Both the position numbers and the translations under genes were made by a program. The notes under the pieces are model-generated. The model was not told the origin of the DNA. It saw nothing but the letters and a program-made list of their open reading frames with translations, and did not search any database. DNA of 64,000 nucleotides, taken from NCBI GenBank assembly GCA_029953675.1, contig JAMWBK010000006.1:1-64000 (forward strand), written 5' to 3'. This document shows, piece after piece, positions 1 to 64,000 of the stretch. Within the stretch, counting starts at the first letter, position 1, and the number at the start of each line of letters is the position of its first letter. Origin of the DNA: Rhodosorus marinus CCMP1338 (Eukaryota > Plantae > Rhodophyta).

Positions 1-299
1 GAGTAGTGCTGCGGGGTCGAAGGGCATTTACGCAAGTGGGCGAGTGCCGCATTTAATTTGAACAGTCCAATCCCCCAACTCTCCTGCCGAGCTCGATATC
101 GCCTGCAGAACACGAAACCTCCACCGTAGTCGTCACGACAGAATTTCACAAGTGTCGAGCCACCGTCATCGCTGTTGTGGGAGAAGGTCCCGAGATCGAA
201 AACTTCGGTGCCTTCGATTTCTAGCTGCAGATTTTCCACACTTACGATGGCTGAATTCCCTGGTCCACCTTTCTGCTCTAATCAAGGGCTCACAGATTT

Positions 300-3200
300 T
301 TGTGATCCTTTAATATCTCCAGTAGTAGGGCCTACTATAGCACCACTACTATTGCGACGAACGAATGGGCTAACTGGAGGCTGAAAAAAACCCCGAGGGG
401 AAAAAAGACTAAGCGCGGCGAAGTACTCGCGCCTCCAACATCAAAAGGGCATTCATGCGCCGTACAGCAGTGAAAACTTAAGCGGGTAAACAACGATTGA
501 AGACGGTCAGGGGCGTTCGCGGAAATAACTCCCGAAGCCAGCGAGAACCAACAGAGTCCATGAACCCAAAGCACTCACTCATTCTTGTGGGTACTAAGCG
601 ATGTGGCTAGGGTGCCGAAGCACGAATGACCAGGGGAAGACAAAGCCCTCGCGTATTTGATCTCTTTGCGGCGTCTCATGTGCTGGCGGAGGCAGATCCA
701 CGGCGCTCCCCCGCAGCCGGGAGATAACGACTAGCTTGAGGGTTAGGAAACAGCAAGATCAACGTATGTGGTACGGCGGCTGTCGTCACAGGTGATCACC
801 AGGTCGGCTACACGGCGTTCATCATTTTGAAAGTCCGCGACGGGTAAAGGTTTCGCCACGTTCGATTTCCAGATCATTTGCCGGACTATAGGCCGAAGTT
901 CCCGGTATAACAGGTTCAAGATCCGTGTGTGGCGGCGGGTTCGAGCACCTTTCACCGCCGGGCAACTAGCGAGCAGGTGGGCGCCAAAATCTGCGTTGTC
1001 TTCAGTCTGAGAGCAGAGAGGGCACGACGAACCCATCTCTGTACGGCCAAGGGGGCTGATGTAAGCCGAGTGTATAAGCGCAGTGAAGTACGCACTTCGA
1101 AATCCGACAGTGTGAGTGGCGGAAAGGCTGGTACGGTCATGAGCCACTGAGAGCTAATAACCCCTCCAAGACTACGTAGGCGGGCGCGAGCGCGAGAAGA
1201 TGAGACCATCTGCGCGAGGAGTCGGCCATATGCAGCACGGTGCAAGTCCCAAGAAAGGATATTTTGCAGCGCATCCGTGCGTGCTTGAGCTCGGCTCCCA
1301 GCGCGCTGGGAATCATCAGGAGCATCAACTGGAACTTCTTCTTCTGCGGCAACCACTGGGTCAATCTCCCCTAGAACAGGTTCAGGCGCAGGACGAATCC
1401 TCAAGCGGAGTTCCTCGGAGAGCGGTTAAATACAGCTCGCCAGTCAGGAAGACGGGGTTGGAAACGGTTTCGGGGAGACTAGTACAGGAATTCAGGGCGG
1501 TTTGGAGCTCCAGAAACAAGTCTTGGGCGCTTTCCGGTACGCTGGGAAGCAAGACACCCCGCGAGAGGCTCGCCATCAAATTGCGGAACTTCGGAGATAC
1601 CCAAGCTGCTCAAAGTGGGAAGTGCGGGTTCCCAGGCCCCTACTGCGGCTGCAGGTTGGACTCACAACACGATTGCAGAGTGCCCAGTCCCCCTAATCGC
1701 AATGGGAGGCCTACCTGGGCGCGCACAACATCACAGGTGGGTCGCGGCAGAGCGCTCAGCTCTTTCATCGAGAAAAAATACCCCAGGTCACGGAAACTTT
1801 CAGCATCCGCACGAGTGGCCAACCACGGGCCCCAATGAGTTGGAAGTGAGCGAAGCCAATAGGTTAACCGCTGGCTGCAACAATACCGAAACAGCAACAA
1901 CGAGCACTGGAGAAAGCCCGGAGGTAGCCGTCGAAGCTCTGCAACCAGCTGTCTGTGCTAACCGAGGAGCTGCAGCAACTCGCCTTCAACGAAGGACGGC
2001 GACCCGTAGGGGATGCCTATAAGTGGACAAAACCAATCCGGTCTCCAAATATCCTGGAACGACGCAGGTACCTGCCGCTCTTGTGCAGCTACACCTCCCC
2101 AGTAGAACGATTTGTGATGACACCTCCAGGGTCAACCCGCGAAGCCAAGGAGCGGAGACGATCATAAGCGAGTGCTAGAGTATCAGGGGGCCCCAGGAGG
2201 CACACGTCGTCGTGGTATGCAACCGTACGAACCTGCGGGAATTCGGAGCGAAGACAAAGCAAGACGAGTTGTAGTCCACAGGCATGTAGGAAAGGGGACA
2301 AGGGATCACCCCGTTGTACCCCCTGTGCGCGCCGCAAACGTGTGTGAGGAAGCGCCAAGGGTGTCATAGGTAGCCCTAATGACCAAGCGGAGAATAAAGT
2401 CTACTAACAAAGGGAAAGTCTACAGGGAAGACTTCGCGCACCACGTGCATGAGAGCCGGACGAGAGACGCGGTTGAACGCATTGGTAAAATCTACAGAGA
2501 GGAGCCCAGAATCTGGGGAGTACGCCATTTCCGAACGGAGTAAAACAGACAACAACTTCACAGCCACCACGATAGCCCACGCCTAACTGCACGTGCCCAA
2601 AGAGACGGGTGGATTCGGGAACCAGGATTTTCACTAACCATCGCGCCGCCAATTTGCGGACCACCTCAACCAGGCCAATAGGGCGAATAGCAGGGCCTGA
2701 GGCCGTGTGGCCGGGCTTCGAAAGCAGACACAACTGTAACGCCTGACCAAGAACTACGCACACTCACAGATGCTGGGATCACCATTCACAAGCGCTTCTG
2801 GACCACCCACGCCAACGCCTTCAAACCTTCATCACTTAAGAAACGGAGAGATATTCCACCTGGCAGCCCCGAGGGCCCTGGGGAAACGGCCCTTCGGAGC
2901 ATCATGAACCAACTCACGCACTGCCTCCAGATTGACTCACCAACCGCGCACTGGGATGTGGCGCGGCGCGGTACTCTTCCAATACTGATTCAAACGAGGG
3001 GTCCCAAGGGGAACCTTCCGGTGGGAAAGAGCAAACGGAGCGGTGAAGAAAGATCATCATCGGAGTATGGAACCACAGGTTGCCGCTGCTGGAGGATCCT
3101 GGCTGCCCGCCGCAGATCACCGCCTGCCACCGCGTGACGCGCCCGATTCTGTCGAGAAGACCTAAAAGCTGAGGGAGCACTAGGAGACTATTAGTGCCAG
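300..3200 (-). mobile_element. Degenerate, 5'-truncated CRE-like non-LTR retrotransposon, family B (copy B1)
   Basis: Broken minus-strand ORFs give RT motifs (AIRPIGLVEVVRKL, QLGVGYRGGCE, VDFTNAFNRVSR, GVQRGDPLSP, AYHDDV). They are followed by a CCHC knuckle (CPLC...HLLASC) and an RLE domain (RHT...VADL...YVDLAV). Many stops and frameshifts; ends are approximate. Confidence 0.88.
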
Positions 3201-3599
3201 TACGTGAACTACCCGTAGTGTATTTAAGATCCAATCTGATGTTGAGCCCCTGTGACGACGGATTGTAAATTCAAGCTAAAACGTAAAAATGTTTAATTAA
3301 TATTTATAATATATGAAACAATGCAGTTCGTGGTTGTCCAGAGGGGGTGGAAGAGGAATATTCCTTTTTCGGGAGAACTGTCAGCCGCTGGAAGTGCGGG
3401 AAATTCAACCATTGTGCTGAATTGTGTTAATAATTCGGAGACACATAATGTACGCGCGCGTTTATTGATGATGCATGATTAACAATTCGTCGGGTCTGAT
3501 GAGGGAGATGGGGTGGTGGTGGTTTTACTGGGCTGGGATTTACTAGATGTATCATTAATTTGAGAAGTCCCTGCCTGTGGCGGACTAACAGAGGGAAGA

Positions 3600-6500
3600 A
3601 CGCCTTGTTGCCGACCTAGTGGTGGAGTTGCGGGGCCTTTCCTATTTGGGTTGGGTTTGGTCGATTATTCTCTCGGTGCGGTTTCGATATTGGTGGTGCA
3701 ACGTTTCCTTGGCGGATTCCCTCAGGATGGTAGGGATGACTCCGCACTCGACGGAGCCTCCTCCCAAGGAGGCACTGCCAGGTGGGGGACTCCCGTGTTC
3801 GCCCCCAGCTGCGGCACGTTTTCTTCCGAGGTTGACTTGGAAGGCGCTTCTAAGTACCCAGGCGCGTTCACTTATCTCCGCTGTCACCAGCCCGATCACG
3901 GCTGCGAGTGATCGCGGAGTGCTCCCTCAGCTCACCCAGAAGCTAGGTGGGCTGGAATCGGGATTGGCAGCTGGCCAGGTCAAATTCAAATTCGGACGAG
4001 AATTTGAATTGCCCCAGAGTGGCAGCGTTGGCTGAAGGCAGTCAACATCCGGTCAATCAACATGAACCTGTCCCGGGACAGGCGAGGGCTGTTGCTTTTG
4101 CGCGGGACAGTACGACGTTGGGGAGCGGCAGGCTGCCAAAACGCGCTTCAGCGCTCGGGGACTCGAGGTACGGTGGTGGTGACTGTGCGGCAACCGGTGT
4201 GGAGGAGACTGCAGCTGTGGACTTCCCTCTCTTGACCAGCTCCTCAGGTCGTCACCAGCTCCCGGCTACTTCGGGGCACGTGGTGGCCGCAAGGGGGCGC
4301 TTCGTACGCATCAGTCTTGCGGAAGGGCACCACTGCCACGACGCGTAACGGCGGCTATGCTCCGTTTCATACCATCTCGCGAGCCTCAGGATGGACCTGT
4401 GGAGACCACTCTCCAATTTCTGTGGGTGCGAAATGTCCGGCCCCAGACTACACGAGGACAGGTTCCGTCTATGCGAGACTTCCGGGACACTTTTGCGGAA
4501 TCGTTAGGGTGCAGCAGGGGGTGATTTCTTCTTCGCAAACTATGAGGGCCGCGATGTGCTGTTTTTAGTCTCCGCAATCCGCCGCCAAGTACCTGGAGGT
4601 CTTGCTGGCGAAGCCTACTGAGCAGTGGCCTGAGAGCGCCCGGTGCGGCTGCGCTGCAACCCGCAGGTGGTTTCCGCACTTCGATTTTGACCGTTTCTCG
4701 GGCAATTTCCTGTCTCCGGGAGAAACGGCAGGGCTCTCTGAGCATGAGAGCAGCCGTGAAGGCGGCAGCGATCCATTGGCTACGGATTCAGCGCCTTGAG
4801 AGGATCTTGTTGGCGCGGTTCCGGTCGTGGCCTCGTCACCTGCGCATGGCGGTTTCCAGTTTCTTCGATCTGGAGAGGCGACTTGTGCTGACTTCGCGCT
4901 ACAAGACAGAGCTGCAGCGGGTGGGGATTTTGGAGGGCTCTGCTTCCAGCACTACTTCCAGCGAGAGTGGTGTGAGGCAGGGGAGCAGACTGAGGGCATG
5001 GCGGGTGGAGGACGCCCAGGTTACTTTTGCTGAAGCCCGCGGGATCCGTTCCGCGAGCCTCGCGGAGTGGGAGGCTCACGACTTTGGTGCGGATAGTGTA
5101 AGAGAGCGAGGACCGACTCCCCGGGTCTAAGTGGGGAGAAGCACGATTAGCGCTTCCAGGCACGGGCTGCGAGGTCGCAGCCTATGGATCTACAGTCTTA
5201 TGTCCTGGAAGGAGGGCGGAGACTCAGCATTTGGCGTACGCGTTTTCGGAGTTGGCTCCGGCGGTGGATTTCTTTGGAAGGAGGCTCGCTTCCCTCCGTG
5301 GGGGCATTCCCCCAGTCGTCCTTCCTCGTGGAGACCTTCTGGTAGCTGGAACCATTCTCGATTTCATCTTCACGAGCCTGGCCTCGCAACATTCGGGACA
5401 CAGTCATTTGGGTTTTTCTGGGGGTCATGCCGCGCATGATTCTGGCCCCCATTCACACATCATCGGAGCGCAGATGGCGAGTACGAGACCGACTGGCCCT
5501 GTTCTTGAAGGGAGACTTCGAAGTACTACAGCGCAGCTATTTGGCGTCGTCAGCACCATCCGCCTGTCGGACTCGGCATGGCACAGCGTCGCCCGTGCCA
5601 GCTCGAGTACAGAAATTGGCAGCAGTGGGCGATTTAAGTCGAGCGGCGCGGGTTTTGAGGGCCAGGCGCCTGTCCTCCCTACGATGATAGTCTCGCCCAG
5701 ACGGTGTCGTCTTTGTTCCCTGAGTCCGACGTGGATTTGTCCCCTGAATTCGAGGTATTCTTGGACCGTCCGGAGTTGGCCAGGTTTCGTATCGATCTGA
5801 CGCTCAGTGAGTCTGACCTGGAGGATTTGCTTCGTACCTCGCGTCGGGGACGCTGTCCTGGACCCTCCGGACTAAGAACAGAGCTATTGCAGGCCCTGAG
5901 CCAGCCTGGCCAGAGCGCGCTTCTGAGAGATCCTTAACAAGTTGTTCCAGGGCGTATCGGGTGCGTCCGCGCCATGTGGGAACATCTCCGGCAGGTACAG
6001 CTTTGCTTGCTCACGAAACCTGACCACCAGCCGGCCCACCCGCGTCTCCGGCCGATCGGGATGGTGGAGGAGCCTACGGAAGTTAGCCGGGAGGTGGCTG
6101 GTGCCAGCGCCTTCGCCAGCGCGTCACAGCTTTTATGGCGCCCTTGCAAGCAGGGGGTGGGATTTTCTGGGGGCTGCGAACTGATCACCCATGGGATCGA
6201 GCTAGAACGCGCCAGTAGGCCGGAGTGGGGAGTCTTGGTGGCTGATTTCCGGAATGCATTCAACAGCGTGTCGCGGACGCATGCGCCAGAGGTGCTCCGA
6301 CGTGTGTTTCCGGAGTAAGGGCCGTTTCTATCGGGTATTTACGGAGGGGAGAGCCTCCCCTACTTGACAACGGAGGGCACTGTTTTTCAAGCACATACTG
6401 GCGTCCAACAAGGCGACCCTTGCGGACCTCTTCTTCATGCCTGTGCCCTACAGCTCGTACTTTTACGTCTTTCGACTGAGGTCTCGGATCTTCGAATCTG

Positions 6501-8335
6501 CGCGTACCACGATGACGTAACATTGCTGGGCACCCCTGACACCCTGGTTAGGGACTGACCGCGATCGAAGCGATTGCACGTCGCGTCGGTTTGACTGCGG
6601 AAACAGAAAAATGTCGCTTTCTCCCCCGAGGGACGTGTCGCTGAACTCTCTGCCACCCACTCTGCGACTAATCAGCGCGAACGTGAAGGGTTCGAACACC
6701 ACGGCGTCGGATTGGGGACTGACAACTTTGTCCAAGCATCCTGCGAGCGAGTTTTGGCACGGCACAAGCAACTCACCGACGCCATTGAGCACCTACCCGA
6801 CAGCATGCTGCAATCGGCCTGCTTGCTTTCCCGCTTTTGTGCCGGTCCCAGACTCAACTACTGGTTGCGCAGCCTGCCTCCAGCTTGGGGCTCGTGGATC
6901 GCGGCTAAAGCCGACGAAATGACCCTGCAACACTGGGGAACGCTCTTGGATGAGCCCCTCGATCTTGAAGCTCGTTCCCGACAGGGACTTTGTTCGTGCA
7001 CAGATCGCTCTACCGTTGCGATTAGGGGATTCGGCGTCGCAGACCGTGGGCTGGCATGCTCGCCAGCGGCGGTTGCCTCCTGGGCTACCGCGCTGCGAAC
7101 GTTGGTGACCTTCCGGATGCGAAGTGCCCGCCTCTTGGCTCGAGCTTTGACCAACGAGGATCCAGTGACCCTGCCGCCCCCGGCTTTGACAATTTATGAT
7201 ACCTCAACACGCGTTCAGGAGGTGCAACGCCGTGCCGGACGCAAATAGGTCCCGCTTTCGTTCCTGGAGGGAGCTGTTATGGGGACGAGCTGAAGCGATT
7301 GGAGGATTGTCCCCTCGACCGAGTTCTTGCCGATGACGGAGAAGCTAGCCCCGGGTCCCCTGTTGCAGACTACCCGGGTTTGAGCCGATTGTGGAGCTCC
7401 CGCACTGATGTGATTCAACATAGCCTCACCTGGGGCCAACACAGTGCTGCCTACACAGTCATGCTCAATTCTCCTCTCACGCCGCCTACCACTGCCGCTC
7501 GTCTCCGCGGCATGGGAGGCCACCTCTCGCACTTCCAGGTTAACCACTCTACCGTCGTCATTGAGTCATCGTCTCGATGCTTTCCAGTTCCGTTCTGCCG
7601 CACGCATCTATCTCGGTTTGGGTTACAGGCTCTGTGGCACTCTAATCGGCCGTCTTTCTGTCAGGGATGAGAGAGCTTGATTGACGCTTGTGGGCTACCA
7701 CTTCCTGGGTTCCTGCGGACTGTTGCGAGGTCTCCGGCCGCAGGCGTCACACTCGCCTCAAGCACATCCTCAGCGAATTTTTGACTCGGATAGGGCATAC
7801 GGTTGAGGTTGAGTTTGAACCGCCCAGATCCATTTTCGACTCTGCACCGCCCCGTTGTATAGCCGATCTCCTCGTCTCCGACGCTGCTGCCAGACGCGCT
7901 CAACATATGTGGACCTTGCGATTACCTGCCCCGTGGCCAGCGCCCACCTCACCGCAGCCGCCTGCCGCCGGGGGCCGCGGCTTCAGCCCTCTTCGAAGAG
8001 TTAAGGGAACGACGGTATGCTGAGAGCATGGGCCATTCTGTTTGTACTGAGGGTCGCTCTCACCGGTTCCAGCCATTCATTGTGGAAAGCTTTTAACACG
8101 TCGATAAGTCTGGTTTCAGGAGTGGTTGCGGAAATGTTTTGCTGAGCATCCTACTGAATATTTGGCGCTCTTGAGGCGTTTAAGTGTCTCCCTTTGGCGA
8201 TATTCCAGCGACATGCTTTCCGAGGCGCGCCATCGGCGCCTGGGGTTGCATGCTTCCCTCCCTAGTTATTAGTTCATCTTCACGCCTTGCGTAGCGCTTC
8301 AGGCCATGCTAGTAAAGTCCAGTAAAGTCCAGTGG
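3600..8335 (+). mobile_element. Degenerate near-full-length CRE-like non-LTR retrotransposon, family B (copy B2), with ORF1 remnant
   Basis: RT pieces: CPGPSGLRTE, LRPIGMVE, QGVGFSGGCE, ADFRNAFNSVSR, GVQQGDPCGP, AYHDDV, RFCAGPRLNYWLR. RLE pieces lie at 7600-8300. An ORF1-like segment (AAAIHWLRIQRLERIL) lies at 4690-5130. Multiple stops; 5' end approximate. Confidence 0.88.
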
Positions 8336-8339
8336 TGGC

Positions 8340-9220
8340 AGTCTTGCTCAATTATCCCCTCACACTGCCTACTGCCGCTCGCTCCCGCGGCCTGGGAGGC
8401 CATCTATCGCGGGTGTGGTTAACTGCTTTGCCGTCGTAACTGGGACACCGCTTCGACGCCTTCCAGTTCCGCACTGCTGCAAAGATCTACCAGGGTGCCA
8501 CAAGTTCCCTGGCACTCTAATCGGTCAGTCTTTCTGCCACGGATGTGAGAGTTGGATTGACGCGTGTGGCTACCACTTCTTAGGTTCATGCGGACTGTTG
8601 AGAGGTCTTCGTACTAGGCGTAACAACACTCACCTCAAGTACATTCTCAGCGAATCTTTGACTCAGGTAGGGCATACGGTTGAGGTGGAATTGGAACTGC
8701 CCAGAGATCGGTCTCGGACACTGCAGCGCCTCGCTGCATCGCGTATCTCCTCGTCTCCGACACTGCCGCCAGGCGCTCAGCATATGTGGACTCGCGATCA
8801 CATACCCTGTGGCTAGCGCTCATCTCAGCTCTGCCGCCCGTCGCCGATGAGCAGCTGCTTCGGCCTTTCGCCGAGTGAAAGAACGACGGTATGCTGAGAG
8901 TGTGGCCAGTCTGCCTTGCGTGCAGAGGGTCGCTCCCACCGGTTCCAGCCTTTAATCGTGGAAATCTTCTTTTGGTCACGTGGAGAAGTCGAGCTTGGAG
9001 TGGTTGGTGAAAGGTTTCGCTGAGCATCCTACGGAATACTTGGAACTCTTACGCCGTTCAAGTGTCTCTCTGTGGCGATCTTCTAGAAAGCATGCTTGCC
9101 GAGGCGAAAGATCGGCGCCTGGATTTGCACGCTTCCCTGCTCTGGGTTTTAGTTCCCTTTCACGCCTTGCGTAGCGCTTTAGGCTATGCTAATAAAAACC
9201 AGTGGTTTTACTGGTTCTAT
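8340..9220 (+). mobile_element. 5'-truncated tandem copy of the family B 3' region (B3)
   Basis: Nucleotide similarity to 7457-8330 (CGYHFLGSCGLLRG, LKYILSE, EHPTEYLELLRR). Ends with AATAAA and a 7-bp hairpin (9197-9216). Confidence 0.85.
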
Positions 9221-9289
9221 TTATACATAGTGGGTTTTACTAAAACAGCTCGATGTCTACGCAAGACGTAAAAGGAAACTAGGGACTGG

Positions 9290-9790
9290 GGTGAAGAGCG
9301 ATGCGCAAACCCAGGCGCGATGGGCTCCTCGACACTTATGATTGCCGCGCGTCCGGCACCTATCTCCCTTCTGCCGCTCTCCGCTGGGGGCAGTAGCTTC
9401 CGTCCTTCGCCGCAGCAAGGAACGATGGTACGCCGAGAGCATGGGCAGCCTTTCCCAGGAAGGTTCGGCGGAAGGGCAACAATGGCGGACGCTAATCGAC
9501 CTAGTAACTTGGAATACGCTACTATAATTTTGGCCCTGGCTTCTTAGCTGTATACTAGCCGAGGCTCCTCAATGGCGCCTTGACTTGCAAGCATTTGTCT
9601 TCACTATCTTTCGCGCTACGCCCTGAGTCGCCCGTTGACGTTGTGTTCGTAAAAACAACGCCGAACTACCTGTAGTTTATTCTCCGTTGGAAGTTAAGTA
9701 GTCTTCCATGATTCTAAGAGCAATTGCGAATCCCCCGGCTTCTGCAGAGGAATGAGCGTGTTTATAATTCGGGGACATCCTTGACGCATA
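9290..9790 (+). mobile_element. Short, more diverged 5'-truncated family B 3' fragment with 3' UTR (B4)
   Basis: Matches the family B tail (KERWYAESMGSL, ...ggcgccttgacttgca...). Its 3' end runs into degenerate C-strand telomere-like sequence. Confidence 0.7.
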
Positions 9791-9846
9791 CCCGCTAACC
9801 CCACTCCCGCGACTAACGTACTTACCCTGGAGCGGTGAAGTCACCG

Positions 9847-10223
9847 TAACGTAACCCCAGACTAACGTAACCCCAGACTAACGTAACCCCAGACTAACGT
9901 AACCCCAGACTAACGTAACCCCAGACTAACGTAACCCCAGACTAACGTAACCCCAGACTAACGTAACCCCAGACTAACGTAACCCCAGACTACGTAACCC
10001 CAGACTAACGTAACCCCAGACTAACGTAACCCCAGACTAACGTAACCCCAGACTAACGTAACCCCAGACTAACGTAACCCCAGACTAACGTAACCCCAGA
10101 CTAACGTAACCCCAGACTAACGTAACCCCAGACTAACGTAACCCCAGACTAACGTAACCCCAGACTAACGTAACCCCAGACTAACGTAACCCCAGACTAA
10201 CGTAACCCCAGACTAACGTAACC
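9847..10223. repeat. Tandem array of a 16-bp telomere-like repeat (CCCCAGACTAACGTAA)n, G-strand GGGGTTACGTTAGTCT; ~23.5 units
   Basis: Directly visible near-perfect array with one 1-nt deletion near 9991. It is strand-asymmetric (G4 run on the minus strand) and contains GGGTTA. Degenerate units lie at 9795-9827. Telomeric function is inferred. Confidence 0.95.
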
Positions 10224-10301
10224 GCGTACACTTTACTGAAGAACTCCCTATTGGAGCCCATTAAGAAGCAATAAGGATCCTATTGGTCAGCAAAGAAACC
10301 C

Positions 10302-13300
10302 CTAATGGGTTGTGTGGCTACGTTCTAAGATAGGGACGATGTCATAGTCTGCTTCGTCGACACGACGTGCCTGGGTGGCAAGGATAGCGTTTCCTTTCCA
10401 CAAAGTGCGGTTCAAGATCGCCCGAGCCTCACTTACTTGCGTTGCCCGCTGATCCAGGTGTATAGTCGCTTCCTTGAGGAACTCACTCGCTTGTTGTCCC
10501 ATCTGCCCAAATGTTTCCAGGCAGAAGGGGACGAAGATGTCGTCGTTATGTTCTCCGATACTGTCACGGTATTTGGACTCTTTAAACTTTTCCGCTTTCC
10601 GTGCCGCATACCCGGTCTCCCAAGACGCTTTGTGGAGGTGTGTTCTTTGCAAAGGCGAGGTCACCTTCACATCGATCACGTAGAGCTTGCCTGTTCGTGG
10701 GTGTCGGGCTAGAATGTCAGGCCGAAGCCGACTGCCTTGGTAGTGTCCGGTCGGTTCTATTGTCACTTCTAGTCGCCATTGTCTCAGCACTGTCGCCAGG
10801 GCGTCCCTGACCATGTTATGCCGAATTGTCCAACTGCCGGTAGAGCTGGTGCAGTGGTGAAGGCGTTGAATGCCTGCAGCGTCGTGTGGTTGGGAACATA
10901 TCGTACACGTACCAAGTATTCGTTCCACCCGGCAGGGGTAATCCCAACAGTTGTCGAAGGCTCAGGTTCAGTTCTCCGCTACTTAGGCCGCGTCCGTGTT
11001 TCCTTGGCAAGTCTCGCAGCCAAGTACCCCTCCTGATCCCTTGCAGGAGCGTATTCGCGCACGTGCCGTCTCGCTGATCTCCGCGTTCTCCACCATTTCC
11101 TCGAATGCCCGTCGGTGACTCCAGTTGGAGAGGAGTTTTTGGGTTGAACCGATCAAGGGCCTGTCGGGTGGTGTGTGCGGGTTCTCTGCTTGTTCTTGGC
11201 TCTCCAACGATTGCCATTCTGTTAGGCGGAGTATGGGGGCCGGTGTTCCTCGTGCCAGGCAGCGTTTTGAGTGGAGGCTCGCTTCGATTAGTTGTGCTCC
11301 AAGTTGATCCGTCGAGTGGAGCAGGGGTCGAATGTGATGGTGCTCGGTCAGGTTCGTCGATGTGCAGGCATCGAGTAGCGCTCCTAGGTGGCTAGATCCA
11401 GTCCAATTGAGCTTCAGAGTCTGTCGCCAACTGCTGAAGAAGGCGAGGGGTTGTATTCGTGTTCTCATCGCTAGGCCTGCGCCACCCCATCGGCAAGGGA
11501 GCTGGATCTGCGCTTCGACCACGTCTTTTGCGGGTCCTGTGAGGCCCTGGCCTTCGAGGAGCGAGCCGCACAGTTTGTCGAGTTCCAGGAGCGAGATGCG
11601 ATCGGCTTCGCGTGCGAGATTGGCTCCGTATTGTAGGGCGAGCGTGCGTAGAGCAAAGTCTAGACGCGGTCCCGGTGCGCAGTAGCGGAATAGGCACAGT
11701 TTAATTGGTAGCTCAGTGGTCGGTAGACGGATGACCTCTTGGACGAGTTTTTCATGTTCTCGTTGTAGCTTCCTGTTCGCGTCTTGGACGTAGGTCCGTG
11801 TGCCAATAGGGATGGAATAAAGTTGGATTCCGTCCCGGGTGACATGTACGTCGGGAATTTCCCTGTTGACGAGTCTGGTCGTCGGCAGTTGGAGTCCAAA
11901 AAGCTCGCATTTCGTCCTTTGAAGTTGTGCGCCTATTTCGGGGAGGTGGTGCTCGCTCCAGTGTAGCGCTTCTTTCACGTCCTTCAGAGGGCCAAGTAAG
12001 GTGAGGTCGTCGTGGATTGCGCTAAGGGTGATCCTCGGAAACCGGTCTCGTAGTGCTCGTAGGAGTGGGGAAAGGGCGAGCGCGTGTAAAAGCAGGTCCC
12101 AACGGATCGCCTTGTTGGACTCCAGTCCAGGCTCGGAGCTGGAGCCAGTCATCGACATCGCTGTCTCGCCATCCGAATTGGCGTGGGGCGCTCTCGCCTC
12201 GTGGTCCGTAGCTCATTGTCATAAGCGACTTCAATTCGGGGAAAGCTAGCTCGATGATACGGTTTGCGAGGCGTCGGTCGATTCTGTTGAACGCGTTTGC
12301 GAGATCAAGTTTGAGGAGCACGTCATTCGGGCGCGCTGCGAGGTGGGCTTCCGCGAGGTGGATGGCGTGTTCGCAGCCGCCGCTGACCGAGATGCCGAGT
12401 TGTTCCGGGAGCAGAAAGTCGCGAAGGGGCGTGGCGACAGCGCGAAGTGTCCATTGGGTGACGGCCTTCCGCAGTACCTCAGGAATCCCTAGCGGGCGTA
12501 GGCGAAGAGGGTACCCTTGTCTAGCTTCGGCAGACGTTCGCTTGTCTTTCGCGAGGAGTCGGTTGCTGCGCATGGCTTCGAGAAACACGTCAGGGAAGCT
12601 CTCCGGAGTGGTGGCAAGCTTGCGAAGGAAGCGTACAAGTACCGGTTGCGTTGTCATGGTGAGACTTCGCAGATGTTCGGCTTTGAGTCCACTCGGCCCG
12701 GGGGCTGTGGCGTACGGTAGGTGTTCCAGCGTTGACAGGAGGCTCTCGTCAGAGGCCAAAGTCGGGTCCCATATATTGCGTTGCAGTCCGTTGAGCTTTG
12801 CCTGTAGGGCGTCTTCAAGCTCCGAGGAGAGCGTTGCGGCCTCGTACTCAGGGAAGAGCGTAGTCAGAACGCGCCAGGTGGCAGGAGTCTTCGAGGCAAG
12901 ATCGGTGGCCAGTAGGAGTTGGCTAGACTGGGACATACGTTGAGCTTTGGCGAGTTGTAGGGCTCGTTTCTGTCGGTGGCGGGTCTGAGGCGGCGGAGGT
13001 ACGATACACTTGGTGTCAAGGGTTTTGCTGTGAGCAGTAAGGTGTTCCCACACCGTGGAGAACCTTCCGTCCATAACGGCGAGCATCTGCGCAGAAGGGG
13101 CCAGGTCGCCTGTGTAGCCGAGTGCGAGACTGGGGAGAGCGAAGATGAACAGGCGTGACAGGTTCGGCGCTGACGTATCAAGGGCAAGTTCCAGGGCTTT
13201 CGACATGAGATGGTTCCAGCGTGTTTTCAGGTTATCGGGGACGAATTGGCGAGTAGGCGTCGGAGCCTGAGTCAGCTGCCACCAGCGGTTGCCATTATCG

Positions 13301-13458
13301 GTTACGTTGAGAGTGAAGTCGTGCAGAGACGAGAGCCAGGCGTTCGAGTCGGTCTCGAAGAGTGACTGCGTCGAAGTGGGAGGTCGTTGGCGACGAGCAC
13401 GAGCACGGCGGGATGAGCGAGAGCGGTTCGGAGTATATTCGTCTGAGGAGCTGCTCAT
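10302..13458 (-). CDS. ORF2 of A1: reverse transcriptase + CCHC zinc knuckle + restriction-like endonuclease (~1051 aa after correcting three 1-nt indels)
   Basis: RT motifs: APGPSG, LRPLGIPEVLRK, QLGISVSGGCE, LDLANAFNRIDR, GVQQGDPLGP, IHDD. Knuckle: CTIC...HHC. RLE: RHN...RPD...IDVKV...KESKY. Frame breaks at ~12090, ~11030 and ~10928, each in a homopolymer. Confidence 0.9.
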
Positions 13459-14974
13459 GATTGAGTCGACGAGAGGGAGTCGGGCGTGAGGTCGTCGACG
13501 GCGTTGGCAGGCTTAGGGCGCTTAGTGGGTGGAGCCACTTGTCTCTTGTCTTGGGCCGTCGAAAGTCCTTGCATCGGCTCTGCAGGGGTCACTGGTTGAT
13601 CGCTAGTGGTGGAGGGGTCAGGCTCCGAGTCTAGTGGATCACGGGCTGTCGCGGCAGGCGTCTCAGGCGTGTTGTCCTCCCGAGCGGCTGGGACTTGGGC
13701 AGAATCAGCGCTATGCGTAGTCGCTGCGAGGGGTTCCGCACTCTCCTCTCCAGTGCCGCCGGTTGAGGGTCAGCTACCCGGGTTCGGTCCAGAGAGCGTG
13801 GCTCTCTGCGCTCGGTTGTTGTCGAGTGCTCTGGAAGCTCAGGGTCGGAGAATGGCACGCGCAGGCAACTGTCGGGTGCTCGTTGAGCGTGAGCGTGGAG
13901 GCTGGCCAGGGTGCGATCGAGCTCGGCCCTGACGTGGCCCAGGAGTGCCTCTCGGTTGTTGGGTGGGAGACTCCTGCGATTTGTAACAATCCGCTGGATC
14001 CGTCGGTAGCGGAGCAGGTTGTGGATCAGTGCAGCGCGGGGATAGTCTGCCGGTTGGTGACGGAGCTTTTCCCTCATGCTCAGGTATTCGTGTGACGTTG
14101 GAGAGAGCTTGACAGCTTGGATACGTTGATCAGGAGGCAGGTGTGCTCCTCTGGTGGGTTCGAAGGCCCCTGCGTTGGTAGCGTCGCGGAGTAGTTGGAA
14201 GGCGGTATGATGAGCGATGACGTGTACATGATGATCAAAGTAGTCCAGCTGGAGCAGCGAATTTTTCTGAAGGCCGGCTAGGCGCTCGATATCCCAAGCA
14301 TGATGGGCCTTGCTTCTGGTGGAGTCCCGAGGTCGAGCATTGAGTAGCACAAATGCATCAACGTCCTTCTGGCTCTGGTACTGCAGCCCATGAATGCTCG
14401 CGAAAAACGAGCGATTGGCAGCTGCTGGGGTCTGGTTGGCGCGGACACGTGTCGTCCAGCTCATTGGTTGAGGTTGAGCTCGAGTCCTTGTCCGTGCTTG
14501 CTCATTGGCCGTTGCGAGATCTGGGAATGCATTGGAATCGAGATCACGTGTCTCGGGAGATCGCGGGCGGGCTGCTGCAGTGGCGTAGTTTGCTGGTTCG
14601 TAGACAGGGAGGGGGCGTTGTGCCCTCGGGGCAGCTTTGTGTGGCGTCGTAGTCAGATTGTGAAGGAGTTGAGCCTCGGTGCCATTGGCGTGTGCCTGGG
14701 CTAAGAGACCCATAAACCGCAGCATAAGCCCATTGTAGAGCGGGGTCTTATGCTTGGGCGCGTCGAGATGCAGCTTCAGCGCTCCGCAGCTCAGGTCAAT
14801 AGCCAAGGGAGTAGGTACGTCGTTGTCAAGTGCAGATGCAGTTGTAGGCTCAGAAACAGGTACGGGCAGAGGCTCGGGTCCGTCTGCCCTCAGGCTAACG
14901 GCCGGGAGGTCTTCCATCGTTGCGTCTGTGCAAAAGCCCCCCCCATCCGGAGGCACGGGCTCGAGAGTAGTCAT
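13455..14974 (-). CDS. ORF1 of A1, unknown domain with acidic/Pro-rich tail and NLS-like PPTKRPKP (~506 aa after one 1-nt correction)
   Basis: ATG at 14974, open to ~13770. A single added C in a CCC run joins it to a frame ending TGA at 13457-13455, which overlaps the ORF2 ATG. Homologous segments occur in other copies. Confidence 0.7.
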
Positions 14975-15042
14975 ATCACTCGATAAGCGTTCGTGGAAAG
15001 AATGAAAGTGTAACTTTATCACCACGATAAACTCCAAAGTCC

Positions 15043-15087
15043 AACCCCAGACTAACGTCAACCCCAGACCCCAGACTAACGTAACCC
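15043..15087. repeat. Short telomere-repeat tract (variant unit, 7-bp CCCCAGA duplication, canonical unit) at the A1 5' junction
   Basis: Sequence reads aaccccagactaacgtc aaccccaga ccccagactaacgtaaccc. Confidence 0.92.
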
Positions 15088-15570
15088 GCGCAGTATGCAG
15101 ATTGCTTCCAGAGAATTGAATTCAGATTACATGAAAACCCGAATGACTGGGCTTTGACTTTTAGTTGTTATGAATATTGTACTAGCTCAAATCGTCGTGC
15201 AGGTTCATCGAATCCAGTTTGAAGCTGCCATGAATCCATCCAGTCTCCGTCTCCTGTATATTCGGGCAAATTCGAGGTGAGTGATCTTCGGAAAGGCCCT
15301 GCTTCAGGCTCCATGCAAGGACACTGCTGGCGTCATCTGGTTGCGTCGGTGCTTTGCGGATCAACTTGGTGCTTGGCACACTTCCAATCCTTTCTTAGTT
15401 TAGCCCTTTCGTGGAGCACAGCCATCCATGTCCTTCCGAGGGTGTGTTCCTTTCGTGGAGTGTATTGCTGTAGGTAGCCCTCTAGTAGAGTTCTCGACTC
15501 CGGCCAGGGGGTTCCACTTTGTTATGTAATAAGTTATACTGGACGTCTTGATACTACGTTCTTCTTGGGT

Positions 15571-15663
15571 AGGCAGCTGCCCAGTAAAGTTTACGGTTAC
15601 GTTAGTCTGGGGTTAGACGTAGTGTTGCGCTGCAGTAGGCAGCTGCCCACTAAAGCTTACGGT
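15571..15663 (+). mobile_element. 93-bp insertion: two minimal family A 3'-end fragments separated by one telomere unit, GGT duplicated
   Basis: Absent from the paralogous site at 31761-31779 (cttctggggttgcggcacc). The fragments match the A2 3' UTR at 25586-25640. Confidence 0.92.
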
Positions 15664-17229
15664 TACGGCACCTTCAACACAAGTGAGCGAAGCACGAGCG
15701 ACGCTCAGCCGGTCCCGGTGGAAAGGGAATGCACTGCTTGCCACCCAGGCTCGCCGAATTGACGAAGGGAGCTATGACATCGTTCCTCTAGTAGAACGTG
15801 GCACGCAACCCATTAGGGTTGTTTTTAGCGCGTAGGTAGATTCCTTATTCGCTCTTGATGGGCTCCACTAGGGAGCTCTTCGGTAGAGCATTCACGGTCA
15901 CAGTTAGGTTATTTATTTTGGACGTCGCATCAGGACCAGATCATCGGATCGGAACCAGTTCAATCCGTCGTAGGTCGGCTCTTGGGTAAATTCAAATGGA
16001 CATGATTCATGGTCCATGGATCACTGCTAGACGCGTATATGACAATGTGCTTGAATTTTGGGGAACTATTTCGAGCCCAGCTGAGGCGAAAGCAAGTAGC
16101 TGCGCTGTTGGCTGTGAGCGCATTGGCTCTACCTTTCAGTGGGAATAATCAACAGGGGATTTTTTTTTTTTTTCAACTTCCGGTGGAGCAGACGTGCAAC
16201 TCAAAAGGCCCAGGTGGACCGCTTGGGACAGGAAGAACCCACCCTAGCCCATATCACCCAAAACCGGAGGTTCCCACTAACCGTTGTCGAATCCGCATCC
16301 CACGGAAATGGAACCCAATGGGCTACCGCACAGCAAGAGTTCCGTAGGTTGCCGAGCTCGGCAACCCACACTCTCACCTAGGGACTCGCGCTCAAAAGCT
16401 CGACCGTACGTGTCCGAAGGTTTAACCGAGGACGGATCGGACACGGTTGAGCTCTATTTCGACCCACAATCTCGATCTCGTCCCCTGTACGTGTCTAGAA
16501 TAAGCATGCCAGCACCAAGTCTTGACTAGTCTGGGGTTACGTTTGCTTTTGGCTTCCACGATGCGAACCTGTGGAACGTCAAGAGCGGCGAGCTCTTGGA
16601 CTCGAGCAGAATCTCAGTTTGTGCCAGTGCTGAGTTTACGCTAATCTGGGGTAATTACCTTCACGAGAATTTCTTTTCGCAGACGAGATGCAGAGACCGC
16701 GGGACAAAATAGTCATAGATGAGATATAGCAATCAACAGAATCACCCACTCACTGGCGGGTCGAATACAGAACCCATCTAGTCTCAGTTGAAGATGGCGA
16801 CTGGTGTTTATACCGCTGCTTTGCTGAACTAAGTAAGCGTGAGCTTGGGGGGCCAGGGTGGTGCTCCTGTCACTTAAGCAACCCCTCGTGTCCCCTGAGG
16901 TTAGCCCTTTTTCCTGGAAAGTGCGTCAACGTGAACTCTGGATTGGAACACTCAAATTCTTAAGCCGAAAACTCCGCCAGTGGTCGCTGGCAACCTCAAA
17001 ACTCAGCTCAAGCAAAGACTCAACCCCTCTAACCGGTTCGTCTAGTCCCGGCTGCAAGTGTTCAAACTCCCGAACCGAGCACGTCCTGAAAGGTCAGACA
17101 GCCCACACATCTGGATTTTTGTCTCCGAGAAAAGAGGAATACAAGACGTTACCTGAATTGGAAAACCGGGGCTATTCCATTATGGAGAGTAAGATGTGAA
17201 TGCAGGGCTACGAGTTTTAGGAGGCTACT

Positions 17230-20200
17230 ATGGCATCTCATGCTAACAATCTGAGAGCCTTTTCTGTTCCACGGAATGTACCGCTTGATGACAAGAAGGA
17301 CCCAGCGGACTTGTATATCGTGCATGACTCACCAGCCGATGATCCTGAAAAGATCTCGGAGGAGCTCGTTCTCAATGATACGACGGTGATCTCTGGTCAC
17401 GCAGAGTGGAGGAAGGTTTGGGAATTTGACAGTTGCATCAAAAATGGTTCTTCCGTGAACACCTCGAACTCAGGAGGACATTCGAACCTGGCGGTGAACG
17501 TTAATTCCGGCGGAGTTGCACGAATAGCAAGCACAGTGGTGAGAAGCTTTTTGAGGTTGAATTGTGACTGGGAGAGCGGAAAATATTGCGAACCGTGGGA
17601 AAAGAGGGTAATTCACTGACACCGTCGTTTCTCCTTGCGGTCGCCAATCGTGCAAGTGCAGTCTGAATTGAGCAAGAGGAGACCACGTGGTTTACGCTTT
17701 GTTTTGAAAGAACGGGACGACACTACGTTCTCTGAGCAATTAGCCTTTCCTCTGCAAAAGCCGAGCGTCAACATTGCGTTCGAGGAGTTTCTCCTCAGGC
17801 TTGCTCGAGGTACAGATTGCACTGGCGAAATGAAGTCCAAGCCTTCGGACGCTTGAATTTGGTTAGGTAATGCTCTTCAAAGCTTCTTCGTTAATCGTCC
17901 AATTTGCCTGTGTTCCCTCTTCTGTGGCAGGTCCATGTAAGGCCGTTTCAAAAGATGTTCCATTGGGGCCGGCCATATCCAGATCCGTAGGGAAGACCTT
18001 AGAAATGATGATGGAAAAGAACATACCGCCGCAGGCGGCTGTCTGGTTTCTTAAGGTGGCCATACTGAATGAATTGCCCAAAAAGACGAGGTTGAGATCT
18101 CACAAGAGGACTTGGGGAATCCCCCTCTTCAACGACCGGAGCTCTAAGCTACCCATCCTTTGTTTCTCATATCATGCCAGACCTGACAAACCGCCGCCGT
18201 TTGCGAAATGGCTCTGGTTTAAGCTGGCATCGGAGCACTTCCGGGCCCAGCTAGAGTCATACCGCGCTCTGAGCGTATCACCGCAAACGTCCGCATCAAA
18301 GTCTAACCAGTGGGAGTACTTTCTGAGCATTTTGCGCTTCCAGGCTGATGAAGGTAAGGACTCCGTTGCTAAAAAAAGTTGCTTTTACTACGATCTCATT
18401 TGCAAATTATTCTGCATGGAGTAGAGGGACGGTGACGTCCTCATCTTGCTTTCTGAACTTCGGTTCTGCAATAGGCCTCCTCGATGAGTTGACCCTAGTG
18501 GGCCGGCTTCTGTTCGTAGAGCTTCGAAAGGAACTCCAGACTGACTATGGGGAAGACGAACGCCCTAGTTGTGCATTAGTTTTTCAGAAGCAACTTCTTG
18601 ATATGCTTCTCGGTGCGATGCAGGAATTCGAACCTGAAATTTTGGCGTCCCGGGAATCTACGGTGGCCCTCAATCAACTTTTGAAAACAGCAATGTCTCC
18701 CACTTCGGCTCGTTTCATCCCTTTCCGAAAACGCTTGTTACAGGTCTCCAGAACCACTAACAAACGTCTTCTCGAAGCAGATTGCCTAACAAACTCGCAG
18801 GTATGCCAAAACAGAGAATCGAGATGGTCGGACTGTATCTTATTTTGCATCGTCGAGGAGTGATTCCCTGGTGTCACAAATGTGTGCTTTCCGACCTCTT
18901 ACCTTTTGTTCTTTCCTCCAAAGTTGTTGCTAGGAGACGATCAGAATCCAGGAACACCTAGATCTCGTGGACGGAATAGAGGAATGGTTTACGACCGTGA
19001 TGCTTTTCACAAGAAGATGCTGCTCCTTGGCTGCCTAACGAAAATGGCTTGGACTGGCAACTTTTCCGAAGCTGTTGAGCTCTGCCAATCTGCTTTCAAC
19101 ACTACTACTGCTGCCGTGCGCTTTCTTGTTAAGTGGACCCTCTGTGGTACAACATCCACATGCCCTCTCGCCGGGCTAACGTACGTACTGAATCGCAACT
19201 ACCCGAAAGACCGAGAGTCCTGGTTTTCGAGAATTCTTCGTTCCTGGAGGAGCTACTACGTTGAGAGTTTTAACAACCTCGTCCACGAATATCCCTTCCT
19301 GGCTGGTATTCTGACATTTGCCTCCGTATCTTGGACACAGGGCTGGCTCTGTGATTAGACTATTGGAAAAGGCTAAGCGAACGAGACGTCAACGGGCACA
19401 AGGTAGATTCATGTTCCAGAGACCAATTACTTCTGAAGTAGAAGTATGCCTGTCAAAGGGGTTGGCGGAATGTGACGCCGCAGTAGAATTTCTCCTGCAC
19501 TTGAGCAGCGTTGAATGCATTTCAATTAGTAACTATTTGAAGTACATCAGAGCGGGCCTTGCGAAGGCGCCAAAGTTACATGGAATTGGAGAGGACCTGG
19601 TGAGGCGATTTCCGGAGACTATGGATCGCAACGCAACGCTTCGAAGGCAAATACTCAAGAGCTTAGGGGTTGATAACATGGAGGTGGGTGGGGGAAGGAA
19701 GAGTGTTTCTGGGAGTCCTCTATGCTTCAATTCATAGGATCGAGATCCGATTCGCAACGTGCACGCTGAGCAAGAGTCTTCTGTCCTGATGTGTAGGCAA
19801 CTGTGACCTACGATCCAAGCGTCATCGAGCGGGTGCTTTCAAATGATCTAGTTTCTGCGAGGGCCGCGGGGAAGGAGCTGAGGAAGAGACATGGCCTTTC
19901 ATCGAGACTGACCCATTGTGACATCGCTGTCAAGGTATAGAAGTAATTGTGAACAGCCCTGGTTGGAACAGATTTTCCCACCAAACCCGAACAGTCTCTG
20001 AAGATCATGATTGCTGCTCATCATTTGCGGAACACTTGCAGTGCGGAGAGGATGTGCGCGTTTCCGTCTTGGTGTCCTTTCTTCTGGAGGCGGGAGCCTA
20101 CCGTACAGCTTCATCGTTTCTTGTGGACATGCTGAAACACGTTGAAGAACGCGGCGACGCTATAGATAAAGCTGATATCATTAGTTCTCTCTCCGGCATG

Positions 20201-21931
20201 GGCCTACTCTTCAGTGCAAGAGGAGATCTTGATTTGGTCATGGACCTTGCAATGAACTGGTCAAAAAGTGAACCCCAGGCTGTGCAGAGGTAATGCATCG
20301 TCTAGGAACCACATCAAATATGCTCCTTACGACAATCTCCACTATCGTTGTTTCCTTGTGCTGATTGTTCACATTCTGTCACGGACAGACTTTTGGGTGC
20401 ACTCGCCATCTCGTTCAAGGACACGTGAGCATCCTGGAAAAACTACGTTCGAAACGGTATTCTACGAGGTTTGTCGTCCTCCATGGCTCGCGCGTTACGA
20501 GGTGAACATGTCAACATAAGCTCGTCCGCGGTATTAGAGCAGTACCTTGATGCGGGCATAGACATCTCTAGCGCAATCCAAGAACTTGGCGATTCGCGAA
20601 GAACTCTTGAGGAATTTATTATACCGCTTGCCAAGGTAGGTGCAGAGATTGCAATGGAGAGAGCTGATTTCCACGTTCCCTCATTTGTTTGAATGGAAAC
20701 TACTGGTTCTAACTGAGTGGCTGTGACCGACTGGAACGCGTCCCAATGGACTAGCTCCGAAAGTCTGTGTGCGTTCCTAGCGAGATTCTTGCGTTCTTTG
20801 CAAGCGGATGCTCTCCCTCGACTGCGCTCGAACTACTGAACGTTATCATGCAGTATGGTCTCGAAGCCGCGGAAAAAGTTGTACAGCATCCGTTCCTACG
20901 AAGTGCGGTTCTATCCGCAGGTCTTCCAGCCGCCCTATCGCAGCACGCACGTCCCGGAGGAAATCCTGAAGCTATTCATCAGAAACCAGAGGAATCCCAG
21001 CAGGCAACTATCAGCTGTCGACGTGGTTAAAAACGCGAACATATTCAACGGCAACCTCTTTGCAATGTGGCTGCAGCTCGAACTGCAGAGAACAAGTTTG
21101 ACGACTTCGGAGGTAATGCGAGACAACTGGCACACGTGGAAGCGTTGTACTGACACGGTTTTCTGCGTTGCAGGTGGACGCTCTGGCTGCAGAAATCATG
21201 GCGCTTCTCGTAGAAGACAAGAGCATAGAGCCTTTGATTTACGACGTCCTGATCAAACCCGAGTCCTTGCGACTACGTGAAAGATTCTTGTCCATCCTGT
21301 TGACAAAGTTCAGCTCTGGATTTGAAGGCTTAATGGTCTCATCATCGGTACGCAGCCGCAAAATGACGTCGACATTTTTCAATGGCGATGTCAGTGAGCG
21401 CTAGCGGATGGCATTGGTGATTTTCTTGCTCAACCGAAACTCCTAAATTCTGACTATGGCACCCAGGAGACTTTGAACCGGTCAACGGAAAGGCTCGCTG
21501 AAGTAGACTACATATGTTTCAAGTTGCTGAAATATTTGAGTTTTCATTCAGAAGTACACGTTGACTTTGAGCTTGTACAGGAGGACATGATAAAACAGTT
21601 GAAGCAGATCAAGGAGACCCTGGGGAACGTCTTGCCGGAGAAGCTTATGCACCACAAGTATGTTGGCAAGGCAGTGTTGAGGCGGATCGAACTCCTTCGA
21701 GGGGCTGGGTTCGATGGCCTCGTGGCGAACTCCACGGAACTCTTGCTACAGACGTTGGAGGTGGTTGTTCCGGCACTGGAGGAGTCTGAAGTTGAAGACA
21801 TTCTCAGCGCAATCCAGGGATCGGAAAATCTGACGACGGAGGGAAAGGAACGTGATGAGACGGGATTGAAAAGAAGGGTACGTTCTGTCATGAAGGTTGT
21901 GAATTTTGTTCAAACAACATGTACTTCGTAA
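17230..21931 (+). pseudogene. MED12: MED12 (Mediator kinase-module subunit) pseudogene, distal copy
   Basis: Paralog of 33348-38052. It has a nonsense change (TGA at 20426-20428 vs TGC), a 4-bp insertion near 20948 and a 1-bp deletion near 21420. Confidence 0.75.
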
Positions 21932-22770
21932 CCGCAGAGAGAACGCTATTGAGCGAGAGCCTACGATACTGCTCGGCGGACCAGTATCCTCGTTATTCTA
22001 TTGACAAATGGCTTCTTTTTCGTCGCCGGCCGTGGCTCTTAATGTAATTGCTAATCATCTTTGTCCCAGGTTGTCACTTCGAATGTACATTTTTGGCTAT
22101 CCGCCAGGCAGAGGTTGATTCTTTGCTCTTCTTTTGCCGTGGCACGGGGAATGAACGGTGCCTACCGTCGAAGTATTGTCGCCTTTGCACCTTCCGAGGA
22201 GGCCCCAGCCAAACGGCGTTTATTGGACAATTGGAATCTGCTAGAAGGCCAGGGCCTGGATGCAACCATGAGCACGCCAACGTTCGGAATCCAGATAAAA
22301 GGGGACTCAAAGCCAGTGCGCTTCTTGAAGAGGTATTCCTCATCGTATGCCTCGCTTTCTAAATAAGCACGGTGTGGAAATAGGAAAATAAGAGCACTTG
22401 CGACCCGGACGGCTAAACTACTATCAGAGTGACCACGTACCTGTCCAGGGATTTGTTGATGTTGCGTCCTCGAGTTAAATTGGTCCGGAGTTAGGTTCAG
22501 ATACTGCTGGTCGTGCGCTGGTGCCCGATGGAGAAAGCCAAACTGACCCGGGGTTGCCCTTCGAGAAGAGGTCCCAAGTTTCTGTTTGACGGCTGAAGAC
22601 TTATCATGAAGCTGATTATATACATATACGGAACTGGGCCTTAGAGGACCAGCAAAACGTTTGACAGTGGTGATCGTGCCGTGTGCAAAGGATACTGAGC
22701 ATTTTGTCTATACAGTCGAATTTTACGGAGATTGACTAGGATCGTGATCGCCGACATTGAAAATCTGCCT

Positions 22771-25640
22771 TTCAGATGCAGCTCGAAGCCTACAGGCCAC
22801 CGAAATGGCACCTTTTACCGCGGCTACGTGGAGACAACTACAAGCGCTCTTTCCCAACCCGGCAGAAGGTGACATACCAGACGAGATTGCACACGCCCTG
22901 CAATCTTTGCTCGCTCTGAATACCGAAACACTAAAGCGGCGGTGGGATTCAAGAAAAACTGCCGACGAGGGCCTCATGTCGATCGTGGCACGTCTTCCTC
23001 AGGGCAAGAGCCCAGGTCCTAGCGGTATCCGAGCGGAACACCTCCAAGGTGCAACTCAACAGACGCAAGTGGCGTTGATTCGTGTATTGCGACAACTGGC
23101 GACCGCTCCTGAGAAATTTTCCCCGGCTCTGACCCGCGCCCTTCGCAGTAGTCGACTCCTGCCGTTCGCGAAGCCTAAGAAGGGTTCAGTGCCGCAGGAA
23201 CATCCCGGAGTTCGCCCTATCGGAGTACCAGAAGTTTTGCGCAAGGTAGCAACGCAATGGACTCTTCACGCGGTTATGGACAGGGTGCGTGAGCTGCTGG
23301 TGCCCTTACAACTGGGTATTGGAGTAAGTGGCGGGTGCGAACGCTCACTTCACTTGATCCAGGCCCATTTGTCATGCGAACCCGATTCGGTGGTCCTTCG
23401 GCTAGACCTAGAGAATGCCTTTAATCGCATCGACCGACGCCTTGCCAAGCAACTGGTGGACGAACACTTGCCGGAGCTTGCACCAGTGTATCGACTTGGC
23501 TATGGAAGCGACAACGCGGACTCACCGACGCTCTGTGGCTGGCGATCTTCCCCGGGACAGAACGAAACCGACACCTCTCGCCTGACTCTCCAAGCAACTA
23601 CAGGAGTCCAACAGGGAGATCCACTGGGGCCGGTGCTACATGCACTATCCCTGGCGCCCTTTCTAAGAGCGTTGCGAGCCAAGTTCCCCAACGAAACGAT
23701 TGTTGCTATCCACGACGATATCACGATTGTCGGGCCGCTACAAGCCTTGAAGGCATCCCGGGCATGGGGAAAAACTGTGCTCCCCTCTCTTGGAGCACGC
23801 CTGCAACTCGGCAAGTGCACTGTGTACGGGCGAACACTGACTACCACGCGAGTGGTCAATCATGAGATTCCTGGAGTGCAAGTGACCAGAGACGGAGTCA
23901 CCATCCACTCGATACCGATAGGCAGCCGAGAATATATCGAACAGGAGTGCCGGGGGCTGCAAAATAAGCATGAGAAACTCTTTGAGCAAATTGCCAAGCT
24001 CCCACAACCGGAGCTTACGACGCAAATTGCCCTCTTCAGGTTCTGTGCAGAAAGGCGACTAGACTATGTGCTACGATGCCTCGCATACGAGTTTGGAAGA
24101 AATCTGGCACGCGAGGCCGACGTGATGACCAGATATCATCTGGAAATTCTATTCGGAGGCCTCGCTACGACAGCTGTAGAGGACGATGAGTACGCAGAGC
24201 TGATCTCGGACCAAATCGCTCTGCCCTGCCGCTGGGGAGGTTTGGGTTTCGCTACTCGAAAGCGCGTCCAACCCATCGCGTTTTACTCGTCATGGAGAAA
24301 CACCTTCCGGAACAATGAAGATGAATGGCCATACCTGACTGAACTGGACTGGACTTTACTAGCATAGGCTGAAGCGCTACGCAAGGCGTGAAGATGAACC
24401 AATAACTAGGGAGGGAAGCATGCAACCCCAGGCGCCGATGGCGCGCCTCGGAAAGCATGTCACTGAACTAGAGCGGGAGGTTACGGCAGAACGCTCACCA
24501 GACACATACGAGCCGACGGAGCAACGATGGTCGACTGCACAGCTGGCAGAACAGATCTGTGCATCGTCGCGAGCAATACAACGGAGGCTCGGACCAGAAG
24601 CCCCGCCGCGGATCTTGGCACTGACAACCCTGCAACAACCGCGAGAAACATCTCTTCGAAGCGCCCCGGGCGAGACTGCAGCTTGGAATAATGGTTCAAT
24701 ACAACAAACCCTCTCTCGAGAGGCACACCATTGTGCATTCCAAAAGCTGGTCACCAACCCACGAATCTCCCCTGAAAACCGAGCTCGAATACGGTCTGCC
24801 GCGGGATCCGAGTCGGGAGTCTGGCTGCGTGAAATACCAACGCTGACACCGAAAAAATTGAGTGCGGTTGAGATGCAGGTAAACGTTCGACAACTGCTGG
24901 GTCTGCCAATTCCGGGATTGCGCACCACCGAGAAGTGCACTAGTTGCCGGAGTAAACACGGAAGGACTGGGGTACAACGGTTTCATCACTGCCCAACATC
25001 AACTGGACTGTGGCAACGTCGGCATGACGAAATCTGCAGAGAGCTGACACGGTGGCTAAGGCGATGGAACTTCATGGACGTAGAGCAAGAACCCGAGGGG
25101 TACTTCGAGAACTACGGACTGCGACCTGATATCGTTGCTAGGCATCCGAGGACCAAACAAAGGTATGCGCTGGATGTGACGGTGGTGTCACCATTACAGG
25201 GAAAATATTTGCGGCTGAGCCAAGATGATAGCGGATACGCGGCGAGAGCTGCGGAGAAGTGGAAAATCGCTGACTACAAGGAAGCGATGGTGATCGAGAA
25301 ACCGGATGACAAGCTCATCCCGATAGCGATAGAGACGTTTGGGCGTACGGGGCAAATGGCACAAGAGTTCCTCCGCGACAGCTGCAAACACCTGCTGCAC
25401 AGGAGTGAGGAGCTGAGAGACGTGAGATCCCAGATAAACCGGCAACTATGGCGAGGTAACGCGGAGATAGCATTAGGCGCTTTGCGCGTGGACCAGCTGG
25501 AGAACCCGCTGGTGCCTGTTTTTTCTTTTGAACGTAGCATGAGACCCCGGTAGCGGGGTTCCAGAAAGTTTTTCCCTAGATAGGATTAGACGTAGTGTTG
25601 CGCTGCAGTAGGCAGCTGCCCAGTAAAGCTTACGGTTACG
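22771..25640 (+). mobile_element. 5'-truncated family A element (A2): RT-CCHC-RLE with one frameshift, complete 3' end
   Basis: SPGPSG, VRPIGVPEVLRK, LDLENAFNRIDR, GVQQGDPLGP, IHDD, CTSC...HHC, RHDE...RPD...LDVTV. Frameshift at ~24362 and stop at 25553. The 3' UTR ends GGCAGCTGCCCAGTAAAGCTTACGGTTACG. Confidence 0.93.
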
Positions 25641-25649
25641 GTAACGGGT

Positions 25650-26200
25650 TTAGGGGGCGAGGTGGTTGCCTACGGCCTGTCGCGGGAGATCATGCGGAGA
25701 TGGTGCAGAATTCGTAGTTGCGGCTCCACTTTCCCACATACCCGGTTTCCGGGACAACTCCGTAAGGCGTCCGGTGACGCCTTGCAGCTCTTGCGAGCTG
25801 TTGACCCGCGAGTACAGTTGAAAAACTGCTTTGTAGAAGCCTGTAACTTCGGACGCAGCGATGCCCAGGTCCTGGTAGCATCTGTCGAAGCTCCGCAGTT
25901 GATGCAAGAATGTGGCTGCCGGGTCGGTTGCGGCTGCAGACTCGGTCCATCTTCTTGCTTGAACATCGCCTGCTTGTGGTTCCGTCGGTGTCTCCTGCAC
26001 GTCGCCATCAGACTGGTGCTGGTGCCTTTGCAAACTTCCCGGGTGCCCGAGGGGTCCGGGCCCTGAACGACAAGAGGTTCGGGGTACGGCCCGCGTACCT
26101 CCCTCACAATCATCTTCGGACTCTCTTACGAACTTTCCTTTTGTCTTCCTTACGAACTTTTCCTTTTGTCTTCCCCAAACGCCTACGACCTAGATTAGCA
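25650..26200 (-). mobile_element. Probable 5' end / ORF1 N-terminal fragment of a family A-like element
   Basis: ATG at 26113 (VREVRGPYPEPLVV, resembling A1 VSLRADGPEPLPV), followed by a helical ORF after one frameshift. A 24-25-bp tandem duplication lies upstream (26135-26183). Similarity is weak. Confidence 0.45.
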
Positions 26201-26228
26201 ATAGAAGTAGTCGTTAGTCTAGGGTTAA

Positions 26229-26904
26229 GAAAAAAGAGGGACCAGTGGATTCTCCAACGGTCCACGCGCAAAGCGCCTAGGGCTATCTCGGCATTACCTC
26301 GCCAAAGTTGCCTGTTGATCTGCTATCTTACATCGCTCAGCTCCTCGCTCCTGTGCAATAGGTGTTTGCAGCTGTCCCGCAGAAACTCCTGTGCCATCTG
26401 TCCCGTCCGCCCAAATGTTTCTACCGCAATTGGGATGAACTTATCATCCGGGTGTTCTATCGTCATCGCCTCCTTGTAGTGCGCTTTCTTCCAGCTCTCT
26501 GCACATCTTGCTGCATATCCGCTCTCCGCCTCACTACATTCAGATACTTCCCTTTGAGAGGAGCCACAACCGTCACGTCCAGTGCATACCGTTGAAATGT
26601 CCTCGGATGCGCAGCAATGATGTCTGGCCTTAGCCCGCAGTTTTCAAAGTACTTCTCCGGCTCCTGCTCGATGTCCAGAAAGTTCCACCTGTTCAACCAC
26701 CTTGCGATCTCCGTGCATATCTCGTCATGCATACGTTGCCACAGGCCAGTAAGCGTTTGAGGAATTCACTGTTGGATCCCCAGTGAATACCTCAAACGCT
26801 TGTCGGTGGCACTCTCGAGAGAGAGTTTTTTGTATTGGACCGTCAAACGTTTGGTTTCCTTCTGCGTCCTCAGCTGTGCCTTGGGCTGACTCCTCAATCA
26901 ACTG
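26229..26904 (-). mobile_element. 5'-truncated family A 3' fragment (A3), RLE domain
   Basis: HDEICTEIARWLNRWNFLDIEQEPEKYFENCGLRPDIIAAHPRTFQRYALDVTVV closely parallels A2. The 5' junction abuts a telomere seed at 26905-26921. Confidence 0.9.
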
Positions 26905-26921
26905 CCAGACTAACGTACCCC

Positions 26922-27433
26922 TCGGCAAGCATGCTACTCGAATATCGCCACAGAGAGACACTTAAACGCTGCAAAAGTTCCAAGTACTCAACGGGATGCT
27001 CAGTAAAACATAACCGAAACCACTCCAAACCCGACTTCTCCACGTCACTAGAGCTTCCCACAATGAAAGGCTGGAACTGGTGGGAGCGACCCTCAGCGCG
27101 AGGCAGACTGCCCATACTCTCAGCACACCGTCGTTCCTTCACGCGGGGAAGGGCCGAAGCCGCTGCTCCCCGGCGGCGGGCGGCAGCCGTGAGATGGGCG
27201 CTTGCCACAGGGCATGTGATCGCGAGGTCAACATATGCGCAGCGTCTGGCGGCAGCATCGGAGACGAGGAAATCTGCAATACAGCGGGGCGGTGCCCTAT
27301 CCGAGACTGATCTGGGGTAGTTCCGATAACTGCGCACTTTTTTCTGCCATAAAATGCGGTTCGACTGACCTCTTACCGATGTTAGGTGTGTTTTACGATC
27401 ATGAAGATGAGCAGTTGCATTTCGCAGAAACCA
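26922..27433 (-). mobile_element. Family B RLE fragment (B5), truncated at both ends
   Basis: APPRCIADFLVSDAAARRCAYVDLAITCPV...EHPVEYLELLQRLSVSLWRY. Bounded by telomere seeds on both sides. Confidence 0.88.
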
Positions 27434-27452
27434 CAGACTAACGCAACCCCAG

Positions 27453-28300
27453 GGCTGCCGGAGTCATCTCCGTGTCATGGCCTTTGCCTTCCGCTGTCAC
27501 GCGTGCGCGTTTTTGCTGGGGAGGCTCCGGAAGGTTGTGCGGGAGCTCGGCGTGTGGATTTTCCTCTTCGGCATCCTCCTGTGGTAGTTGAGACGTAGCG
27601 CTGGAGTCACCCGAAGCGTCGAGGGTCCCGCGGGCTACCTGTGAGTCTCCGTGAGTCTCCGTGAGGAGTCGAGGCTTCTGGGGCTGCGTTTGTAGCGGCT
27701 GCAGTCGCAAGGGGTTCCACGCTCTCCCCGGCTACCGCTGGTGGATGTTGTAGGGCTCTTAACGCTGGTAGACGCTCTTCCAGTGTTTCATGGATGGCTG
27801 CGAGAGTAGAGAACGACAGATTCCTCTTTCCGAGCCTCGCGCGAATCCTGATGATCTGTTGTATGGCCCGGTGCAGCGTCTGGGCTGGGATATCCTCTTG
27901 GGCGATCCTTTGCCTTTAGTTGTAGCCCAACAGGTTGCCAGCCTCCAGTCCCTGTCCTGTGTGGAAAATCGCTTGCCGGTCAGGATGTCTCGGTGTGAAC
28001 GATCCAAAGATCCCTGTTCTGAAAACGCCTCTGGCGATAGCGCTCTGCACAATCGGGATTGCATACGGATGGCAGAGCAGGCTTGCGTGTGATGAGATGA
28101 AGTCCGCATGCGCGATGTGAGAGGCTGGGATTCCCCGCGCGGCGCATAGGACGGTGGTGAAGTCCGAAGGTGCCACATTATCCTGCCTTTGGGGGCGGAC
28201 GTTTCGAAGGGCGGCAAGGATCGGTGTGGTCTCTGGTCCCCAGATAGCTCCCTCCACCGTAGCGTGCAGCTGTCGCAGCGCTGCCTGCTGAGTCTGCCAG
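27453..28300 (-). mobile_element. Family A-like ORF1 fragment (C-terminal two thirds) with a nonsense codon
   Basis: ADFISSHASLLCHPYAIPIVQSAIARGVF matches A1 LDYFDHHVHVIAHHTAFQLLRDATNAGAF. GESVEPLATAAA matches GEESAEPLAATT, and there is an NLS-like PPQQKRARV. Bounded by telomere seeds. Confidence 0.72.
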
Positions 28301-28311
28301 CCCGAGACTAA

Positions 28312-28363
28312 CGTAAGCCGTAAAGGCTATTGGGGCAGCTGCCCAATAAAGGATACAGTTACG
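28312..28363. repeat. Imperfect inverted repeat made of two oppositely oriented family A 3' termini sharing the palindrome GGGCAGCTGCCC
   Basis: The plus strand reads gcagctgcccAATAAAggatacagttacg. The minus strand reads gcagctgccccaatagcctttacggcttacg-ttagtct. Confidence 0.75.
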
Positions 28364-28640
28364 ATAGGCTCGGGCAGCAGGATAGGGAGAGAGAGGGTTC
28401 TCGTGGCGGGATATATCTCAACGCTCTGTCTTCGTAACTGAACTGATGTGTGCGTTGAATCAGCTGATTTTAATCAGTCTCTTGGCTGACAGATGAATCT
28501 GATGTGTTAGTCCTTTTCCAGACTATATACTGAAGGAACGGAAGGCTCGTAACTTTCAAACGTCCCTCCCCCGTGGTCACTCTAGCCAGGGCTAGAGTGA
28601 CGCAGTTCATTCGCTTCTGAGAACTGATGATTTGGCCCAC

Positions 28641-29454
28641 TCAATACAGACCACATTTCATGAGGCACTCCTTCTGAATCTCCCGGGACACTGCCGCAGC
28701 CCGAAGCTTGTCGACTTTGTTGAGGGGTACATCGAAGATGACGCTCAAGAGATTGTCAGGAAAGCTCAGAATGCTATCCGGATAGTTAAGGGCTCCTGGG
28801 TCCTCGCTACTCAAACCCGCGAAGAACTGCGCCTCCTCGCAGCTGTCATTGATCTGGAAGTGCGGGAGTCCCTGAGGAAAGATAGTACCCTGTCCTGACT
28901 TCAACTTGTTGACAATCGTCCGAGTCTGGAACTCTACAAGTGTTACAATTACCAGCGCAATGACACGATTTGGCTTCAGTACTAAACAAGCATGCCCTGA
29001 TAAGCAACATTGACGGCTATAACCTACCCTCAGTGAAGCCAACCTTAAAATTTTTGCCCTTGATCAAATATAAGAACTCCGTTGCTCGCGGGTGGGAGTG
29101 CGGGTTATTCACTGTAAATTGAAGGAGAATTGGGGAGCAATTGTAAGCAAGGTTTCTCACAAATGCGACAGGAAAAAAATGAACTTGGTTGTGGGTTTTG
29201 CTACCTCCGCAAGGCTCAAGCGTGACGAGCGCAGCACCAATCCCAAGATTGCGTAGTGCTGGGAACGTGTTCAGAAAAGCTGGAATGAGAGTTGTTCCGA
29301 TTCCGTTGCTTAGCATTGGGCCCTTTCTGAAGTCGAAGACGAAATCCTTCCTGTCAAACTCCTGCCTCTCCTCCAGAGCTGTTTGTGTCGCGGCGAACAC
29401 TGCTAGCACAGATCCAAAAAGGATTAAAACACTGCACGGGCATGTTACTTTCAT
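28641..29454 (-). CDS. Secreted germin/spherulin-like cupin protein (2 introns inferred)
   Basis: Signal-peptide-like N-terminus. Germin box PHSHPRATEFLYLIKG and motif 2 GQGTIFPQGLPHFQIN. Confidence 0.9.
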
Positions 29455-29459
29455 TATAA

Positions 29460-31730
29460 ACTTCTGAGGTACGCGAATCGGGAAGCTCTTCTCTGCTCTG
29501 CTATCTTGTTCGTCTCAGCCATCAGACGATCCTTCTCTGGATTGCGTCCTAGGCCGCTTTTATAGTCAGCTTGGAGGGCGCTTGATGTGTACACTCGATA
29601 GGATAGCTTGTCTAGAATGTCAATGGAGAAATAGGCCCTCTTACCCACCATGTTGTTACAGCCCCTCTGGATGTGTGGGAATGCTGTCCACTTCGGAAGG
29701 ATTGGGTGGCTACTGATGGGAACTAGTTCCCCACTAGTTCGGATGGCGGTCGGTTCAATATCAACTTCCCGTCGGACAAGCACGTCGCGATTTGGATTGA
29801 GGACCTATTCTATGAAGAAATTTCTGAATACAACAGTTATCACTGAGCAGCTTCTTAAATGGTGTAGTGTCTTGCCAGATTACGAGATTACCGCAGAGCT
29901 GAACGGTGAGCAAAGTAGAAAAGCATCGAAGTCACTCAATTTTGACGGAGGGCTCGCCCAAAAAGAATACATAAAGTTAAGGAACCGCACCCCTTCTCAG
30001 CTTCTAAGCTCAGTCGCCGTACTTTTCGCACAGTGTAGCTTCACGTGACAATTGTAGCGGACAAGAAATGTACATCGGACTACTACCGCAGCATTCGACA
30101 AGGCAGCCGACTTGGATACCACATATCAAATGATTGGTTGCCGCGAAAAAGTAGAGGGGGGCTTCTGAGATAATGTTGCTCGTGAAATAACATATCCCAA
30201 TCTCTAAGCTGGTCGACATTGGAATTACGTTGTTTGAACTGCTCACGAGCATTTGGCAAACGGGCGCATTCTTTGAACTCGAACGTGTCGCAGCTCAGGC
30301 CATAACGCAAGAAAGTGCCCAGCAAGATCGGCATGGTGAAGCCAATCTTCGATCTGGATAAAGTATTCCATCCATTCAATTCCCCAATTTCAAGATCAAT
30401 CAAATGGCATTGATTCGCAGGCGACTGAAGAAATTCAGTGCGCTTGTTCAGTTCCTTGCTTACTTATGGCAAAGCCTAAAAATATCCTCAGGAAACCACA
30501 AAACAAAAAGCGAAAATCGAGTCTGTTTTTTTGGCACGACAACAAGCAGCTTTCGCCCCAATCTGATCAAGTAGGAGGTGATCTCTCGCTTCACGATTGT
30601 AAGTTTTTCAGAAATGTTTTGCGGCCGCAGCTTTATCTCCAATCGTCTGAGTGAATCGACACCGAAAATGAAAAGAAACTCTCTACTAGAGTGTAGACGT
30701 TGATTGACTCGCAGTCACTAAGCAAGTTTTGCACGGTGAGCAACAGTCAGCCATTCTGAGCCAATGGGAGGAGTTTTCTTCCCTTTTTTCAATTTTTCAA
30801 TTGAAATCGCAACTGCGCTGGCTTCCTTTGACGGATGCGTTGCACGCCAAGGCGAAAGCTAATACTGGTCGCTGTTTTGGTTTGGGAAGTGAATACGAAT
30901 GTCCGCTACATACAGCCTTTCTAGAAAACGAAGTTGACTGTAGGTCGGCCAGATCAGGGCAGAATTGATTGCCGGGCAGCATTAAGTCAGTTTTTGGCGA
31001 CATATTCCCTATGATCAACCTAATATGTACTTTCAGCGCGCCGCCGCCGAGCTAAATGCCCGTCGCCCACTGCTACAGGTGCAAGAACGTCGAAACGAAG
31101 CGTTCTTGAACTCACAGCCAATCCCTCATCTCCTGGTGCTTTGCAACAAGAGTATCTCTACACACACGAACTCGCACGAGCATAGGAAAGCGCTCTTGAC
31201 TGCCTAATTGCAGAAGGTAGATCCTCTCTAGGACAGGTCCTGCCTTTAGAAAGCAAAGAATGATGCGAACATCGTTTAGGCCGGGAGCTGCAGTATACAG
31301 ATGGCTTCCAGATAATTGAATTCAGATTACATGAAAACCCGAATGATTGGGCTTTGACTTTTATTTGTTAGGAATATTGGACTGGCTCAAATCGTCGTGC
31401 AGGTTCATCGAATCCAGTTTGAAGCTGCCACGAATCCATCGAGTCTCCGTCTCCCGTATATTCGGGCAAAAAATCGAGGTGAGTGATCTTCGCAAAGGCC
31501 TTCTTCAGGCTCCATGCAAGGACACTGCTGGCGTCATCTGGTTGTGTGGGTGCTTTGCGAATCAACTTGGTGCTTGGCACACTCCGAATCCTTTCTTAGT
31601 TTATCCCTTTCGTGGAGCACAGCCATCCTTGTCCTTCCGAGGGTCGTTCCTTGCGTGGAGTGTATTGGTGTAGGTAGCCCTCTAGTAAAGTTCTCGTCTC
31701 CGGCCAAGGGGTTCCACTTCGTTATGTAAT
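29460..31730 (-). pseudogene. Possible decayed coding relic(s), unidentified
   Basis: A series of short protein-like minus-strand ORFs (29454-29783, 30083-30403, 30460-30642, 31368-31580) separated by stops; no recognisable motif. Confidence 0.3.
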
Positions 31731-32100
31731 AAGTTATACTGGACGTCTTGATTCTACGTTCTTCTGGGGTTGCGGCACCTTCAACACAAGTGAGCGAAGC
31801 ACGAGCGACGCTCAGCCGGTCCCGGTGGAAAGGGAATGCAATGCCTCCACCCAGGCTCGCCGAATTGACGAAGGGAGCTATGAGATCGTTCCTCTAATAG
31901 AACGTGGCACACATCCCATTAGGGTTTTTTTAGCGCGTAGGTAGATTCCTTATTCGCTCTTGATGGGCTCCACTAGGGAGCTCTTCGGTAGAGCATTCAC
32001 GGTTACAGTTAGGTTATTTATATTGGACGTCGCATCAGTACCAGATCATCGGATCGGAACCAGTTCAATCCGTCGTAAGTAGGCTCTTGGGTAAATTCAA

Positions 32101-32900
32101 ATGGACATGATTCATGGTCCATGGATCACTGCTATACGCATATATGACCATGTGCTTGAATCTTGGGGAACTATGTCGAACCCAGCTGAGGCGAAAGCAA
32201 GTAGCTGCGCTGTTGGCTGTGAGCGCATTTGGCGCTACCGTTCAGTTGGAAATCCCCTGTGGAATAATCAACAGGGGATTTTCAACTTCCGGTGCAGCAG
32301 ACGTGCAACTCAAAAGGCCAAGGTCGACCGCTTGGGACAGGAAGAACCCACCCTAGCCCATATCACCCAAAATCGGAGGTTCCCACCAACCGTTGTCGAA
32401 CCCGCATCCCGCGGAAATGGAACACAATGGGCTACCGCACAGCAAGAGTTCCGCAGGTTGCCGAGCTTGGGCAACCCACGCTCTCACCCAGGGACTTCGC
32501 GCTCAAAACTTCAGCAAAGTGCTCGACCGTAGGTGTCCGAAGGTTTAACCGAGGACGGATCGGAAACGGTTGAGCTCTATTTCGACCCACAATCTCGTCC
32601 CCTGTACGTGTCTAGAATAAGCATGCCAGCACTGAGTCCTGACTACTCCGGGGTTACGTTCCCTTTTGGCTTCCACAATGCGAACCTGTGCAACGTCAAG
32701 AGCGGGGAGTTCTTGGACTCCAGCAGAATCTCAAGTTTGTGCCAATGCTGGGCTTACGCTAATCTGTGGTATTTACCTTCATGAGAATTTCTTTTCGAAG
32801 ACGAGAGGCAGAGACCACGGGACAAAATAGTCATAGATGAGATACAGCAACCAACAGAATCCCCCACTCACTGCGGTTCGAATACAGAACCCATCTAGTC
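32101..32900 (+). pseudogene. Unidentified interrupted ORF (paralog at ~15997-16770)
   Basis: Consecutive protein-like frames 32101-32532 and 32533-32784 that are broken in both copies. Confidence 0.3.
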
Positions 32901-33347
32901 TCACTTGAAGATGGCGACTGGAGTTTATACCGCTGCTTTGCTGAACTACGTAAGCGTGAGCTTGGGGGCCAGGATGGTGCTCCTGTCACTTAAGCAACCC
33001 CTCGTGTCCCCTGAGGTTAGCCTTTTTCCTGGAATGTGCGTCAACGTGAACTCTGGATTGGAGCGCTCAAATTATTAAGCCGAAAACCTCGCCAGCGGTC
33101 GCTGGCAACCTCAAAACTCAGCTCAAGCAGAGACTCAACCCCTCTAACCGGTCCGTCTAGTCCTGGTTGCAGTGTTCAAACTCCCGAACCGAGCCTGTCC
33201 TGGAAGGTCAGACAGCCCAAATCTGGACTTTTGTCTCCGAGAAAAGAGGAGTACAAGACATTACCTGAAGTGGAAAACTGGGGTTACGGCTATTCCATTA
33301 GGGAGAGTAAGATGTGAATGCAGGGCTACGAGTTTTAGGAGGCTACT

Positions 33348-36300
33348 ATGGCATCTCATGCTAAAAAGCTGAGAGCGTTTTCTGTTCCACGGAATGTACC
33401 GCTTGATGACAAGAAGGACCCAGCGGACTTGTATATCGTGCAAGACTCACCAGCCGATGATCCTGAAAAGATTTCGGAGGAGCTCGTTCTCAATGATACG
33501 ACGGTGATCTCTGGTCACGCAGAGTGGAGGAAGGTTTGGGAATTTGACAGTTGCATCAAAAATGGTTCTTCTGTGAACACCTCGAACTCAGGAGGACATT
33601 CGAACCCGCCGGTGAACATTGATTCCGGCGGGGTTGCACGAATAGCAAATAGAGTGGTGAGAAGATTTTTGAGGTTGAATTGTAACGAGGAGAGCGGAAG
33701 ATATTGCAAACCGTGGGAAAAGAGGGTAATTCACTGACACCATCGTTTCTCCTTGTGGTCGCCACTCGTGCAAATGCAGTCTGAATTGAGCAAGAGGAGA
33801 CCACGTGGTTTACGCTTTGTTTTGAAAGAACGGGACGACACGACCTTCTCTGAGCAATTAGCTTTTCCTCTGCAAAAGCCCAGCGTCAACATTGCGTTCG
33901 AGGAGTTTCTCCTCAGGCTTGCTCGAGGTACAGATTGCACTGGCGAAATGAAATCCAAGCCTTCGGACGCTTGAATTTGGTTAGGCAATGCTCTTCAAAG
34001 CTTCTTCGTTAATTGTCCAATTTGCCTGTGTTCCCTATTCCGTGCCAGGTCCATGTAAGGCCGTTTCAAAAGATGTTCCATTGGGGCCGGCCATATCCAG
34101 ATCCGTAGGGAAGACCTTAGAAATGATGATGGAAAAGAACATACCTCCGCAGGCGGCTGTCTGGTTTCTTAAGGTGGCCATACTGAATGAGTTGCCCAAA
34201 AAGACGAGGTTGAGATCTCACAAGAGGACTTGGGGAACCGCCCTCTTCAACGACCGGAGCTCTAAGCTACCCATCCTTTGTTTCTCATATCATGCCAGAC
34301 CTGACAAACCGCTTCCGTCCGCGAAATGGCTCTGGTTTAAGCTGGCATCGGAGCACTTCCGGGCCCAGCTAGAGTCGTACCGCGCTCTGAGCGTATCACC
34401 GCAAACGTCCGCATCAAAGTCTAACCAGTGGGAGTACTTTCTGAGCATTTTGCGCTTCCAGGCTGATGAAGGTAAGGCCTCCGTTGCTAAGAAAAGTTGC
34501 TTTTGCTACGCTCTCGTTGCAAATTATTCTGCGTGGAGTAGAGGGACGGTGACGTCCTCATCTTGATTTCTGAACTTCCCTTCTGCAATAGGCCTCCTCG
34601 ATGAGTCGAGCCTAGTGGGCCGGCTTCTGTTCGCAGAGCTTCGAAAGGAACTTCAGACTGACTATGGAGAAGACGAACGCCCTAGTTGCCCATTAGTTTT
34701 TCAGAAGCAACTTCTTGATATGCTTCTCGGTGCGATTCAGGAATTCGAGCCTGAAATTTTGGCGTCCCGCGAATCTACGGTGGCCCTCAATCAACTTTTG
34801 AAAACAGCAATGTCTCCCACTTCGGCTCGTTTCATGCCTTTCCGAAAACGCTTGTTGCAGGTCTCCAGAACCACTAACAAACGTCTTCTCGAAGTAGATT
34901 GTGTACCAAACTCGCAGGTATGCCAAAACAGAGAATCGAGATGGTCGGACTATATCTTATTTTGCATCGTCGAGGAGTGATTCCCTGGTGTCACAAATGT
35001 GCGCTTTCCGAACGCTTACCTTTTGTTCTTTCCTCCAAAGTTGTTGCTAGGAGACGATCAGAATCCAGGAACACCTAGATCTCGCGGAAGGAATAGAGGA
35101 ATGGTTTACGACCGTGATGCTTTTCACAAGAAGATGCTGCTCCTTGGCTGCCTAACGAAAATGGCTTGGACTGGCAACTTTTCCGAAGCTGTTGAGCTCT
35201 GCCAATCAGCTTTCAACACTACTACTGCTGCCGTGCGCTTTCTTGTTAAGTGGACCCTCTGTGGTACAACATCCACATGCCCTCTCGCCGGACTGACGTA
35301 CGTACTGAATCGCAACTACCCGAAAGACCGAGTCCTTCTGGTTTTCGAGAATTCTTCCGTTCCTGGAGGAGCTACTACGTTGAGAATATTAACAACCTCG
35401 TCCACGAACATGCCTTTCTGGCTAGTATGCTGACCTTTGCCTCCGTATCTTGGATACAGGGCTGGCTCTGTGATTAGACTATTGGAAAAGGCAAAGCGAA
35501 CGAGACCTCAACGGGCACAAGGTAGATTCATGTTCCAGAGACCAATTACTTCTGAAGTAGAAGTATGCCTGTCGAAGGGGTTGGCGGAATGTGACGCCGC
35601 AGTAGAATTTCTCCTGCACTTGAGCAGCGTTGGATGCTTTTCAATTAGTAACTATTTGAAGTACATCAGAGCAGGCCTTGCGAAGGCGCCAAAGTTACAT
35701 GGAATTGGAGAGGACCTGGTGAGGCGATTTCCGGAGACTATGGATCGCAACGCAACGCTTCTTCGAAGGCAAATACTCAAGAGCTTAGGGGTTGACAACA
35801 TGGAGGTGGGTGGGGAGAGGAAGCCTGTTTCTGGGAGTCCTTTATGCTTCAAATCATAGGCTCGAGATCCGATTCGCAACGTGCACGCTGAGCAAGAGTC
35901 TTCTGCCCTGATGCGTAGGCAACTGTGACCTTCGATCCAAGCGTCATCGAGCGGGTGCTTTCAAACGATCTAGTTTCTGCGAGGGCCGCGGGGAAGGAGC
36001 TGAGGAAGGGACATGGCCTTTCATCGAGACTGACCCATTGTGACATCGCTGTCAAGGTACGGAGTTAATTGTCAACAGCCCTGGTTGGAACAGATTTTCC
36101 CACCAAACCCGAACCGTCTCTGAAGATCATGATTGCTGCTCATCATTTGCGGAACACTTGCAGTGCGGAGAGGATGTGCGCGTTTCCGTCTTGGTGTCCT
36201 TTCTTCTGGAGGCGGGAGCCTACCGCACAGCTTCTTCGTTTCTTGTGGACATGCTGAAACACGTTGAAGAACGCGGCGACGCTAGGGATAAAGCTGATAT

Positions 36301-38052
36301 CATTAGTTCACTCTCCGGTATGGGCCTTCTCTTCAGTGCAAGAGGAGATCTTGATTTGGTCATGGACCTTGCAATGAACTGGTCAAAAAGTGAACCCCAG
36401 GCTGTGCAGAGGTAATGCCTCGTCTAGGAACCACGTCAAATATACTCCTGACGACAATCTCAACTCTCGTTGTTTCCTTGTGCTGATTGTTCACATTCTG
36501 TCGCGGACAGACTTTTGGGTGCGCTCGCCATCTCGTTCAAGGACACGTGCCCATCCTGGAAAAACTACATTCGAAACGGTATTCTACGAGGTTTGTCGTC
36601 CTCCATGGCTCGCGCGTTACGAGGTGAAAATGTCAACATAAGCTCATCCGCGGTATTAGAGCAGTACCTTGATGCGGGCATAGACATCTCTAGCGCAATC
36701 CAAGAACTTGGCGATTCGCGAAGAACTCTTGAGGAATTCATTATACCGCTTGTCAAGGTAGGTGCAGAGCTTGCAATAGAGAGAGAGAGAGCTGATTTCC
36801 ACATTCCCTCATTTTTTTGAATGGAAACTACTGGTTCTAACTGAGTGGCTGTGACTGGAACGCCTCCCAATGGACTAGCTCCGAAAGTCTGTGTGCGTTC
36901 CTAGCGAGATTCTTGCGTTCTTTGCAAGCGGATGCTCTCCCTCGACTGCGCTCGAACTACTGAACGTTATCATACAGTATGGTCTCGAAGCTGCGGAAAA
37001 AGTTGTACAGCATCCGTTCCTACGAAGTGCGGTTCTATCCGCAGGTCTTCCAGCCGCCCTATCGCAGCACGTCCCGGAGGAAATCCTGAAGCTATTCATC
37101 AGAAACCAGAGGAATCCCAGCAGGCAACTATCAGCTGTCGACGTGGTTAAAAACGCGAACATGTTGAACGGCAACCTCTTTGCAATGTGGCTGCAGCTCG
37201 AACTGAAGAGAACAAGTTTGACGACTTCGGAGGTAATGCGAAACAACTGGCACACGTGGAAGCGTTGTACTGACACGGTTTTCTGCGTTGCAGGTGGACG
37301 CTCTGGCTGCAGAAATCATGGCGCTTCTCGTAGAAGACAAGAGCATAGAGCCTTTGATTTACGACGTCCTGATCAAACCCGAGTCCTTGCGACTACGTGA
37401 AAGATTCTTGTCCATCCTGTTGACAAAGTTCAGCTCTGGATTTGAGGGCTTAATGGTCTCATCATCGGTACGCAGCCGCAAAATGACCTCCACATTTTTC
37501 AATGGCGATGTCAGTGAGCGCTAGCGGATGGCATTGGTGGATGTTCTCGCTGAACCGAAACTACTAAATTCTGGCCATGGCACCCAGGAGACTTCGAACA
37601 GGTCAACGGAAAGGCTCGTTGAAGTAGACACCATATGTTTCAATTTGCTGAAATATTTGAGTTTTCAATCAGACGTACACGTTGACTTTGAGCTTGTACA
37701 GGAGGACATGATAAAACAGTTGAAGCAGATCAAGGAGACCCTGGGGAACGTCTTGCCGGAGAAGCTTATGCACCACAAGTATGTTGGCAAGGCAGTGTTG
37801 AGGCGGATCGAACTCCTTGGAGGGGCTGGGTTCGATGGCCTCGTGGCGAACTCCACGGAACTCTTGCTACAGACGTTGGAGGTGGTTGTTCCGGCACTGG
37901 AGGAGTCTGAAGTTGAAGACATTCTCAGCGCAATCCAGGGATCGGAAAATCTGACGACGGAGGGAAAGGAACGTGATGAGAAGGGATTGAAAAGAAGGGT
38001 ATGTTCTTTCACGAAGGTCGTGAATTTTGTTCGAACAACATGTACTTCGTAG
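33348..38052 (+). CDS. MED12: Mediator complex subunit MED12-like, multi-exon, probably the functional copy
   Basis: Med12 N-terminal domain signature DVPLGPAISRSVGKTLEMMMEKNIPPQAAVWFLKVAILNE, an upstream PLDDKKDPADLY...PEKISEELV block, and QWEYFLSILRFQADE-GLLDE. The stops I checked fall in plausible GT-AG introns, and the indels relative to the distal copy that I checked are in frame. Full exon structure not verified. Confidence 0.75.
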
Positions 38053-38971
38053 CCGCAGAGAGGACGCTACTGAGCGAGAGCCTACGATACTGCTCGGCGG
38101 ACCAGTATCCTCGTTATTCTATTGACAAATGGCTTCTTTTCGTCGCCGGCCGTGTATCTTAATGTAATCGCTAATCATCTTTGTACCAGGTTGTCACTTC
38201 GAATGTACATTTTTGGCTATCCGCCAGGCAGAGGTTGATTCTTTGCTCTTCTTTTGCCGTGGCACGGGGAATGAACGGTGCCTACCGTCGAAGTATTGTC
38301 GCCTTTGCACCTTCCGAGGAGGCCCCAGCCAAACGGCGTTTATTGGACAATTGGAATCTGCTGGAAGGCCAGGGCCTGGATGCAACCATGAGCACGGCAA
38401 CGTTCGGAATCCAGATAAAGGGGGACTCAAAGCCAGTGCGCTTCTTGAAGAGGTATTCCTCATCGTATGCCTCGCTTTCTAAATAAGCATGGTGTGGAAA
38501 TAGGAAAATAAGAGCACTTGCGACCCGGACGGTTAAACTACTATCAGAGTGACCACCTGTCCAGGGGTTGGTTGATGTTGCGTCCTGGAGTTAAACTGGT
38601 CTGGAATTCGGTTCAGATACTGGCCGGTGCGCTGCTGCCCGATGGAGAAAGTCAAACTGACCCGGGGTTGGCTCTTTGAGAAGACGTCCCCAGTTTCTGT
38701 TGGACGCCTGAAAACTTATCATGAAACCGTTTATATACATATACGGAACTGGGACTTAAGCGCGCCGAGAACCAGCAAAACGTTTGACAGTGGTGATCGT
38801 GCCGTGTGCAAAGGATACTGAGCACTTTGTCTATACAGTCGAATTTCGCGGAGATTGACTAGGATCGTGATCGCCGACATAGAAAATCTGCCTGCTTCTG
38901 AGTTGTGATAAACGACCGCCACGCTTGCCGTTATGAAGTCAAACAATGTTATAAATGATTTTATTTATCGC

Positions 38972-41528
38972 TTAGTCTCTTTTCACACTGAGCATCGCTT
39001 TGAACGCCTCCTGTGGCACGTCCACCTTCCCGACGCTCTTCATGCGCTTCTTTCCTTCGGCTTGCTTTTTCAACAACTTCTTCTTCCTACTAATATCTCC
39101 TCCATAACACTTCGCAAGAACATCCTTTCTGAGCGCAGAGAGATGCTGTGAAGCAATAACTTTCCCTCCTATCGACGCCTGGATGGGCACTTTGAACTGC
39201 ATTCTCGGAATAATCTCTTTCAACTTCTTGCAAAGCTCCGCCCCAAGTCCGTACGCTTTTTCGCGGTGCACGATGCAAGCTAAAGCATCGATGGTCTCTC
39301 CATTCACACCTACGTCCAACTTCACCAGATCGTCCTGACGATACCCAATCATGCTGTACTCCATGGAAGCGTACCCCTTTGATCTGCTCTTCAGGTGATC
39401 AAAGAAGTCAGTCACAAGCTCTGCGAGAGGCATTTCGTAGACAAGAGTGGTCCTTCCCAAGACCAAATACCTAGGTTAAGCGTGAAGCGTGAAAGGCGCG
39501 GGTATTAAGTAACTTCCACTGAGCAAAACGGAATTGCAAGAAAATCTCATACCCGCCGCACTAATTGCGAGGTCATAGGGATAGAAATCTGGACACGAAG
39601 GAGGAAAGCGAACCAATATATCAAAGAAGAGCTAAGGAGTAGGTGGCCTACCTCATATCTAAGAAGTTTCCTCGCCGTTCCTGAGCCAATTCCATGAGGG
39701 GCCCGACAAACTCCTCCGGCGTGATCATTTCCAACTTCACGTAGGGTTCCTCAATGTATTCTCGCTTTGTTGCTTCGGGAAGATCAGCGGGGTTATCAAG
39801 CTTAAGGAAGAAATACACGAGTGTATTAGTTCGGAACTCCGAAGGAGAGTCGGCCGCATCAGCCACAGTTCTTCATGTACCCTTCTGAGTCACCTTACCA
39901 TCATCAGCTCACCCTTCACAGGTTTCACACGGTACACCACACTCGGAGCAGTGGTGATCAAGTCTATGCCATATTCTCTCTCAAGCCTTTCCTGTACAAC
40001 ATCCATGTGAAGAAGCCCAAGAAATCCGCAACGGAATCCAAACCCCATTGCCGCAGAGTTCTCTACTTCGTAGGATAGTGCTGCATCATTTAGCTTTAAC
40101 TTGCCAAGTGCATCCTTGAGTGCTGGATAGTCCCCAGCATCTATCGGAAAAATTCCCGCAAAAACCATGGGCTTCGCCTCCTCAAAGCCCGGGATCGGTT
40201 CTTCCGCCCCGTTTTTTGCGATTGTAATCGTATCCCCGACCTTGGCATCTTCAACACTTTTAACACCACTAATTAGGTACCTATTAGTCACACACGTTTT
40301 GTTGAAGCGCAAAAACCAAAGAAAGGGAGTTCATCTTGAGCTATCTCTGGATTTTTTTGTCTAGTCGCTTGCACAGGGGTCGCGCATATTCGTTCAAATG
40401 TGAACCTACCCGACCTCTCCAGACTCCAATAACCCTGTGGAAACCTGCTTGGGTGCAAGGACACCAATTTCGTCAGCGTCCAAGTTCTTTCCCGTGGCCA
40501 TCAACTTGATTTTCTCCCCTTCATGCAGTTGTCCGTCGAAAATGCGGAAGTAAGTCACGACTCCACGATATGAGTCATAATAGGAATCGTAGATAAGCGC
40601 TCGCAATGGCTTGTCGCTGTTGTCCTTTGGAGCTGGAATATTGTGCACGACGGATTCCAAAATTTCCGGAATCCCAATTCCAGCCTTTGCCGATGCCATG
40701 ATTGCGTTGGAACAGTCCAATCCAATTACTTCTTCAATCTCTCGCCTTACCCGTTCGGGCTCTGCTCCTGGTAAATCAATTTTGTTTAACACTGGAATAA
40801 TCTCAAGATCTTGTTCAATCGCCAGATACACATTGGCCAGTGTCTGAGCTTCAACTCCCTGGAGAAGGTGCAGATTTTTGGGGGAACACGAACCAACGGA
40901 AGAAAAAAAATGGTTAGCGAACTCGCTGGCAAAGCGTGAAGCATCGCAAAGCTCGGATTCGACCTGCCACCGTAACCGTATGAGAAAATTCTGAGGACCT
41001 CGTTCGTACCTGACTGGCATCAACGACTAAAAGCGCACCCTCGCATGCCATAAGTGATCTTGAAACTTCATAAGTGAAGTCCACATGCCCAGGTGTGTCG
41101 ATTAGATTCAAAGAATAATGCTCGCCATCGTCCGCAGTGTAGTTCATTCTCGCAGTCTGCAATTTTATAGTTATCCCCCTCTCCCTCTCCAAATCCATGT
41201 TGTCCAAAAATTGCTCCTTCAAATCCCTCGAGCTCACAGTTCCAGTCTCTTGCAGCAGCCTGTCCGCAAGCGTGGACTTACCGTGGTCAATGTGAGCAAT
41301 TATGCAGAAGTTTCTAATCCTTTCGGACGGAGTTTTCGTGTACGGAGGCAGCTGTTCGGTTTTCGCGCCTTCCTCAACCGCTGTTGGCACAACTCTTCGT
41401 ACTCTTCTCGTCTGACCACATACTCTTCCATTTGGAAATCTTACTGGAGACCCTTGTACTCGTTTGGATAACGCCAGACCGTCTACGCCCGGCTTCAATA
41501 TCCAACTGGGCACAAATCCAAGCTCCAT
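38972..41528 (-). CDS. GUF1: Translation factor GUF1/LepA (EF-4), plastid-targeted, multi-exon
   Basis: [91 protein letters not shown]-terminal transit-like extension. Confidence 0.97.
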
Positions 41529-42247
41529 GAAGGCAACACTGCTCTACCGCGCTGTGTCCAAACCTGTCACACAACGCTGAACAGGGTCAAACAAACGCAC
41601 CGAAAGAACTTCCAAGAGGACGTCTACGCAGCTCGATTACCGTGCCTTACACTTTCCCAATAAATTTTCTCTTCAGCCTTTTGCAACTACGAATGCACCC
41701 CTGCGTGCACGCTTTAGAAATCTTCCCAATTTACCCTCTTCTTCTGTTGTTCTACCAAAGCTCGGTAACCGGAGCCCGGCACTCTGATTTTTGCACTAGC
41801 AAAATGGGACACCACCAGAAAAAGTCGAAAACCTACCCTCTCCCCATGACCAAGCAAAAACAAGCAAAATCAAATTACATTACTTTTTTACAATCGGAGA
41901 GCCAATTACTACTCTCCACGAGTCTTAACCGCCTAACATAGGCCAGCAACGATCGGGGGAGATTGTCTCCTGACCGGACGAAAATACGAGAGCTCGGTTG
42001 GTACAAAACATATGAAAAGACACGTGCTGAATGATGAGTAGTAAGTTGATATTCGCAAGCGCGTTCAGAAGCAGAGGGTTGCCTACTGTTCCTTTTCATT
42101 TCGCTAGCCGCTTTTTGATGGTTGGAGCATTTTGAACTCCTCTCCAGAGCTAAGAATGTTACATCGACTGAACAACGTCTTCTTCACTAACGAAATTTTG
42201 TATATTCACGAGAGCAGCCACCGCACTACATGTAACCAATCGCCCAT

Positions 42248-42269
42248 GGGGTCGTTAGTCTGGGGTTAC
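42248..42269. other. Isolated telomere-repeat match in intergenic DNA (GGGGT-CGTTAGTCTGGGGTTAC)
   Basis: A 17-bp perfect match at 42253-42269, preceded by GGGGT (1.4 repeats with a 2-nt deletion). Function unknown. Confidence 0.85.
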
Positions 42270-42484
42270 CTGCCCTCTTGAAATGGGACTAACCTCCCAA
42301 TACGCTTGAAGGGTCTATTTACAATCATCCTTGTCTACACAGAGTGATCGACTTTGTGCTATCCTGCTCGCGCTCCACGCATCCAAGTCTCAATCCCGAA
42401 TGTACATGATTCAAAGGGCATGCAGGGCTCTCGCACGACCACCCACACACATCACGAGAACCGCAAGTCGAGGGAGCGTAATTC

Positions 42485-44522
42485 TCAGTTATCCTGAGAG
42501 CTCTCAAGAGGATCTGCGTCAAGATCCTGTTCCTGCAATTCTCCCGCAAGCCGATGTTAACAGGTCTTCAGCATCCTAAAACTTCAGTTTGTGTCACGGC
42601 TGAGAGTCAGTACTCAAGCTCACCTTCCATGGATGCTCTAGCGACTCCGGCAAGTTGTACGTGGACAGGGTCATCCCGAGGTAGCAAGCAGCGAGAATCG
42701 AAAAAGTACCCCAGGGGCCTGTCCGACGCACAGAATAGCTGAAAAATGTTCCAAATACGAGGGGTCCGAGCATGCGAAAGAATGCACCGCTTGACTGCGC
42801 GGTTCCTTGGGTAAGGCCCATCAGCTGGAGCGCGACCAGGCAGCCGAAAGAAAGCATTAGCGAGCACGCAGGAGTTTCCAAACTGCGGAAAATGACGGTT
42901 ATTAAGTTCGCTAATACTCACATCATGTGGGGACGCGTTCGCGATCAGCGCAATCAGAACAGGAAGGCCGCACATGAAGCCAATCGCCTGTGGTATAGTA
43001 CAAACCATTACAATGCCCATTCTTACAGAATTAACAATCGAAACCGCGACTAGTTCAGTTCCTAGCACTAAGCAAATGCTTCCAACACCCAACAGGAAGG
43101 TACCTACAAGAGTAGAAGCCCAACCGCGTTAGTTGAGCTCGTTGTACACGAGCCCTGACGTTAAAGGGAGACTTTTCCCATATCAGAGCTCAGCTACAGG
43201 AGCAGTTATCCCTGAATTGAACCACGCGCTGTGAACCAACTTCATGAATGACCAAGAACCGCGTCTGTCTTACCCACAGAATAGCTTTTACGGATTCCCG
43301 CAGTCTTGACCAAAGGCCCATACAAGAAAACCTGAAAGAGCAGCCCGACCACTCCATAGAACGCAAAGACCAGGCCAACTGCATTTGCGTTCATTCCGTA
43401 ACCACCCTCTCCATCACTCAAAGCTAACAACAAAACAAAACAAGTTACGATTCCTCCATTGAGACCTTGATGAAACATATGCAGTACCAACAACTTGAGA
43501 AGTGCGCTTCCTCCGAAGCGGTTCAAATCACGCAATCGGCCCAGCATAGAAGTCCCCTGGAATTGCATCATCTGCGCGTCTCCGGCGTTTGTCCTATCCT
43601 CTCGAGAGCGCGGTGGGCAGGTTTCAGGTAGGAACAACGCTGCTGCGATCGTAGTCAAGAGAACAAAGAAGCTTGACACAAAGCAGGGAAAGAGAAAAGG
43701 ATTGTCTGCCGCGAAGGGCAAAAACGGTAACATGATTCCCGAAGTGAAGCCAACAAACGCAGAGGAGAAGAATCTAGCCAAGCCCCAAGCTCCACCAAGA
43801 TATCTAGTGGACGGGCAAAGGATCTAGTTTAGAACCTATCCGGTGCACAATCAGTAAAACACGGCGTCAGCGTCGGGCCGTGGGGCTGTGCGTCTTTCAT
43901 ACCCGAAGATCATATTCCGTCGCTCGGCGTCCCAAGTGCGGGACAGGTCTGATATGCTTGACTTAGTCATGGTGATGTTTGCGTTAAAAAAACCACAAAG
44001 GAATCGATTGCCCACAGCCATCCATAAGCTTGTGCTCAGGGGGAACAGAGCTACAGTCACACAACTGGTTACCATGCCCAGCAGAATCACCGGTTTCCTC
44101 CCGTGAACGTCAGAAATGTCTCCCATCATTGCTGAGCTGATCGAGTTGCCCAAATGATAGGCTGAAGTTATCAAACCAACGGCGACTCCAACATGCGGCC
44201 CACTTAGCTTCAGATGCCCTTCGACAAACTCCGGTGCAATTGGAACTGGAATCATTAAGACGCAAACGTCAAAGATGGCAATCAAGAGGAGGATTACGAC
44301 AGCTACCCAAGGAGTCGCCTGGGGTCAACACAAGAACAATCGGGTCAGCGGGCACCACCTTCAAAACTTTGAGCGGGTTTGGTTCTCTCAGTTTTGACAA
44401 CCACGTACTTGATTGTCAGACGCAGTATCGGCTTTGATAACCGTGGGCTCCTCGAGCTCGCCGTCAGACTCTACGGGTTCAATGTCAACCGTCATGCCAA
44501 GCTCGTTTCCATTGTCAGGCAT
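42485..44522 (-). CDS. Major facilitator superfamily transporter, ZIFL/TCR-like, multi-exon
   Basis: GLITSAYHLGNSISSAMMGDISDVHGRKPVILLG, RFLCGFFNANITMTKS, GTAQSSGAFFRMLGPLVFG. Start and last exon were inferred from GT-AG sites. Confidence 0.9.
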
Positions 44523-44588
44523 GTTCAACGGTCAACGGCTCACAGCTGTAGCAAGTCGCCCGCGCGATGTCGAGGTTTCCGAACAATT

Positions 44589-45853
44589 CTATGTGAGAAC
44601 CTTGAACGGGCAACCTCTCACACGGAAGATCTTGTACCGGGGAAACAACCACAACGCAGTGCATGTCATGTCCCTGACTACCCCGCCGGCCGTACACCAC
44701 TCTCCTACAAGCCCCGACATGACTACCTCAATATGGATAGTGCAATTTCCCTGCCACAAGGCCGAATATACCTCCATAAACATGGAAGTTTTTCTCAGAC
44801 TTAAATTTCCGACCGTACAAACCTGCTTCACACCAACAGCATTGAGCCTCCACATTTGGTAGCTTTGGAACACACAAGACGATATTTGATTAGATTTTTG
44901 AGATTTTCTGAGGGATCTATGGAGAACTCTTGCCGCAGCCCATTCCCAGAAAAAGTTTTCCCTTCAAAATTGACAAGGATGCAACTGAGATTCCAAGCCG
45001 ATGTCAACAAGAAGATCTAAAAAAAAACCAAAAAAAAACGAAACTGTTGGGTTTAGATAGGGAAGTAATACGTACCAGAAACTGACCTATGGAATTTTTA
45101 TTCCAACATGGCTATATTTAAAGGGTTTGAAAGTTGCACAGCTCCATACAAGCGGTCTTGCCTCATGAATGTTGTCTTCTTGTGCTCCTCAGTCCAGGCC
45201 AAGGACTTGCAAAATTCGCCGCAGCGATTACCGATCGCGTAGCATGATTCGCAAGGTTCCATACTCATATTGGTAGCAAGCAGACCTGGTCAATAACGGC
45301 ATGGCATCAGCACATTCAGCGAATTCAGCACTTTCCCTTAACCCCTGGAAAAAGGAAACTAATATAATAGGATTGCGTTAGGAAAGGGAGCAGCAAGCAA
45401 CAACTCGTGCGTTCCGAAACGTGTAGTTCGCTTCGGAGCTCTCCTGGCTCGTCAAAGACCGAAGCAAGAGCGCGGACATATATTCGAATCTGAACGTACG
45501 ACGTTCTCCGACCTTCTAGGCATACAACATAAGAAGTAGTGCATGGTTCAATTACTGTATCGTCGTCGAAGCCAGGTCTGTTAAGCTCTGCGAAGCTACC
45601 CAAACCCACGCTCCACATGAAACAGAAAAGCGCCAGAGGATCACCTTAACAACCAGAACATCACTGTTATGATGGCACTGGCGGGGAGCCGGTGGAGAGC
45701 CTGCGGAGAACCTCCCATCATCCATTGATGATCATTGTGAGGTTCTGAACCAAGCCCACAACCAGTTCGGTACAATATATCGGAGCATCCTGGCAAAAAG
45801 GTAAATCTGCGCTTGGCACAGGATGACCCGCAAAGCCTGATACTTTCGATCAA
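44589..45853 (-). pseudogene. Possible decayed gene, unidentified
   Basis: Protein-like minus-strand frames interrupted by stops and frameshifts; no firm motif. Confidence 0.25.
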
Positions 45854-46945
45854 TTACTGAGAAAATAAAGAATGCCTTCACTCCTCCAAGGCTCGAGAGC
45901 TATAGGCAGACGAGCCCAATGACATACAATTCCGCCCGAGATTGGAGCTTTCAACAGAAAGCGCTTAGCTTCCCTCTGAAAGGCAGGGCACAAATGGAAG
46001 CTAGCTACATCAGATAATCAATCATTATCCTAGCCAGCAGTTTGAAATTCTAAAGCAATTCTATATTTCAGAGCTGGATGATGTTGCATTAGGATAAATC
46101 CATAACAAAATACGGCCAAGCTCCTCACGACCAGTCGCATGTGTATATCGCTAGAAATATATCTGCAAAATGGCATAATCTTTGAGCATTGTGTTGTTTT
46201 CTGGGGGTAGGGAGGGATTCTGCTGGACTAAGTCAACTCTAGGGCCACTTACGCTCTATAGAGTTCTGGGGTTGTTTTTTTCAAACAATTTCAGGTTCAA
46301 GAATTTTCATTATTTCAAGTTACGATCTAGGGCCCGATCATACTCGGCCAATAGGGCATTGCTCTCTTAGTATTTATCCAATTATTATACTCCACCTGTC
46401 CAAATTGTTGAATTTTTCTTTTCTTTTCGTCCTAGCTCCTCGAATCGGCATTTTTATTTTCAATTTGCTTTTTCAATCTTGTTTTCTGGTTTTTGCTTTG
46501 CTGAGAGGGTTTTGTTTATAGGTTGGGGTTTGTTTTTGCCCTCTCTGGCATTCAGCACAATGCTTTGTAGCGCATAAACAGGCACATTGGGTATCTATCC
46601 TCTATGAAAACAACTGCCAGCCAGAGAAGGCGGAGTTGGGGGGAAATCCGGTGGGGGGGGAGAGGGACTCATTCTTCGAGAGGTGGAATTCGATTTGACC
46701 CGATTTTTGGTGTTAGGACTGTCCAGCTTACGTGTGCCTTCGCGTGCAGACAGTGAGAGAGTGCTTTGCGGTTGTGAACTCTTGCCTCAATACCGGCGTT
46801 TCTCATCTTGGGGAAATCAGGAATCTACTCTGCGGATTAACAGAGAAAGGATTACCCCTCGAATTCACAAACGCATCGTGTACTGTCCTCGCAAGTGGGG
46901 AGGAACGGTCGGACGTTGTCGTAGGATTCGGGAGAGTATCCTAGA

Positions 46946-49706
46946 ATGCCGGAGGAGCGCTCGTCGACAGTCGCAGATTCGACTAGAAGTAAGTATTTCC
47001 CCGAGCTAACCATGCAGCGGTGGTTTGTTCATTCAGTTGGGCGAATGAGAGTACTGGGTGTATTGTACTCTCAGAACCACGTCGGGCAGTATCGCTCTGC
47101 CCGAAGCACACTTTATCACTAACTCTATCCCGTTGTGTGTCTTGTTGATCTTAAATCGCTTGCGAATCCACTACGTACAGAGGATGACAAGAGGTCAAAG
47201 ATGCTGGAACTGCTCGATCGCGGTTTGCTGAAGCCTGGTCAGGAGATTTTCTTCCAATACAAACGCGACCGCTACGTTGCCAATATCGAAGTCGATGGGA
47301 GGTTGCTGGCGGGCGACGGCGAAAGTAGGCATTAGTTTCCGGGAGAGCATTACCAGGACCTCATTTTTTGGAGATCGCTTCCCCCTCTCGTCCCATCTAA
47401 CACTTAGCGTTCTTACTTTTTGTACATACTTCCATAGATTTTGACACTCCGTCCGAGTTTGTGAACGAAATGGTCAGACGCTACAATACAGAGAACAGAA
47501 TCCGACTCCGTGGGACCGTGAACCTCAACGGTTGGCAGACTTGTTCGTTTGACAATCAAACCCTTCAGCAGCTCTTGGACTCACCAGACCCATCTGACGA
47601 GGGCGCCGCGGAGGGATCCCGGAACTCTGAGGATGTTATTACCAATGGTGAGCGGAAGAGGAAGCAGGACGCTGTGGATCGCGAGGAAGACGCTGCTCTA
47701 TATAATCGAAGGAGAAGAACCACTCGCTTGGCCGCGGGCAAGATTAAGCAAGTCGATTACAAGTTTCCTCCAGGGCAGTCAACAGATGGAGTGACCACTA
47801 CGGCCACGAGGATAGAGAAATCGATCGATTTCGAGAATGACAAGGAGGCTAACACGAACGAAGATGCGGACCAATTTCCGGAGGATCATGATGTCTTCAG
47901 CAGCAAAGAGTTGGAGGACGACGCGGACGACGCAACGCACGTGGAAAGGGTGACAAACCCAGTCGCTTCCGGGGTTGTGCATGCCGCAGAATTCACTACT
48001 CCGCATCCCCTGGCCATATCTAACTCCCCTCGTTTGCACCCTTCACTGCAGGGGGAAGGGGATTCTCATGACAATTTGTCCGGTTCGTCCCTTGAAGGTG
48101 GCTCTTCGAATAGATCGGAACAACTGGCGGATTGTGAAATGGAGGGCTCATCATCGGGCTGGGATCTGGAAGAGCAAGAGATGCTGCTCGAATGCTTACA
48201 AAGCAAGGGGGTTCTAGACCCGGAGGTGCTCACTGAGGATTCCTTGGGGAGGGATTCCGAAGACACAAAGAAGTATTTAGACCTTCTGACGATGAGGATG
48301 AAAGAAGCTGGAGTACAGACTTCGGGAGACGTTAAGGCGGTTACTGCCTTTATCTCCGCCGAAGTGTACATGGGGCGTGCCGCGAAGCAGGTCATCAACG
48401 ACAAGAAGGCACAACGGAAGGGGAAAGCGAGCCGGGAGCTGAGCGGCCTCAAGCGACAGCTGGAACAAGAACGCAACAAGATAAACGACCTCTTGAAACT
48501 CCAAAAGAAGAGGAATCGCGAGGTTGAGGAAGGGAGATCAAAATTGGAGAGCGAAATGCAAGCTAGGAGAGAGATAGAGCTTGACCGAAGCAAGCTCAAG
48601 CTTCAATGCAAGGATTCTCAGACGGAAGAGATTAGGGAGAGGGAACTCTGCACTGGTCTTCAGAACGAGTGCGATCTGCTGAAGGAAAAGGAAGCCCACG
48701 CGAGGAATAAGCTGGAGGAATCGCGCGGAGTAATATCCTCTCTCAAAGCAATTTTGGAGGGAGCGCAATTGGACGTCCGAATGTCTCCGGTGTTCAGTTC
48801 AATGGATGAAAACGATTTCGCGAGGCCCAATCCTCAGCCTGGTCGTACTGGATCGTTTGATCGCGTCCGGAACGGAGCTGTCAACAACTTCAACAATCCA
48901 CCCAGTTTAGGGGAACGAGCTTCAGCCGAACCAGACGCCCGGTTACCAGAAGGTATGTTGCGAGGCTTGAGTACTCTAGTTTATGGGTTTCTCCTAATTT
49001 CATATTATCGACGTCCTAGGACTGGGTCCTCGCATTCTCGCGGAGTCAAGGGGAAGCGAAATCGCCCGAAACTGGATACGTATTGAGAGTGGAGACGCAC
49101 GCACAGAACAAGCGGTGGACAAGCTCCAACTTGACATGCGACGTTATAGGGTAAGATTCGTGCCTGGGACGCACTGTGCCAAAACCCACGAAGAATGGCC
49201 CTCATTTGTGGTATTCCCGCAGGCAAGATGCTGAGCGCCAGAGGACATGGTAACTGACTTTGTGGAACCCTTATGAAATCTTTTCTTCATGTTAGACCTT
49301 GGCAGCGGATATTGACGTGGAGATAGACGAGTGGAGGGGCCATTTGGACACTGGGATGCGCCAGACGCAGTACCTTGTTGCCTGCAAAGCCCGTTTAGAG
49401 CAGGTTAAACGGAATATCAGCGCTAATCCGACCCCAAAGAAGGCACCTGTTTCAGGCTCGGCTGCCCAAGGCTTGCAAGCTTCAGCAGCTAGCAAGGGCT
49501 CTAGGGCCAAAAAGCGAGGGTCATCTGGTTTAGCGTCAGGATCCTCTGGAAACCGCCAGGGAGGTGGGCAGGTGAAGAAGAGCGGACCGGCTCTCAAAAA
49601 CTCGAATCTAAAGTCTGGTACGGCAACGAGCCACAAGAATGACGCGAAGGCGGAGGCCACACGAAGAAAACCAAAGGACGTGTTAAGGTCGATTCCCGTG
49701 CTTTGA
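46946..49706 (+). CDS. RAMA-domain nuclear protein with a long coiled coil, multi-exon
   Basis: LELLDRGLLKPGQEIFFQYKRDRYVANIEVDG...FDTPSEFV...LNGWQTCSF resembles the RAMA DNA-binding domain of MPND. It also has a basic NLS-like stretch and a coiled coil at ~48400-48760. Start is inferred. Confidence 0.7.
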
Positions 49707-50056
49707 GTAGACGCAATAAAAAAAACTCCAATTGTCCCTCACTTTGTTTTTGCTGTCTTCCACCGTCGTTTCTAATTAACACATTTATACAAGAGTCCCG
49801 GAGGAATTGTTGTCAAATACTACTTTCCTCCGGGCATATGAGAAGCTGATGCAAGAAGCAGTGGTCACTCTAAAACAAGACGGCACTCTGTTAGGCCACC
49901 GGGAGAACACGAAAAGAACATCTGGACAAGTACTCGGTTAAAATTTTGCATTCCATCCAGGAGAGCTAACAGCGACTGAACTCAGTCCTACCGCGCGATA
50001 ACTCTCTTCCATCGAAAGCGAAGGCAAGATGACAACATGCAAGGACCTCCGCATCA

Positions 50057-53000
50057 CTATCCCAGGCGCCCCGAGCTTTTGAAGAAGTCCATCAAAGGGT
50101 CGAAGTAGTTGTCAGCAAACGATTGAAAGTAGAACTCGTGTACCTCGTCGTGAGGTCCAACAATGCTAGGGCAAGGGATAAACAACACTCAGCCCGATTA
50201 GTGAGATTCCATCGCAAGCTCATGAGCCCAAATTGATGAGACAATAAACTCTTTTGTTGCCAAAAGCTTCAATGGGTTGCTCCTCATTTGGAAAGGGCCA
50301 AGGCATGACCCCTTAAGCTAGGCCCGGATACTTACTTATGTGCCAACTCATGACAGTATACCATATACCAGTAGACATAAGGCTGTCGGCCGCGGCTCAG
50401 AAGCTCATGCTCGAGTGCTATAAAATAATACAAGTTGAAATGCAGTGCATGATTGTCTGAGCTATTAAACGCAATCGTCTTGCCACCCGGTTCATAAACA
50501 ATGCAAAGTGCCTTCGCGTTCAGATTAAAGACCTGAGTTCCAAGCTCAAGAAGCAGCTTAGAAAAGGACAAACAGGTTGCCCATAGCGGTTGAAACGACT
50601 CTTCTGATACAGCCTTCGTTCTAAACGTCTTCAGACATCTGCGCAAAATTTCCGCAGGGGCTTGCATTGCCACGAGGTCATGTCCGGGAATCACCTCACA
50701 GTTCGACTCAATGGATCGCGGAGGTCGCGCAATCGTTTTCCCCTGGGCCTGGATACTGTTCCCCCGCTGCGGTCCACTCAGACTGACAGCCTTCTTTAGT
50801 GAATTGCTCAGCGCTGTAGGGTCAGGTTTGTGCAAAGCACCGTCGTCTCGCTTGCACTCCGCGCTAGAGCCAGGGCCCTCCGCAGGAAGTGAGCTGGTTC
50901 TATCCCCAGTAATTTCAGGTGTCCCCCCACGGCTAGTGCTGGAAATCACTGGAGAGCCAGTCGATCCAGCGCTAAAAGCCTTCTTGAAAGATGAAGCGAA
51001 CTTTCCAAATTTCGATGATCCAGAGCTCTTCTGCGAAGTCTTCCCTCTCACAGACTCAACCCTTTGTGGAGGTCTGACGTCGCCTCGAACTGGGGCGTCT
51101 CCTGTATCTTTATTCTCACCGGTAGCACTCGTACGCGAATCCTTCCTCGGGTAGTCCCCCCTTGAAAGAATGTCATTTGCAGCCCGAAGAGGATCTCCTT
51201 TCTGTTCTCGGAGAATCTTGGATATGAACTCCTCATCTGCGTCAGGAAACATTGAACGCAGTATTTCGAGCTGTCCTTGCACCTGAGCGTCCTTTGCGTT
51301 CCCCCGTTGACCATCGCCGTTTCCAGGCGACGCCTTGGCCTGTGAAACCCCCTCGACACCCGGCCTAGGGACGTTCTCTTCCGCTAGGGACTCCGAACGC
51401 GCAGGACCTCTACTGTGTGTACGAGGAGCATCCAAAGCTGCATCATCAACGGAGAGCCTGTTCACTGGAAAGCCTCTCGACTTGAGCGCGCTTATCGAGG
51501 TTTCCAATATAGTTGTTATCAAGAGCGAGTCTTCCAATCGATTCCTCTCAAAGAGGTTTGTTCCTAGAACATGGCTCACGTCGAACATGTCGAAGTCCTT
51601 CAGTATCAAAAGCGTGAGTGCCCCTTTTGAGCAGCAGGTGACCGGTTGAGTTTTCACACGACCTCTAAATCGCAGTAGACAGGTAATAGAAGAGACCTGT
51701 TTCACCCTCAGTCGCTCCTCAGTCAGCAGCTTCGCTGCCCCCGCCTTCAATTTTCGAGACTCTTTCCCGCTGGAGTCAGTCAGCAGTAGTGGCGCTCGCT
51801 CCAAAATCCTTTCCCTCACCGCCTGGGTCAGAGTCGTCTCCCCCCCCTCACCAACCACTTGATACTCCCTGGTCACCTGAGATTGATTATGCCAGGCATC
51901 ATTTCAGGAAATGCCTACAACGCATACACCCCCCTCAGAGCCGCGCTCAGTCCGTTTGGGCAACAATGCTGCTAAACCTAGTACTCGCTGCCAACGGCCT
52001 AAACTTGCATTGTCAACCTACCTCTTTGCTCAACCATTTACTCCCAAGTTTCTCGTAGAAGCTCTCCAACGTCGAGTCCAAGGGAGCGTTAACCGGCTCG
52101 AACAGCTGAAGCAGGATAGTATCATCCACGAGGCTGCATTCTGCAGGCCGGCAAAATTTTGGCGAGTTCTCCTTCACAAAGCCAAGCAGAAACGATTTCT
52201 TCAGCATCGACGAGCGAAGCGCTTGTGGTATCGAATCAAAGTTGACCGCAATCTCCTTCAGGAGGGCCAAGTACGTTGCTTCGTTGCCGACCTTGTCAAG
52301 GACAACTTTAGGATCCGAGATAACGTGCTGGGCAATCTCCACTACGGATGGGATATCCTACCATACGCAAGTGAGAAAGAATGAGACACGTTCAGAAGTC
52401 TTTTCAGAGGGACCTCTTTGCGAGGTTGACCTGGTTGTTCGGCAGATAGAATGGATAGACGCAGGATTCTTACCCGAACTCCGCAGTTCCTGAGCAGGGC
52501 GTTGGCGCTTGCGCCAAAGTCCACATAGGGGAAAAGCGTAGAGTACGGGCGTCCGGCATTCATCGGTCCATTCATTTGGTCTTCGAAAAAAACCTTAGGC
52601 GAAAACAATCATAGAAAAAAAAAAACGAACAGGTTTGAAAAAATTCGACAGGACCCATAGACTGAAAGTGTAGCCTAGCCTTGGCCCATGGAATCTAGGC
52701 TATTAAGCCTCCATTTCATTCTGCTCATACTCTCGTATCAACTTTGCACGGCATAGCTTACCTGGCTAGGCTTCAGCCAAGTGGCGCTCTCTGGGTTGTT
52801 TTCTTGGCTATGAACAGGTATTCTGATCACCCGAGAGAGTTCTGACCAGTGGCTACGCTCAAACGTCCCTGAACGCGCGCTTAGATAGTCATAGATTTCC
52901 TTCACCGTCCTAGGAAATTCCTTCTCGAAAATGATACGGGCACGAAGAAGGATTTCATCTGCACTGGGATGATCCTTTACTCCCAACGTAGTCGCAGCAG

Positions 53001-55978
53001 CCCGCAGGTCGCTATCAACTACTGCAAAGCCCATGCACGCAGGTGTGTGTGCCGTGAAACAAGATCCAGGATAATCGAGCTTTGCAGTGCCGCTCCTTTG
53101 GGTAGGAAGAAACTCACGCTTGACAGTAGAAGGAAAATATTCCGCTGCATACAAGGTATCCACATGGGCCGCAAGGTATTCAATTGCCTTCACGAGCGAC
53201 GCTCTGTTCCGAAGCCCAAACTGAACGGTAAGATCGATTATCTCAGCGGCACTCGGGTGCTCGCGAACGCCAAGCTGATGTAAGAATCGACCCTCCAGAC
53301 TCGATGTCTTATACGCCTTCTTATCGGACCATTCGAGGGTCAAAAATCCGAGGTCAAACAGCGACTGATCAGGAACGAACAGTTCGGATGCGGTTCCGTG
53401 GCTTCTCTGCTCAGCACCGGGACCTAGTCTTACGGGAAGGAAAGGTGTTAGCCTCAGCCTCCTCCACTCATCTCCGGAGAAGCTCCCCTGAACGCTGGCG
53501 AGGTACCGAATGAGAGCAACGGGATCCCACTTGAGCGAGTCCAGGCGGGAGAAGACAACCTCGAGGTCGACGTGGTCTCGAACACCCAGAGCCACAAGGA
53601 GCGAACGAGAGCATGCAGCTGTGCTAGCGCGAGGTAAGTCATCAAACAGGACAACGCTTGACAGATACGAGTCTGGGGGGCTCTTTAGCCCCATGCTTGT
53701 CTCCAAAAAAGCCACGTTCTCAAGTTTCACTCGTAGCTGGGTGCCGAAGGCCTCCCTCTCACGAGCTGGTAGACGAGTGTAGTAGGCGTTGAAGCTCTTA
53801 AGGACTAGCTCATGGCTTGACCTTTGGCCCTCATCGGCGAGTATTTGCTCGCAAGCAAATTTCGCCCAGTTTTCGAAAGGCAGCATATCAAACCATTCCA
53901 TAAACTTCAATTCCCTCCAAGAGGAAACCACCAGATCGCCCAGCGATCGTGGAAGCACATCGCTGGGAATCGACAGCTCTGCAGGAATTCCACTCTTCGG
54001 GGACAAAACATACTTGAATGACCCCAGAGCTAGGGGTTCAGCATTATTCATCGACACAATTATAGAGCTTTTCAAGCGTTGTCCCATGCTCCGACATGAT
54101 GTATCTCGCTGCTGAAAACGCGACCACCACTTGCACAAACGCAAGAACTTGTCCACACTAAGAACCTGTAGCTCGAGATCGTGTACAAGCTCCTCCAGGC
54201 GCAAGGGATTCAGTCCCCCTCGCGAACTTAACAGCTCCATCATTTGGAAACACGCCTGCGCGACTGTCTTCTTCACAACCGGGCACCTAACAGCAAACTC
54301 TTCCATTCCGTTGTTAGGAACTCTTGCTTCAGACGCCGGGCGGGCTCCCACCTCAGTAATGACCGAAACTGCTCGTGGATGAGAAAGGAACCCTTGCAGG
54401 AGTAGCTCTCCCACCCGCTTGTCCGGTGTAGATCCAATGAAAGTATGTGTCTTCATCAACATCACAGCAGCACGCTCCGCGGGCAACAATTTCTGCATCT
54501 CGAGTTGAAGCTCGTGTTCTGCGCTCCAACGATTGAGATCTACACCAATGGAGTCCGTCATCAAGGTCTTCAGGCCGTTTAGGAACATGCCAGCAAATCC
54601 AGTGCGTTGCTTCTCCTTCTTTGCCTCCCGAGTACCCACTGCAGATGCCGGCTCCACGGACTCAGTCGAAGGTCTCAAGCCCTGGTTGCGTTTCTGGAGC
54701 TCAAACTCCGCACTGACCTCGCCCATCAGCTGTTCGTAGGATCCACGAAGAATGGAACCCGCAAGGAAGAGTAGCTCAGAGTTCCAAATTGTCAGAGCCG
54801 GTTGAACAAAGTCAACAGACTCCCGTTCAACGGTAGGAATCAACGGTGCGGAAAGGTGTACTCCGGCACCAGTTGTCTGGTGAGTCGGGAACCCGATGAA
54901 AACTCTGCCCCGTCCGAGCTTAGGAACGATGCTCTGGGTCATCGACGCAGCAGTTCCACCTTTCTCTTGACTGTCTTCGGGCTTCTCAGTCACACCGGAT
55001 TTCTCCGCGACGAACGCAATCTGTAACTCACGGGGTGGCTTCTTCTTCGTCACTCGTTCCATTTGCTCCGATAGCTTCCATGGAACAGAGGTCTTCACGA
55101 TTGCAGTAAACAACCGCGCTTCAAGTCTATCTGTCCCTGTCTCCACAGAAGCCACGACACTAAACTCACGAACGGAACTACTGACCACTGATAGCAGCTT
55201 TCGAGGCGTTTTCACAATGAGAGGTCGGATCTTCTTCGTAGTGTCCATCTCATTCTCCTGTTTGCGCCGCACTGCTACTACCTCTTTCTGGTTGACAAAA
55301 ATGCGAATCGTCCTTACATGTCTCGAGAATGTTAGGCAGCTCGATGCGAAACTGCCGATGTCTTCTATTTTCGGAACTGGGAACGCATCTCGTGAGGGAA
55401 GGACAAACGTAGTCCACCCATCAGTTTCAGTGTCTTGTGTGGACATGATTCTACAGTACAGGGAGTCCTTATCCCAGCCGAATACCATGCAGGATCCGCC
55501 AGATACCACCATAGGCTCCTCACTGATAGAGAACACAGCATAAAACCCGACTCCAAAAAACCCGATCTTGGACTCGTCGGGATTTCCCTCGGCTATACTG
55601 CGAAGCCGGTGCCAGTCCTCGTCCTTAAACTGTTTGCCATTATTCTTGTAGATACAAGTAGTCACCTGCTGATCCCCTCCGCTAGTTCGGAACTCGATCT
55701 GAGCCTCGGTAGCCCCGGCGTCATCGCTGTTTTGAATAAGCTCCCGCCATACCTACAGTGGAAGGAGGCAGCACGTCCTATGGTAGCTCAGTTGGAAAGG
55801 CACTAGATGAAACGCCAGAAACGAAGCTGGCACTGATGTGATAACGTACCACACTCTCCCCGGAGTAGCGAGCAAGAATCTTGTCTACGAGATGCCTCTG
55901 GTTGACCCGGACATCCTCGCGGATCCCTTGGGCAGTTGCTCGTTCGCGAAGTCTTGACAAGCCGTCTAAGCTTGTCAT
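50057..55978 (-). CDS. Large sacsin-like GHKL (HATPase) protein with CUE-like domain and C-terminal HExxH motif (DUF3684-like family)
   Basis: VRVNQRHLVDKILARYSGE, ELIQNSDDAGA, NNGKQF, IGFFGVGFYAVF. CUE-like LEILRSMFPDADEEFISKIL, and YWYMVYCHELAH. First and last exons were inferred. Confidence 0.85.
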
Positions 55979-57421
55979 GATGGGTATCAGCCTCAAGTTG
56001 GAAATCTGCCTTCCTCTCGTTCCAAAACACACGCAGGCTCACTCATCGCACCAAGTTAATCCAGGGTCTCTTACTCGTTTTCCCGAATCTTTCCACACGC
56101 TTATTGAATGGCGTTGGAACCCCACATTCCTCTCACACTCCGCTGCGCCCAGATTTCCTCAAAAAAAGGACTGCTCAGTCTCACATCAGAGCTGGGAAAC
56201 TTCAATAAGCTTTGCGGAGGCAAAAGGTATACGGAAGCAGAGTTTACACGAAAGATTCTCCCCTACTCTGAATGGCGCACCTTCATCCTCCCCACTTAAC
56301 CATGCAAAAAAAGAGAACATCCCATGCATTGCCGTCCAACCCGACGAGGAAGCCCTTCGTCTCCGTAACTGGGAGCGCGTGGAAGGACTCCGAGGTGGGA
56401 CAAAGTTCTGTCCCTTAGTCAATCTTTCATGGAGCATCGTTGCTCGGGGAGCGCGATGTGAGAGTGAACCAGTCCAGTATTCATTGAGCCCGAAGCGACC
56501 GCTGCAATGGCCATCTACAGTGATGGATAACACCAGGGAATCGTTGCAACCTTTACCTTGAGGATGCAGAGAATAATTCTATACGCGCATTTGATGCAAT
56601 GCACGCGTGGAGCAAGCAGCATCGACTTGCTAGCGTTTACTCAGACTTTAGGACACAGTTGGTAAACGGTGTAAGTACGAACAAACGCGCATAAACCTTG
56701 GGCGCCAACTAGCAGACGTGCGGCGAAAAAACAATACTATTGACCGCGAAGAGAGCTAAGTCTGCAGGAACCCCGCTTGTACTTTGCCAGGACACGTGAC
56801 CATTTGAAGCATCTGGCAATACACAAATTCGAAACTAGCACTTATTGAGTAATGATCATCGAGCCCCTTCGAAACATTAGTAGGAGATAACGAAATTCTG
56901 GTTACCGTTAGGCAAGCCTCTTGAACGATGCGGGATATGGATGCGCGGAGATTTTAGAGAACCTCCCCAAGACTTCCCAATCTTTCTGAGGAAACTAAGT
57001 TATTGAACGCAATTCATGAACCAAGATTCATCTTACAGATATGTTGGCGATATTTTTGTAGAATCTTTAAGCAATGCATCCACGCAGCTACTGTACAGCA
57101 TATGCGGGATTTACATCATTTCAGTCTAATGGCAAACATATAGCCATATTTGCTTTGGCTAGAGGCCGGAGGAACAGACAAGTCCTCTTGCTGGATGGAG
57201 CAGGGGCACTATTGCTCTGCGCACTGAATTCCCGAATGCAAGAGAGCTGGGGTTTCTTTTGGGGGGGTTGTGGTGACGGCTGTCTATGGCTAGGGGCTGC
57301 CCTTTTACATCAACGGTCCGAAATTGGGTGAGAGGGAATAAGGGACAGGCGATAAGCCTGAGCCAACTTCGTTTGTACGAGTGTGCGTGTGTTCCGTTTG
57401 CTTGCAGGAGAAGACAGAAAC

Positions 57422-58695
57422 ATGGACCTTTTGTCGTTCGTCAACATTGGCTTTGCACGACCGTTCCAATGTACACACCATTGTAGTCATCCGTGTACAC
57501 GGAGATCTTCCCAAGGGAATGGCGAGAGCGCCAGGTCGCCCTCGGCGAGAGCCATTGAAGACTTTCTCACTCAAAGGTCGCTTCAGACGCTTTTGTTCTA
57601 TTTGGAGCAGTGCCGGGATGTCCCCAGCTTTAGATTCCTCGAGGCTTTCAAGGATCACCAGGGCATTTTTCGCTATCACGGATTTAACGGACTACGAGTT
57701 CACTGGTATGCGTTTGCCTGAGACCAGAATCCTTGCCTCCGCGTGCCACTTCCGACATGAGCTTGTCTTTCCGAGCTCATAGTCACGGGTTTTCGGATGG
57801 AGCCTAGGATGCATTGATTTTACCCTGACTAATGAGTGAGCTCTTGTGCTGAACTAGGGATGAGTACTTGACGGAACTGCTGAGAGAGCCCAAACGAACC
57901 ATTACAGTGCGAAACCCAAACTACCGGAGGGGTGGATCCAAGGGCAATCCATATGTGCAGAGGCATCTGGACGTCGAGATGACACTGGACCCCAAGGCTA
58001 TAGGGCAGAAGCTTCTTCAAGTGAGAGAGCACTTAAGCGACGAGTTTATTGCTGACCTCATGCTAATGAGAGATGAGAATGAAGAGCTCCGCAGACGACA
58101 TCAGCACTTGGTAAGTAGCCATTTCAGCGTTCCCATTAGGCTGATGCTTGTCTGGAACTAAGAATCCTACTTTTGACCTCTTACCTTGGTGCTTGCCTAT
58201 CGGTGACAGGTGCTACACGATGTTGACACGGTTGGGGTAAAACTCTACCCCGCGAAAGAAATAGAATCAGTATATCACGCAAACTCTCCTTTTCGAGCGG
58301 GAAACTATGACTTGTTGAAGACGTACTCTGTGTATCTCGCCGTGCAGCGTACTCTTGAGATGATGGATCGCGACTACAAACAACGTGATTCCTTTAATTG
58401 GCTAGCTTCGTTCATGGATGCAAACGGCTCAAAGTTTCACGGTGACAACGGCTATCATGTCGGCGACGAGTTCATCAGCGCTATGTGGGATGAACTCCCT
58501 CGAATGAAAAAGAACCGAGGGGGAAGCGTCAGTATGATAGACCCCGACTCGATCGTTGAGAAAATTCTTCACGAGCGACTGCAAGTTGCGGATGACTGGA
58601 CTATTGAACTCATGTCTGTACCGCGGGACAACCTGGACTTCCAGAGAATTCCTCTGGAGGATCTTCTGCGAGATGCGGATGCATGTGAAGAGTAG
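57422..58695 (+). CDS. Probable plastid protein with two tandem RbcX-like helical repeats (2 introns inferred)
   Basis: Repeat 1: IEDFLTQRSLQTLLFYLEQCRD...LDPKAIGQKLLQVREHLSDEF. Repeat 2: DLLKTYSVYLAVQRTLEMM...NWLASF...IDPDSIVEKILHERLQVADDW. Ser/Arg-rich transit-like N-terminus. Confidence 0.65.
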
Positions 58696-59258
58696 AAGCA
58701 GCCATTCTGTATATTAGATAGAAGGTCGAACTCCATTAAATTACCAACAGGAATCGCACCGTTCCAACACCCAGAAAAAAGAAAGGACAGACAGCAAGTC
58801 GGGTTTGCTCTTCTAACCCCGGACATAGCCCGCGTTTGCTGGCCCGGTCATATATGGCCACGTCGTGTACGGCTGGTGGTAACCAACTGCATCCGAGAAC
58901 CAATTAAATTGGACTTTATCCACTGAGATGGTCTTTTTTCTGCTAGTTTTCTCCAAACCCGCCTCTTGAGCCCAACTATGTCAACGAATTTGCTCGTCAA
59001 AGCAATCTAGTTCCCACAAACTGGTGACCAAATGGGTGATGCAAGCAGGGTGTGTTTTGTTCGCAGCAGATTCGAACTCAGGAAAGCCACCTATATAGCT
59101 TCCTGATGAAGACAAAGCGAGATGCCGGGCATGAAAGATGGTTCTGAGGATGAAGAATCCAGCACAATGAGAAGGTGGGACGGCGGAAAACGTTTGGCTT
59201 TTCGATCCCCTCTGCAACGTCTGAACGTGCATGGGAGTTTGTCCAAATTCTTTTCTGA

Positions 59259-60195
59259 ATGTTAAGCTGTCGTATTGTATTGTATTGTATTCTCGTCCGA
59301 AGCGCGATCATTCTAGTTCTAGTCGCTGTTACCGTTGTGGCTGCAGTAGTTCAATGCCTACGGAGACGGTAAGTATTAATTGGCAGGCTAAAAGTCTTCG
59401 TGCCTCTTCACGTGCGGAAGAGTGCACAGAAGCTTCGAAGCGATAAAAGAGCTCACTCAGAACACGCAATGGTTACTGGTAATGCATTTTCAGGTCTTGG
59501 CAGATAACCGCTTCTGAGACCCAGCACCTGTTGGAAGAAGGTGGATCGGAGCAGCGGGGCAGTGCTGCTCTTGCCAACGCCAGTACGTTCTGCTAAAAAA
59601 AATTGAGAAAAATCGAATTTGAGAAAGTTTTTTTAATTTTTGGTGGCAGGTTCGTGGCTTTCCGTGCACGCTTGTTTTGCTAAGGAACCAAACTACTTAT
59701 CCATATCTAGGCAGCTCGAGAACGGAGCTACGAGTAACTATTGGTGCGCAGTACAACGACGAATTTCTTTTCGTAATAGCGTATGAACCGCCAGCGCAAG
59801 GCGATAGCACTCTTCGATCCCAGAAGAAACTGTTCCTTAATCCCGAGTGCGTACCATGGCTGGTGCATTTAGCAACCAACAGTGACCTCTACTTGATCGT
59901 GTACGTCGAGGACGACGAAGCGGAGGCGATGGTTCGAAAGGCGCTAGAGGAGGCAGAGCTTTATGAATGCGGGCTAAACCCCTTTAAGGTAGTTTTCTGC
60001 GAAACAATCCCCGGAAGAATTTCCGCCGTAAGGCAAATAGAACCTCAGCTTCACGTGGATTCGGACAGAGACGTCATATCGGACCTGTCTCGCTTCATAC
60101 CTGCTGTGGCACATGTCAACCAGAACATGTCTTCGTCAAGCTGCGAACCCGCGGGCAACACACGGCGGATTCGATCCTTGGCTGAGCTTTTCTAG
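59259..60195 (+). CDS. PEX22: Peroxin PEX22-like (N-terminal TM anchor)
   Basis: SDLYLIVYVEDDEAEAMVRKALEEA...KVVFCETIPGRISAVRQIEPQLHVD matches the plant PEX22 pattern. The TM exon AIILVLVAVTVVAAVVQCLRRR lies upstream. Confidence 0.8.
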
Positions 60196-61357
60196 GGTCT
60201 GTAGCGGAGGTCTTGAAATCTTGTCTTTAAGAGGCATGGTTCTCCAAAGCTTGCAGCCAGTGAGGTAGTGTTCCTATCCTGTGTTGGTGTTAGCTCTCCA
60301 TGATGTTGTGCACCATGATCCGGGGTTCAATCGGGATAGCCAATGGCGCAGTCGGGGCCTGACCTCCATCTCCGACGGACGTAGCCGGTCTCGCAATCCA
60401 CGCTGTTCCGTAGAGCAGATATTAGATCCAACTAGGCATTGATACACTTAAGTTAAATGAGTTCAGTACTTGGCTGACAAGATGTGTTGACTGAGTTCTC
60501 GCGATGGCTAAAATAACGCAGTCGAAGACTACCTGACGCTTAAATGTGGGCGCATTTACAACAGGACCAGAACACATCACGGCGAGCGGTCGTGATGGGT
60601 GGGAGAACTGTGAGCCTTTGTCTTTTCCAGATAGAAAAACTAACGCCAGTTGGGTGCTCCGCTCCGTACTCCAACGTACTCCAATTGTGCTCTGAATTTA
60701 CGCTGCTTCTTGTTCTAAGCGTTCCATGCAACAAATTCTATAGTCAGACTCTCCTAGACCACGCAGTAGAGCACACAGGAGGAAAAGCTTGCCTCTCCCC
60801 CCGGAAGCCCAGAAACCCCTGAGGACGGTGCTTCCAGCGCATGCTCCTATCTAGCGAACGCACGAGAAGGCCACCAAGCTTTTTGTGTATGTGGAAAATG
60901 CTTACGGTCTTGTCTTCCACAGAAAGAAAGACCAAGCAGTAAAATGTGTACATCGCTCAATCCCGAAGATCTAGAAGATCCACTCAGCAATGACCTGCGA
61001 TCTTTTGTATATACTGACAGCTCCGGGAACGTTTTGCGCATCAGTAGTTCACGAAATTTGCAAAAGCAACATCATGAAGTACAAGCCTTCATGATGTTGG
61101 TCTGCCAAACGCTGTCAACCGCTGAAGGAAATCCCTCGAAAGCGCTGCGAATTTCAATCAGCAGGTTTCTAACGAGCGAGTTCACGAAATGTGGGCGTGC
61201 TGTGTGAAGTGCCAGACGATGATAGCATTGGTGGATTAGGCAAGAGCGAGCGTGAAAGTGGTCAGCGCCAAATCAACGGACGAAAAGCGGCTGAAAAAAT
61301 TGAAAGGGGGAGCAGCAGATTTTGACAGCTTGCGTTGGACCGCTTCAAAAAGTTGAG

Positions 61358-61909
61358 ATGTCGAGGATAAGTTGGGAGTTTGAGCGGCAGGAGATTGATG
61401 AGAGCGATTCGGAAGCAGAAGCTCTGGACTTGGGTGGAGCTGAGAACGATGAACTGTATGATCCGGACGCAGATAATAACGAAGAAACTTGGGTGAGGGA
61501 GAACTTGCTTCAAACGGAGAAGGATAGGCGTAATGGTCAGGAACAGAAAAACGAGGATGGGGAGGATGGCACGGGAGGAACCCCCAAGCCGTCCATGGAC
61601 CTCGGAGATAGAGAATTCCAGTTGTGCTGTCCCTGTTGCTTCACTCTACTTTGCCTTCAATGTCAGCAACACGTCAAATACAAAAGCCAGTTCCGGGCAA
61701 TATTCGTGATGAACTGCACTGTCAAGAAGAGTGGATCACTAAGGGTCAGGGTTCACGCAGAAGAGTCGGGCGGTAAAACGACAAGTAACCACCCAGGAAC
61801 ACAAAAACCTACCGAGAAGTACTATCCCGTTGCCTGCAACACATGTGGGACAGATGTTGGAGTTCTGGATCAGGATGAGGTCTATCATTTCTGTAATGTA
61901 ATGTACTGA
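61358..61909 (+). CDS. EAPP: E2F-associated phosphoprotein-like
   Basis: DELYDPDADNNEETWV, LCCPCCFTLLCLQCQQH...QFRAIFVMNC, YYPVACNTCGTDVGVLDQDEVYHFCNV. Confidence 0.9.
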   Translation: MSRISWEFERQEIDESDSEAEALDLGGAENDELYDPDADNNEETWVRENLLQTEKDRRNGQEQKNEDGEDGTGGTPKPSMDLGDREFQLCCPCCFTLLCLQCQQHVKYKSQFRAIFVMNCTVKKSGSLRVRVHAEESGGKTTSNHPGTQKPTEKYYPVACNTCGTDVGVLDQDEVYHFCNVMY

Positions 61910-62181
61910 CAATCGAGCTCCCTCTATGCCCCTATCGGCCTCAACCTTCAACGAGCTTCAGAGCTGCAGCTGGCAATGGCAAGAATTATCGTTCTCGGAC
62001 TCCCGGAACGAAATCGTTTTGTGCTTAATGAACTTCCTCCGAGGACCGTTCTTCTGTTTACGATAGTCTGTTGATGATTGTGCGGTTTATGATTGTTCGG
62101 TTTATGATAATCGATCGGTGTATGTACAAATTTAATAAACTAAGGTAAAAATATTTCTGCTCAAAAGGGGGCCGAAACCGC

Positions 62182-64000
62182 TCAGGGGGAGGCTGGGCCA
62201 AGAACTCCCCGCAGGAATGCAATTTCCGCGCTAACTGTGTTGCTGACCTGCAACACAGCCACGAGCAACCACAAGATGAGGAGGAAAGACAGGATCAGGA
62301 TCACATTCATAGCCAGGCTACTAGCATCGTGGACCTCTTCAATTTCTTCATCCTCCACAAGCTTTTGCAATGTTGGTTTGGTTCTCTTCGTCGATTGGGG
62401 CCGTTTACCACGAGAAGCCACTCTGCTCTTTGCGTTGGAGGTAACCTTAGAGGGTTTCGGCTTTGCAACAAATGCCGCGCACATAGCCTGCGCAATCTTC
62501 AGCAGCTTCGCGTAAGAAACAGTAACGTCCGCAACAGCACCCTTCTCGATCCTGTTCTTGAACATACTTTTTCCCAGCCAATAGACGGCAACAGAAGCGC
62601 GAACTTCAGTTGCATCTGTCCCCTTCGGAGAAAATTCCCAGAAGCTCTGAACCCGGAAGGATGCACCGGTAGGTACATCTGGGTTATAGAGCTCAACCTC
62701 GTAGAGGTATCCACCACCGCTCGAGAAGCTCAAATAATGAGTCTCGTAGCATTGCACGACTTTGTTCACCATAGCAATGCTAAGAGGCTTCTTATAGGTC
62801 AATTCCCTGGTTCGATGCCCATCCTTGTACTCCCATGGTTTCATGATTGACTCATGCTCTCCGGCGATCTGAAAATAGCGGTGGTAGAGTTCTTCCGCCC
62901 CTTTACCATAGAAGAGTGCTGTCAGCACAGCTTTGGGATGGCATGGCATGACATCTCGAGCCACCTCCTGTCGTTCTCGATAAGTCTGCAGCTTCGGCTT
63001 GTCGAACAAGTCCAAGCCATCAACCGCCCACTGCAGTTTCTCCGCTGGTGGTTCAGACGTATCATCCACGGTCGTCCCCTGAACTGCATTCGTCTCCCCA
63101 CCCTGGGAGTCTTCCGCGGAGTTTGGTTCGGCTGCTCCTGGGGGGTTGCTAGCAGCAACGTCTGATGGCACTTGCTGGGAAACCTCCGAGTCGCTTACAT
63201 CTGACCGTGGGAACGACTGGGTCGTTGGCTGCGGAGCCAGGGCCAACCTCCGCTGGTTCTTCTCGGCAACCTGCTTTCGCGCTCCTTCAGTGTAAAACTC
63301 CAAGAGCTTTGCATACGTTGTTGGTGTGTCGTTTAGAGTCCCGCTCTCGATTCTATTCCGCAGCAGGTTTCGTGTCAGGAAGTTGATAGCTACGTAAGCA
63401 GTACAAATCGTATACTCAGCGCCATCATGGTGGAACTCAAAGAAGTTCTCAACTCTAAAAGAGTCGCCCAGAGGAACGTCCCGATTGTGAAGCTCCGACT
63501 CGAGCCGAAATCCATCGCTCGTGAATGTTAGAAACGACTTTTCCTCCACTCTCGTCTGTTTCGGACCTATTGAGTACTGCAGCTTCTTCGTAAACGAACC
63601 CCTCCGCTCACGATGCCCCTCGACAGTCAACCAATCCGTGATTTTTACGTCCCAGTCACCCATCTTCGCCTCGTGGAATTCCCTGTATGCGTTCGCACCG
63701 TCAGTATATATGTAAGCGAACAAGTCCCTTGCATTGATGTGCAAACGCATTTGAAGCACTTGCTTTCGATTCGCGTATGCTTTTCCGTGCTTATAGTCGA
63801 TGACATCCCCCTTTTGTATCCACATATAATCCTCTTCCCCCGCTACGGCGGAATCGATTTGGTCGGCGTCTTCTTCACTAGAATCCGCACGATCCTTTGC
63901 TTCAAGGTACTGAGTATCACTAAGCTCAGAACCGGGTTCAGCCTCACCAGTGGGTGTCAACGCCGTCCCATCCACCGCAACCAGCGTTTGCTCCAGGGTC
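62182..64000 (-). CDS. Membrane-anchored sterol/lipid transfer protein with two VASt domains (5' end may lie outside the window)
   Basis: Two repeats of ..W....R.L.Y.K.L......DVP.G.SFRV...F/W......V...F/W..K.I. C-terminal TM NVILILSFLLILWLLVAVL. Confidence 0.88.
   Translation of the reverse strand, partial: TLEQTLVAVDGTALTPTGEAEPGSELSDTQYLEAKDRADSSEEDADQIDSAVAGEEDYMWIQKGDVIDYKHGKAYANRKQVLQMRLHINARDLFAYIYTDGANAYREFHEAKMGDWDVKITDWLTVEGHRERRGSFTKKLQYSIGPKQTRVEEKSFLTFTSDGFRLESELHNRDVPLGDSFRVENFFEFHHDGAEYTICTAYVAINFLTRNLLRNRIESGTLNDTPTTYAKLLEFYTEGARKQVAEKNQRRLALAPQPTTQSFPRSDVSDSEVSQQVPSDVAASNPPGAAEPNSAEDSQGGETNAVQGTTVDDTSEPPAEKLQWAVDGLDLFDKPKLQTYRERQEVARDVMPCHPKAVLTALFYGKGAEELYHRYFQIAGEHESIMKPWEYKDGHRTRELTYKKPLSIAMVNKVVQCYETHYLSFSSGGGYLYEVELYNPDVPTGASFRVQSFWEFSPKGTDATEVRASVAVYWLGKSMFKNRIEKGAVADVTVSYAKLLKIAQAMCAAFVAKPKPSKVTSNAKSRVASRGKRPQSTKRTKPTLQKLVEDEEIEEVHDASSLAMNVILILSFLLILWLLVAVLQVSNTVSAEIAFLRGVLGPASP

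Follow-up and report, generated by a model that had tools for sequence, protein, structure and literature searches.

RLE-type non-LTR retrotransposons of the red alga Rhodosorus marinus and their probable insertion at one position of a 16-nt candidate telomere repeat

Introduction

Telomere-invading LINEs make up a short list, with members in insects, fungi, Giardia, Chlorella and the anole. In fungi, MoTeR1 and MoTeR2 of Magnaporthe/Pyricularia oryzae and the FoTeRs of Fusarium oxysporum take telomere repeats as their insertion site and lie there in tandem arrays with short repeat tracts between the copies and asymmetric junctions, and they are non-LTR elements with a reverse transcriptase (RT), a C-terminal zinc knuckle and a restriction-like endonuclease (RLE) (PMC12857005). 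In Bombyx mori, SART1 and TRAS1 of the R1 clade enter duplex telomere repeat with precision, at a single position of the unit; the orientations of SART and TRAS are mutually opposite (PMC10088271), and exactly where reverse transcription starts is governed by the 3' end of the RNA (PMC7265360). Site-specific RLE elements also include R2 of arthropods, birds and turtles, CRE1/CRE2, SLACS and CZAR of trypanosomatid spliced-leader genes, and Cnl1 of Cryptococcus.

The telomeres of rhodophytes have been described as unusual and as yet uncharacterised (PMC3622300, PMC7046594). In red algae neither standard probes nor TRAP assays worked (PMC3622300), and the Rhodosorus marinus genome paper, though it refers to telomeres, states no sequence for them. 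The present analysis concerns a 64-kb window (positions 1 to 64,000 of contig JAMWBK010000006.1, R. marinus CCMP1338) in which retrotransposons that we call family A adjoin a 16-nt repeat, GGGGTTACGTTAGTCT. An earlier note on this DNA had taken them for a CRE-like, telomere-specific family in a probable red alga, with no previous description in that lineage. A red-algal host is borne out by a host gene 87-89% identical to Rhodosorus marinus transcripts, and in the literature searched, likewise, neither such elements nor the 16-nt repeat are described. It is suggested here that family A probably consists of Rhodosorus non-LTR elements (ORF1 plus an ORF2 with RT, knuckle and RLE) that insert by target-primed reverse transcription at one position of this repeat, itself a probable telomere repeat.

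Results

Family A comprises two or more lineages; A1 and A2 have only ~44% protein identity, and none of the copies in the window is intact. A1 (10224-15041, minus strand; ~4.8 kb) is apparently full length and has repeat on both flanks. It comprises a 5'UTR (15041-14975), ORF1 (14974-13631), an ORF2 for the RT, zinc knuckle and RLE (13458-10302) with at least three frameshifts (~12100, 11010 and 10900), and a 3'UTR (10301-10226). A2 (22770-25633, plus strand) is 5'-truncated and is joined at 22769 to a break in copy 1 of a duplicated host segment; it has an RT ORF (22757-24367) and a knuckle-plus-RLE ORF (24420-25553), and is interrupted at 24349-24461 by a 113-nt antisense family-B 3' end with an 11-bp target duplication. 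An A2-like copy truncated at both ends (26228-26903, minus strand) abuts, at its 3' break, an oppositely oriented repeat tract (26211-26227, plus strand); twin priming as the origin of this inverted copy was ruled out, its identity to A2 being just 77%.

Several shorter pieces accompany these copies. X (15090-15594, plus strand; 505 nt, non-coding) ends in the family-A terminal hairpin and AGTAAAGTTTAC, and could represent either a long variant of the 3'UTR or a partner that is non-autonomous. It is followed on the same strand by a 44-nt A2-type 3' terminal fragment (15617-15660) and by an A1-like 3' fragment (15669-15896; RLE C-terminus and 3'UTR, 74% amino acid identity to A1) with one degenerate repeat unit after it (15897-15912). 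X and the A1-like fragment have duplicates at 31290-31770 and 31776-32000, and a 7.7-kb segmental duplication (15090-22769 versus 31290-38893, 93-95% identical) takes in element fragments. On the minus strand lie the 3'-truncated 5' part of a family-A-type element (27453-28300), whose ORF1-like stretch (~27916-28110) has 44% identity with the ORF1 of a related element, L001; a short family-A-type 3' terminal fragment (28320-28400; ..GGGCAGCTGCCCCAATAGCCTTTAC), bounded upstream by host DNA with a cupin gene (28641-29454); and, distal to the main repeat array, a decayed 5'-truncated RLE C-terminal fragment (..VTVTSPLQGKY..) at 9400-9846, the 3' limit of which is uncertain.

The order RT-CCHC-RLE claimed for ORF2 is confirmed by Pfam RVT_1 (E = 4.5e-9 for A2 and 3.1e-5 for A1), by motif spacing and by the predicted fold. 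The best PDB sequence matches of the RT are L1 ORF2p and R2. Knuckle and RLE follow the pattern C-x2-C..H-C, x9, RHN/D, x19, E, x10, RPD, x14, D (then V-K/T); the RLE residues RHN/D, E, RPD and D-V-K/T are invariant across A1, A2 and L001, as are the C, C, H, H and C of the knuckle, whose spacing, C-x2-C-x3-H-x9-H-C, is atypical. In the AlphaFold model of the RLE the core has a pLDDT of 80-92, and the top seven Foldseek matches are R2 retrotransposon proteins (E = 2.6e-5 to 3e-3). Family A is a family of RLE-type non-LTR retrotransposons, with a C-terminal endonuclease of the PD-(D/E)xK kind. The K-to-T change in the D-V-T of A2 was considered as a sign of decay and ruled out, D-V-T occurring also in R2 and in distant relatives. 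ORF1 gave no Pfam or PDB match. The structure common to the family-A 3'UTRs is a 5-bp terminal hairpin only, with compensatory change in three of its five pairs, which offers weak support. Two distant RT relatives, L002 and L003 (27-37% identity), have no telomere repeat adjoining at the expected place, and an RLE profile search of metagenome contigs found no other element loci. L003 has an interstitial TAAACCC ~4 kb away, which is uninformative.

The CRE-like placement is putative; its sole support would be the LINE/CRE label that RepeatMasker gave automatically to repeats of R. marinus. In CCMP1338 this label covers 24 RepeatModeler families (2.82 Mb, 9.04% of the genome), to which A1 and A2 may belong; an A2-like RT of 75% identity is annotated in the same genome. 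CRE-clade elements carry a DNA-binding zinc-finger motif at the N terminus and end in a poly(A) tail. The CRE-type N-terminal zinc finger has no equivalent in A1, which has one Cys in the first 250 aa of ORF2 and three scattered Cys in ORF1. None of the 75 RT matches and 13 RLE matches is a trypanosomatid or fungal protein, and the family-A knuckle departs from the consensus of SLACS, CRE and MoTeR, C-x1-3-C-x7-8-H-x3-4-C (PMC12857005).

The main array of GGGGTTACGTTAGTCT (9847-10223; G-rich strand on the minus strand) forms the distal (3') flank of A1 and has a period of 16, 23.6 copies and 99% matches by TRF; a single variant unit, of 15 nt, lies near 9987. Allowing two mismatches or fewer, the 16-mer occurs 28 times in the 64-kb window against 0 expected. 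All other tracts are of 2.9 units or less. About 2.9 degenerate units at 15042-15088 (minus strand, same orientation as the array) form the proximal (5') flank of A1, and their far side abuts the start of X (15090) with the polarity that the addition of repeat to a broken end would produce. Tracts on the plus strand comprise 22 nt between X and the next fragment (GGTTACGTTAGTCTGGGGTTAG, 15595-15616; 16 + 5-6 nt) and a remnant directly after A2 (25634-25643). Those on the minus strand comprise 18 nt (26904-26921) capping a 3'-truncated family-B-like fragment (26922-27324) in a junction that resembles break healing, 24 nt (27429-27452) capping a 3'-truncated fragment that carries ORF1, and 19 nt (28301-28319) after the terminal fragment at 28320. 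The long tracts seen are each attached to an element 3' end, and exact 17-nt tracts lie in host DNA, remote from any element, at 16527 and 42253. Tract orientation flips twice (15089 and 26227), so the history is not that of a simple terminal array. Exact scans with the 32-mer dimer gave no further arrays in metagenome, genome or viral contigs, and the conserved repeat 20-mer had no exact match in genome contigs. The stretch 42253-42270 was considered as a telomerase-RNA template and rejected: the match covers only 16+1 nt, the flanking ACCCC would give a 14-nt unit, and there is no T-run terminator. Rfam found no RNA families in the window.

Five family-A 3' termini had been said to end in the same phase of the repeat, and this holds for all of them, each tract beginning at base 3 of GGGGTTACGTTAGTCT (..TAC|GGTTACG). 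At 10226/10223 (minus strand) A1 ends ..AGTAAAGTGTAC, then GC (10225-10224), followed by GGTTACGTTAGTCT(n); the others read ..AGTAAAGTTTAC|GGTTACGTTAGTCTGGGGTTAG at 15594/15595 and ..CTAAAGCTTAC|GGTTACGG at 15660/15661 (the tract occupying 15661-15668), ..AGTAAAGCTTAC|GGTTACGGTA at 25633/25634 (all plus strand), and ..ATAGCCTTTAC|GGCTTACGTTAGTCTCGGG at 28320/28319 (minus strand). A sixth, degenerate junction at 15896, with its duplicate copy at ~32000, is in the same phase, giving six of six in the window, and none of the junctions has an A-run. The stretches 15617-15660 and 25583-25641 are 96.6% identical with GGTTACGG after both, and on this likeness the junctions at 15660 and 25633 may be one single event. 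Taking four independent events in the window and one in another strain, our arithmetic puts a common phase by chance at ~(1/16)^4. The junction is common to A1 and A2, which have different 3'UTRs as well as diverged proteins.

Transcript contigs from another Rhodosorus strain (L008-L010) carry element DNA only 72-80% identical to that of the window, yet they keep 20 nt of repeat exactly, with the junction TAC|CGTTACGTTAGTCTGGGGTTA followed by a second, 5'-truncated copy. The inter-element tract is 21 nt in L008 and 22 nt in the window, and in L008 a repeat tract also lies ahead of the first copy, with no A-type 3' end preceding it. The same 16-mer, 3' phase and 21-nt tract between copies in a different strain support true site-specific insertion. 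Site specificity within the repeat, as claimed earlier, is upheld by the fixed phase and by in-phase tracts between tandem copies, with repeat on both sides of A1, of the tandem fragments at 15595-15668 and of L008; it does not extend to the sublineage of L001/L004/L005 and L011, which ends ..AATAAAGCTCAC AGTCTCC before two different non-repeat flanks.

The 5' junctions had been placed after TCTGG(GG). Their placement is looser than that: five of seven fall between TCTGG and TCTGGGGTTA, and two lie elsewhere (15668 and 9847). The A2-like copy at 26228-26903 has its 5' junction after ..GTTAGTCTGG (tract 26904-26921). No two fragments are truncated at the same point, as separate insertions would give.

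Discussion

In family A the sense strand runs on into the G-rich strand of the repeat, which implies a nick in the C-rich strand. Insertion would proceed through target-primed reverse transcription at a single, fixed position of GGGGTTACGTTAGTCT, the first nick probably falling at 5'-..TAACGTAACC^CCAGAC..-3' and the cDNA being primed there, probably with the help of read-through repeat at the 3' end of the RNA and of the small conserved 3'UTR hairpin. A second-strand break a few bases downstream of the first nick would account for the clustering of the 5' junctions. As priming needs a C-strand nick, the elements would invade duplex repeat and not extend the natural chromosome 3' end. The fixed 3' phase could also be inherited from read-through transcripts instead of being set by the nick. 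If the repeat is telomeric, the window would represent a rearranged subtelomere whose telomere tracts have been repeatedly invaded and internalised.

As judged from sequence features, the 16-mer most likely represents the telomere repeat that Rhodosorus telomerase makes. Its strand asymmetry in G and C, with a TTAG..GGGG core, its conservation between strains and the short interstitial tracts count towards this, and non-element sequences are capped by the G-strand repeat at varied phases (15089, 26921, 27452 and L008:151), as telomerase healing would give. Against it, the array lies at least 9.8 kb inside the window, which itself starts in non-repeat; no terminal 16-mer array was seen in the window or in exact scans of the metagenome, genome and viral collections; and the 2.8 Mb labelled LINE/CRE seems large for chromosome ends alone. 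The alternative is a non-telomeric 16-mer, either a 3' tail carried and extended by the element through RT slippage or template re-use, much as other LINEs have tails of short repeats, or a targeted satellite, with the locus an ordinary internal TE island. The sole long array is indeed internal and joined to the A1 3' end, and a fixed phase would be automatic if the tail belonged to the element. A tail of this kind does not explain repeat 5' of A1, where no upstream element in the same orientation could be its source, nor the tract ahead of the first copy in L008, the isolated exact tracts in host DNA, the capping of unrelated fragments (family B, ORF1, X) at other phases, or the strand asymmetry of the repeat. 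We regard a tail or satellite as unlikely.

It might also be argued that there is no true site specificity and that blocks of element plus repeat have spread by recombination, gene conversion or segmental duplication, the junction being copied and not re-created. The 7.7-kb duplication, the resemblance of the junctions at 15660 and 25633 to one event and the orientation flips, which indicate rearrangement, speak for such spreading, but the same junction in lineages of 44% protein identity with different 3'UTR sequences, its presence in a different strain and the fact that all truncation points differ make it improbable. Still less credible is that the internal array and the head-to-head layout arose as artefacts of assembly, through the chimeric joining of chromosome-end reads. 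Repeat-rich subtelomeres misassemble easily, and the flips at 15089 and 26227 could be read in this way, but the junctions are specific and mutually different, and short in-phase tracts between fragments are found also in independent transcript contigs.

Site-specific insertion into a probable telomere repeat remains our preferred reading, and it raises a bolder possibility, which we advance tentatively: GGGGTTACGTTAGTCT would be the true telomerase-templated telomere of Rhodosorus, and the chromosome ends a mosaic with a separately evolved RLE lineage of G-strand sense that nicks the C-strand. If true, a long-unit telomere would then exist beyond the budding yeasts, in a phylum that has defied telomere analysis. 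The 16-nt candidate can serve as a probe or a TRAP primer, and it gives the template to look for in a telomerase RNA. Family A would bring an archaeplastid lineage onto the list of telomere-invading LINEs, and to our knowledge the combination of an RLE endonuclease with G-strand-sense orientation is undescribed for telomeric elements. An RLE LINE reading a 16-nt target would be a natural case of how R2-like proteins gain new, long specificities, a matter of current interest for site-specific gene insertion. LINE/CRE-labelled repeats being the main repeat class of the R. marinus genome (9%), their target choice shapes that genome.

Among known systems, R2 shares with family A the order of RT, zinc knuckle and RLE and the lack of a poly(A) tail, and the 3'UTR structure of R2 is recognised by the R2 protein; the R2 RLE is the best structural match of the predicted family-A C-terminal domain, and its D-V-T motif aligns with that of A2. 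It differs in its 28S rDNA target, N-terminal zinc-finger and Myb domains and single ORF, and the RTs show marginal sequence similarity (E = 0.04). CRE1/CRE2, SLACS, CZAR and Cnl1 have compatible spacings of RHD/N, E, R/KPD and D/E, whereas family A has another knuckle spacing and target and neither a poly(A) tail nor a Cys-rich N-terminal region. The sense strand of SART1 runs with the G-strand, as in family A, but SART1 and TRAS1 have an N-terminal APE-type endonuclease, poly(A) tails and a 5-nt target unit, and are members of an unrelated clade of LINEs. The MoTeRs and FoTeRs resemble family A in domains, tandem arrays and asymmetric junctions, but they have a single ORF of ~1150 aa where family A has ORF1 and ORF2, a C-x2-C-x6-H-x3-C knuckle and TTAGGG in place of the 16-nt unit. 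Their 5' end points toward the chromosome terminus and their sense is that of the C-strand (PMC12857005), and the opposite orientation of family A argues for independent solutions. Family A is probably the algal counterpart of the telomere-targeting elements of the silkworm and the rice blast fungus, at a 16-nt repeat that is itself probably telomeric.

Results

The 16-nt unit GGGGTTACGTTAGTCT makes up the sole strong array that TRF detected in the window (9847-10223; period 16, 23.6 copies, 99% matches), where its G-rich strand is the minus strand, and when up to two mismatches are allowed, 28 copies of it are present across the window, compared with none expected from shuffles. The array is internal. 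The window opens with ordinary sequence, and more decayed retroelements are present in the 9.8 kb left of the array. Two isolated matches were also found. One, CGTTAGTCTGGGGTTAC (42253-42270, plus strand), is a 17-nt exact match in intergenic DNA, with a LepA/GUF1-like gene (40406-41528, minus strand) approximately 0.7 kb away; it was considered as a telomerase-RNA template and rejected, and has the appearance of a short interstitial tract of telomere-like repeat next to which 2 nt have been deleted. The other (16527-16543, plus strand), also exact over 17 nt, is inside a duplicated host-like segment with no element adjoining, and a degenerate copy of it is present at about 32647-32661.

Family A comprises non-LTR retrotransposons inserted in this repeat. 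A1 (10224-15041, minus strand), about 4.8 kb and by appearance full length, is flanked by repeat on both sides, with 2.9 units proximal (15042-15088) and 23.6 units distal. Its ORF1 encodes 447 aa in which Pfam and PDB searches found no known domain, and its ORF2, of about 1050 aa, has at least three frameshifts. A2 (22770-25633, plus strand) is 5'-truncated. The A1 and A2 proteins are only about 44% identical, and family A therefore represents at least two old lineages. The RT-CCHC-RLE order proposed for ORF2 in the earlier note was borne out by a Pfam RVT_1 domain and a C-terminus with the spacing C-x2-C-x3-H-x9-H-C, x9, RHN/D, x19, E, x10, RPD, x14, D-V-K/T, in which the motif residues are invariant across A1, A2 and one relative. 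The structure model of this C-terminal region has a confident core, R2 retrotransposon proteins account for all seven of its best structural matches in the PDB (E = 2.6e-5 to 3e-3), and a profile search likewise aligns the region with the R2 endonuclease.

Family-A elements have neither a cysteine-rich N-terminal region nor a poly(A) tail. All lineages have a small terminal hairpin in common, with some compensatory changes, and in A1 (AACCCATTAGGGGTT, 10296-10312) as in A2 (ACCCCGGTAGCGGGGT, 25546-25561) the loop of an upstream 3'UTR hairpin contains the ORF2 stop codon TAG, the stem sequences being different; both features are suggestive only. The terminal hairpin, followed by AGTAAAGTTTAC and then by repeat in phase, also forms the 3' end of X, a 505-nt non-coding piece (15090-15594, plus strand) that resembles neither A1 nor A2 in coding sequence and could be non-autonomous, using the machinery of family A. 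Family B, another RT and RLE element in the window, is about 30% identical to A, has the 3' end ..GCTAGTAAAGTCCAG, and inserts outside the 16-mer with target duplications. It is present at 893-2694 (minus strand), at 5698-9203 (plus strand), with its RLE and 3' region in tandem duplicate (7456-8323 and 8339-9203), and as a 113-nt antisense fragment within A2 (24349-24461), around which there is an 11-bp duplication (ACTGAACTnGA) and for which the empty site is present in a relative.

Each of the six 3' ends of family A in the window (10226, 15594, 15660, 15896 with a duplicate near 32000, 25633 and 28320) reads ..A(G/A)TA(A/G)AG-N-(T/C)(T/A)C and continues into the repeat from base 3 (GGTTACG..); the 15896 junction is degenerate. 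The fixed phase previously noticed at five of these termini was confirmed when every junction was read. A single event may account for the junctions at 15660 and 25633, because the ends are 96.6% identical and have GGTTACGG in common. The 5' junctions are variable, as expected from TPRT, and the earlier placement of these after TCTGG(GG) is correct for five of seven (between TCTGG and TCTGGGGTTA) and fails for the other two. Within 15090-15912 there are three pieces in head-to-tail order, each of them 5'-truncated, with tracts of 22 nt and 8 nt between them.

A2-like copies from another Rhodosorus strain, on three transcript-like contigs (L008-L010; JGI sample 3300016967), are only 72-80% identical to the window in DNA sequence. 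There a degenerate repeat tract precedes the first copy, and the junction reads ..AATAAAGCTTAC followed by CGTTACGTTAGTCTGGGGTTA and then by a second 5'-truncated copy, so that this strain has the same 16-mer and 3' phase as the window, with a 21-nt (16+5) spacer. This agreement between strains is hard to explain unless elements have inserted time and again at a single position of the repeat. Members of one sublineage (L001, L004, L005 and L011) end ..AATAAAGCTCAC AGTCTCC and continue into two different non-repeat flanks, which speaks against strict repeat specificity. The proposal of repeat-specific insertion is upheld by the fixed phase in the window and the second strain, and not by this sublineage.

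The window also contains a 7.7-kb direct segmental duplication (15090-22769 and 31290-38893, 93-95% identity). It includes relics of elements together with a host-like gene of several exons that matches Med12 weakly. The first copy breaks at 22769, exactly where A2 begins, and the second continues into unique DNA. The G-rich strand of the tracts changes from minus to plus at 15089 and back at 26227/26228, which indicates that the block 15090-26227 is inverted relative to its neighbours and that near 26227 two 'distal' sides meet head to head. This arrangement suggests that sequences from chromosome ends have undergone breakage, capping, invasion and rearrangement. A cupin (germin-like) host gene (28641-29454, minus strand; Pfam Cupin_1, E = 1.2e-7) lies immediately proximal to the innermost of the element fragments and repeat tracts.

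The suggestion of a red-algal host was well founded, since two MMETSP proteins of Rhodosorus marinus share 87-89% identity with a host ORF (62182-63975, minus strand), and the RT has its best matches in an MMETSP transcript (84%) and in NDN08_004844 of R. marinus (75%). The Rhodosorus of the window (Stylonematophyceae, Rhodophyta) is not identical to the MMETSP strains. A 2.1-kb contig (NCBI GCA_039819145.1, JBCBSL010000655.1) in a bin named 'Cyanobacteria bacterium J06638_22' codes for a Rhodosorus-type element protein with 49% identity to A2, probably because the bin is contaminated with algal DNA.

Discussion

The 16-mer is probably the telomere repeat of Rhodosorus, and the evidence that points to this is indirect. 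The unit is G/C strand-asymmetric with a TTAG..GGGG core; 20 nt of repeat are kept across strains in which the element DNA has diverged by 20-28%; and the exact tracts at 16527 and 42253 are in host DNA remote from elements. Furthermore, at four junctions unrelated sequence is capped by G-strand repeat in other phases: the start of X (15089/15090), a family-B fragment (26921/26922), an ORF1 fragment (27452/27453) and L008 (150/151). The polarity of all four is that expected from telomerase healing of a break or de novo telomere addition, and three of the capping tracts begin no more than one base away from the G that opens the GGGG run. The R. marinus CCMP1338 genome paper records telomeres on 12 of 17 contigs and does not print their sequence (PMC10250338), and rhodophyte telomeres have been described as unusual and as resisting analysis with standard probes (PMC3622300, PMC7046594). 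The 16-mer was absent from the literature searched, and exact scans for its repeat in three public collections (metagenome, genome and viral contigs) gave no matches.

As the element sense strand runs continuously into the G-rich strand, first-strand synthesis must be primed by a 3'-OH in the C-rich strand. The cut would be at 5'-..TAACGTAACC^CCAGAC..-3' if the nick is where the junction lies. It is equally possible that read-through repeat at the 3' end of the RNA anneals and so fixes the phase, and L008 demonstrates that read-through transcripts exist. Whether the nick or annealing sets the phase, the result is site-specific TPRT.

The possible affinity with CRE elements suggested in the earlier note has automated support, in that a RepeatMasker table supplied as source data with the R. 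marinus genome paper labels 24 families LINE/CRE (2.82 Mb, 9.04% of the genome). The LINEs of Rhodosorus are therefore already on record, without discussion in that paper, and their abundance is a warning that not every such LINE need be telomeric. On the opposite side, trypanosomatid or fungal proteins accounted for none of 75 RT matches and none of 13 RLE matches, and various protists supply the more distant relatives, which are elements with an RLE.

No description of these repeat-targeting elements of Rhodosorus was found in the literature searched. The observation in the earlier note is confirmed and its interpretation partly supported: the elements would be LINEs of the known telomere-repeat-specific kind, here with an RLE, a G-strand sense, a 16-nt target and a red-algal host. 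The orientation of SART1 resembles that of family A, but SART1 carries an APE endonuclease whereas family A has an RLE. In MoTeR and FoTeR the 5' ends face the terminus, opposite to the orientation of family A, and the spacing of the family-A knuckle departs from the SLACS/CRE/MoTeR consensus as quoted in the same source (PMC12857005).

Follow-up and report, generated by a model that had tools for sequence, protein, structure and literature searches.

A 16-nucleotide candidate telomere repeat and an associated site-specific retrotransposon family in the red alga Rhodosorus marinus

Results

A 16-nt tandem array between two retrotransposons

The window analysed here is a 64-kb stretch of Rhodosorus marinus CCMP1338 (positions 1 to 64,000 of contig JAMWBK010000006.1, assembly GCA_029953675.1). 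Tandem Repeats Finder reported in it, at period 16, an array at 9847-10223 with 23.6 copies, 99% matches and 0% indels. The consensus is TAACGTAACCCCAGAC on the plus strand, and the minus strand carries the G-strand, GGGGTTACGTTAGTCT; no mismatch occurs in 22 of the units, whereas one A is missing from a unit near 9990. When up to three mismatches were allowed, the 16-mer matched the window 29 times against 0.28 expected from dinucleotide shuffles, none of which reached 29. Repeat finder and shuffle counts together confirm the description in the initial annotation of a homogeneous, strand-biased array of about 377 bp, the unit of which (G6 T6 A2 C2, 75% G+T) holds a single GGGG run and an embedded GGGTTA. 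The fold of the G-strand is unremarkable (z -1.4), and no dimers of canonical telomere repeats (TTAGGG, TTTAGGG, AATGGGGGG and others) were found in the 64-kb window.

The array lies about 9.8 kb inside the window and is therefore interstitial, flanked by two retrotransposon sequences whose sense strand is in each case the minus strand. It is thus a tract between two LINE elements and no chromosome end, although its unit is very probably the one that caps chromosomes in this alga, as argued below.

Retrotransposon copies in the window

On the right of the array lies LINE A, a 4.8-kb element (10224..15042, minus strand) recognised from its open reading frames (ORFs), a reverse transcriptase (RVT_1) domain, downstream motifs, a restriction-like endonuclease (RLE) profile and its 3' junction. 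Its minus-strand ORFs are near-continuous from 15061 to 10302, the reverse transcriptase being split by a frameshift between the ORFs 12022-13458 and 10983-12158, and the C-terminal CCHC and RLE region falling in the ORF 10302-10928. The 3' end, ...CAGTAAAGTGTACGC, meets the array at GG|GGTTACG. The repeat borders LINE A at either end, a tract at 15043-15090 lying beyond its 5' end, and the same holds for the counterpart of LINE A in contig JAMWBK010000007.1; read directly from the sequence, the registers on either side of the window copy fit a single split tract with a GGTT overlap. On the left of the array, translation and tblastn identified a 5'-truncated LINE fragment (9755..9846, minus strand) with the RLE motif VTVTSPLQGKY..., which joins the array through a GTTACG microhomology. 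Apparent degenerate repeats at 9790-9846 were rejected as repeats, being part of this LINE coding sequence with chance similarity plus the same microhomology.

LINE B (22767..25633, plus strand) is 5'-truncated and retains a reverse transcriptase and CCHC-RLE region; its 3' end is GTAGGCAGCTGCCCAGTAAAGCTTAC, followed by GGTTACGGTAACGGG. Its protein is 44% identical to that of LINE A, and its reverse transcriptase ORF comes closest to an MMETSP transcript, at 84%, and to the Rhodosorus marinus protein NDN08_004844, at 75%. Sequence comparison also showed an inverted partial copy of the LINE B C-terminal part (26228..26756, minus strand) and the remnant of a further element, LINE D, with reverse transcriptase and C-terminal pieces (893..2694, minus strand). 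The LINE C block with adjoining LINE debris (3619..8318, plus strand; reverse transcriptase at 5698-7101) has a counterpart of 95% identity at 7-11 kb from the end of contig JAMWBK010000007.1. Finally, a 5'-truncated LINE A-type 3' fragment followed by GGTCACAGTTAG lies at 15661..15907 (plus strand) and is present in both copies of a segmental duplication, the second at 31768-32011. LINE copies thus occur in the window in both orientations, and a sacsin-like host ORF is present as well, for which the protein database gave no R. marinus match.

The elements belong with the RLE-type non-LTR retrotransposons

The RVT_1 domain was matched in both LINE A and LINE B, and the best matches of both among solved structures (PDB) were L1 ORF2p and R2. 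Downstream of the reverse transcriptase, both elements carry the motifs CxxC...HxxC, RH(D/N), RPD and D-V-x-V, and an alignment of the C-terminal domain with 13 database relatives conserved the columns C, C, H, C, RH, E, (P)D, D-V-x-V and K. A profile of this domain matched R2 proteins over the CCHC-RLE region (9nl3_A, E 4.7e-11; R2Bm 8gh6_A, E 9e-6). The window LINE elements gave no match to an AP endonuclease domain (Exo_endo_phos). The ORF of 476 aa that lies upstream in LINE A was searched for a zinc-finger/Myb N-terminus; no Pfam domain was matched in it, although divergent domains could escape such a search. Since a reverse transcriptase is combined with a C-terminal CCHC-RLE profile match and AP endonuclease matches are absent, we assign the elements, on sequence grounds, to the RLE-type (R2-superfamily) non-LTR retrotransposons, a class whose members are mostly target-site specific (PMC4640811). 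A Penelope-like terminal element of the Athena/Coprina kind with a hammerhead-like end was considered and rejected: the reverse transcriptase is LINE-like rather than PLE-type, an RLE is present, and in place of a distal 5' end with G-overhang priming the orientation is the opposite one, the 3' end being distal and the sense strand lying on the G-strand.

Insertion at a fixed register of the repeat

A scan for the 3'-terminal motif found seven LINE 3' ends in the window, at 10224 on the minus strand and at 15594, 15660, 15895, 25633, 28356 and 32000 on the plus strand. All seven continue on the sense strand as GGTTACG-type sequence (six begin with GGT and one with AGT): the full array follows LINE A, 21 nt follow the end at 15594, and stubs that merge into host sequence follow the other five, those at 15661, 15896 and 25634 being seen in both k-mer and motif scans.

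What the target looks like before insertion can be read from the 7.7-kb segmental duplication (15091-22766 and 31290-38893, 93-95% identical). Copy 2 has the empty site CTTCTGG|GGTTGCGG, and copy 1 has in its place a retrotransposed insertion of 92 bp (15569..15660, plus strand; duplicate alignment and motif scan), composed of a 26-nt LINE 3' end, the 21-nt tail GGTTACGTTAGTCTGGGGTTA and a 45-nt LINE 3' end. The element therefore targets sequences similar to GGGG|TTACG, the insertion point being between GG and GG; pieces of the repeat can also reach non-telomeric DNA through retrotransposition. In the repeat itself, the LINE inserts at the fixed register GG|GGTTACG and in one orientation.

When the window was searched with 10-14-nt k-mers of the circular unit, in-register pieces were found at about ten sites besides the array. 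They include the 21-nt piece at 15595-15615, further pieces at 26905-26921 and 27434-27454, and a composite at 28305..28356 (plus strand) in which a 14-nt C-strand piece (28305-28318) precedes a near-palindromic LINE 3'-end motif and then AGTTACGATAGGCTCGGG. An isolated single unit with 17 matching nucleotides, its C-strand on the minus strand, lies at 16527..16547 (minus strand) and is present in both duplicate copies, the one at 32646 having diverged. Another isolated piece, GGGGT-CGTTAGTCTGGGGTTAC (42253..42275, plus strand; 17 matching nucleotides), lies between host genes and may represent either the insertion of a tail alone or one made during repair. Both 16527-16547 and 42253-42275 were considered as a telomerase RNA gene and rejected, each having 17 matching bases (the unit plus 1 nt); the diverged duplicate copy also counters that reading, as does the search of Rfam, which gave no match in the 64-kb window.

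The short, irregular tract at 15043..15090 (minus strand, about three units) lies between the LINE A 5' end and the truncated left end of duplication copy 1. Copy 1 stops at this tract, whereas copy 2 runs on at 31290 into unrelated host sequence with a cupin gene and no repeat. The tract is probably the proximal remainder of the one into which LINE A inserted, and possibly also an old healing site; the comparison of 15090 with 31290 is compatible with an old healed break, making a weaker and not decisive case for de novo addition.

It had been proposed that such in-phase pieces cap truncation points in the way that telomerase-added DNA does. The pieces are indeed there, but the motif scan places most of them at LINE 3' junctions, and because these are site-specific LINE 3' ends, most of the in-window caps are junctions left by target-primed reverse transcription (TPRT). 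The duplicate alignment tells directly against the healing argument for 15595-15615, a piece that retrotransposition brought to a non-telomeric site.

The same junctions raise the question of whether the 16-mer might be a product of the LINE rather than of telomerase, that is, a 3' tail or private satellite laid down by reiterative reverse transcription. The (TAA)n tails of the I and Dong elements are the model for a tail made in this way, and such an origin would fit both the 21-nt piece that came to a non-telomeric site along with LINE 3' ends and the several off-target insertions that bear GGTTACG stubs only. We know of no LINE with a 16-nt tail unit.

The repeat at the end of contig JAMWBK010000007.1

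The comparison loci come from the same long-read assembly, GCA_029953675.1, in which one end of contig JAMWBK010000007.1 (2,212,799 bp) was inspected: positions 2,188,318-2,210,882 (locus L003) and the last 16,270 bp, reversed (locus L004). LINE copies in the window and in the CCMP1338 assembly are 93-99% identical; for the segments shared with L003 the values are 99.4% over 1.1 kb for LINE A and 95% over 4.7 kb for the LINE C block.

Positions 4-468 of L004 hold 29.1 copies of CCCAGACTAACGTAAC at 99%, a terminal array of 465 bp. The repeat reaches the first base of L004 and hence, L004 being reversed, the final base of the contig, and its G-strand runs 5' to 3' outward. The count of the 16-mer at contig ends, named in the initial annotation as a check on its proposal, thus gave at this one end 29 copies that terminate the contig with the G-strand outward. 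Further in, all sizeable repeat tracts in the last 24 kb (five of five) have their G-strand toward the contig end. On its inner side the terminal array is joined directly to a LINE A copy, the 3' junction of which is identical to that at 10223/10224 in the window; both long arrays, that of 377 bp in the window and that of 465 bp at the contig end, directly follow a LINE A 3' end. LINE sequence occupies the last ~15 kb of the contig, from about 2,198,100 on, and is uniformly oriented, its 3' end being distal; three non-LINE genes and some unassigned stretches break it up. When paralogues of NDN08_004843, a subtelomeric gene, were sought, the gene itself was the sole match.

About 3.6 kb inside the contig end, a LINE C copy is broken. 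It reads to ...TACCTGG and continues directly with GGTTACGTTAGTCT...; at the break the sequence is ...CCAAGTACCTGG|GGTTACGTTAGTCTGGGG..., where the two intact copies (window 4505-4690 and L003 12555-12740) have ...TACCTGG|AGGTCTTGC. Over a longer span the broken copy reads ...CCGCCAAGTACCTGG|GGTTACGTTAGTCTGGGGTTACGTTAGTCTGGGGTTAGTTTGTCTGGGG... and the intact copies ...TACCTGG|AGGTCTTGCTGG... The element is truncated on the side that faces the contig end, the break shares 4 nt with the unit (CTGG), the polarity is telomeric, and the units become irregular farther along. With these features, the capped break is the footprint of de novo telomere addition, that is, of chromosome healing. TPRT cannot explain it, because TPRT puts repeats after a LINE 3' end.

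Identity of the repeat

We conclude with good confidence that GGGGTTACGTTAGTCT is the telomere repeat of R. marinus, as had been proposed from the window array; the proposal now draws on the terminal array of contig 7, the polarity of the tracts and the capped LINE C break. We further infer that telomerase is the enzyme that synthesises it.

If the 16-mer were instead a LINE tail, the contig would simply break within such a tail, and the identical LINE A 3' junction shared by the 377-bp and 465-bp arrays would find a ready explanation. This is, however, an unlikely account of the remaining observations. The repeat caps an internal LINE break, the downstream part of the element being gone, and not a 3' end; it also occurs at the 5' flanks of LINE A copies; and an outward G-strand is common to all the tracts near the contig end. 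Long reads should easily span 465 bp, so that an assembly break in an array of that length would not be expected, and the authors of the assembly scored telomeres on twelve contigs, six of them at both ends and six at one end or more, a count that implies about 18 telomeric ends among the 34 contig ends, although their text gives no sequence (PMC10250338). The unit itself, with its GGGGTTA core and 75% G+T, has the make-up of a telomeric G-strand.

A terminal repeat could also be kept up without telomerase, either by the LINE reverse transcriptase or by recombination between LINE-associated arrays, in the manner of retrotransposon-based or ALT-like maintenance. A LINE A copy does lie immediately inside the one end inspected, with abortive or template-switch structures at its junction, and there are precedents in the retrotransposon telomeres of Drosophila and in Bombyx, where weak telomerase coexists with SART/TRAS (PMC7265360). 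Yet we regard such maintenance as very unlikely here. In its observed orientation the element would need a C-strand 3' end, which a natural terminus would not provide; a healing junction that has 4 nt of microhomology and begins with irregular units is what telomerase typically leaves; and the fidelity over 29 units is very high, as a template RNA would give.

Both long arrays start exactly at a LINE A 3' end, and repeat and LINE might also be coupled in their mechanism, in that the LINE machinery lays or seeds the arrays at chromosome ends as a telomerase-like activity encoded by a retrotransposon, or that a unit from the LINE 3' end (...TTAC|GGTTACG...) became the telomerase template. We think such coupling quite improbable. 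That the array is an ordinary minisatellite or an assembly artefact unrelated to chromosome ends, as the internal position of the window array could suggest, is scarcely credible: identical units occur at an independent contig terminus, at fixed-register LINE junctions and at a broken end, and the number of matches in the window exceeds the shuffled expectation by far (29 against 0.28).

Discussion

The results presented here are best accommodated by a model in which telomerase and a site-specific LINE act on the same sequence. Telomerase would most probably synthesise the repeat on a template some 16 nt long that has a few further bases for alignment, and the junctions suggest a register in which GGTTACGTTAGTCTGG would be added onto ...CTGG; the two healing-type junctions start at (G)GGTTACG after ...CTGG or ...GC. 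In duplex telomere repeats, the RLE of the element may introduce a nick into the C-strand, with CC on either side of it. Since the element is always antisense on the C-rich strand, first-strand synthesis would be primed by a C-strand 3' end; once freed, this end could base-pair with the GGUUACG... at the tail of a transcript that reads through into the repeat, and so prime reverse transcription. Priming of this kind would account for a sense strand that always lies on the G-strand and a 3' end followed by GGTTACG... Each insertion would split a telomere tract, the distal part of which telomerase would re-extend, and older tracts would become buried by subsequent insertions and rearrangements, in an order of events that we reconstruct only tentatively. 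The 377-bp tract of the window may thus once have been terminal or near-terminal, and later insertions and the subtelomeric duplication could have buried it. Telomeres of Magnaporthe that contain MoTeR elements illustrate such internalisation, breakage and healing (PMC7367193).

What would be new is an unusually long repeat of the telomerase type, found in a phylum whose telomeres are largely unresolved. Exact 32-mer and 21-mer searches with the repeat gave zero matches in metagenome, prokaryote-genome and viral collections, among which the R. marinus genome was not included. Literature searches with all rotations on both strands gave, among the 30 best-ranked of 180 papers, what look like incidental primer and sequence matches, none of them on telomeres, and the 16-nt motif is absent from the telomere reviews and database papers surveyed and from the R. 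marinus assembly paper. Telomere sequences of red algae outside the Cyanidiales have so far been essentially unknown, and a 2020 review calls red-algal telomere information "mostly missing or fragmentary" (PMC7046594). In three red algae, TRAP gave negative results with both the Cyanidioschyzon-type and the Arabidopsis-type repeat, Southern blots of Porphyridium gave no specific signal, and TRAP, dot blots and Bal31 digestion with canonical and Cyanidioschyzon-type probes failed in three red-algal classes (PMC3622300). A defined unit of 16 nt offers an explanation for these earlier negative results. For Bal31, FISH and TRAP experiments, the 16-mer can also serve as probe and reverse primer, and it supplies a specific seed of about 18-22 nt for red-algal telomerase RNA, with the predicted template core CCAGACUAACGUAACCCCAG or a rotation of it. 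So long a unit bears in addition on the co-evolution of telomere-binding proteins and templates. Finally, as far as the surveyed literature shows, the LINE family would be the first telomere-repeat-specific retrotransposon in Rhodophyta.

Long telomerase repeats are best known from budding yeasts (23 nt in Candida albicans, 25 nt in Kluyveromyces lactis and 16 nt in Candida glabrata), and other long units are those of Allium and Aspergillus oryzae, 12 nt each. To our knowledge, the 16-mer would rank among the longest telomerase repeats outside budding yeasts. Like the budding-yeast repeats, it is a long, non-degenerate, high-fidelity unit, G/T-rich with one G run, in arrays of a few hundred bp; in contrast to them, it belongs to a red alga (Archaeplastida) and not to the Saccharomycotina, and its GGGGTTA core resembles TTAGGG(G)-type repeats. 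The candidates put forward for red algae, AATGGGGGG in Cyanidioschyzon merolae, TTATT(T)AGGG in Galdieria and TTAGGG reads in Porphyra (PMC7046594, PMC3622300), likewise contain G runs and include non-canonical motifs, within the same phylum. The R. marinus unit differs from them in its length (16 nt, not 6-10 nt), in its unrelated sequence and in coming from another class, the Stylonematophyceae.

For the retrotransposon, a related LINE on a JGI contig from another organism shares the conserved 3'-end motif and has no 16-mer; at a second related locus, again from another organism, short (TAAACCC)3 tracts lie 4 kb from a related reverse transcriptase with no clear junction. Among established telomeric elements, SART1Bm of Bombyx mori inserts, like the R. 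marinus LINE, into double-stranded telomere repeats and not onto the end, at one defined nucleotide and in a single orientation, sense on the G-strand, and telomere-like bases in the 3' region of its RNA have been proposed to pair with the nicked strand (PMC7265360). SART1Bm is, however, an R1-clade element that has a poly(A) tail and carries its AP-type endonuclease at the N-terminus (PMC7265360), whereas the R. marinus LINE has a C-terminal RLE and no poly(A), telomere repeats following its 3' end directly. No known telomeric element is listed as pairing an R2-type endonuclease with a SART1-type orientation (PMC10088271).

In their enzymes, the closer parallels are MoTeR1 and MoTeR2 of Magnaporthe oryzae (PMC7367193) and GilM and GilT of Giardia (PMC10088271), which also carry both a reverse transcriptase and a restriction-like endonuclease. 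MoTeRs stand head-to-tail in telomeres, and the telomere tracts between them measure anything from half a unit to over 20 units; MoTeR relics that have become internal keep partial 3' repeats, and interstitial tracts and healing result (PMC7367193). They nevertheless belong to the CRE clade and have a target unit of 6 nt where that of the R. marinus LINE is 16 nt, and the MoTeR 5' end is always nearest the chromosome end, whereas in R. marinus the 3' end is distal. The Penelope-like Athena and Coprina elements and HeT-A and TART of Drosophila resemble the R. marinus LINE in being chromosome-end retroelements that lie amid telomere repeats or replace them. Unlike it, they are added to a free end, with the 5' end distal and no site-specific endonuclease, whereas the R. 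marinus family has the opposite orientation and a restriction-like endonuclease.

Retrotransposon copies, junctions and derivatives

The reverse transcriptase of LINE A, a non-LTR retrotransposon that lies beside the interstitial telomere-repeat array, is split by a frameshift directly after QQGDPLGP. The identical frameshift occurs in the window copy (12022-12158) and in the copy just inside the terminal array of contig JAMWBK010000007.1 (contig 7; 22045-22177 of L003, its segment 2,188,318-2,210,882), and the two copies are 99.4% identical. The common frameshift and the high identity suggest a defective LINE A lineage, presumably mobilised in trans until recently; alternatively, the shared frameshift may be a sequencing error present in both copies.

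A small mosaic separates the 3' end of the contig-end LINE A from the terminal array (positions 469-513 of L004, the reversed last 16,270 bp of the contig; JAMWBK010000007.1 about 2,212,287-2,212,331). It consists, in this order, of 23 nt of repeat (GGTTACGTTAGTCTGGGGTTACG), a repeat piece in inverted orientation (CAGACTAAC) and another 8-nt copy of the LINE A 3' terminus (GTGTACGC), at which the terminal array begins. A comparable inverted 11-mer (AACCCCAGACT) is found at the 5' junction of the same LINE A copy (L003 21441-21451). The mosaic looks like the product of abortive priming or template switching.

The 3' regions of the elements may include a motif that is complementary to the element's G-rich tail, since the sequence directly past the stop codon of the inverted partial copy of LINE B (TTAACCCTAGACTAACGACTAC in the sense orientation, window 26208-26229) matches the telomeric C-strand at 17 of 21 positions. 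The last codons of LINE A (AGAACGUAGCC) base-pair with the G-rich tail in the minimum free energy fold. Two tandem copies of a 25-nt repeat (CTTACGAACTTTTCCTTTTGTCTTC, window 26125-26174) also lie in the 3' region of the inverted copy of LINE B.

Two units of about 870 bp, 77% alike, stand in tandem at window 7456-8323 and 8339-9203. In reverse complement, each unit joins two separate stretches of the LINE B locus (24338-24465 and 26920-27327), a structure that suggests a non-autonomous element derived by deletion. This composite is present three times near the end of contig 7 (L003 ~15480-16930 and 19067-19744).

Surrounding sequence

A direct segmental duplication of 7.7 kb (window 15091-22766 and 31290-38893, 93-95% identity) is limited in its first copy by a telomere-repeat piece on the left and by the exact 5' truncation point of LINE B on the right (AAATCTGCCT|TTCAGATGC). 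Host sequence surrounds the second copy, with a cupin gene at 28641-29454. No Pfam match was obtained for ORFs within the duplication.

Single repeat units, matching over 17 nt each, occur at window 16527-16547, where the unit is found in both duplication copies, and at 42253-42275, between host genes. No recognisable LINE end adjoins them, and insertion of a tail alone or a repair insertion could explain them; as a telomerase RNA template, both were ruled out as too short.

To the right of the LINE-rich part lie host genes, all on the minus strand, that encode an EF-Tu-like GTPase (40406-41528), a CUE-domain protein (50332-51876), a sacsin/DUF3684 protein (52738-55665) and a VASt-domain protein (62182-63975). 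The sacsin-like ORF (975 aa) has protein database matches only ~30% identical, mostly from fungi. None is an R. marinus protein, so the gene may be unannotated in the public assembly.

Outside R. marinus, a distant relative of the LINE reverse transcriptase (37% identity) was found at 5721-5992 of L002 (ENA assembly ERZ25070293, ctg2991l). No junction between that element and telomeric tracts is definable at the locus; two copies of a ~230-bp repeat lie 4 kb from the reverse transcriptase, each with short (TAAACCC)n telomere tracts of the plant type.

Follow-up and report, generated by a model that had tools for sequence, protein, structure and literature searches.

Introduction

The SART1Bm and TRAS1Bm retrotransposons insert at a fixed register into telomeric repeats, where some 10–12 bp of the repeat are recognised and a repeat-like 3′ end of the RNA pairs with the bottom strand (PMC7265360). 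The authors of the SART1Bm study put forward that short internal repeats could be targets, and the same work documents 3′ transduction in SART1Bm-related elements and the insertion of SART1 and TRAS1 in opposite directions (PMC7265360). In fungi, the CRE-like telomeric LINEs MoTeR1/2 of Magnaporthe oryzae, FoTeR of Fusarium oxysporum and Cnl1 of Cryptococcus combine a reverse transcriptase (RT) with a REL endonuclease and reside in telomere repeats, where short interstitial tracts separate tandem copies. Internal MoTeR relics consist of an element 3′ terminus and a short telomere tract. An association with telomeres was also reportedly described by Gladyshev and Arkhipova in 2007 for the Penelope-like elements Athena and Coprina, whose RNA 3′ ends are said to carry telomeric repeats that aid priming at telomeres.

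In the red alga Rhodosorus marinus, RepeatMasker assigns 4036 copies, totaling 2.82 Mb and 9% of the genome, to LINE/CRE, with the youngest families at ~1% divergence (PMC10250338). Here we analyze a locus of this species at which one of two paralogous copies carries 93 additional base pairs made up of element 3′ ends and a candidate telomere repeat, and we compare it with the systems outlined above.

Materials and methods

The window analyzed here is the whole stretch of 64,000 nt at the start of contig JAMWBK010000006.1 (assembly GCA_029953675.1, R. marinus CCMP1338), and all coordinates refer to its forward strand. The two copies of a segmental duplication, each of ~7.6 kb, were located with blastn and aligned with MAFFT over positions 15060–22800 and 31260–38925.

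Results

Anatomy of the insert and its empty counterpart

The segmental duplication pairs positions 15090–15570 with 31290–31770 and positions 15661–22770 with 31768–38893. Between these blocks, 93 bp of copy 1 (15571–15663) have no counterpart in copy 2, whose sequence runs on directly across 31770/31771. The copies are 95.2% identical and their alignment contains 35 gaps, among which the 93-bp gap is the largest, about seven times longer than the next (13 bp). Reading from left to right, the insert is composed of a 24-nt element 3′ end (stub P1), a 21-nt repeat unit, a 48-nt element 3′ end (stub P2) and a GGT triplet, and copy 1 can be written as ...cttcttgggt/AGGCAGCTGCCCAGTAAAGTTTAC/GGTTACGTTAGTCTGGGG(TTA)/(TTA)GACGTAGTGTTGCGCTGCAGTAGGCAGCTGCCCACTAAAGCTTAC/GGT/tacggcacc, its left flank being ...acgttcttcttgggt. 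A sequence-only reading of the locus had proposed this composition, and we find it exact to the base; it was also right that the TTAGTCT part is missing from the empty site. The features of the locus are collected in Table 1.

Table 1. Coordinates of the insert, its target and the elements related to it
Feature	Position	Strand	Remarks
Array of 23.6 near-perfect 16-nt units, GGGGTTACGTTAGTCT	9847..10223	-	Directly after the 3′ end of element A; presumed telomere repeat and target
Element A	10224..15042	-	Related family, longest copy (4.8 kb); G-strand repeats on both sides of the sense strand
Left flank	15541..15570	+	Degenerate relic of the repeat, ACGTTCTTCTTGGGT (paralog: ACGTTCTTCTGGGGT), extending up to the insertion point
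Stub P1	15571..15594	+	AGGCAGCTGCCCAGTAAAGTTTAC, the terminal 24 nt of a B-family element; differs from the element B 3′ end by one mismatch
Middle unit	15595..15615	+	GGTTACGTTAGTCTGGGGTTA, a perfect unit of the G-strand repeat with 5 further nt; missing from the empty site
Stub P2	15613..15660	+	Final 48 nt of a B-family element, TTAGACG...CCCACTAAAGCTTAC
GGTTACGG	15661..15668	+	Usual sequence after a B-type 3′ end; likewise after element B
A′	15669..15895	+	Older 5′-truncated 3′ fragment of an A-like element (C-terminal codons and 3′ UTR); in both paralogs (31777-32000)
Repeat relic behind the A′ 3′ end	15896..15909	+	GGTCACAGTTAGGT; paralog GGTTACAGTTAGGT at 32001-32014
Element B	22771..25633	+	5′-truncated, 2.9 kb; RT ORF and C-terminal zinc-knuckle/REL-endonuclease ORF; family source of the stubs
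Empty site (paralog)	31761..31779	+	cttctggggt/tgcggcacc

P1 shares a GT microhomology with the flank at its 5′ junction and differs from P2 at two positions. The final TTA of the middle unit (15613–15615) also provides the first bases of P2, and P2 with its flanks (15610–15668) is 96.6% identical over 59 nt to positions 25583–25641 at the end of element B. The stub motif GGCAGCTGCCCASTAAAG occurs four times in the window against 0.01 occurrences expected; two of these are the stubs and one is the 3′ end of element B. The GGT at 15661–15663 constitutes a duplicated target triplet, with one copy in the empty site and two in the filled one, and the bases to the right of the insert read TACGG where the empty site has TGCGG, a one-base difference. 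No convincing ORF was found in the region. Since Rfam and tRNA scans returned no match anywhere in the window, the insertion site is not an RNA gene target.

The target is a relic junction

In the paralog, positions 31758–31773 differ from the repeat unit by three mismatches, and over its full extent the empty site, TACGTTCTTCTGGGGTTGCGG, matches the repeat at 17 of 21 positions. The DNA directly to its right is A′, which is 72.65% identical (blastn) to the reverse complement of 10213–10444, the last 230 nt of element A, and 74% identical (tblastn) to amino acids 162–203 of A4, the C-terminal residues of the ORF of element A. The terminus of A′ reads ...cattcac/GGTTACAGTTAGGT, so that its 3′ end, too, is followed by GGTTAC. 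Because an old element fragment adjoins the site, the target is a repeat relic at the 5′ junction of A′ and not a chance similarity. This revises the earlier proposal that about 10 bp of fortuitous telomere likeness were enough for targeting: the likeness extends over ~21 nt, the site was left by a truncated element, and a second relic of the repeat lies at the 3′ end of that same element. Three element 3′ ends (P1, P2 and A′) are now stacked at one site.

The 16-nt repeat and the register of element junctions

All five of the clear element 3′ ends in the window conform to ...TAAAG-N2-4-AC(GC)/(G/A)GTTACG, in a single register and with the G strand downstream. Both stubs end in ...TAAAG-YTTAC/GGTTACG, like the three other clear 3′ ends. 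At the insert site, in element A and in a contig from another sample, L002, the 5′ joins fall at GGGGT to GGGGTTA, and the 3′ junction in L002 has the same register as the 3′ ends of the window. Outside the array, repeat-like segments of at least 10 nt number 12, against 0.8 expected.

The 16-nt repeat has a G/T-rich strand bias. The window is transposon-rich on its left and holds ordinary genes on its right, with no chromosome end inside it, an arrangement in keeping with a subtelomere whose chromosome end is on the left. Repeats also lie directly on the paralogy breakpoint of copy 1 at 15088, where they look like de novo addition to a broken end. Together with the near-perfect array and the strand bias, these repeats make the 16-mer GGGGTTACGTTAGTCT a candidate for the telomere repeat of the species; that the array is an element-made 3′ tandem tail instead keeps some residual probability. 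The R. marinus genome paper and its supplements give no telomere motif (PMC10250338), and a full-text literature search for the 16-mer returned unrelated primers only.

Nature of the elements

The RT ORF of element B (22757–24367) matches the Pfam family RVT_1 (E 4.5e-9), and its best sequence matches in the PDB are L1 ORF2p (1.6e-6) and R2. The second ORF of element B has no Pfam match, and its C-x2-C...H-C, RPD, D-V and E..K..Y motifs are invariant in six homologues (C173, C176, H190, C191, R235-P236-D237, D252-V253, E279, K282 and Y286). A structural model of this C-terminal ORF has a low mean pLDDT of 50, with a core at 68–81 that adopts an alpha-beta-beta-beta-alpha-beta topology, and a fold search of the PDB with the model returned R2 proteins in all of the top seven places (E 3e-6 to 8e-4). 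LTRs are absent, and copies of 24 nt, 48 nt, ~230 nt, 2.9 kb and 4.8 kb have common 3′ ends and variable 5′ truncation. From these features and the modelled fold, we classify the elements as non-LTR retrotransposons in which a LINE-type RT is succeeded by a linker of the R2 type, a CCHC knuckle and a predicted restriction-like endonuclease. An assignment to Penelope-like, endonuclease-deficient terminal elements was considered and is ruled out by the LINE-type RT and the R2-like endonuclease. The RepeatMasker label "LINE/CRE" in the supplement of the genome paper (PMC10250338) makes the elements putative members of the CRE clade, to which CRE1/2, SLACS, CZAR, MoTeR and Cnl1 belong.

Element B ends in ...AGTAAAGCTTAC, followed by GGTTACGG, and the predicted RNA fold at its 3′ end is no better than that of shuffled sequences (z = -0.18). 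On its other side it adjoins copy 1 at 22770/22771, with a duplication of its 5′ flank there, as in MoTeR-type relics. Element A has repeats on both sides, ~45 nt of them upstream of its 5′ end (15087–15043) and the 23.6-unit array downstream (10223–9847). The closest proteins are encoded by MMETSP transcripts, together with one R. marinus protein; since the MMETSP collection includes element transcripts (P0001 and P0077), the elements are evidently transcribed, and the ~1% divergence of the youngest LINE/CRE families suggests that they have been active recently.

A second instance of the spacer

Contig L002 (JGI sample 3300016967) contains a B-like 3′ end, ...CACAATAAAGCTTAC, then CGTTACGTTAGTCTGGGGTTA, then a further element, 5′-truncated to about B coordinate 24193. 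The 21-nt spacer at 2199–2218 of this contig has the same length as the unit at 15595–15615, and degenerate units precede its first truncated element. With ~70–80% DNA identity between L002 and element B, the contig would represent a different family or strain. We take its sample series to be MMETSP transcriptome re-assemblies at JGI, which would make L002 probably a transcript. A search of a metagenome contig collection with a 23-mer and an 18-mer of the repeat gave no match in the contigs scanned; the sample of L002 lies outside that collection, since L002 contains the unmatched 18-mer.

The layout of L002, with a 3′ end, a 21-nt unit and a next element, makes it plausible that repeat units are carried on RNA. 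It equally supports a single read-through template from a tandem donor, which is simpler than a scheme in which each insertion seeds the next.

Discussion

Proposed route to the insert

We consider it probable, if well short of certain, that the 93 bp arose after the segmental duplication by endonuclease-dependent target-primed reverse transcription, which would have placed a severely 5′-truncated cDNA, with its middle unit templated by RNA, into the repeat relic. Under the mechanism we envisage, the 16-nt repeat GGGGTTACGTTAGTCT is the target of the elements, whose sense strand comes to lie on the G strand. The endonuclease would nick the C strand at a fixed register (on the G strand, ...CTGG^GGTTACG), and the 3′ end of the element RNA (...A[A/G]TAAAG-YTTAC with a repeat-like tail, GGUUACG...) would pair with the nicked strand and prime cDNA synthesis; we infer both the nick position and the pairing from the junctions. 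Cleavage of the top strand 3–5 nt downstream would then generate the GGT or GGTT(A) duplication, and most copies would be 5′-truncated and joined at microhomologies of 2–3 nt. In the present case the target would be 15570/15571, in the repeat relic at the 5′ junction of A′, and the incoming cDNA would have comprised just 93 nt, in which a single repeat unit linked 48 nt from one 3′ end to 24 nt from another. Because the cDNA would have run from the 48-nt end through the unit into the 24-nt end, the middle unit would have been copied from RNA.

Three routes could have produced such a cDNA. A read-through transcript of a tandem donor could have served as a single template, in a manner akin to 3′ transduction; the RT could have jumped to another RNA, landing on its repeat-tailed 3′ end, with TTA at 15613–15615 as the microhomology; or two successive insertions could have taken place, the first of them with a one-unit tail. 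Speaking against a single donor, one locus would need both of the variants that distinguish P1 from P2 at two bases. We also considered a tandem duplication of period 66 as the source of P1 and rejected it: the second copy would not run on into the unit, and the stubs differ.

The delivered unit as a possible new target

Strict self-seeding, in which a one-unit telomeric RNA tail came in with P1 and became the target of an independent P2 insertion, so that arrays would nucleate and grow internally, is plausible on the sequence but, in our estimation, unlikely to be what happened. The unit does sit exactly between the stubs in canonical register, and the stubs differ in sequence, as separate source RNAs or events would have it; the 21-nt spacer recurs in L002, and the 3′ ends of P1, P2 and A′ are piled at one internal site. 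Yet a single composite template or a template jump yields the same DNA in one event, the spacer is known from two examples only, and short interstitial tracts may just be survivors, as data on MoTeR indicate. Furthermore, the GGTT(G/A)CGG half-site is left after any insertion and is reusable. The earlier reading had cast the delivered unit as a perfect target for the next insertion or template jump. Such a target is not required, because the original half of the target (GGTTGCGG/GGTTACGG) persists downstream of each insertion and can be struck again.

As to the source of the unit, the same reading had named a telomeric 3′ tail on the element RNA or, alternatively, telomerase. The first part holds up as plausible, given the layout of L002; telomerase fits the geometry poorly, since the unit sits 3′ of a stub and not on the GGGT-3′ end of the flank. 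A stronger version, in which element RNAs carry a defined 3′ tail of exactly one repeat unit, is a speculation we rate as improbable. If it were true, every insertion, even an abortive one of 24 nt, would leave behind a full new target, any relic could become an internal array, and the spread of a "telomere-specific" family over ~9% of the genome would be easier to understand; the family would also be the first of the telomeric ones with a REL endonuclease to have its sense strand on the G strand.

Insertion or deletion

The preferred account, target-primed insertion into the relic, presupposes that copy 2 preserves the ancestral state, and an insertion into copy 1, as opposed to a loss from copy 2, is indeed very likely on the sequences compared. 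It is favored because the limits of the 93 bp coincide with exact canonical element junctions plus one extra GGT, because the middle unit is perfect (21/21) and the shared flanking relics are degenerate in both copies, and because the A/G base to the right reproduces the GGTTACGG found after element B, as expected if an RNA tail templated the first bases of the cDNA. It is further favored because a unit with its G strand on the + strand has the wrong orientation for a healed end of this arm and the right one for an endonuclease-driven insertion. This polarity argument compares two copies only and is carried by the precise boundaries. With local divergence at ~5–7%, the single-base differences in the flanks (G>T on the left side, A/G on the right side) may simply reflect such divergence. 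A blastn search for a third copy of the region in the window found none. Element A was considered as a judge of whether G or A is ancestral at 15665/31772, and set aside for its unreliable alignment at the truncation point.

The converse account takes the 93 bp to be ancestral: they would belong to an old pile of truncated elements that occupied a former repeat tract, and copy 2 would have lost them through the GGT microhomology. An old stack did exist, as A′ and several repeat relics are common to both copies, and the paralogs differ by 35 indels. These include a repeat-like 6 bp of copy 2 (33278–33288) missing from copy 1 (17165–17172), which points to gain or loss in both directions. A deletion would, however, have had to excise exactly two stubs and one copy of the triplet with only 3 nt of homology, in an alignment whose every other indel is at most 13 bp, and it would have to accommodate a middle unit that is perfect (21/21) between relics degenerate in both copies. 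We therefore judge it quite unlikely.

An alternative: repair of a double-strand break

Very improbable, finally, is that a double-strand break at the fragile relic was repaired by capture of stray cDNA and/or by telomerase without the element's endonuclease: interstitial telomere tracts are prone to breaks, end-joining produces the internal relics of Magnaporthe, in which an element 3′ end is combined with a short telomere tract, and the window has pure repeat-like insertions without element sequence at 42253–42269 and 33278–33288, but here both stubs stand in canonical orientation and register with a target duplication, like full insertions, both flanks run on in the paralog and hence involve no chromosome end, the + strand carries the unit in its G-strand form, which is wrong for healing the centromere-side fragment if the chromosome end is to the left, and telomerase would lengthen the GGGT-3′ end of the flank and not the 3′ side of a stub. 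An interstitial insertion made by telomerase would consist of pure repeats, and the unit analyzed here is bracketed by element 3′ ends; the two pure insertions just mentioned may have had such an origin.

Significance and comparison with known systems

The locus offers a clean pair of empty and filled sites for a telomere-repeat-specific LINE at an internal relic. For the LINE/CRE elements, dominant among the repeats of R. marinus, it suggests a target specificity not described before, and it suggests that a red alga may have an unusual telomere repeat of 16 nt. Target-primed reverse transcription as understood so far is left unchanged, and the insert is fairly ordinary in being the footprint of a known kind of mobile element, with SART1/TRAS1 and MoTeR/FoTeR/Cnl1 as its closest relatives.

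Extreme 5′ truncation, composite cDNA and joins at microhomologies, known from 3′ transduction of the L1 type and template jumping of the R2 type, are general properties of LINE RTs. If 3′ transduction took place here, as one of the candidate routes has it, the stretch moved would be a repeat unit together with a neighboring stub. Athena and Coprina are more distant, having a PLE/TERT-like RT without an endonuclease, being added to chromosome ends and having their sense strand followed by C-strand repeats, whereas the Rhodosorus elements have a LINE-type RT, an R2-like endonuclease and the G strand after their 3′ end.

With SART1Bm and TRAS1Bm of Bombyx mori, the Rhodosorus elements share a fixed register of insertion, which appears to depend on an endonuclease and to take place within double-stranded repeats, here of a candidate telomeric kind. 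SART1 and TRAS1 belong to the R1 clade, carry an N-terminal AP-type endonuclease and a poly(A), and target a 5-nt repeat; the Rhodosorus elements differ in their R2-like C-terminal REL endonuclease, the absence of poly(A) and the 16-nt length of the repeat. The sense strand of SART1 is followed by the G strand, as in the Rhodosorus elements.

In their domain composition and their presence in repeats, here the candidate telomere repeat, with short interstitial tracts between tandem copies, the Rhodosorus elements resemble the fungal MoTeR, FoTeR and Cnl1 elements, and MoTeR duplications that begin at a truncated 5′ boundary resemble the situation of element B. The orientation is the opposite one: the fungal elements have their 5′ end toward the chromosome end and their 3′ end followed by C-strand repeats (TAACCC), whereas every 3′ end at the present locus is followed by the G strand, a SART1-like arrangement in an element with a REL endonuclease. 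MoTeR relics, at which homology with other copies would end, have been interpreted as the marks of former chromosome ends that NHEJ had joined; homology at the 93-bp relic runs on across it, and because both of its flanks continue in the paralog it would have formed in situ. An element 3′ end with a short telomere tract can thus arise in place, and such relics need not solely be tags of former ends, as proposed for MoTeR.

Motif at the element 3' ends

All 3' ends of the elements, the R2-like non-LTR retrotransposons that target the 16-nt presumed telomere repeat, carry a conserved A(A/G)TAAAG motif 5-7 nt upstream of the element end, and this motif resembles a polyadenylation signal. RNA cleavage 20-30 nt past such a signal would occur where the first repeat unit ends, and could thereby set an RNA tail one unit long. 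Poly(A) was not seen at any of the element junctions. A homologue of the element endonuclease ORF (43% identity) is encoded on a contig (GCA_039819145.1, JBCBSL010000655.1) whose bin is labelled 'Cyanobacteria bacterium J06638_22'; this contig is probably eukaryotic (red-algal) contamination in a metagenome-assembled genome.

Locations of the motif, element fragments and repeat relics
Feature	Position	Paralog	Strand
A(A/G)TAAAG, in window	10231-10237, 15584-15590, 15650-15656, 25623-25629, 28346-28352
A(A/G)TAAAG, outside window	L001, about 4110
A(A/G)TAAAG, outside window	L002 (related contig, probably a transcript), about 2183
RT-like fragment	893-2694		minus
RT-like fragment	5698-7101		+
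Tandem pair, 77% identical	7456-8323 and 8339-9203
Degenerate repeat relic, common to both paralogs	16524-16546	32644-32665	+
Degenerate repeat relic, common to both paralogs	16635-16652	32750-32765	+

Element fragments and repeat units beyond the array

Distal to the repeat array (window 1-9846), the sequence is pieced together from element fragments that point either way, and it therefore does not constitute a simple head-to-tail terminal array. At 28300-28375, a degenerate inverted element 3' end with a repeat unit (GCCCGAGACTAACGTAA...) lies opposite ...GGCAGCTGCCCAATAAAGGATAC|AGTTACGATAGGCTCGGGC, with arms of 17 nt and 88% complementarity; the layout is palindromic and centred on GCAGCTGC, and may have arisen by snap-back or foldback. 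A perfect lone repeat unit is also present at 42245-42270 (catGGGGT-CGTTAGTCTGGGGTTAC-ctgcc), surrounded by unique DNA on the gene side and adjoined by no element end.

Repeat sequence within the duplication

The two degenerate relics are oriented opposite to the array at 9847-10223. Since these further + strand relics occur in both paralogs (copies 1 and 2), part of the 7.6-kb duplicated unit is an old repeat-associated stack. A second repeat-like indel distinguishes the paralogs at 33278-33288 in copy 2 (aaaaCTGGGGTTACGGctatt) versus 17165-17172 in copy 1 (aaaaCCGGGG------ctatt). Here copy 2 holds the filled state, its 6 extra bp (GGTTAC/TTACGG) yielding an 11-12-nt repeat match; the difference could stem from an aborted insertion of the tail alone, from patching by telomerase or from a deletion caused by slippage.

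Boundaries of copy 1

Paralogy of copy 1 ends at 15088, precisely where GGGTTACGTTAGTCTGGGG... begins on the minus strand (15043-15088), an arrangement that looks like de novo addition of repeats onto a broken end, followed by insertion of element A into the repeats so added. On its right side, copy 1 ends where element B is truncated at its 5' end (22770/22771 vs 38893). For relics of MoTeR elements in Magnaporthe, duplications of the 5' flank that begin at the boundary of a relic have been described (PMC7367193), and the boundary of copy 1 with element B shows this same 5'-flank duplication pattern.

Follow-up and report, generated by a model that had tools for sequence, protein, structure and literature searches.

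The region between positions 26212 and 28378 of the window, i.e., of the whole 64,000-nt stretch of the Rhodosorus marinus contig analysed here, is probably a head-to-tail array of truncated non-LTR retrotransposons from several related families, all targeting a 16-nt telomere-like repeat. Such an array would owe its origin mainly to enzymatic cutting of the repeat, and not to elements rebuilding the chromosome end. Telomere-repeat-targeted elements of this kind are known from other hosts (MoTeR/FoTeR, SART/TRAS) and are apparently undescribed in red algae.

The repeat unit, GTCTGGGGTTACGTTA on its G strand, was the reference for all seed comparisons. Its 9-mer AGACTAACG occurs 39 times in the window with at most one mismatch, compared to 10.5 expected occurrences (0 of 100 shuffles reached 39), while segments of at least 12 nt with at most one mismatch to the unit number 15, compared to 2.9 in shuffles. 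The three seeds of the region (S1, S2 and S3; Table 1) each match the unit with two mismatches at the best register and in one common orientation, and they are not chance occurrences. A literature search with all rotations of the 16-mer, in either strand, returned nothing but chance matches to primers, and metagenome scans with a 20-nt repeat pattern and with the endonuclease profile gave no matches.

The 16-mer would be the true telomere repeat of Rhodosorus, and the finding points to a telomere-type repeat of unusual length in Rhodophyta, whose telomere sequences were described as "mostly missing or fragmentary" (PMC7046594). Alternatively, the 16-mer could be a satellite to which the elements are targeted, in which case the seeds would be uninformative on chromosome ends. 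In line with this, the 16-mer was not directly observed in a terminal position, at least 9.8 kb of sequence lies distal to the 23-unit array within the window, and single units are also found between ordinary genes, e.g., at 42252. A satellite is nevertheless highly improbable, as the unit is strand-asymmetric, with a G strand of the GGGG/TTA type, and caps truncated unique DNA in the correct orientation. Furthermore, at L002, the contig end of another R. marinus chromosome (the examined part stops 4.8 kb before the contig end), a unit at 10240 caps unique DNA where genes give way to element arrays, 22 kb from the contig end, and the 23.6-unit array likewise fits a telomere repeat. Telomeres were reported for 12 contigs in the genome paper, in which the motif is not printed (PMC10250338), and six contigs are described as telomere-to-telomere.

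Table 1. Repeat tracts, seeds and element fragments in the window
Feature	Position	Strand	Description
16-nt repeat array	9847-10223	-	23.6 units, 99% matches; seed reference
Full-length reference element E2	10224-15041	-	ORF1 of 476 aa, then reverse transcriptase and endonuclease; repeat units on both flanks
2.8 irregular repeat units	15042-15088	-	cap truncated non-element DNA (segmental duplication copy 1) and precede the E2 5′ end
Filled site	15565-15662	+	mini-termini of 25 and 40 nt, plus a newly gained seed of 21 nt
Reference element E3	22769-25634	+	5′-truncated; 3′ terminus intact, ...GGCAGCTGCCCAGTAAAGCTTAC/GGTTACGG
Opposite-orientation seed	26212-26229	+	CGTTAGTCTAGGGTTAAG; adjoins the cut 3′ end of the family A fragment
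Family A fragment	26228-26903	-	E3-like linker and endonuclease domain; 5′-truncated at S3, 3′ cut about 107 nt short of the family 3′ end
Seed S3	26904-26921	-	GGGGTACGTTAGTCTGGC; about 1.1 units, one base absent
Family B (F/B family) fragment	26922-27335	-	C-terminal part of the nuclease domain and part of the 3′ UTR; last ~110 nt absent
Piece of another (third) element	27320-27428	-	C-terminus of ORF2, both ends truncated; joined to B without a seed
Seed S2	27429-27452	-	CTGGGGTTGCGTTAGTCTGTGGTT; 1.5 units; begins at repeat phase 12, not at the endonuclease phase
ORF1 fragment	27453-28300	-	5′-truncated, cut near the ORF1 end; three in-frame stops
Seed S1	28301-28319	-	GGCTTACGTTAGTCTCGGG; one unit after an intact terminus, canonical 3′ junction TAC/GGCTTACGTTAGTCTCGGG
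Mini 3′ terminus, E3-type element	28317-28352	-	about 33 nt, ...GGGCAGCTGCCCCAATAGCCTTTAC; innermost array layer
Inverted mini-terminus copy with degenerate seed	28334-28378	+	seed TTACGATAGGCTCGGG; overlaps the minus-strand terminus, with the palindrome GGCAGCTGCC in common

In regard to coding content, the families carry ORF1 and an ORF2 with a reverse transcriptase (RT) and a C-terminal restriction-like (PD-D/ExK) endonuclease (REL), ORF2 of E2 being split into three reading frames. The RTs of the window match R. marinus proteins and transcripts (75-84% identity). No record of the exact protein was found for P0002, the endonuclease ORF of E3 or a gene of the window. The RT domain of E3 was recognized as Pfam RVT_1 (E 4.5e-9), and the best PDB matches, human LINE-1 ORF2p (E 1.6e-6), identify the RT as non-LTR-type. 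The REL core RHD/N.x19-33.E.x9-21.R/KPD.x12-14.D/E was matched by regular expression in the proteins of E2, E3 and locus L001, and the top PDB match of the endonuclease domain profile, albeit weak (E 0.068), was the endonuclease region of the R2 protein (9nl2, residues 941-1035). The canonical CCHC spacing C.x1-3.C.x7-8.H.x3-4.C before RHD/N was found by regular expression in none of these three proteins; a Cys-x2-Cys...His...Cys cluster of non-canonical spacing lies 9 residues upstream of RHD/N. In the RepeatMasker table of the genome paper, CRE/SLACS LINEs constitute 9.04% of the R. marinus genome (PMC10250338), and repeat targeting is the likely reason for this share of CRE-labelled LINEs. 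No literature linking Rhodosorus to retrotransposons was found.

All fragments between S1 and S3 are truncated pieces of non-LTR retrotransposons with their sense on the minus strand. A sequence-only reading of the same DNA had proposed, outward along this strand, an element 3′ terminus, an ORF1 fragment, a family B fragment and a family A 3′ fragment, separated by seeds of under 1.2 units. The positions of the three seeds and the order of the ORF1, B and A fragments agree with our protein and DNA matches, and the cut points ccctgggg/ttgcg and ccgagg/ggtacg are present in the sequence, while S2 exceeds the proposed seed length. The terminus is indeed there, reduced to the 33 nt and partly covered by its inverted copy; it corresponds to the conserved terminus GGCAGCTGCCCAGTAAAGCTTAC, present at 15572, 15638, 25611 and L002 10320. 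The protein of the ORF1 fragment is 69% identical to residues 57-311 of the 331 of P0075 (R. marinus NDN08_004843), a match that settles its identity, the match to E2 ORF1 being marginal (E 0.09). At the DNA level, the fragment is 72% identical to L002 10467-11297 and about 105 nt shorter at the 5′ side than this copy. The L002 locus presents the same order of terminus, one unit and ORF1 (10320-10362), yet with another 5′ truncation point, and reads on at the S2 cut point (...GGCAGGC/GTCGAGGCTCC).

The proposed alternation of fragments and seeds is incomplete, since an extra piece of about 100 nt (27320-27430), detected by tblastn (query P0081, 54% identity over residues 299-335 of 352, E 8.7e-8), adjoins B at a seedless junction (~27320-27335); it has no DNA homologue within the window or the comparison loci. 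The B fragment is 80-83% identical to 7823-8225, 8690-9104 and L002 17456-17863, 18037-18442 and 20862-21267, and these relatives run past the S3 cut (...CCGAGG/CGCGCC...) up to the (AGTAAAGTCC)n tail. The outermost fragment belongs to family A as proposed (76% identity to 24966-25527, with a protein-level match extending to S3) and is truncated at its 3′ end as well, where it meets the plus-oriented block 22769-26211 tail to tail at the seed 26212-26229; the true 3′ end of E3 lies at 25634. Homologues of 25640-26211 and 28379-31289 were found neither in the window nor in the comparison loci.

The relatives of A (E3), B (u1, u2 and the L002 copies) and ORF1 (L002) are uninterrupted where the window has a seed, and the seeds are, as had been proposed, junction sequence and not internal parts of the elements. 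Several local explanations were rejected. A nested insertion in which B is split by A fails, as the sequence beyond A is not the remainder of B. The sequence also rules out that a small deletion turned B's own downstream CTGGGGTTGC motif into S3. Nor can S2 reflect insertion straight into a target-like site inside the element, as L002 has GTCGAGGCT there, which is unable to supply an extra full unit.

The geometry was examined on 24 junctions collected from the window, the L002 chromosome end and transcripts. Intact 3′ termini (...TAC) always adjoin GGTTACG, at phase 0 +/-1, and the seeds end 0-7 nt beyond GTCTGG (phases 15 to 6 in 12/12 scorable cases). The sense of the elements corresponds to the G strand in every identified case (window, L002, L003, L005 and L011), and the only junction with antisense after a seed is the tail-to-tail one. 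Insertion is accordingly specific for the repeat, with one position and one orientation per repeat unit, and the junctions fit C-strand nicking by an endonuclease at GTCTGG^GGTTACG. Since an endonuclease is part of the elements and the seeds have fixed phases at both of their boundaries, the elements were most probably inserted into duplex repeats. S1 is an ordinary insertion junction, composed of a target remnant of one unit and a small target duplication. At L002, the order towards the contig end is genes, ORF1 and RT, with the 3′ end of the element distal. The outward polarity of the sequence-only reading is thus found again at this independent chromosome end, although the window has blocks of both polarities and "outward" is true only locally.

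These observations bear on the complete model of that reading, in which the end was repeatedly broken, healed by telomerase over about one unit and extended by a 5′-truncated element, telomerase and retroelements maintaining it jointly. Several structures agree with it: ORF1 and B are cut at their 3′ sides at short G-rich microhomologies with repeat units next to them, unique DNA is capped by units at 15089, and polarity is outward at L002. However, addition to the 3′ end of the G strand predicts antisense after the seed, whereas all identified elements are in sense, continuous with the G strand, and they possess an endonuclease. Fixed seed ends and polarity together rule out priming from the G-strand end of the chromosome. 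Moreover, the phase of the seed ends is identical to that of insertions at a non-terminal 13-nt seed, the perfect 23-unit array indicates that repeat synthesis is not restricted to one unit, and S1 comes after an intact terminus, so that no break and no telomerase episode are needed there. Taken as a whole, the model is very unlikely. Its break-and-heal component is partly supported, by the 3′-cut ORF1 and B followed by repeats, the phase of S2 and the capping at 15089; S1 falls outside it. Brief telomerase action, extension of a healed end by the elements and mixed end maintenance are not supported.

According to the mechanism that we prefer for the array, the endonuclease would nick the C strand opposite GTCTGG^GGTTACG, an exact position that we infer from the junctions. 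The freed ...GTAACC-3′ could then anneal to the GG with which the element RNA ends (...A(A/G)TAAAGnnTACGG) and prime reverse transcription. Synthesis would often stop early, giving 5′-truncated copies, some of only 25-90 nt, and a cut of the G strand 0-7 nt further would produce the small target duplication. One unit together with the duplication gives an expected seed of ~16-23 nt between insertions, and longer interstitial tracts would be refilled by further insertions or collapsed, which may account for seeds of near-one-unit size. As the 3′ end of the element faces the chromosome end, distal loss would shorten the outermost element from its 3′ side. New repeats, for which we infer a role of telomerase, could join the break at a microhomology of a few bases, and the first complete target site of the new tract would then receive another insertion, this being the presumed order of events.

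Correctly oriented repeats are joined where the homologue reads on at three places in the window, i.e., at S2 (compared to L002), at S3 (compared to u1, u2 and L002) and at 15089, where copy 1 of a duplication reads ...ACTGCGC/GGGTTACG and copy 2, at 31290, continues uninterrupted (...ACTGCAGCTCCCGG). The phase at which S2 begins is never used by endonuclease junctions, which favours terminal loss followed by new telomere addition, at least for S2. S3 probably results from the same process, and for both seeds this explanation is preferred because unique DNA is capped likewise at 15089. S3 begins at the canonical nick phase, however, and is explained equally well by healing and by reverse transcription primed inside the B RNA, at an internal GG.

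It is also conceivable that the 3′-truncated junctions arose entirely without a chromosome break, through priming at internal GG or GGGG or through microhomology-mediated deletion into a repeat tract. The start of S3 after ...GAGG, as if a ...CC-3′ primer had paired with an internal GG, would suit such an origin, and interstitial tracts do shrink or vary, as in the irregular 2.8 units at 15042-15088. On the other hand, S2 and the L011 fragment start at phases 12 and ~6, never used by an endonuclease junction, and restriction-like-endonuclease elements such as R2 usually recognise their own 3′ end. We therefore regard an origin without breaks as unlikely.

The whole string could further have originated in one or a few events, by reverse transcription of read-through RNA, template switching and/or segmental duplication or break-induced replication. 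The transcripts L005/L006/L009 and L011 carry strings of alternating seeds and fragments, L011 including a third 3′-truncated internal fragment with seeds on its flanks. A 4.7-kb multi-element block is common to the window and another chromosome end at 95% identity, and a 7.1-kb duplication lies inside the window. The filled site at 15565-15662 has a paralogous empty site at 31763-31775 holding only the 13-nt seed TCTGGGGTTGCGG; the insertion took place exactly at GG^GG, at a non-terminal position, and the new internal seed, acquired along with the two termini, could not have been supplied by the 13-nt target. The read-through transcripts and the lack of a seed at 27320-27335 show that blocks of several fragments can form or relocate in a single step. 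However, such events would only shift the origin of the 3′-truncated junctions with seeds to a donor locus, neither the window nor the comparison loci contained the 26228-28352 string a second time, and the different truncation point of the L002 ORF1 junction points to an independent origin. Formation of the string in this way consequently appears improbable to us, about as much as an origin without breaks. The filled site, the read-through strings, the seedless junction and the mixed polarity speak, at the same time, against a purely chronological stack of layers as read previously.

The preferred mechanism, repeated insertion into telomere-like repeats, has its closest counterparts in MoTeR1/MoTeR2 of Magnaporthe oryzae and the FoTeRs of Fusarium oxysporum. 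Like these, the Rhodosorus elements combine an RT with a C-terminal REL of core RHD/N..E..(R/K)(P/A)D..D/E, occupy a fixed position and orientation in telomere-type repeats, and form head-to-tail arrays with short interstitial tracts and many truncated copies, with truncated elements capped by new repeats and internalised relics beside segmental duplications (PMC7367193; PMC12857005). In Magnaporthe, new telomeres are added to truncated elements at seeds of 1-4 nt, and interstitial tracts are stable only when short (PMC7367193). The polarity is opposite, the 5′ end of MoTeR and FoTeR facing the chromosome terminus (PMC12857005); these elements lose 5′ ends on end loss, while those of Rhodosorus, with the 3′ end distal at L002, lose 3′ ends. 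Reversed polarity in comparison with the fungal restriction-like-endonuclease elements means that end erosion leaves 3′-truncated, and not 5′-truncated, layers. Rhodosorus further differs in its 16-nt target in place of TTAGGG, its separate ORF1, its red algal host, the lack of a clear 5′ variant-repeat tract and another Cys/His spacing. The order of RT and REL and the core REL motif are also common to CRE1/CRE2, SLACS and CZAR (PMC12857005), and the CRE/SLACS label comes from RepeatMasker (PMC10250338). These elements target trypanosomatid spliced-leader genes, in contrast to the telomere-like repeat targeted in Rhodosorus, where the canonical CCHC spacing is absent.

With these elements, a red alga would join the few hosts of telomere-repeat site-specific retrotransposons, i.e., silkworm, rice-blast and Fusarium fungi, Cryptococcus and Giardia, and no new way of chromosome-end maintenance is revealed. 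In work of the Fujiwara laboratory, SART1 and TRAS1 of Bombyx mori reportedly nick telomeric repeats sequence-specifically and insert by target-primed reverse transcription, telomerase-type repeats being kept. SART1 is said to have its sense on the G strand, a polarity shared by the Rhodosorus elements. SART/TRAS belong to the R1 clade and have an N-terminal AP-type endonuclease and a poly(A) end, whereas the endonuclease of Rhodosorus is C-terminal and restriction-like and an A tail is absent. HeT-A/TART/TAHRE of Drosophila and the endonuclease-deficient Penelope-like Athena elements are added to the 3′ end of the chromosome with their own 3′ end proximal, and replace telomerase or use telomeric overhangs. 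Polar arrays concentrated at chromosome ends and frequent truncation are common to them and Rhodosorus, which differs from them in its opposite polarity, the presence of an endonuclease and the persistence of long perfect repeat arrays. Neither of the marks of terminal addition, antisense continuous with the G strand and the absence of an endonuclease cut, was found in Rhodosorus.

A more speculative extension, which we consider hardly likely, is that the elements carry their own target. Their RNAs would read into the first downstream unit, so that each insertion, even that of a 25-nt terminus, would deposit a cleavable unit, and the ends would be built and re-seeded jointly by the elements and a telomerase whose template, at 16 nt, would be unusually long. 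If true, such a self-carried target would represent an intermediate between telomerase-only telomeres and the retrotransposon telomeres of the Drosophila type, situated in a lineage whose telomeres are almost unstudied. Related to this, the seed gained at the filled site is 21 nt long.

The seed-fragment pattern that the sequence-only reading had described at 26229-28319 was recovered, and its three short telomere-like seeds (S1-S3) match the 16-nt unit of the tandem array in the window (see the table). Seed-type matches far exceed chance, with 39 occurrences of the unit 9-mer at no more than one mismatch against 10.5 expected, and 15 unit-matching segments of at least 12 nt against 2.9 expected. 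A 16-nt putative telomere-type unit would be unusual; the telomere sequences of red algae are described as mostly missing or fragmentary (PMC7046594). A single unit of the array has one base absent near 9985, and a 20-nt match, TCGTTAGTCTGGGGTTACCT (42252-42271), lies in a region of ordinary-looking genes; an ORF for an EF-Tu-like GTPase is about 700 nt away.

Features of the 26228-28378 array, the repeat tracts of the window and the L002 locus
Feature	Position	Strand	Description
Tandem array	9847-10223	+	TAACGTAACCCCAGAC, 23.6 copies, 99% matches; G-rich strand GTCTGGGGTTACGTTA
C-type units	9846-15088; 26904-28319	+
G-type units	15594-16545; 25633-26229; 31763-33289; 42252	+
Terminus piece	28317-28352		about 33 nt; overlaps inverted copy 28334-28378 via palindrome GGCAGCTGCC
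S1	28319 to 28301	minus	GGCTTACGTTAGTCTCGGG
ORF1 fragment	27453-28300	minus	frame mostly open; 69% identity to NDN08_004843 (residues 57-311 of 331); 72% DNA identity to L002
S2	27452 to 27429	minus	CTGGGGTTGCGTTAGTCTGTGGTT
Third-element piece	27320-27430		about 100 nt of ORF2 C-terminus; joins B without a seed
Family B fragment	26922-27335		C-terminal nuclease part; 80-83% to 7823-8225, 8690-9104 and three L002 copies
S3	26921 to 26904	minus	GGGGTACGTTAGTCTGGC
Fragment A	26228-26903		E3-like; linker and endonuclease part
L002 seed, inner	10240-10254		one unit, after genes; followed by 90-nt E3-type terminus
L002 seed, outer	10343-10362		one unit; followed by ORF1 and RT, then block 95% identical to window 3619-8318

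The repeated elements of the window carry ORF1 and ORF2, the latter with a non-LTR reverse transcriptase and, at its C-terminal end, a domain with the restriction-like endonuclease core RH(D/N)..E..RPD..D. The best PDB match of the profile of this domain was the R2 protein endonuclease region, a weak one (E 0.068), and the ORF2 proteins lack the canonical CRE/SLACS CCHC spacing. In a RepeatMasker table, "CRE/SLACS" LINEs occupy 9.04% of the R. marinus genome (PMC10250338 supplement); the genome paper leaves them undiscussed and does not print the telomere motif (PMC10250338). The RT ORF at 22757-24367 shares 75-84% identity with Rhodosorus marinus proteins and transcripts, and ORFs in the right-hand part of the window encode ordinary eukaryotic domains (GTP_EFTU, DUF3684, VASt, CUE). 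The sole full-length element, E2 (10224-15041), has its ORF2 broken over three reading frames and adjoins the most regular repeat array.

In regard to the possibility that seeds are fixed internal parts of elements, intact relatives lack them at the corresponding places. The reference element E3 is uninterrupted across the fragment A cut, the two family B relatives in the window and the L002 copies pass the B cut (...CCGAGG/CGCGCC..., slash marking the cut) with about 110 nt more to the (AGTAAAGTCC)n tail, and L002 passes the ORF1 cut (...GGCAGGC/GTCGAGG...). Because relatives continue through each cut, the seeds are not internal parts of elements, and ORF1, B and A are therefore truncated at both ends, in agreement with the sequence-only reading. 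The fragment stack was verified, although the third-element piece had been missed, and the "element 3' terminus" is present but short and overlapped by its inverted copy. The interval 28317-28378 holds two mini-termini with seeds in inverted orientation, with a CTCGGG variant on both arms, resembling a fold-back copy. Fragment A ends about 107 nt short of the family 3' end (25634 in E3), and this cut adjoins, tail-to-tail, an opposite-orientation G-type seed on the + strand (26212-26229), a junction that is possibly the product of end-to-end fusion, or else a rare end-primed copy. A 25-bp unit occurs twice at 26125-26174, inside a 570-nt stretch (25640-26211) for which neither the window nor the fetched loci yielded a homologue.

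When 24 seeds were tabulated against the unit rotated to GGTTACGTTAGTCTGG, intact termini (...A(A/G)TAAAGnnTAC) were followed by phase 0 (+/- 1) in every case, all 12 seeds whose ends could be scored stopped within phases 15 to 6, and the element sense strand was continuous with the G strand wherever a neighbour could be identified. Such geometry fits a C-strand nick opposite GTCTGG^GGTTACG, with the terminal GG of the element RNA used for priming. The G strand would then be cut 0-7 nt downstream of the nick, and an inter-insertion seed would consist of one unit plus a small duplication, matching the observed 16-23 nt. Priming from a chromosomal G-strand 3' end is excluded, since elements would then be antisense after the seed, a geometry found in HeT-A/TART and in MoTeR/FoTeR, unlike in the Rhodosorus elements. 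Retroelement end maintenance, as earlier proposed, is unsupported, and so is brief telomerase action.

A direct 7.1-kb duplication (15661-22770 vs 31768-38893, 94.5% identity; fuller extent 15090-22770 and 31290-38893, 93-94.5%) offers a filled and an empty site. Copy 2 has a 13-nt empty seed, TCTGGGGTTGCGG (31763-31775), while copy 1 (15565-15662) reads TCTTGG, a 25-nt terminus, GGTTACGTTAGTCTGGGGTTA, a 40-nt terminus and GGTTACGG. The insertion, exactly at GG^GG, comprises these two mini-termini and a new 21-nt seed, and it carried in a complete new unit that the 13-nt target cannot have supplied. Seeds are therefore live targets away from any end, and fragment-seed strings can be deposited together, which agrees with read-through transcripts. 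The boundary of copy 1 at 22768 is the 5'-truncated start of E3, without an intervening seed; the duplication boundaries resemble those of Magnaporthe duplications starting at MoTeR relic boundaries.

Breakage and healing is plausible for S2 and possibly for S3. Copy 1 stops at 15089, where copy 2 runs on as unique DNA, and the stop is capped by 2.8 correctly oriented repeat units, followed by full-length E2 and the 23-unit array. S2 starts at phase 12, and the seed in transcript L011 at about phase 6; as endonuclease junctions never use these phases, they favour repeat addition onto a broken end. For S3, which follows ...GAGG, the start phase is the canonical one, and internal priming on B RNA therefore accounts for it no less well than healing. 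As element 3' ends are distal in L002, end loss is expected to remove 3' parts, mirroring Magnaporthe, in which the 5' ends point outward and truncated 5' boundaries acquire new telomeres at 1-4 nt seeds (PMC7367193).

The same grammar was found near a second contig end, at L002 (R. marinus contig JAMWBK010000007.1, 2186696-2207983 of 2212799), where ordinary genes give way to an element array oriented toward the contig end, the innermost seed lying directly on gene-region DNA. Its terminus-seed-ORF1 order is that of S1, with the 5' truncation point about 105 nt different, and the two junctions are therefore independent events. The shared 4.7-kb multi-element block (3619-8318 vs L002 13290-17956, 95% identity) is on the + strand of the window, opposite to the minus-strand 26228-28352 array. 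The predicted outward polarity thus holds at L002, but window blocks run in both polarities; because of this, and of at least 9.8 kb of sequence lying beyond the 23-unit array, "reading outward" is meaningful only locally and a chronological reading is not secure. Fragment-seed grammar also recurs in locus L003 and in transcript contigs L005/L006/L009 and L011 (JGI sample 3300016967), L011 holding a 122-nt internal RT fragment with seeds on both sides. Since assembled transcripts span terminus-seed-fragment junctions, the arrays are transcribed across element boundaries.

The structure appears to be an array of telomere-repeat-specific retrotransposons in which copies are truncated, the interstitial repeat tracts are short, and there are signs that ends were lost and capped again. 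Arrays of this type are already known from MoTeR/FoTeR, and SART/TRAS are telomere-repeat-specific retrotransposons of the same kind. The Rhodosorus array differs from both in its red-alga host, 16-nt target unit and very short mini-termini, and its polarity is reversed relative to the fungal elements, whose 5' ends lie toward the terminus (PMC7367193, PMC12857005). Our literature search found no report of such retrotransposon arrays in red algae. Family B, with its tail, can insert at non-telomeric sites too: its terminal 128 nt lie antisense in the E3 ORF2 (24338-24465), bordered by a duplicated sequence, ACTGAACTgGA, about 10-14 nt long, and the transcript-derived protein P0001 is without this insert.
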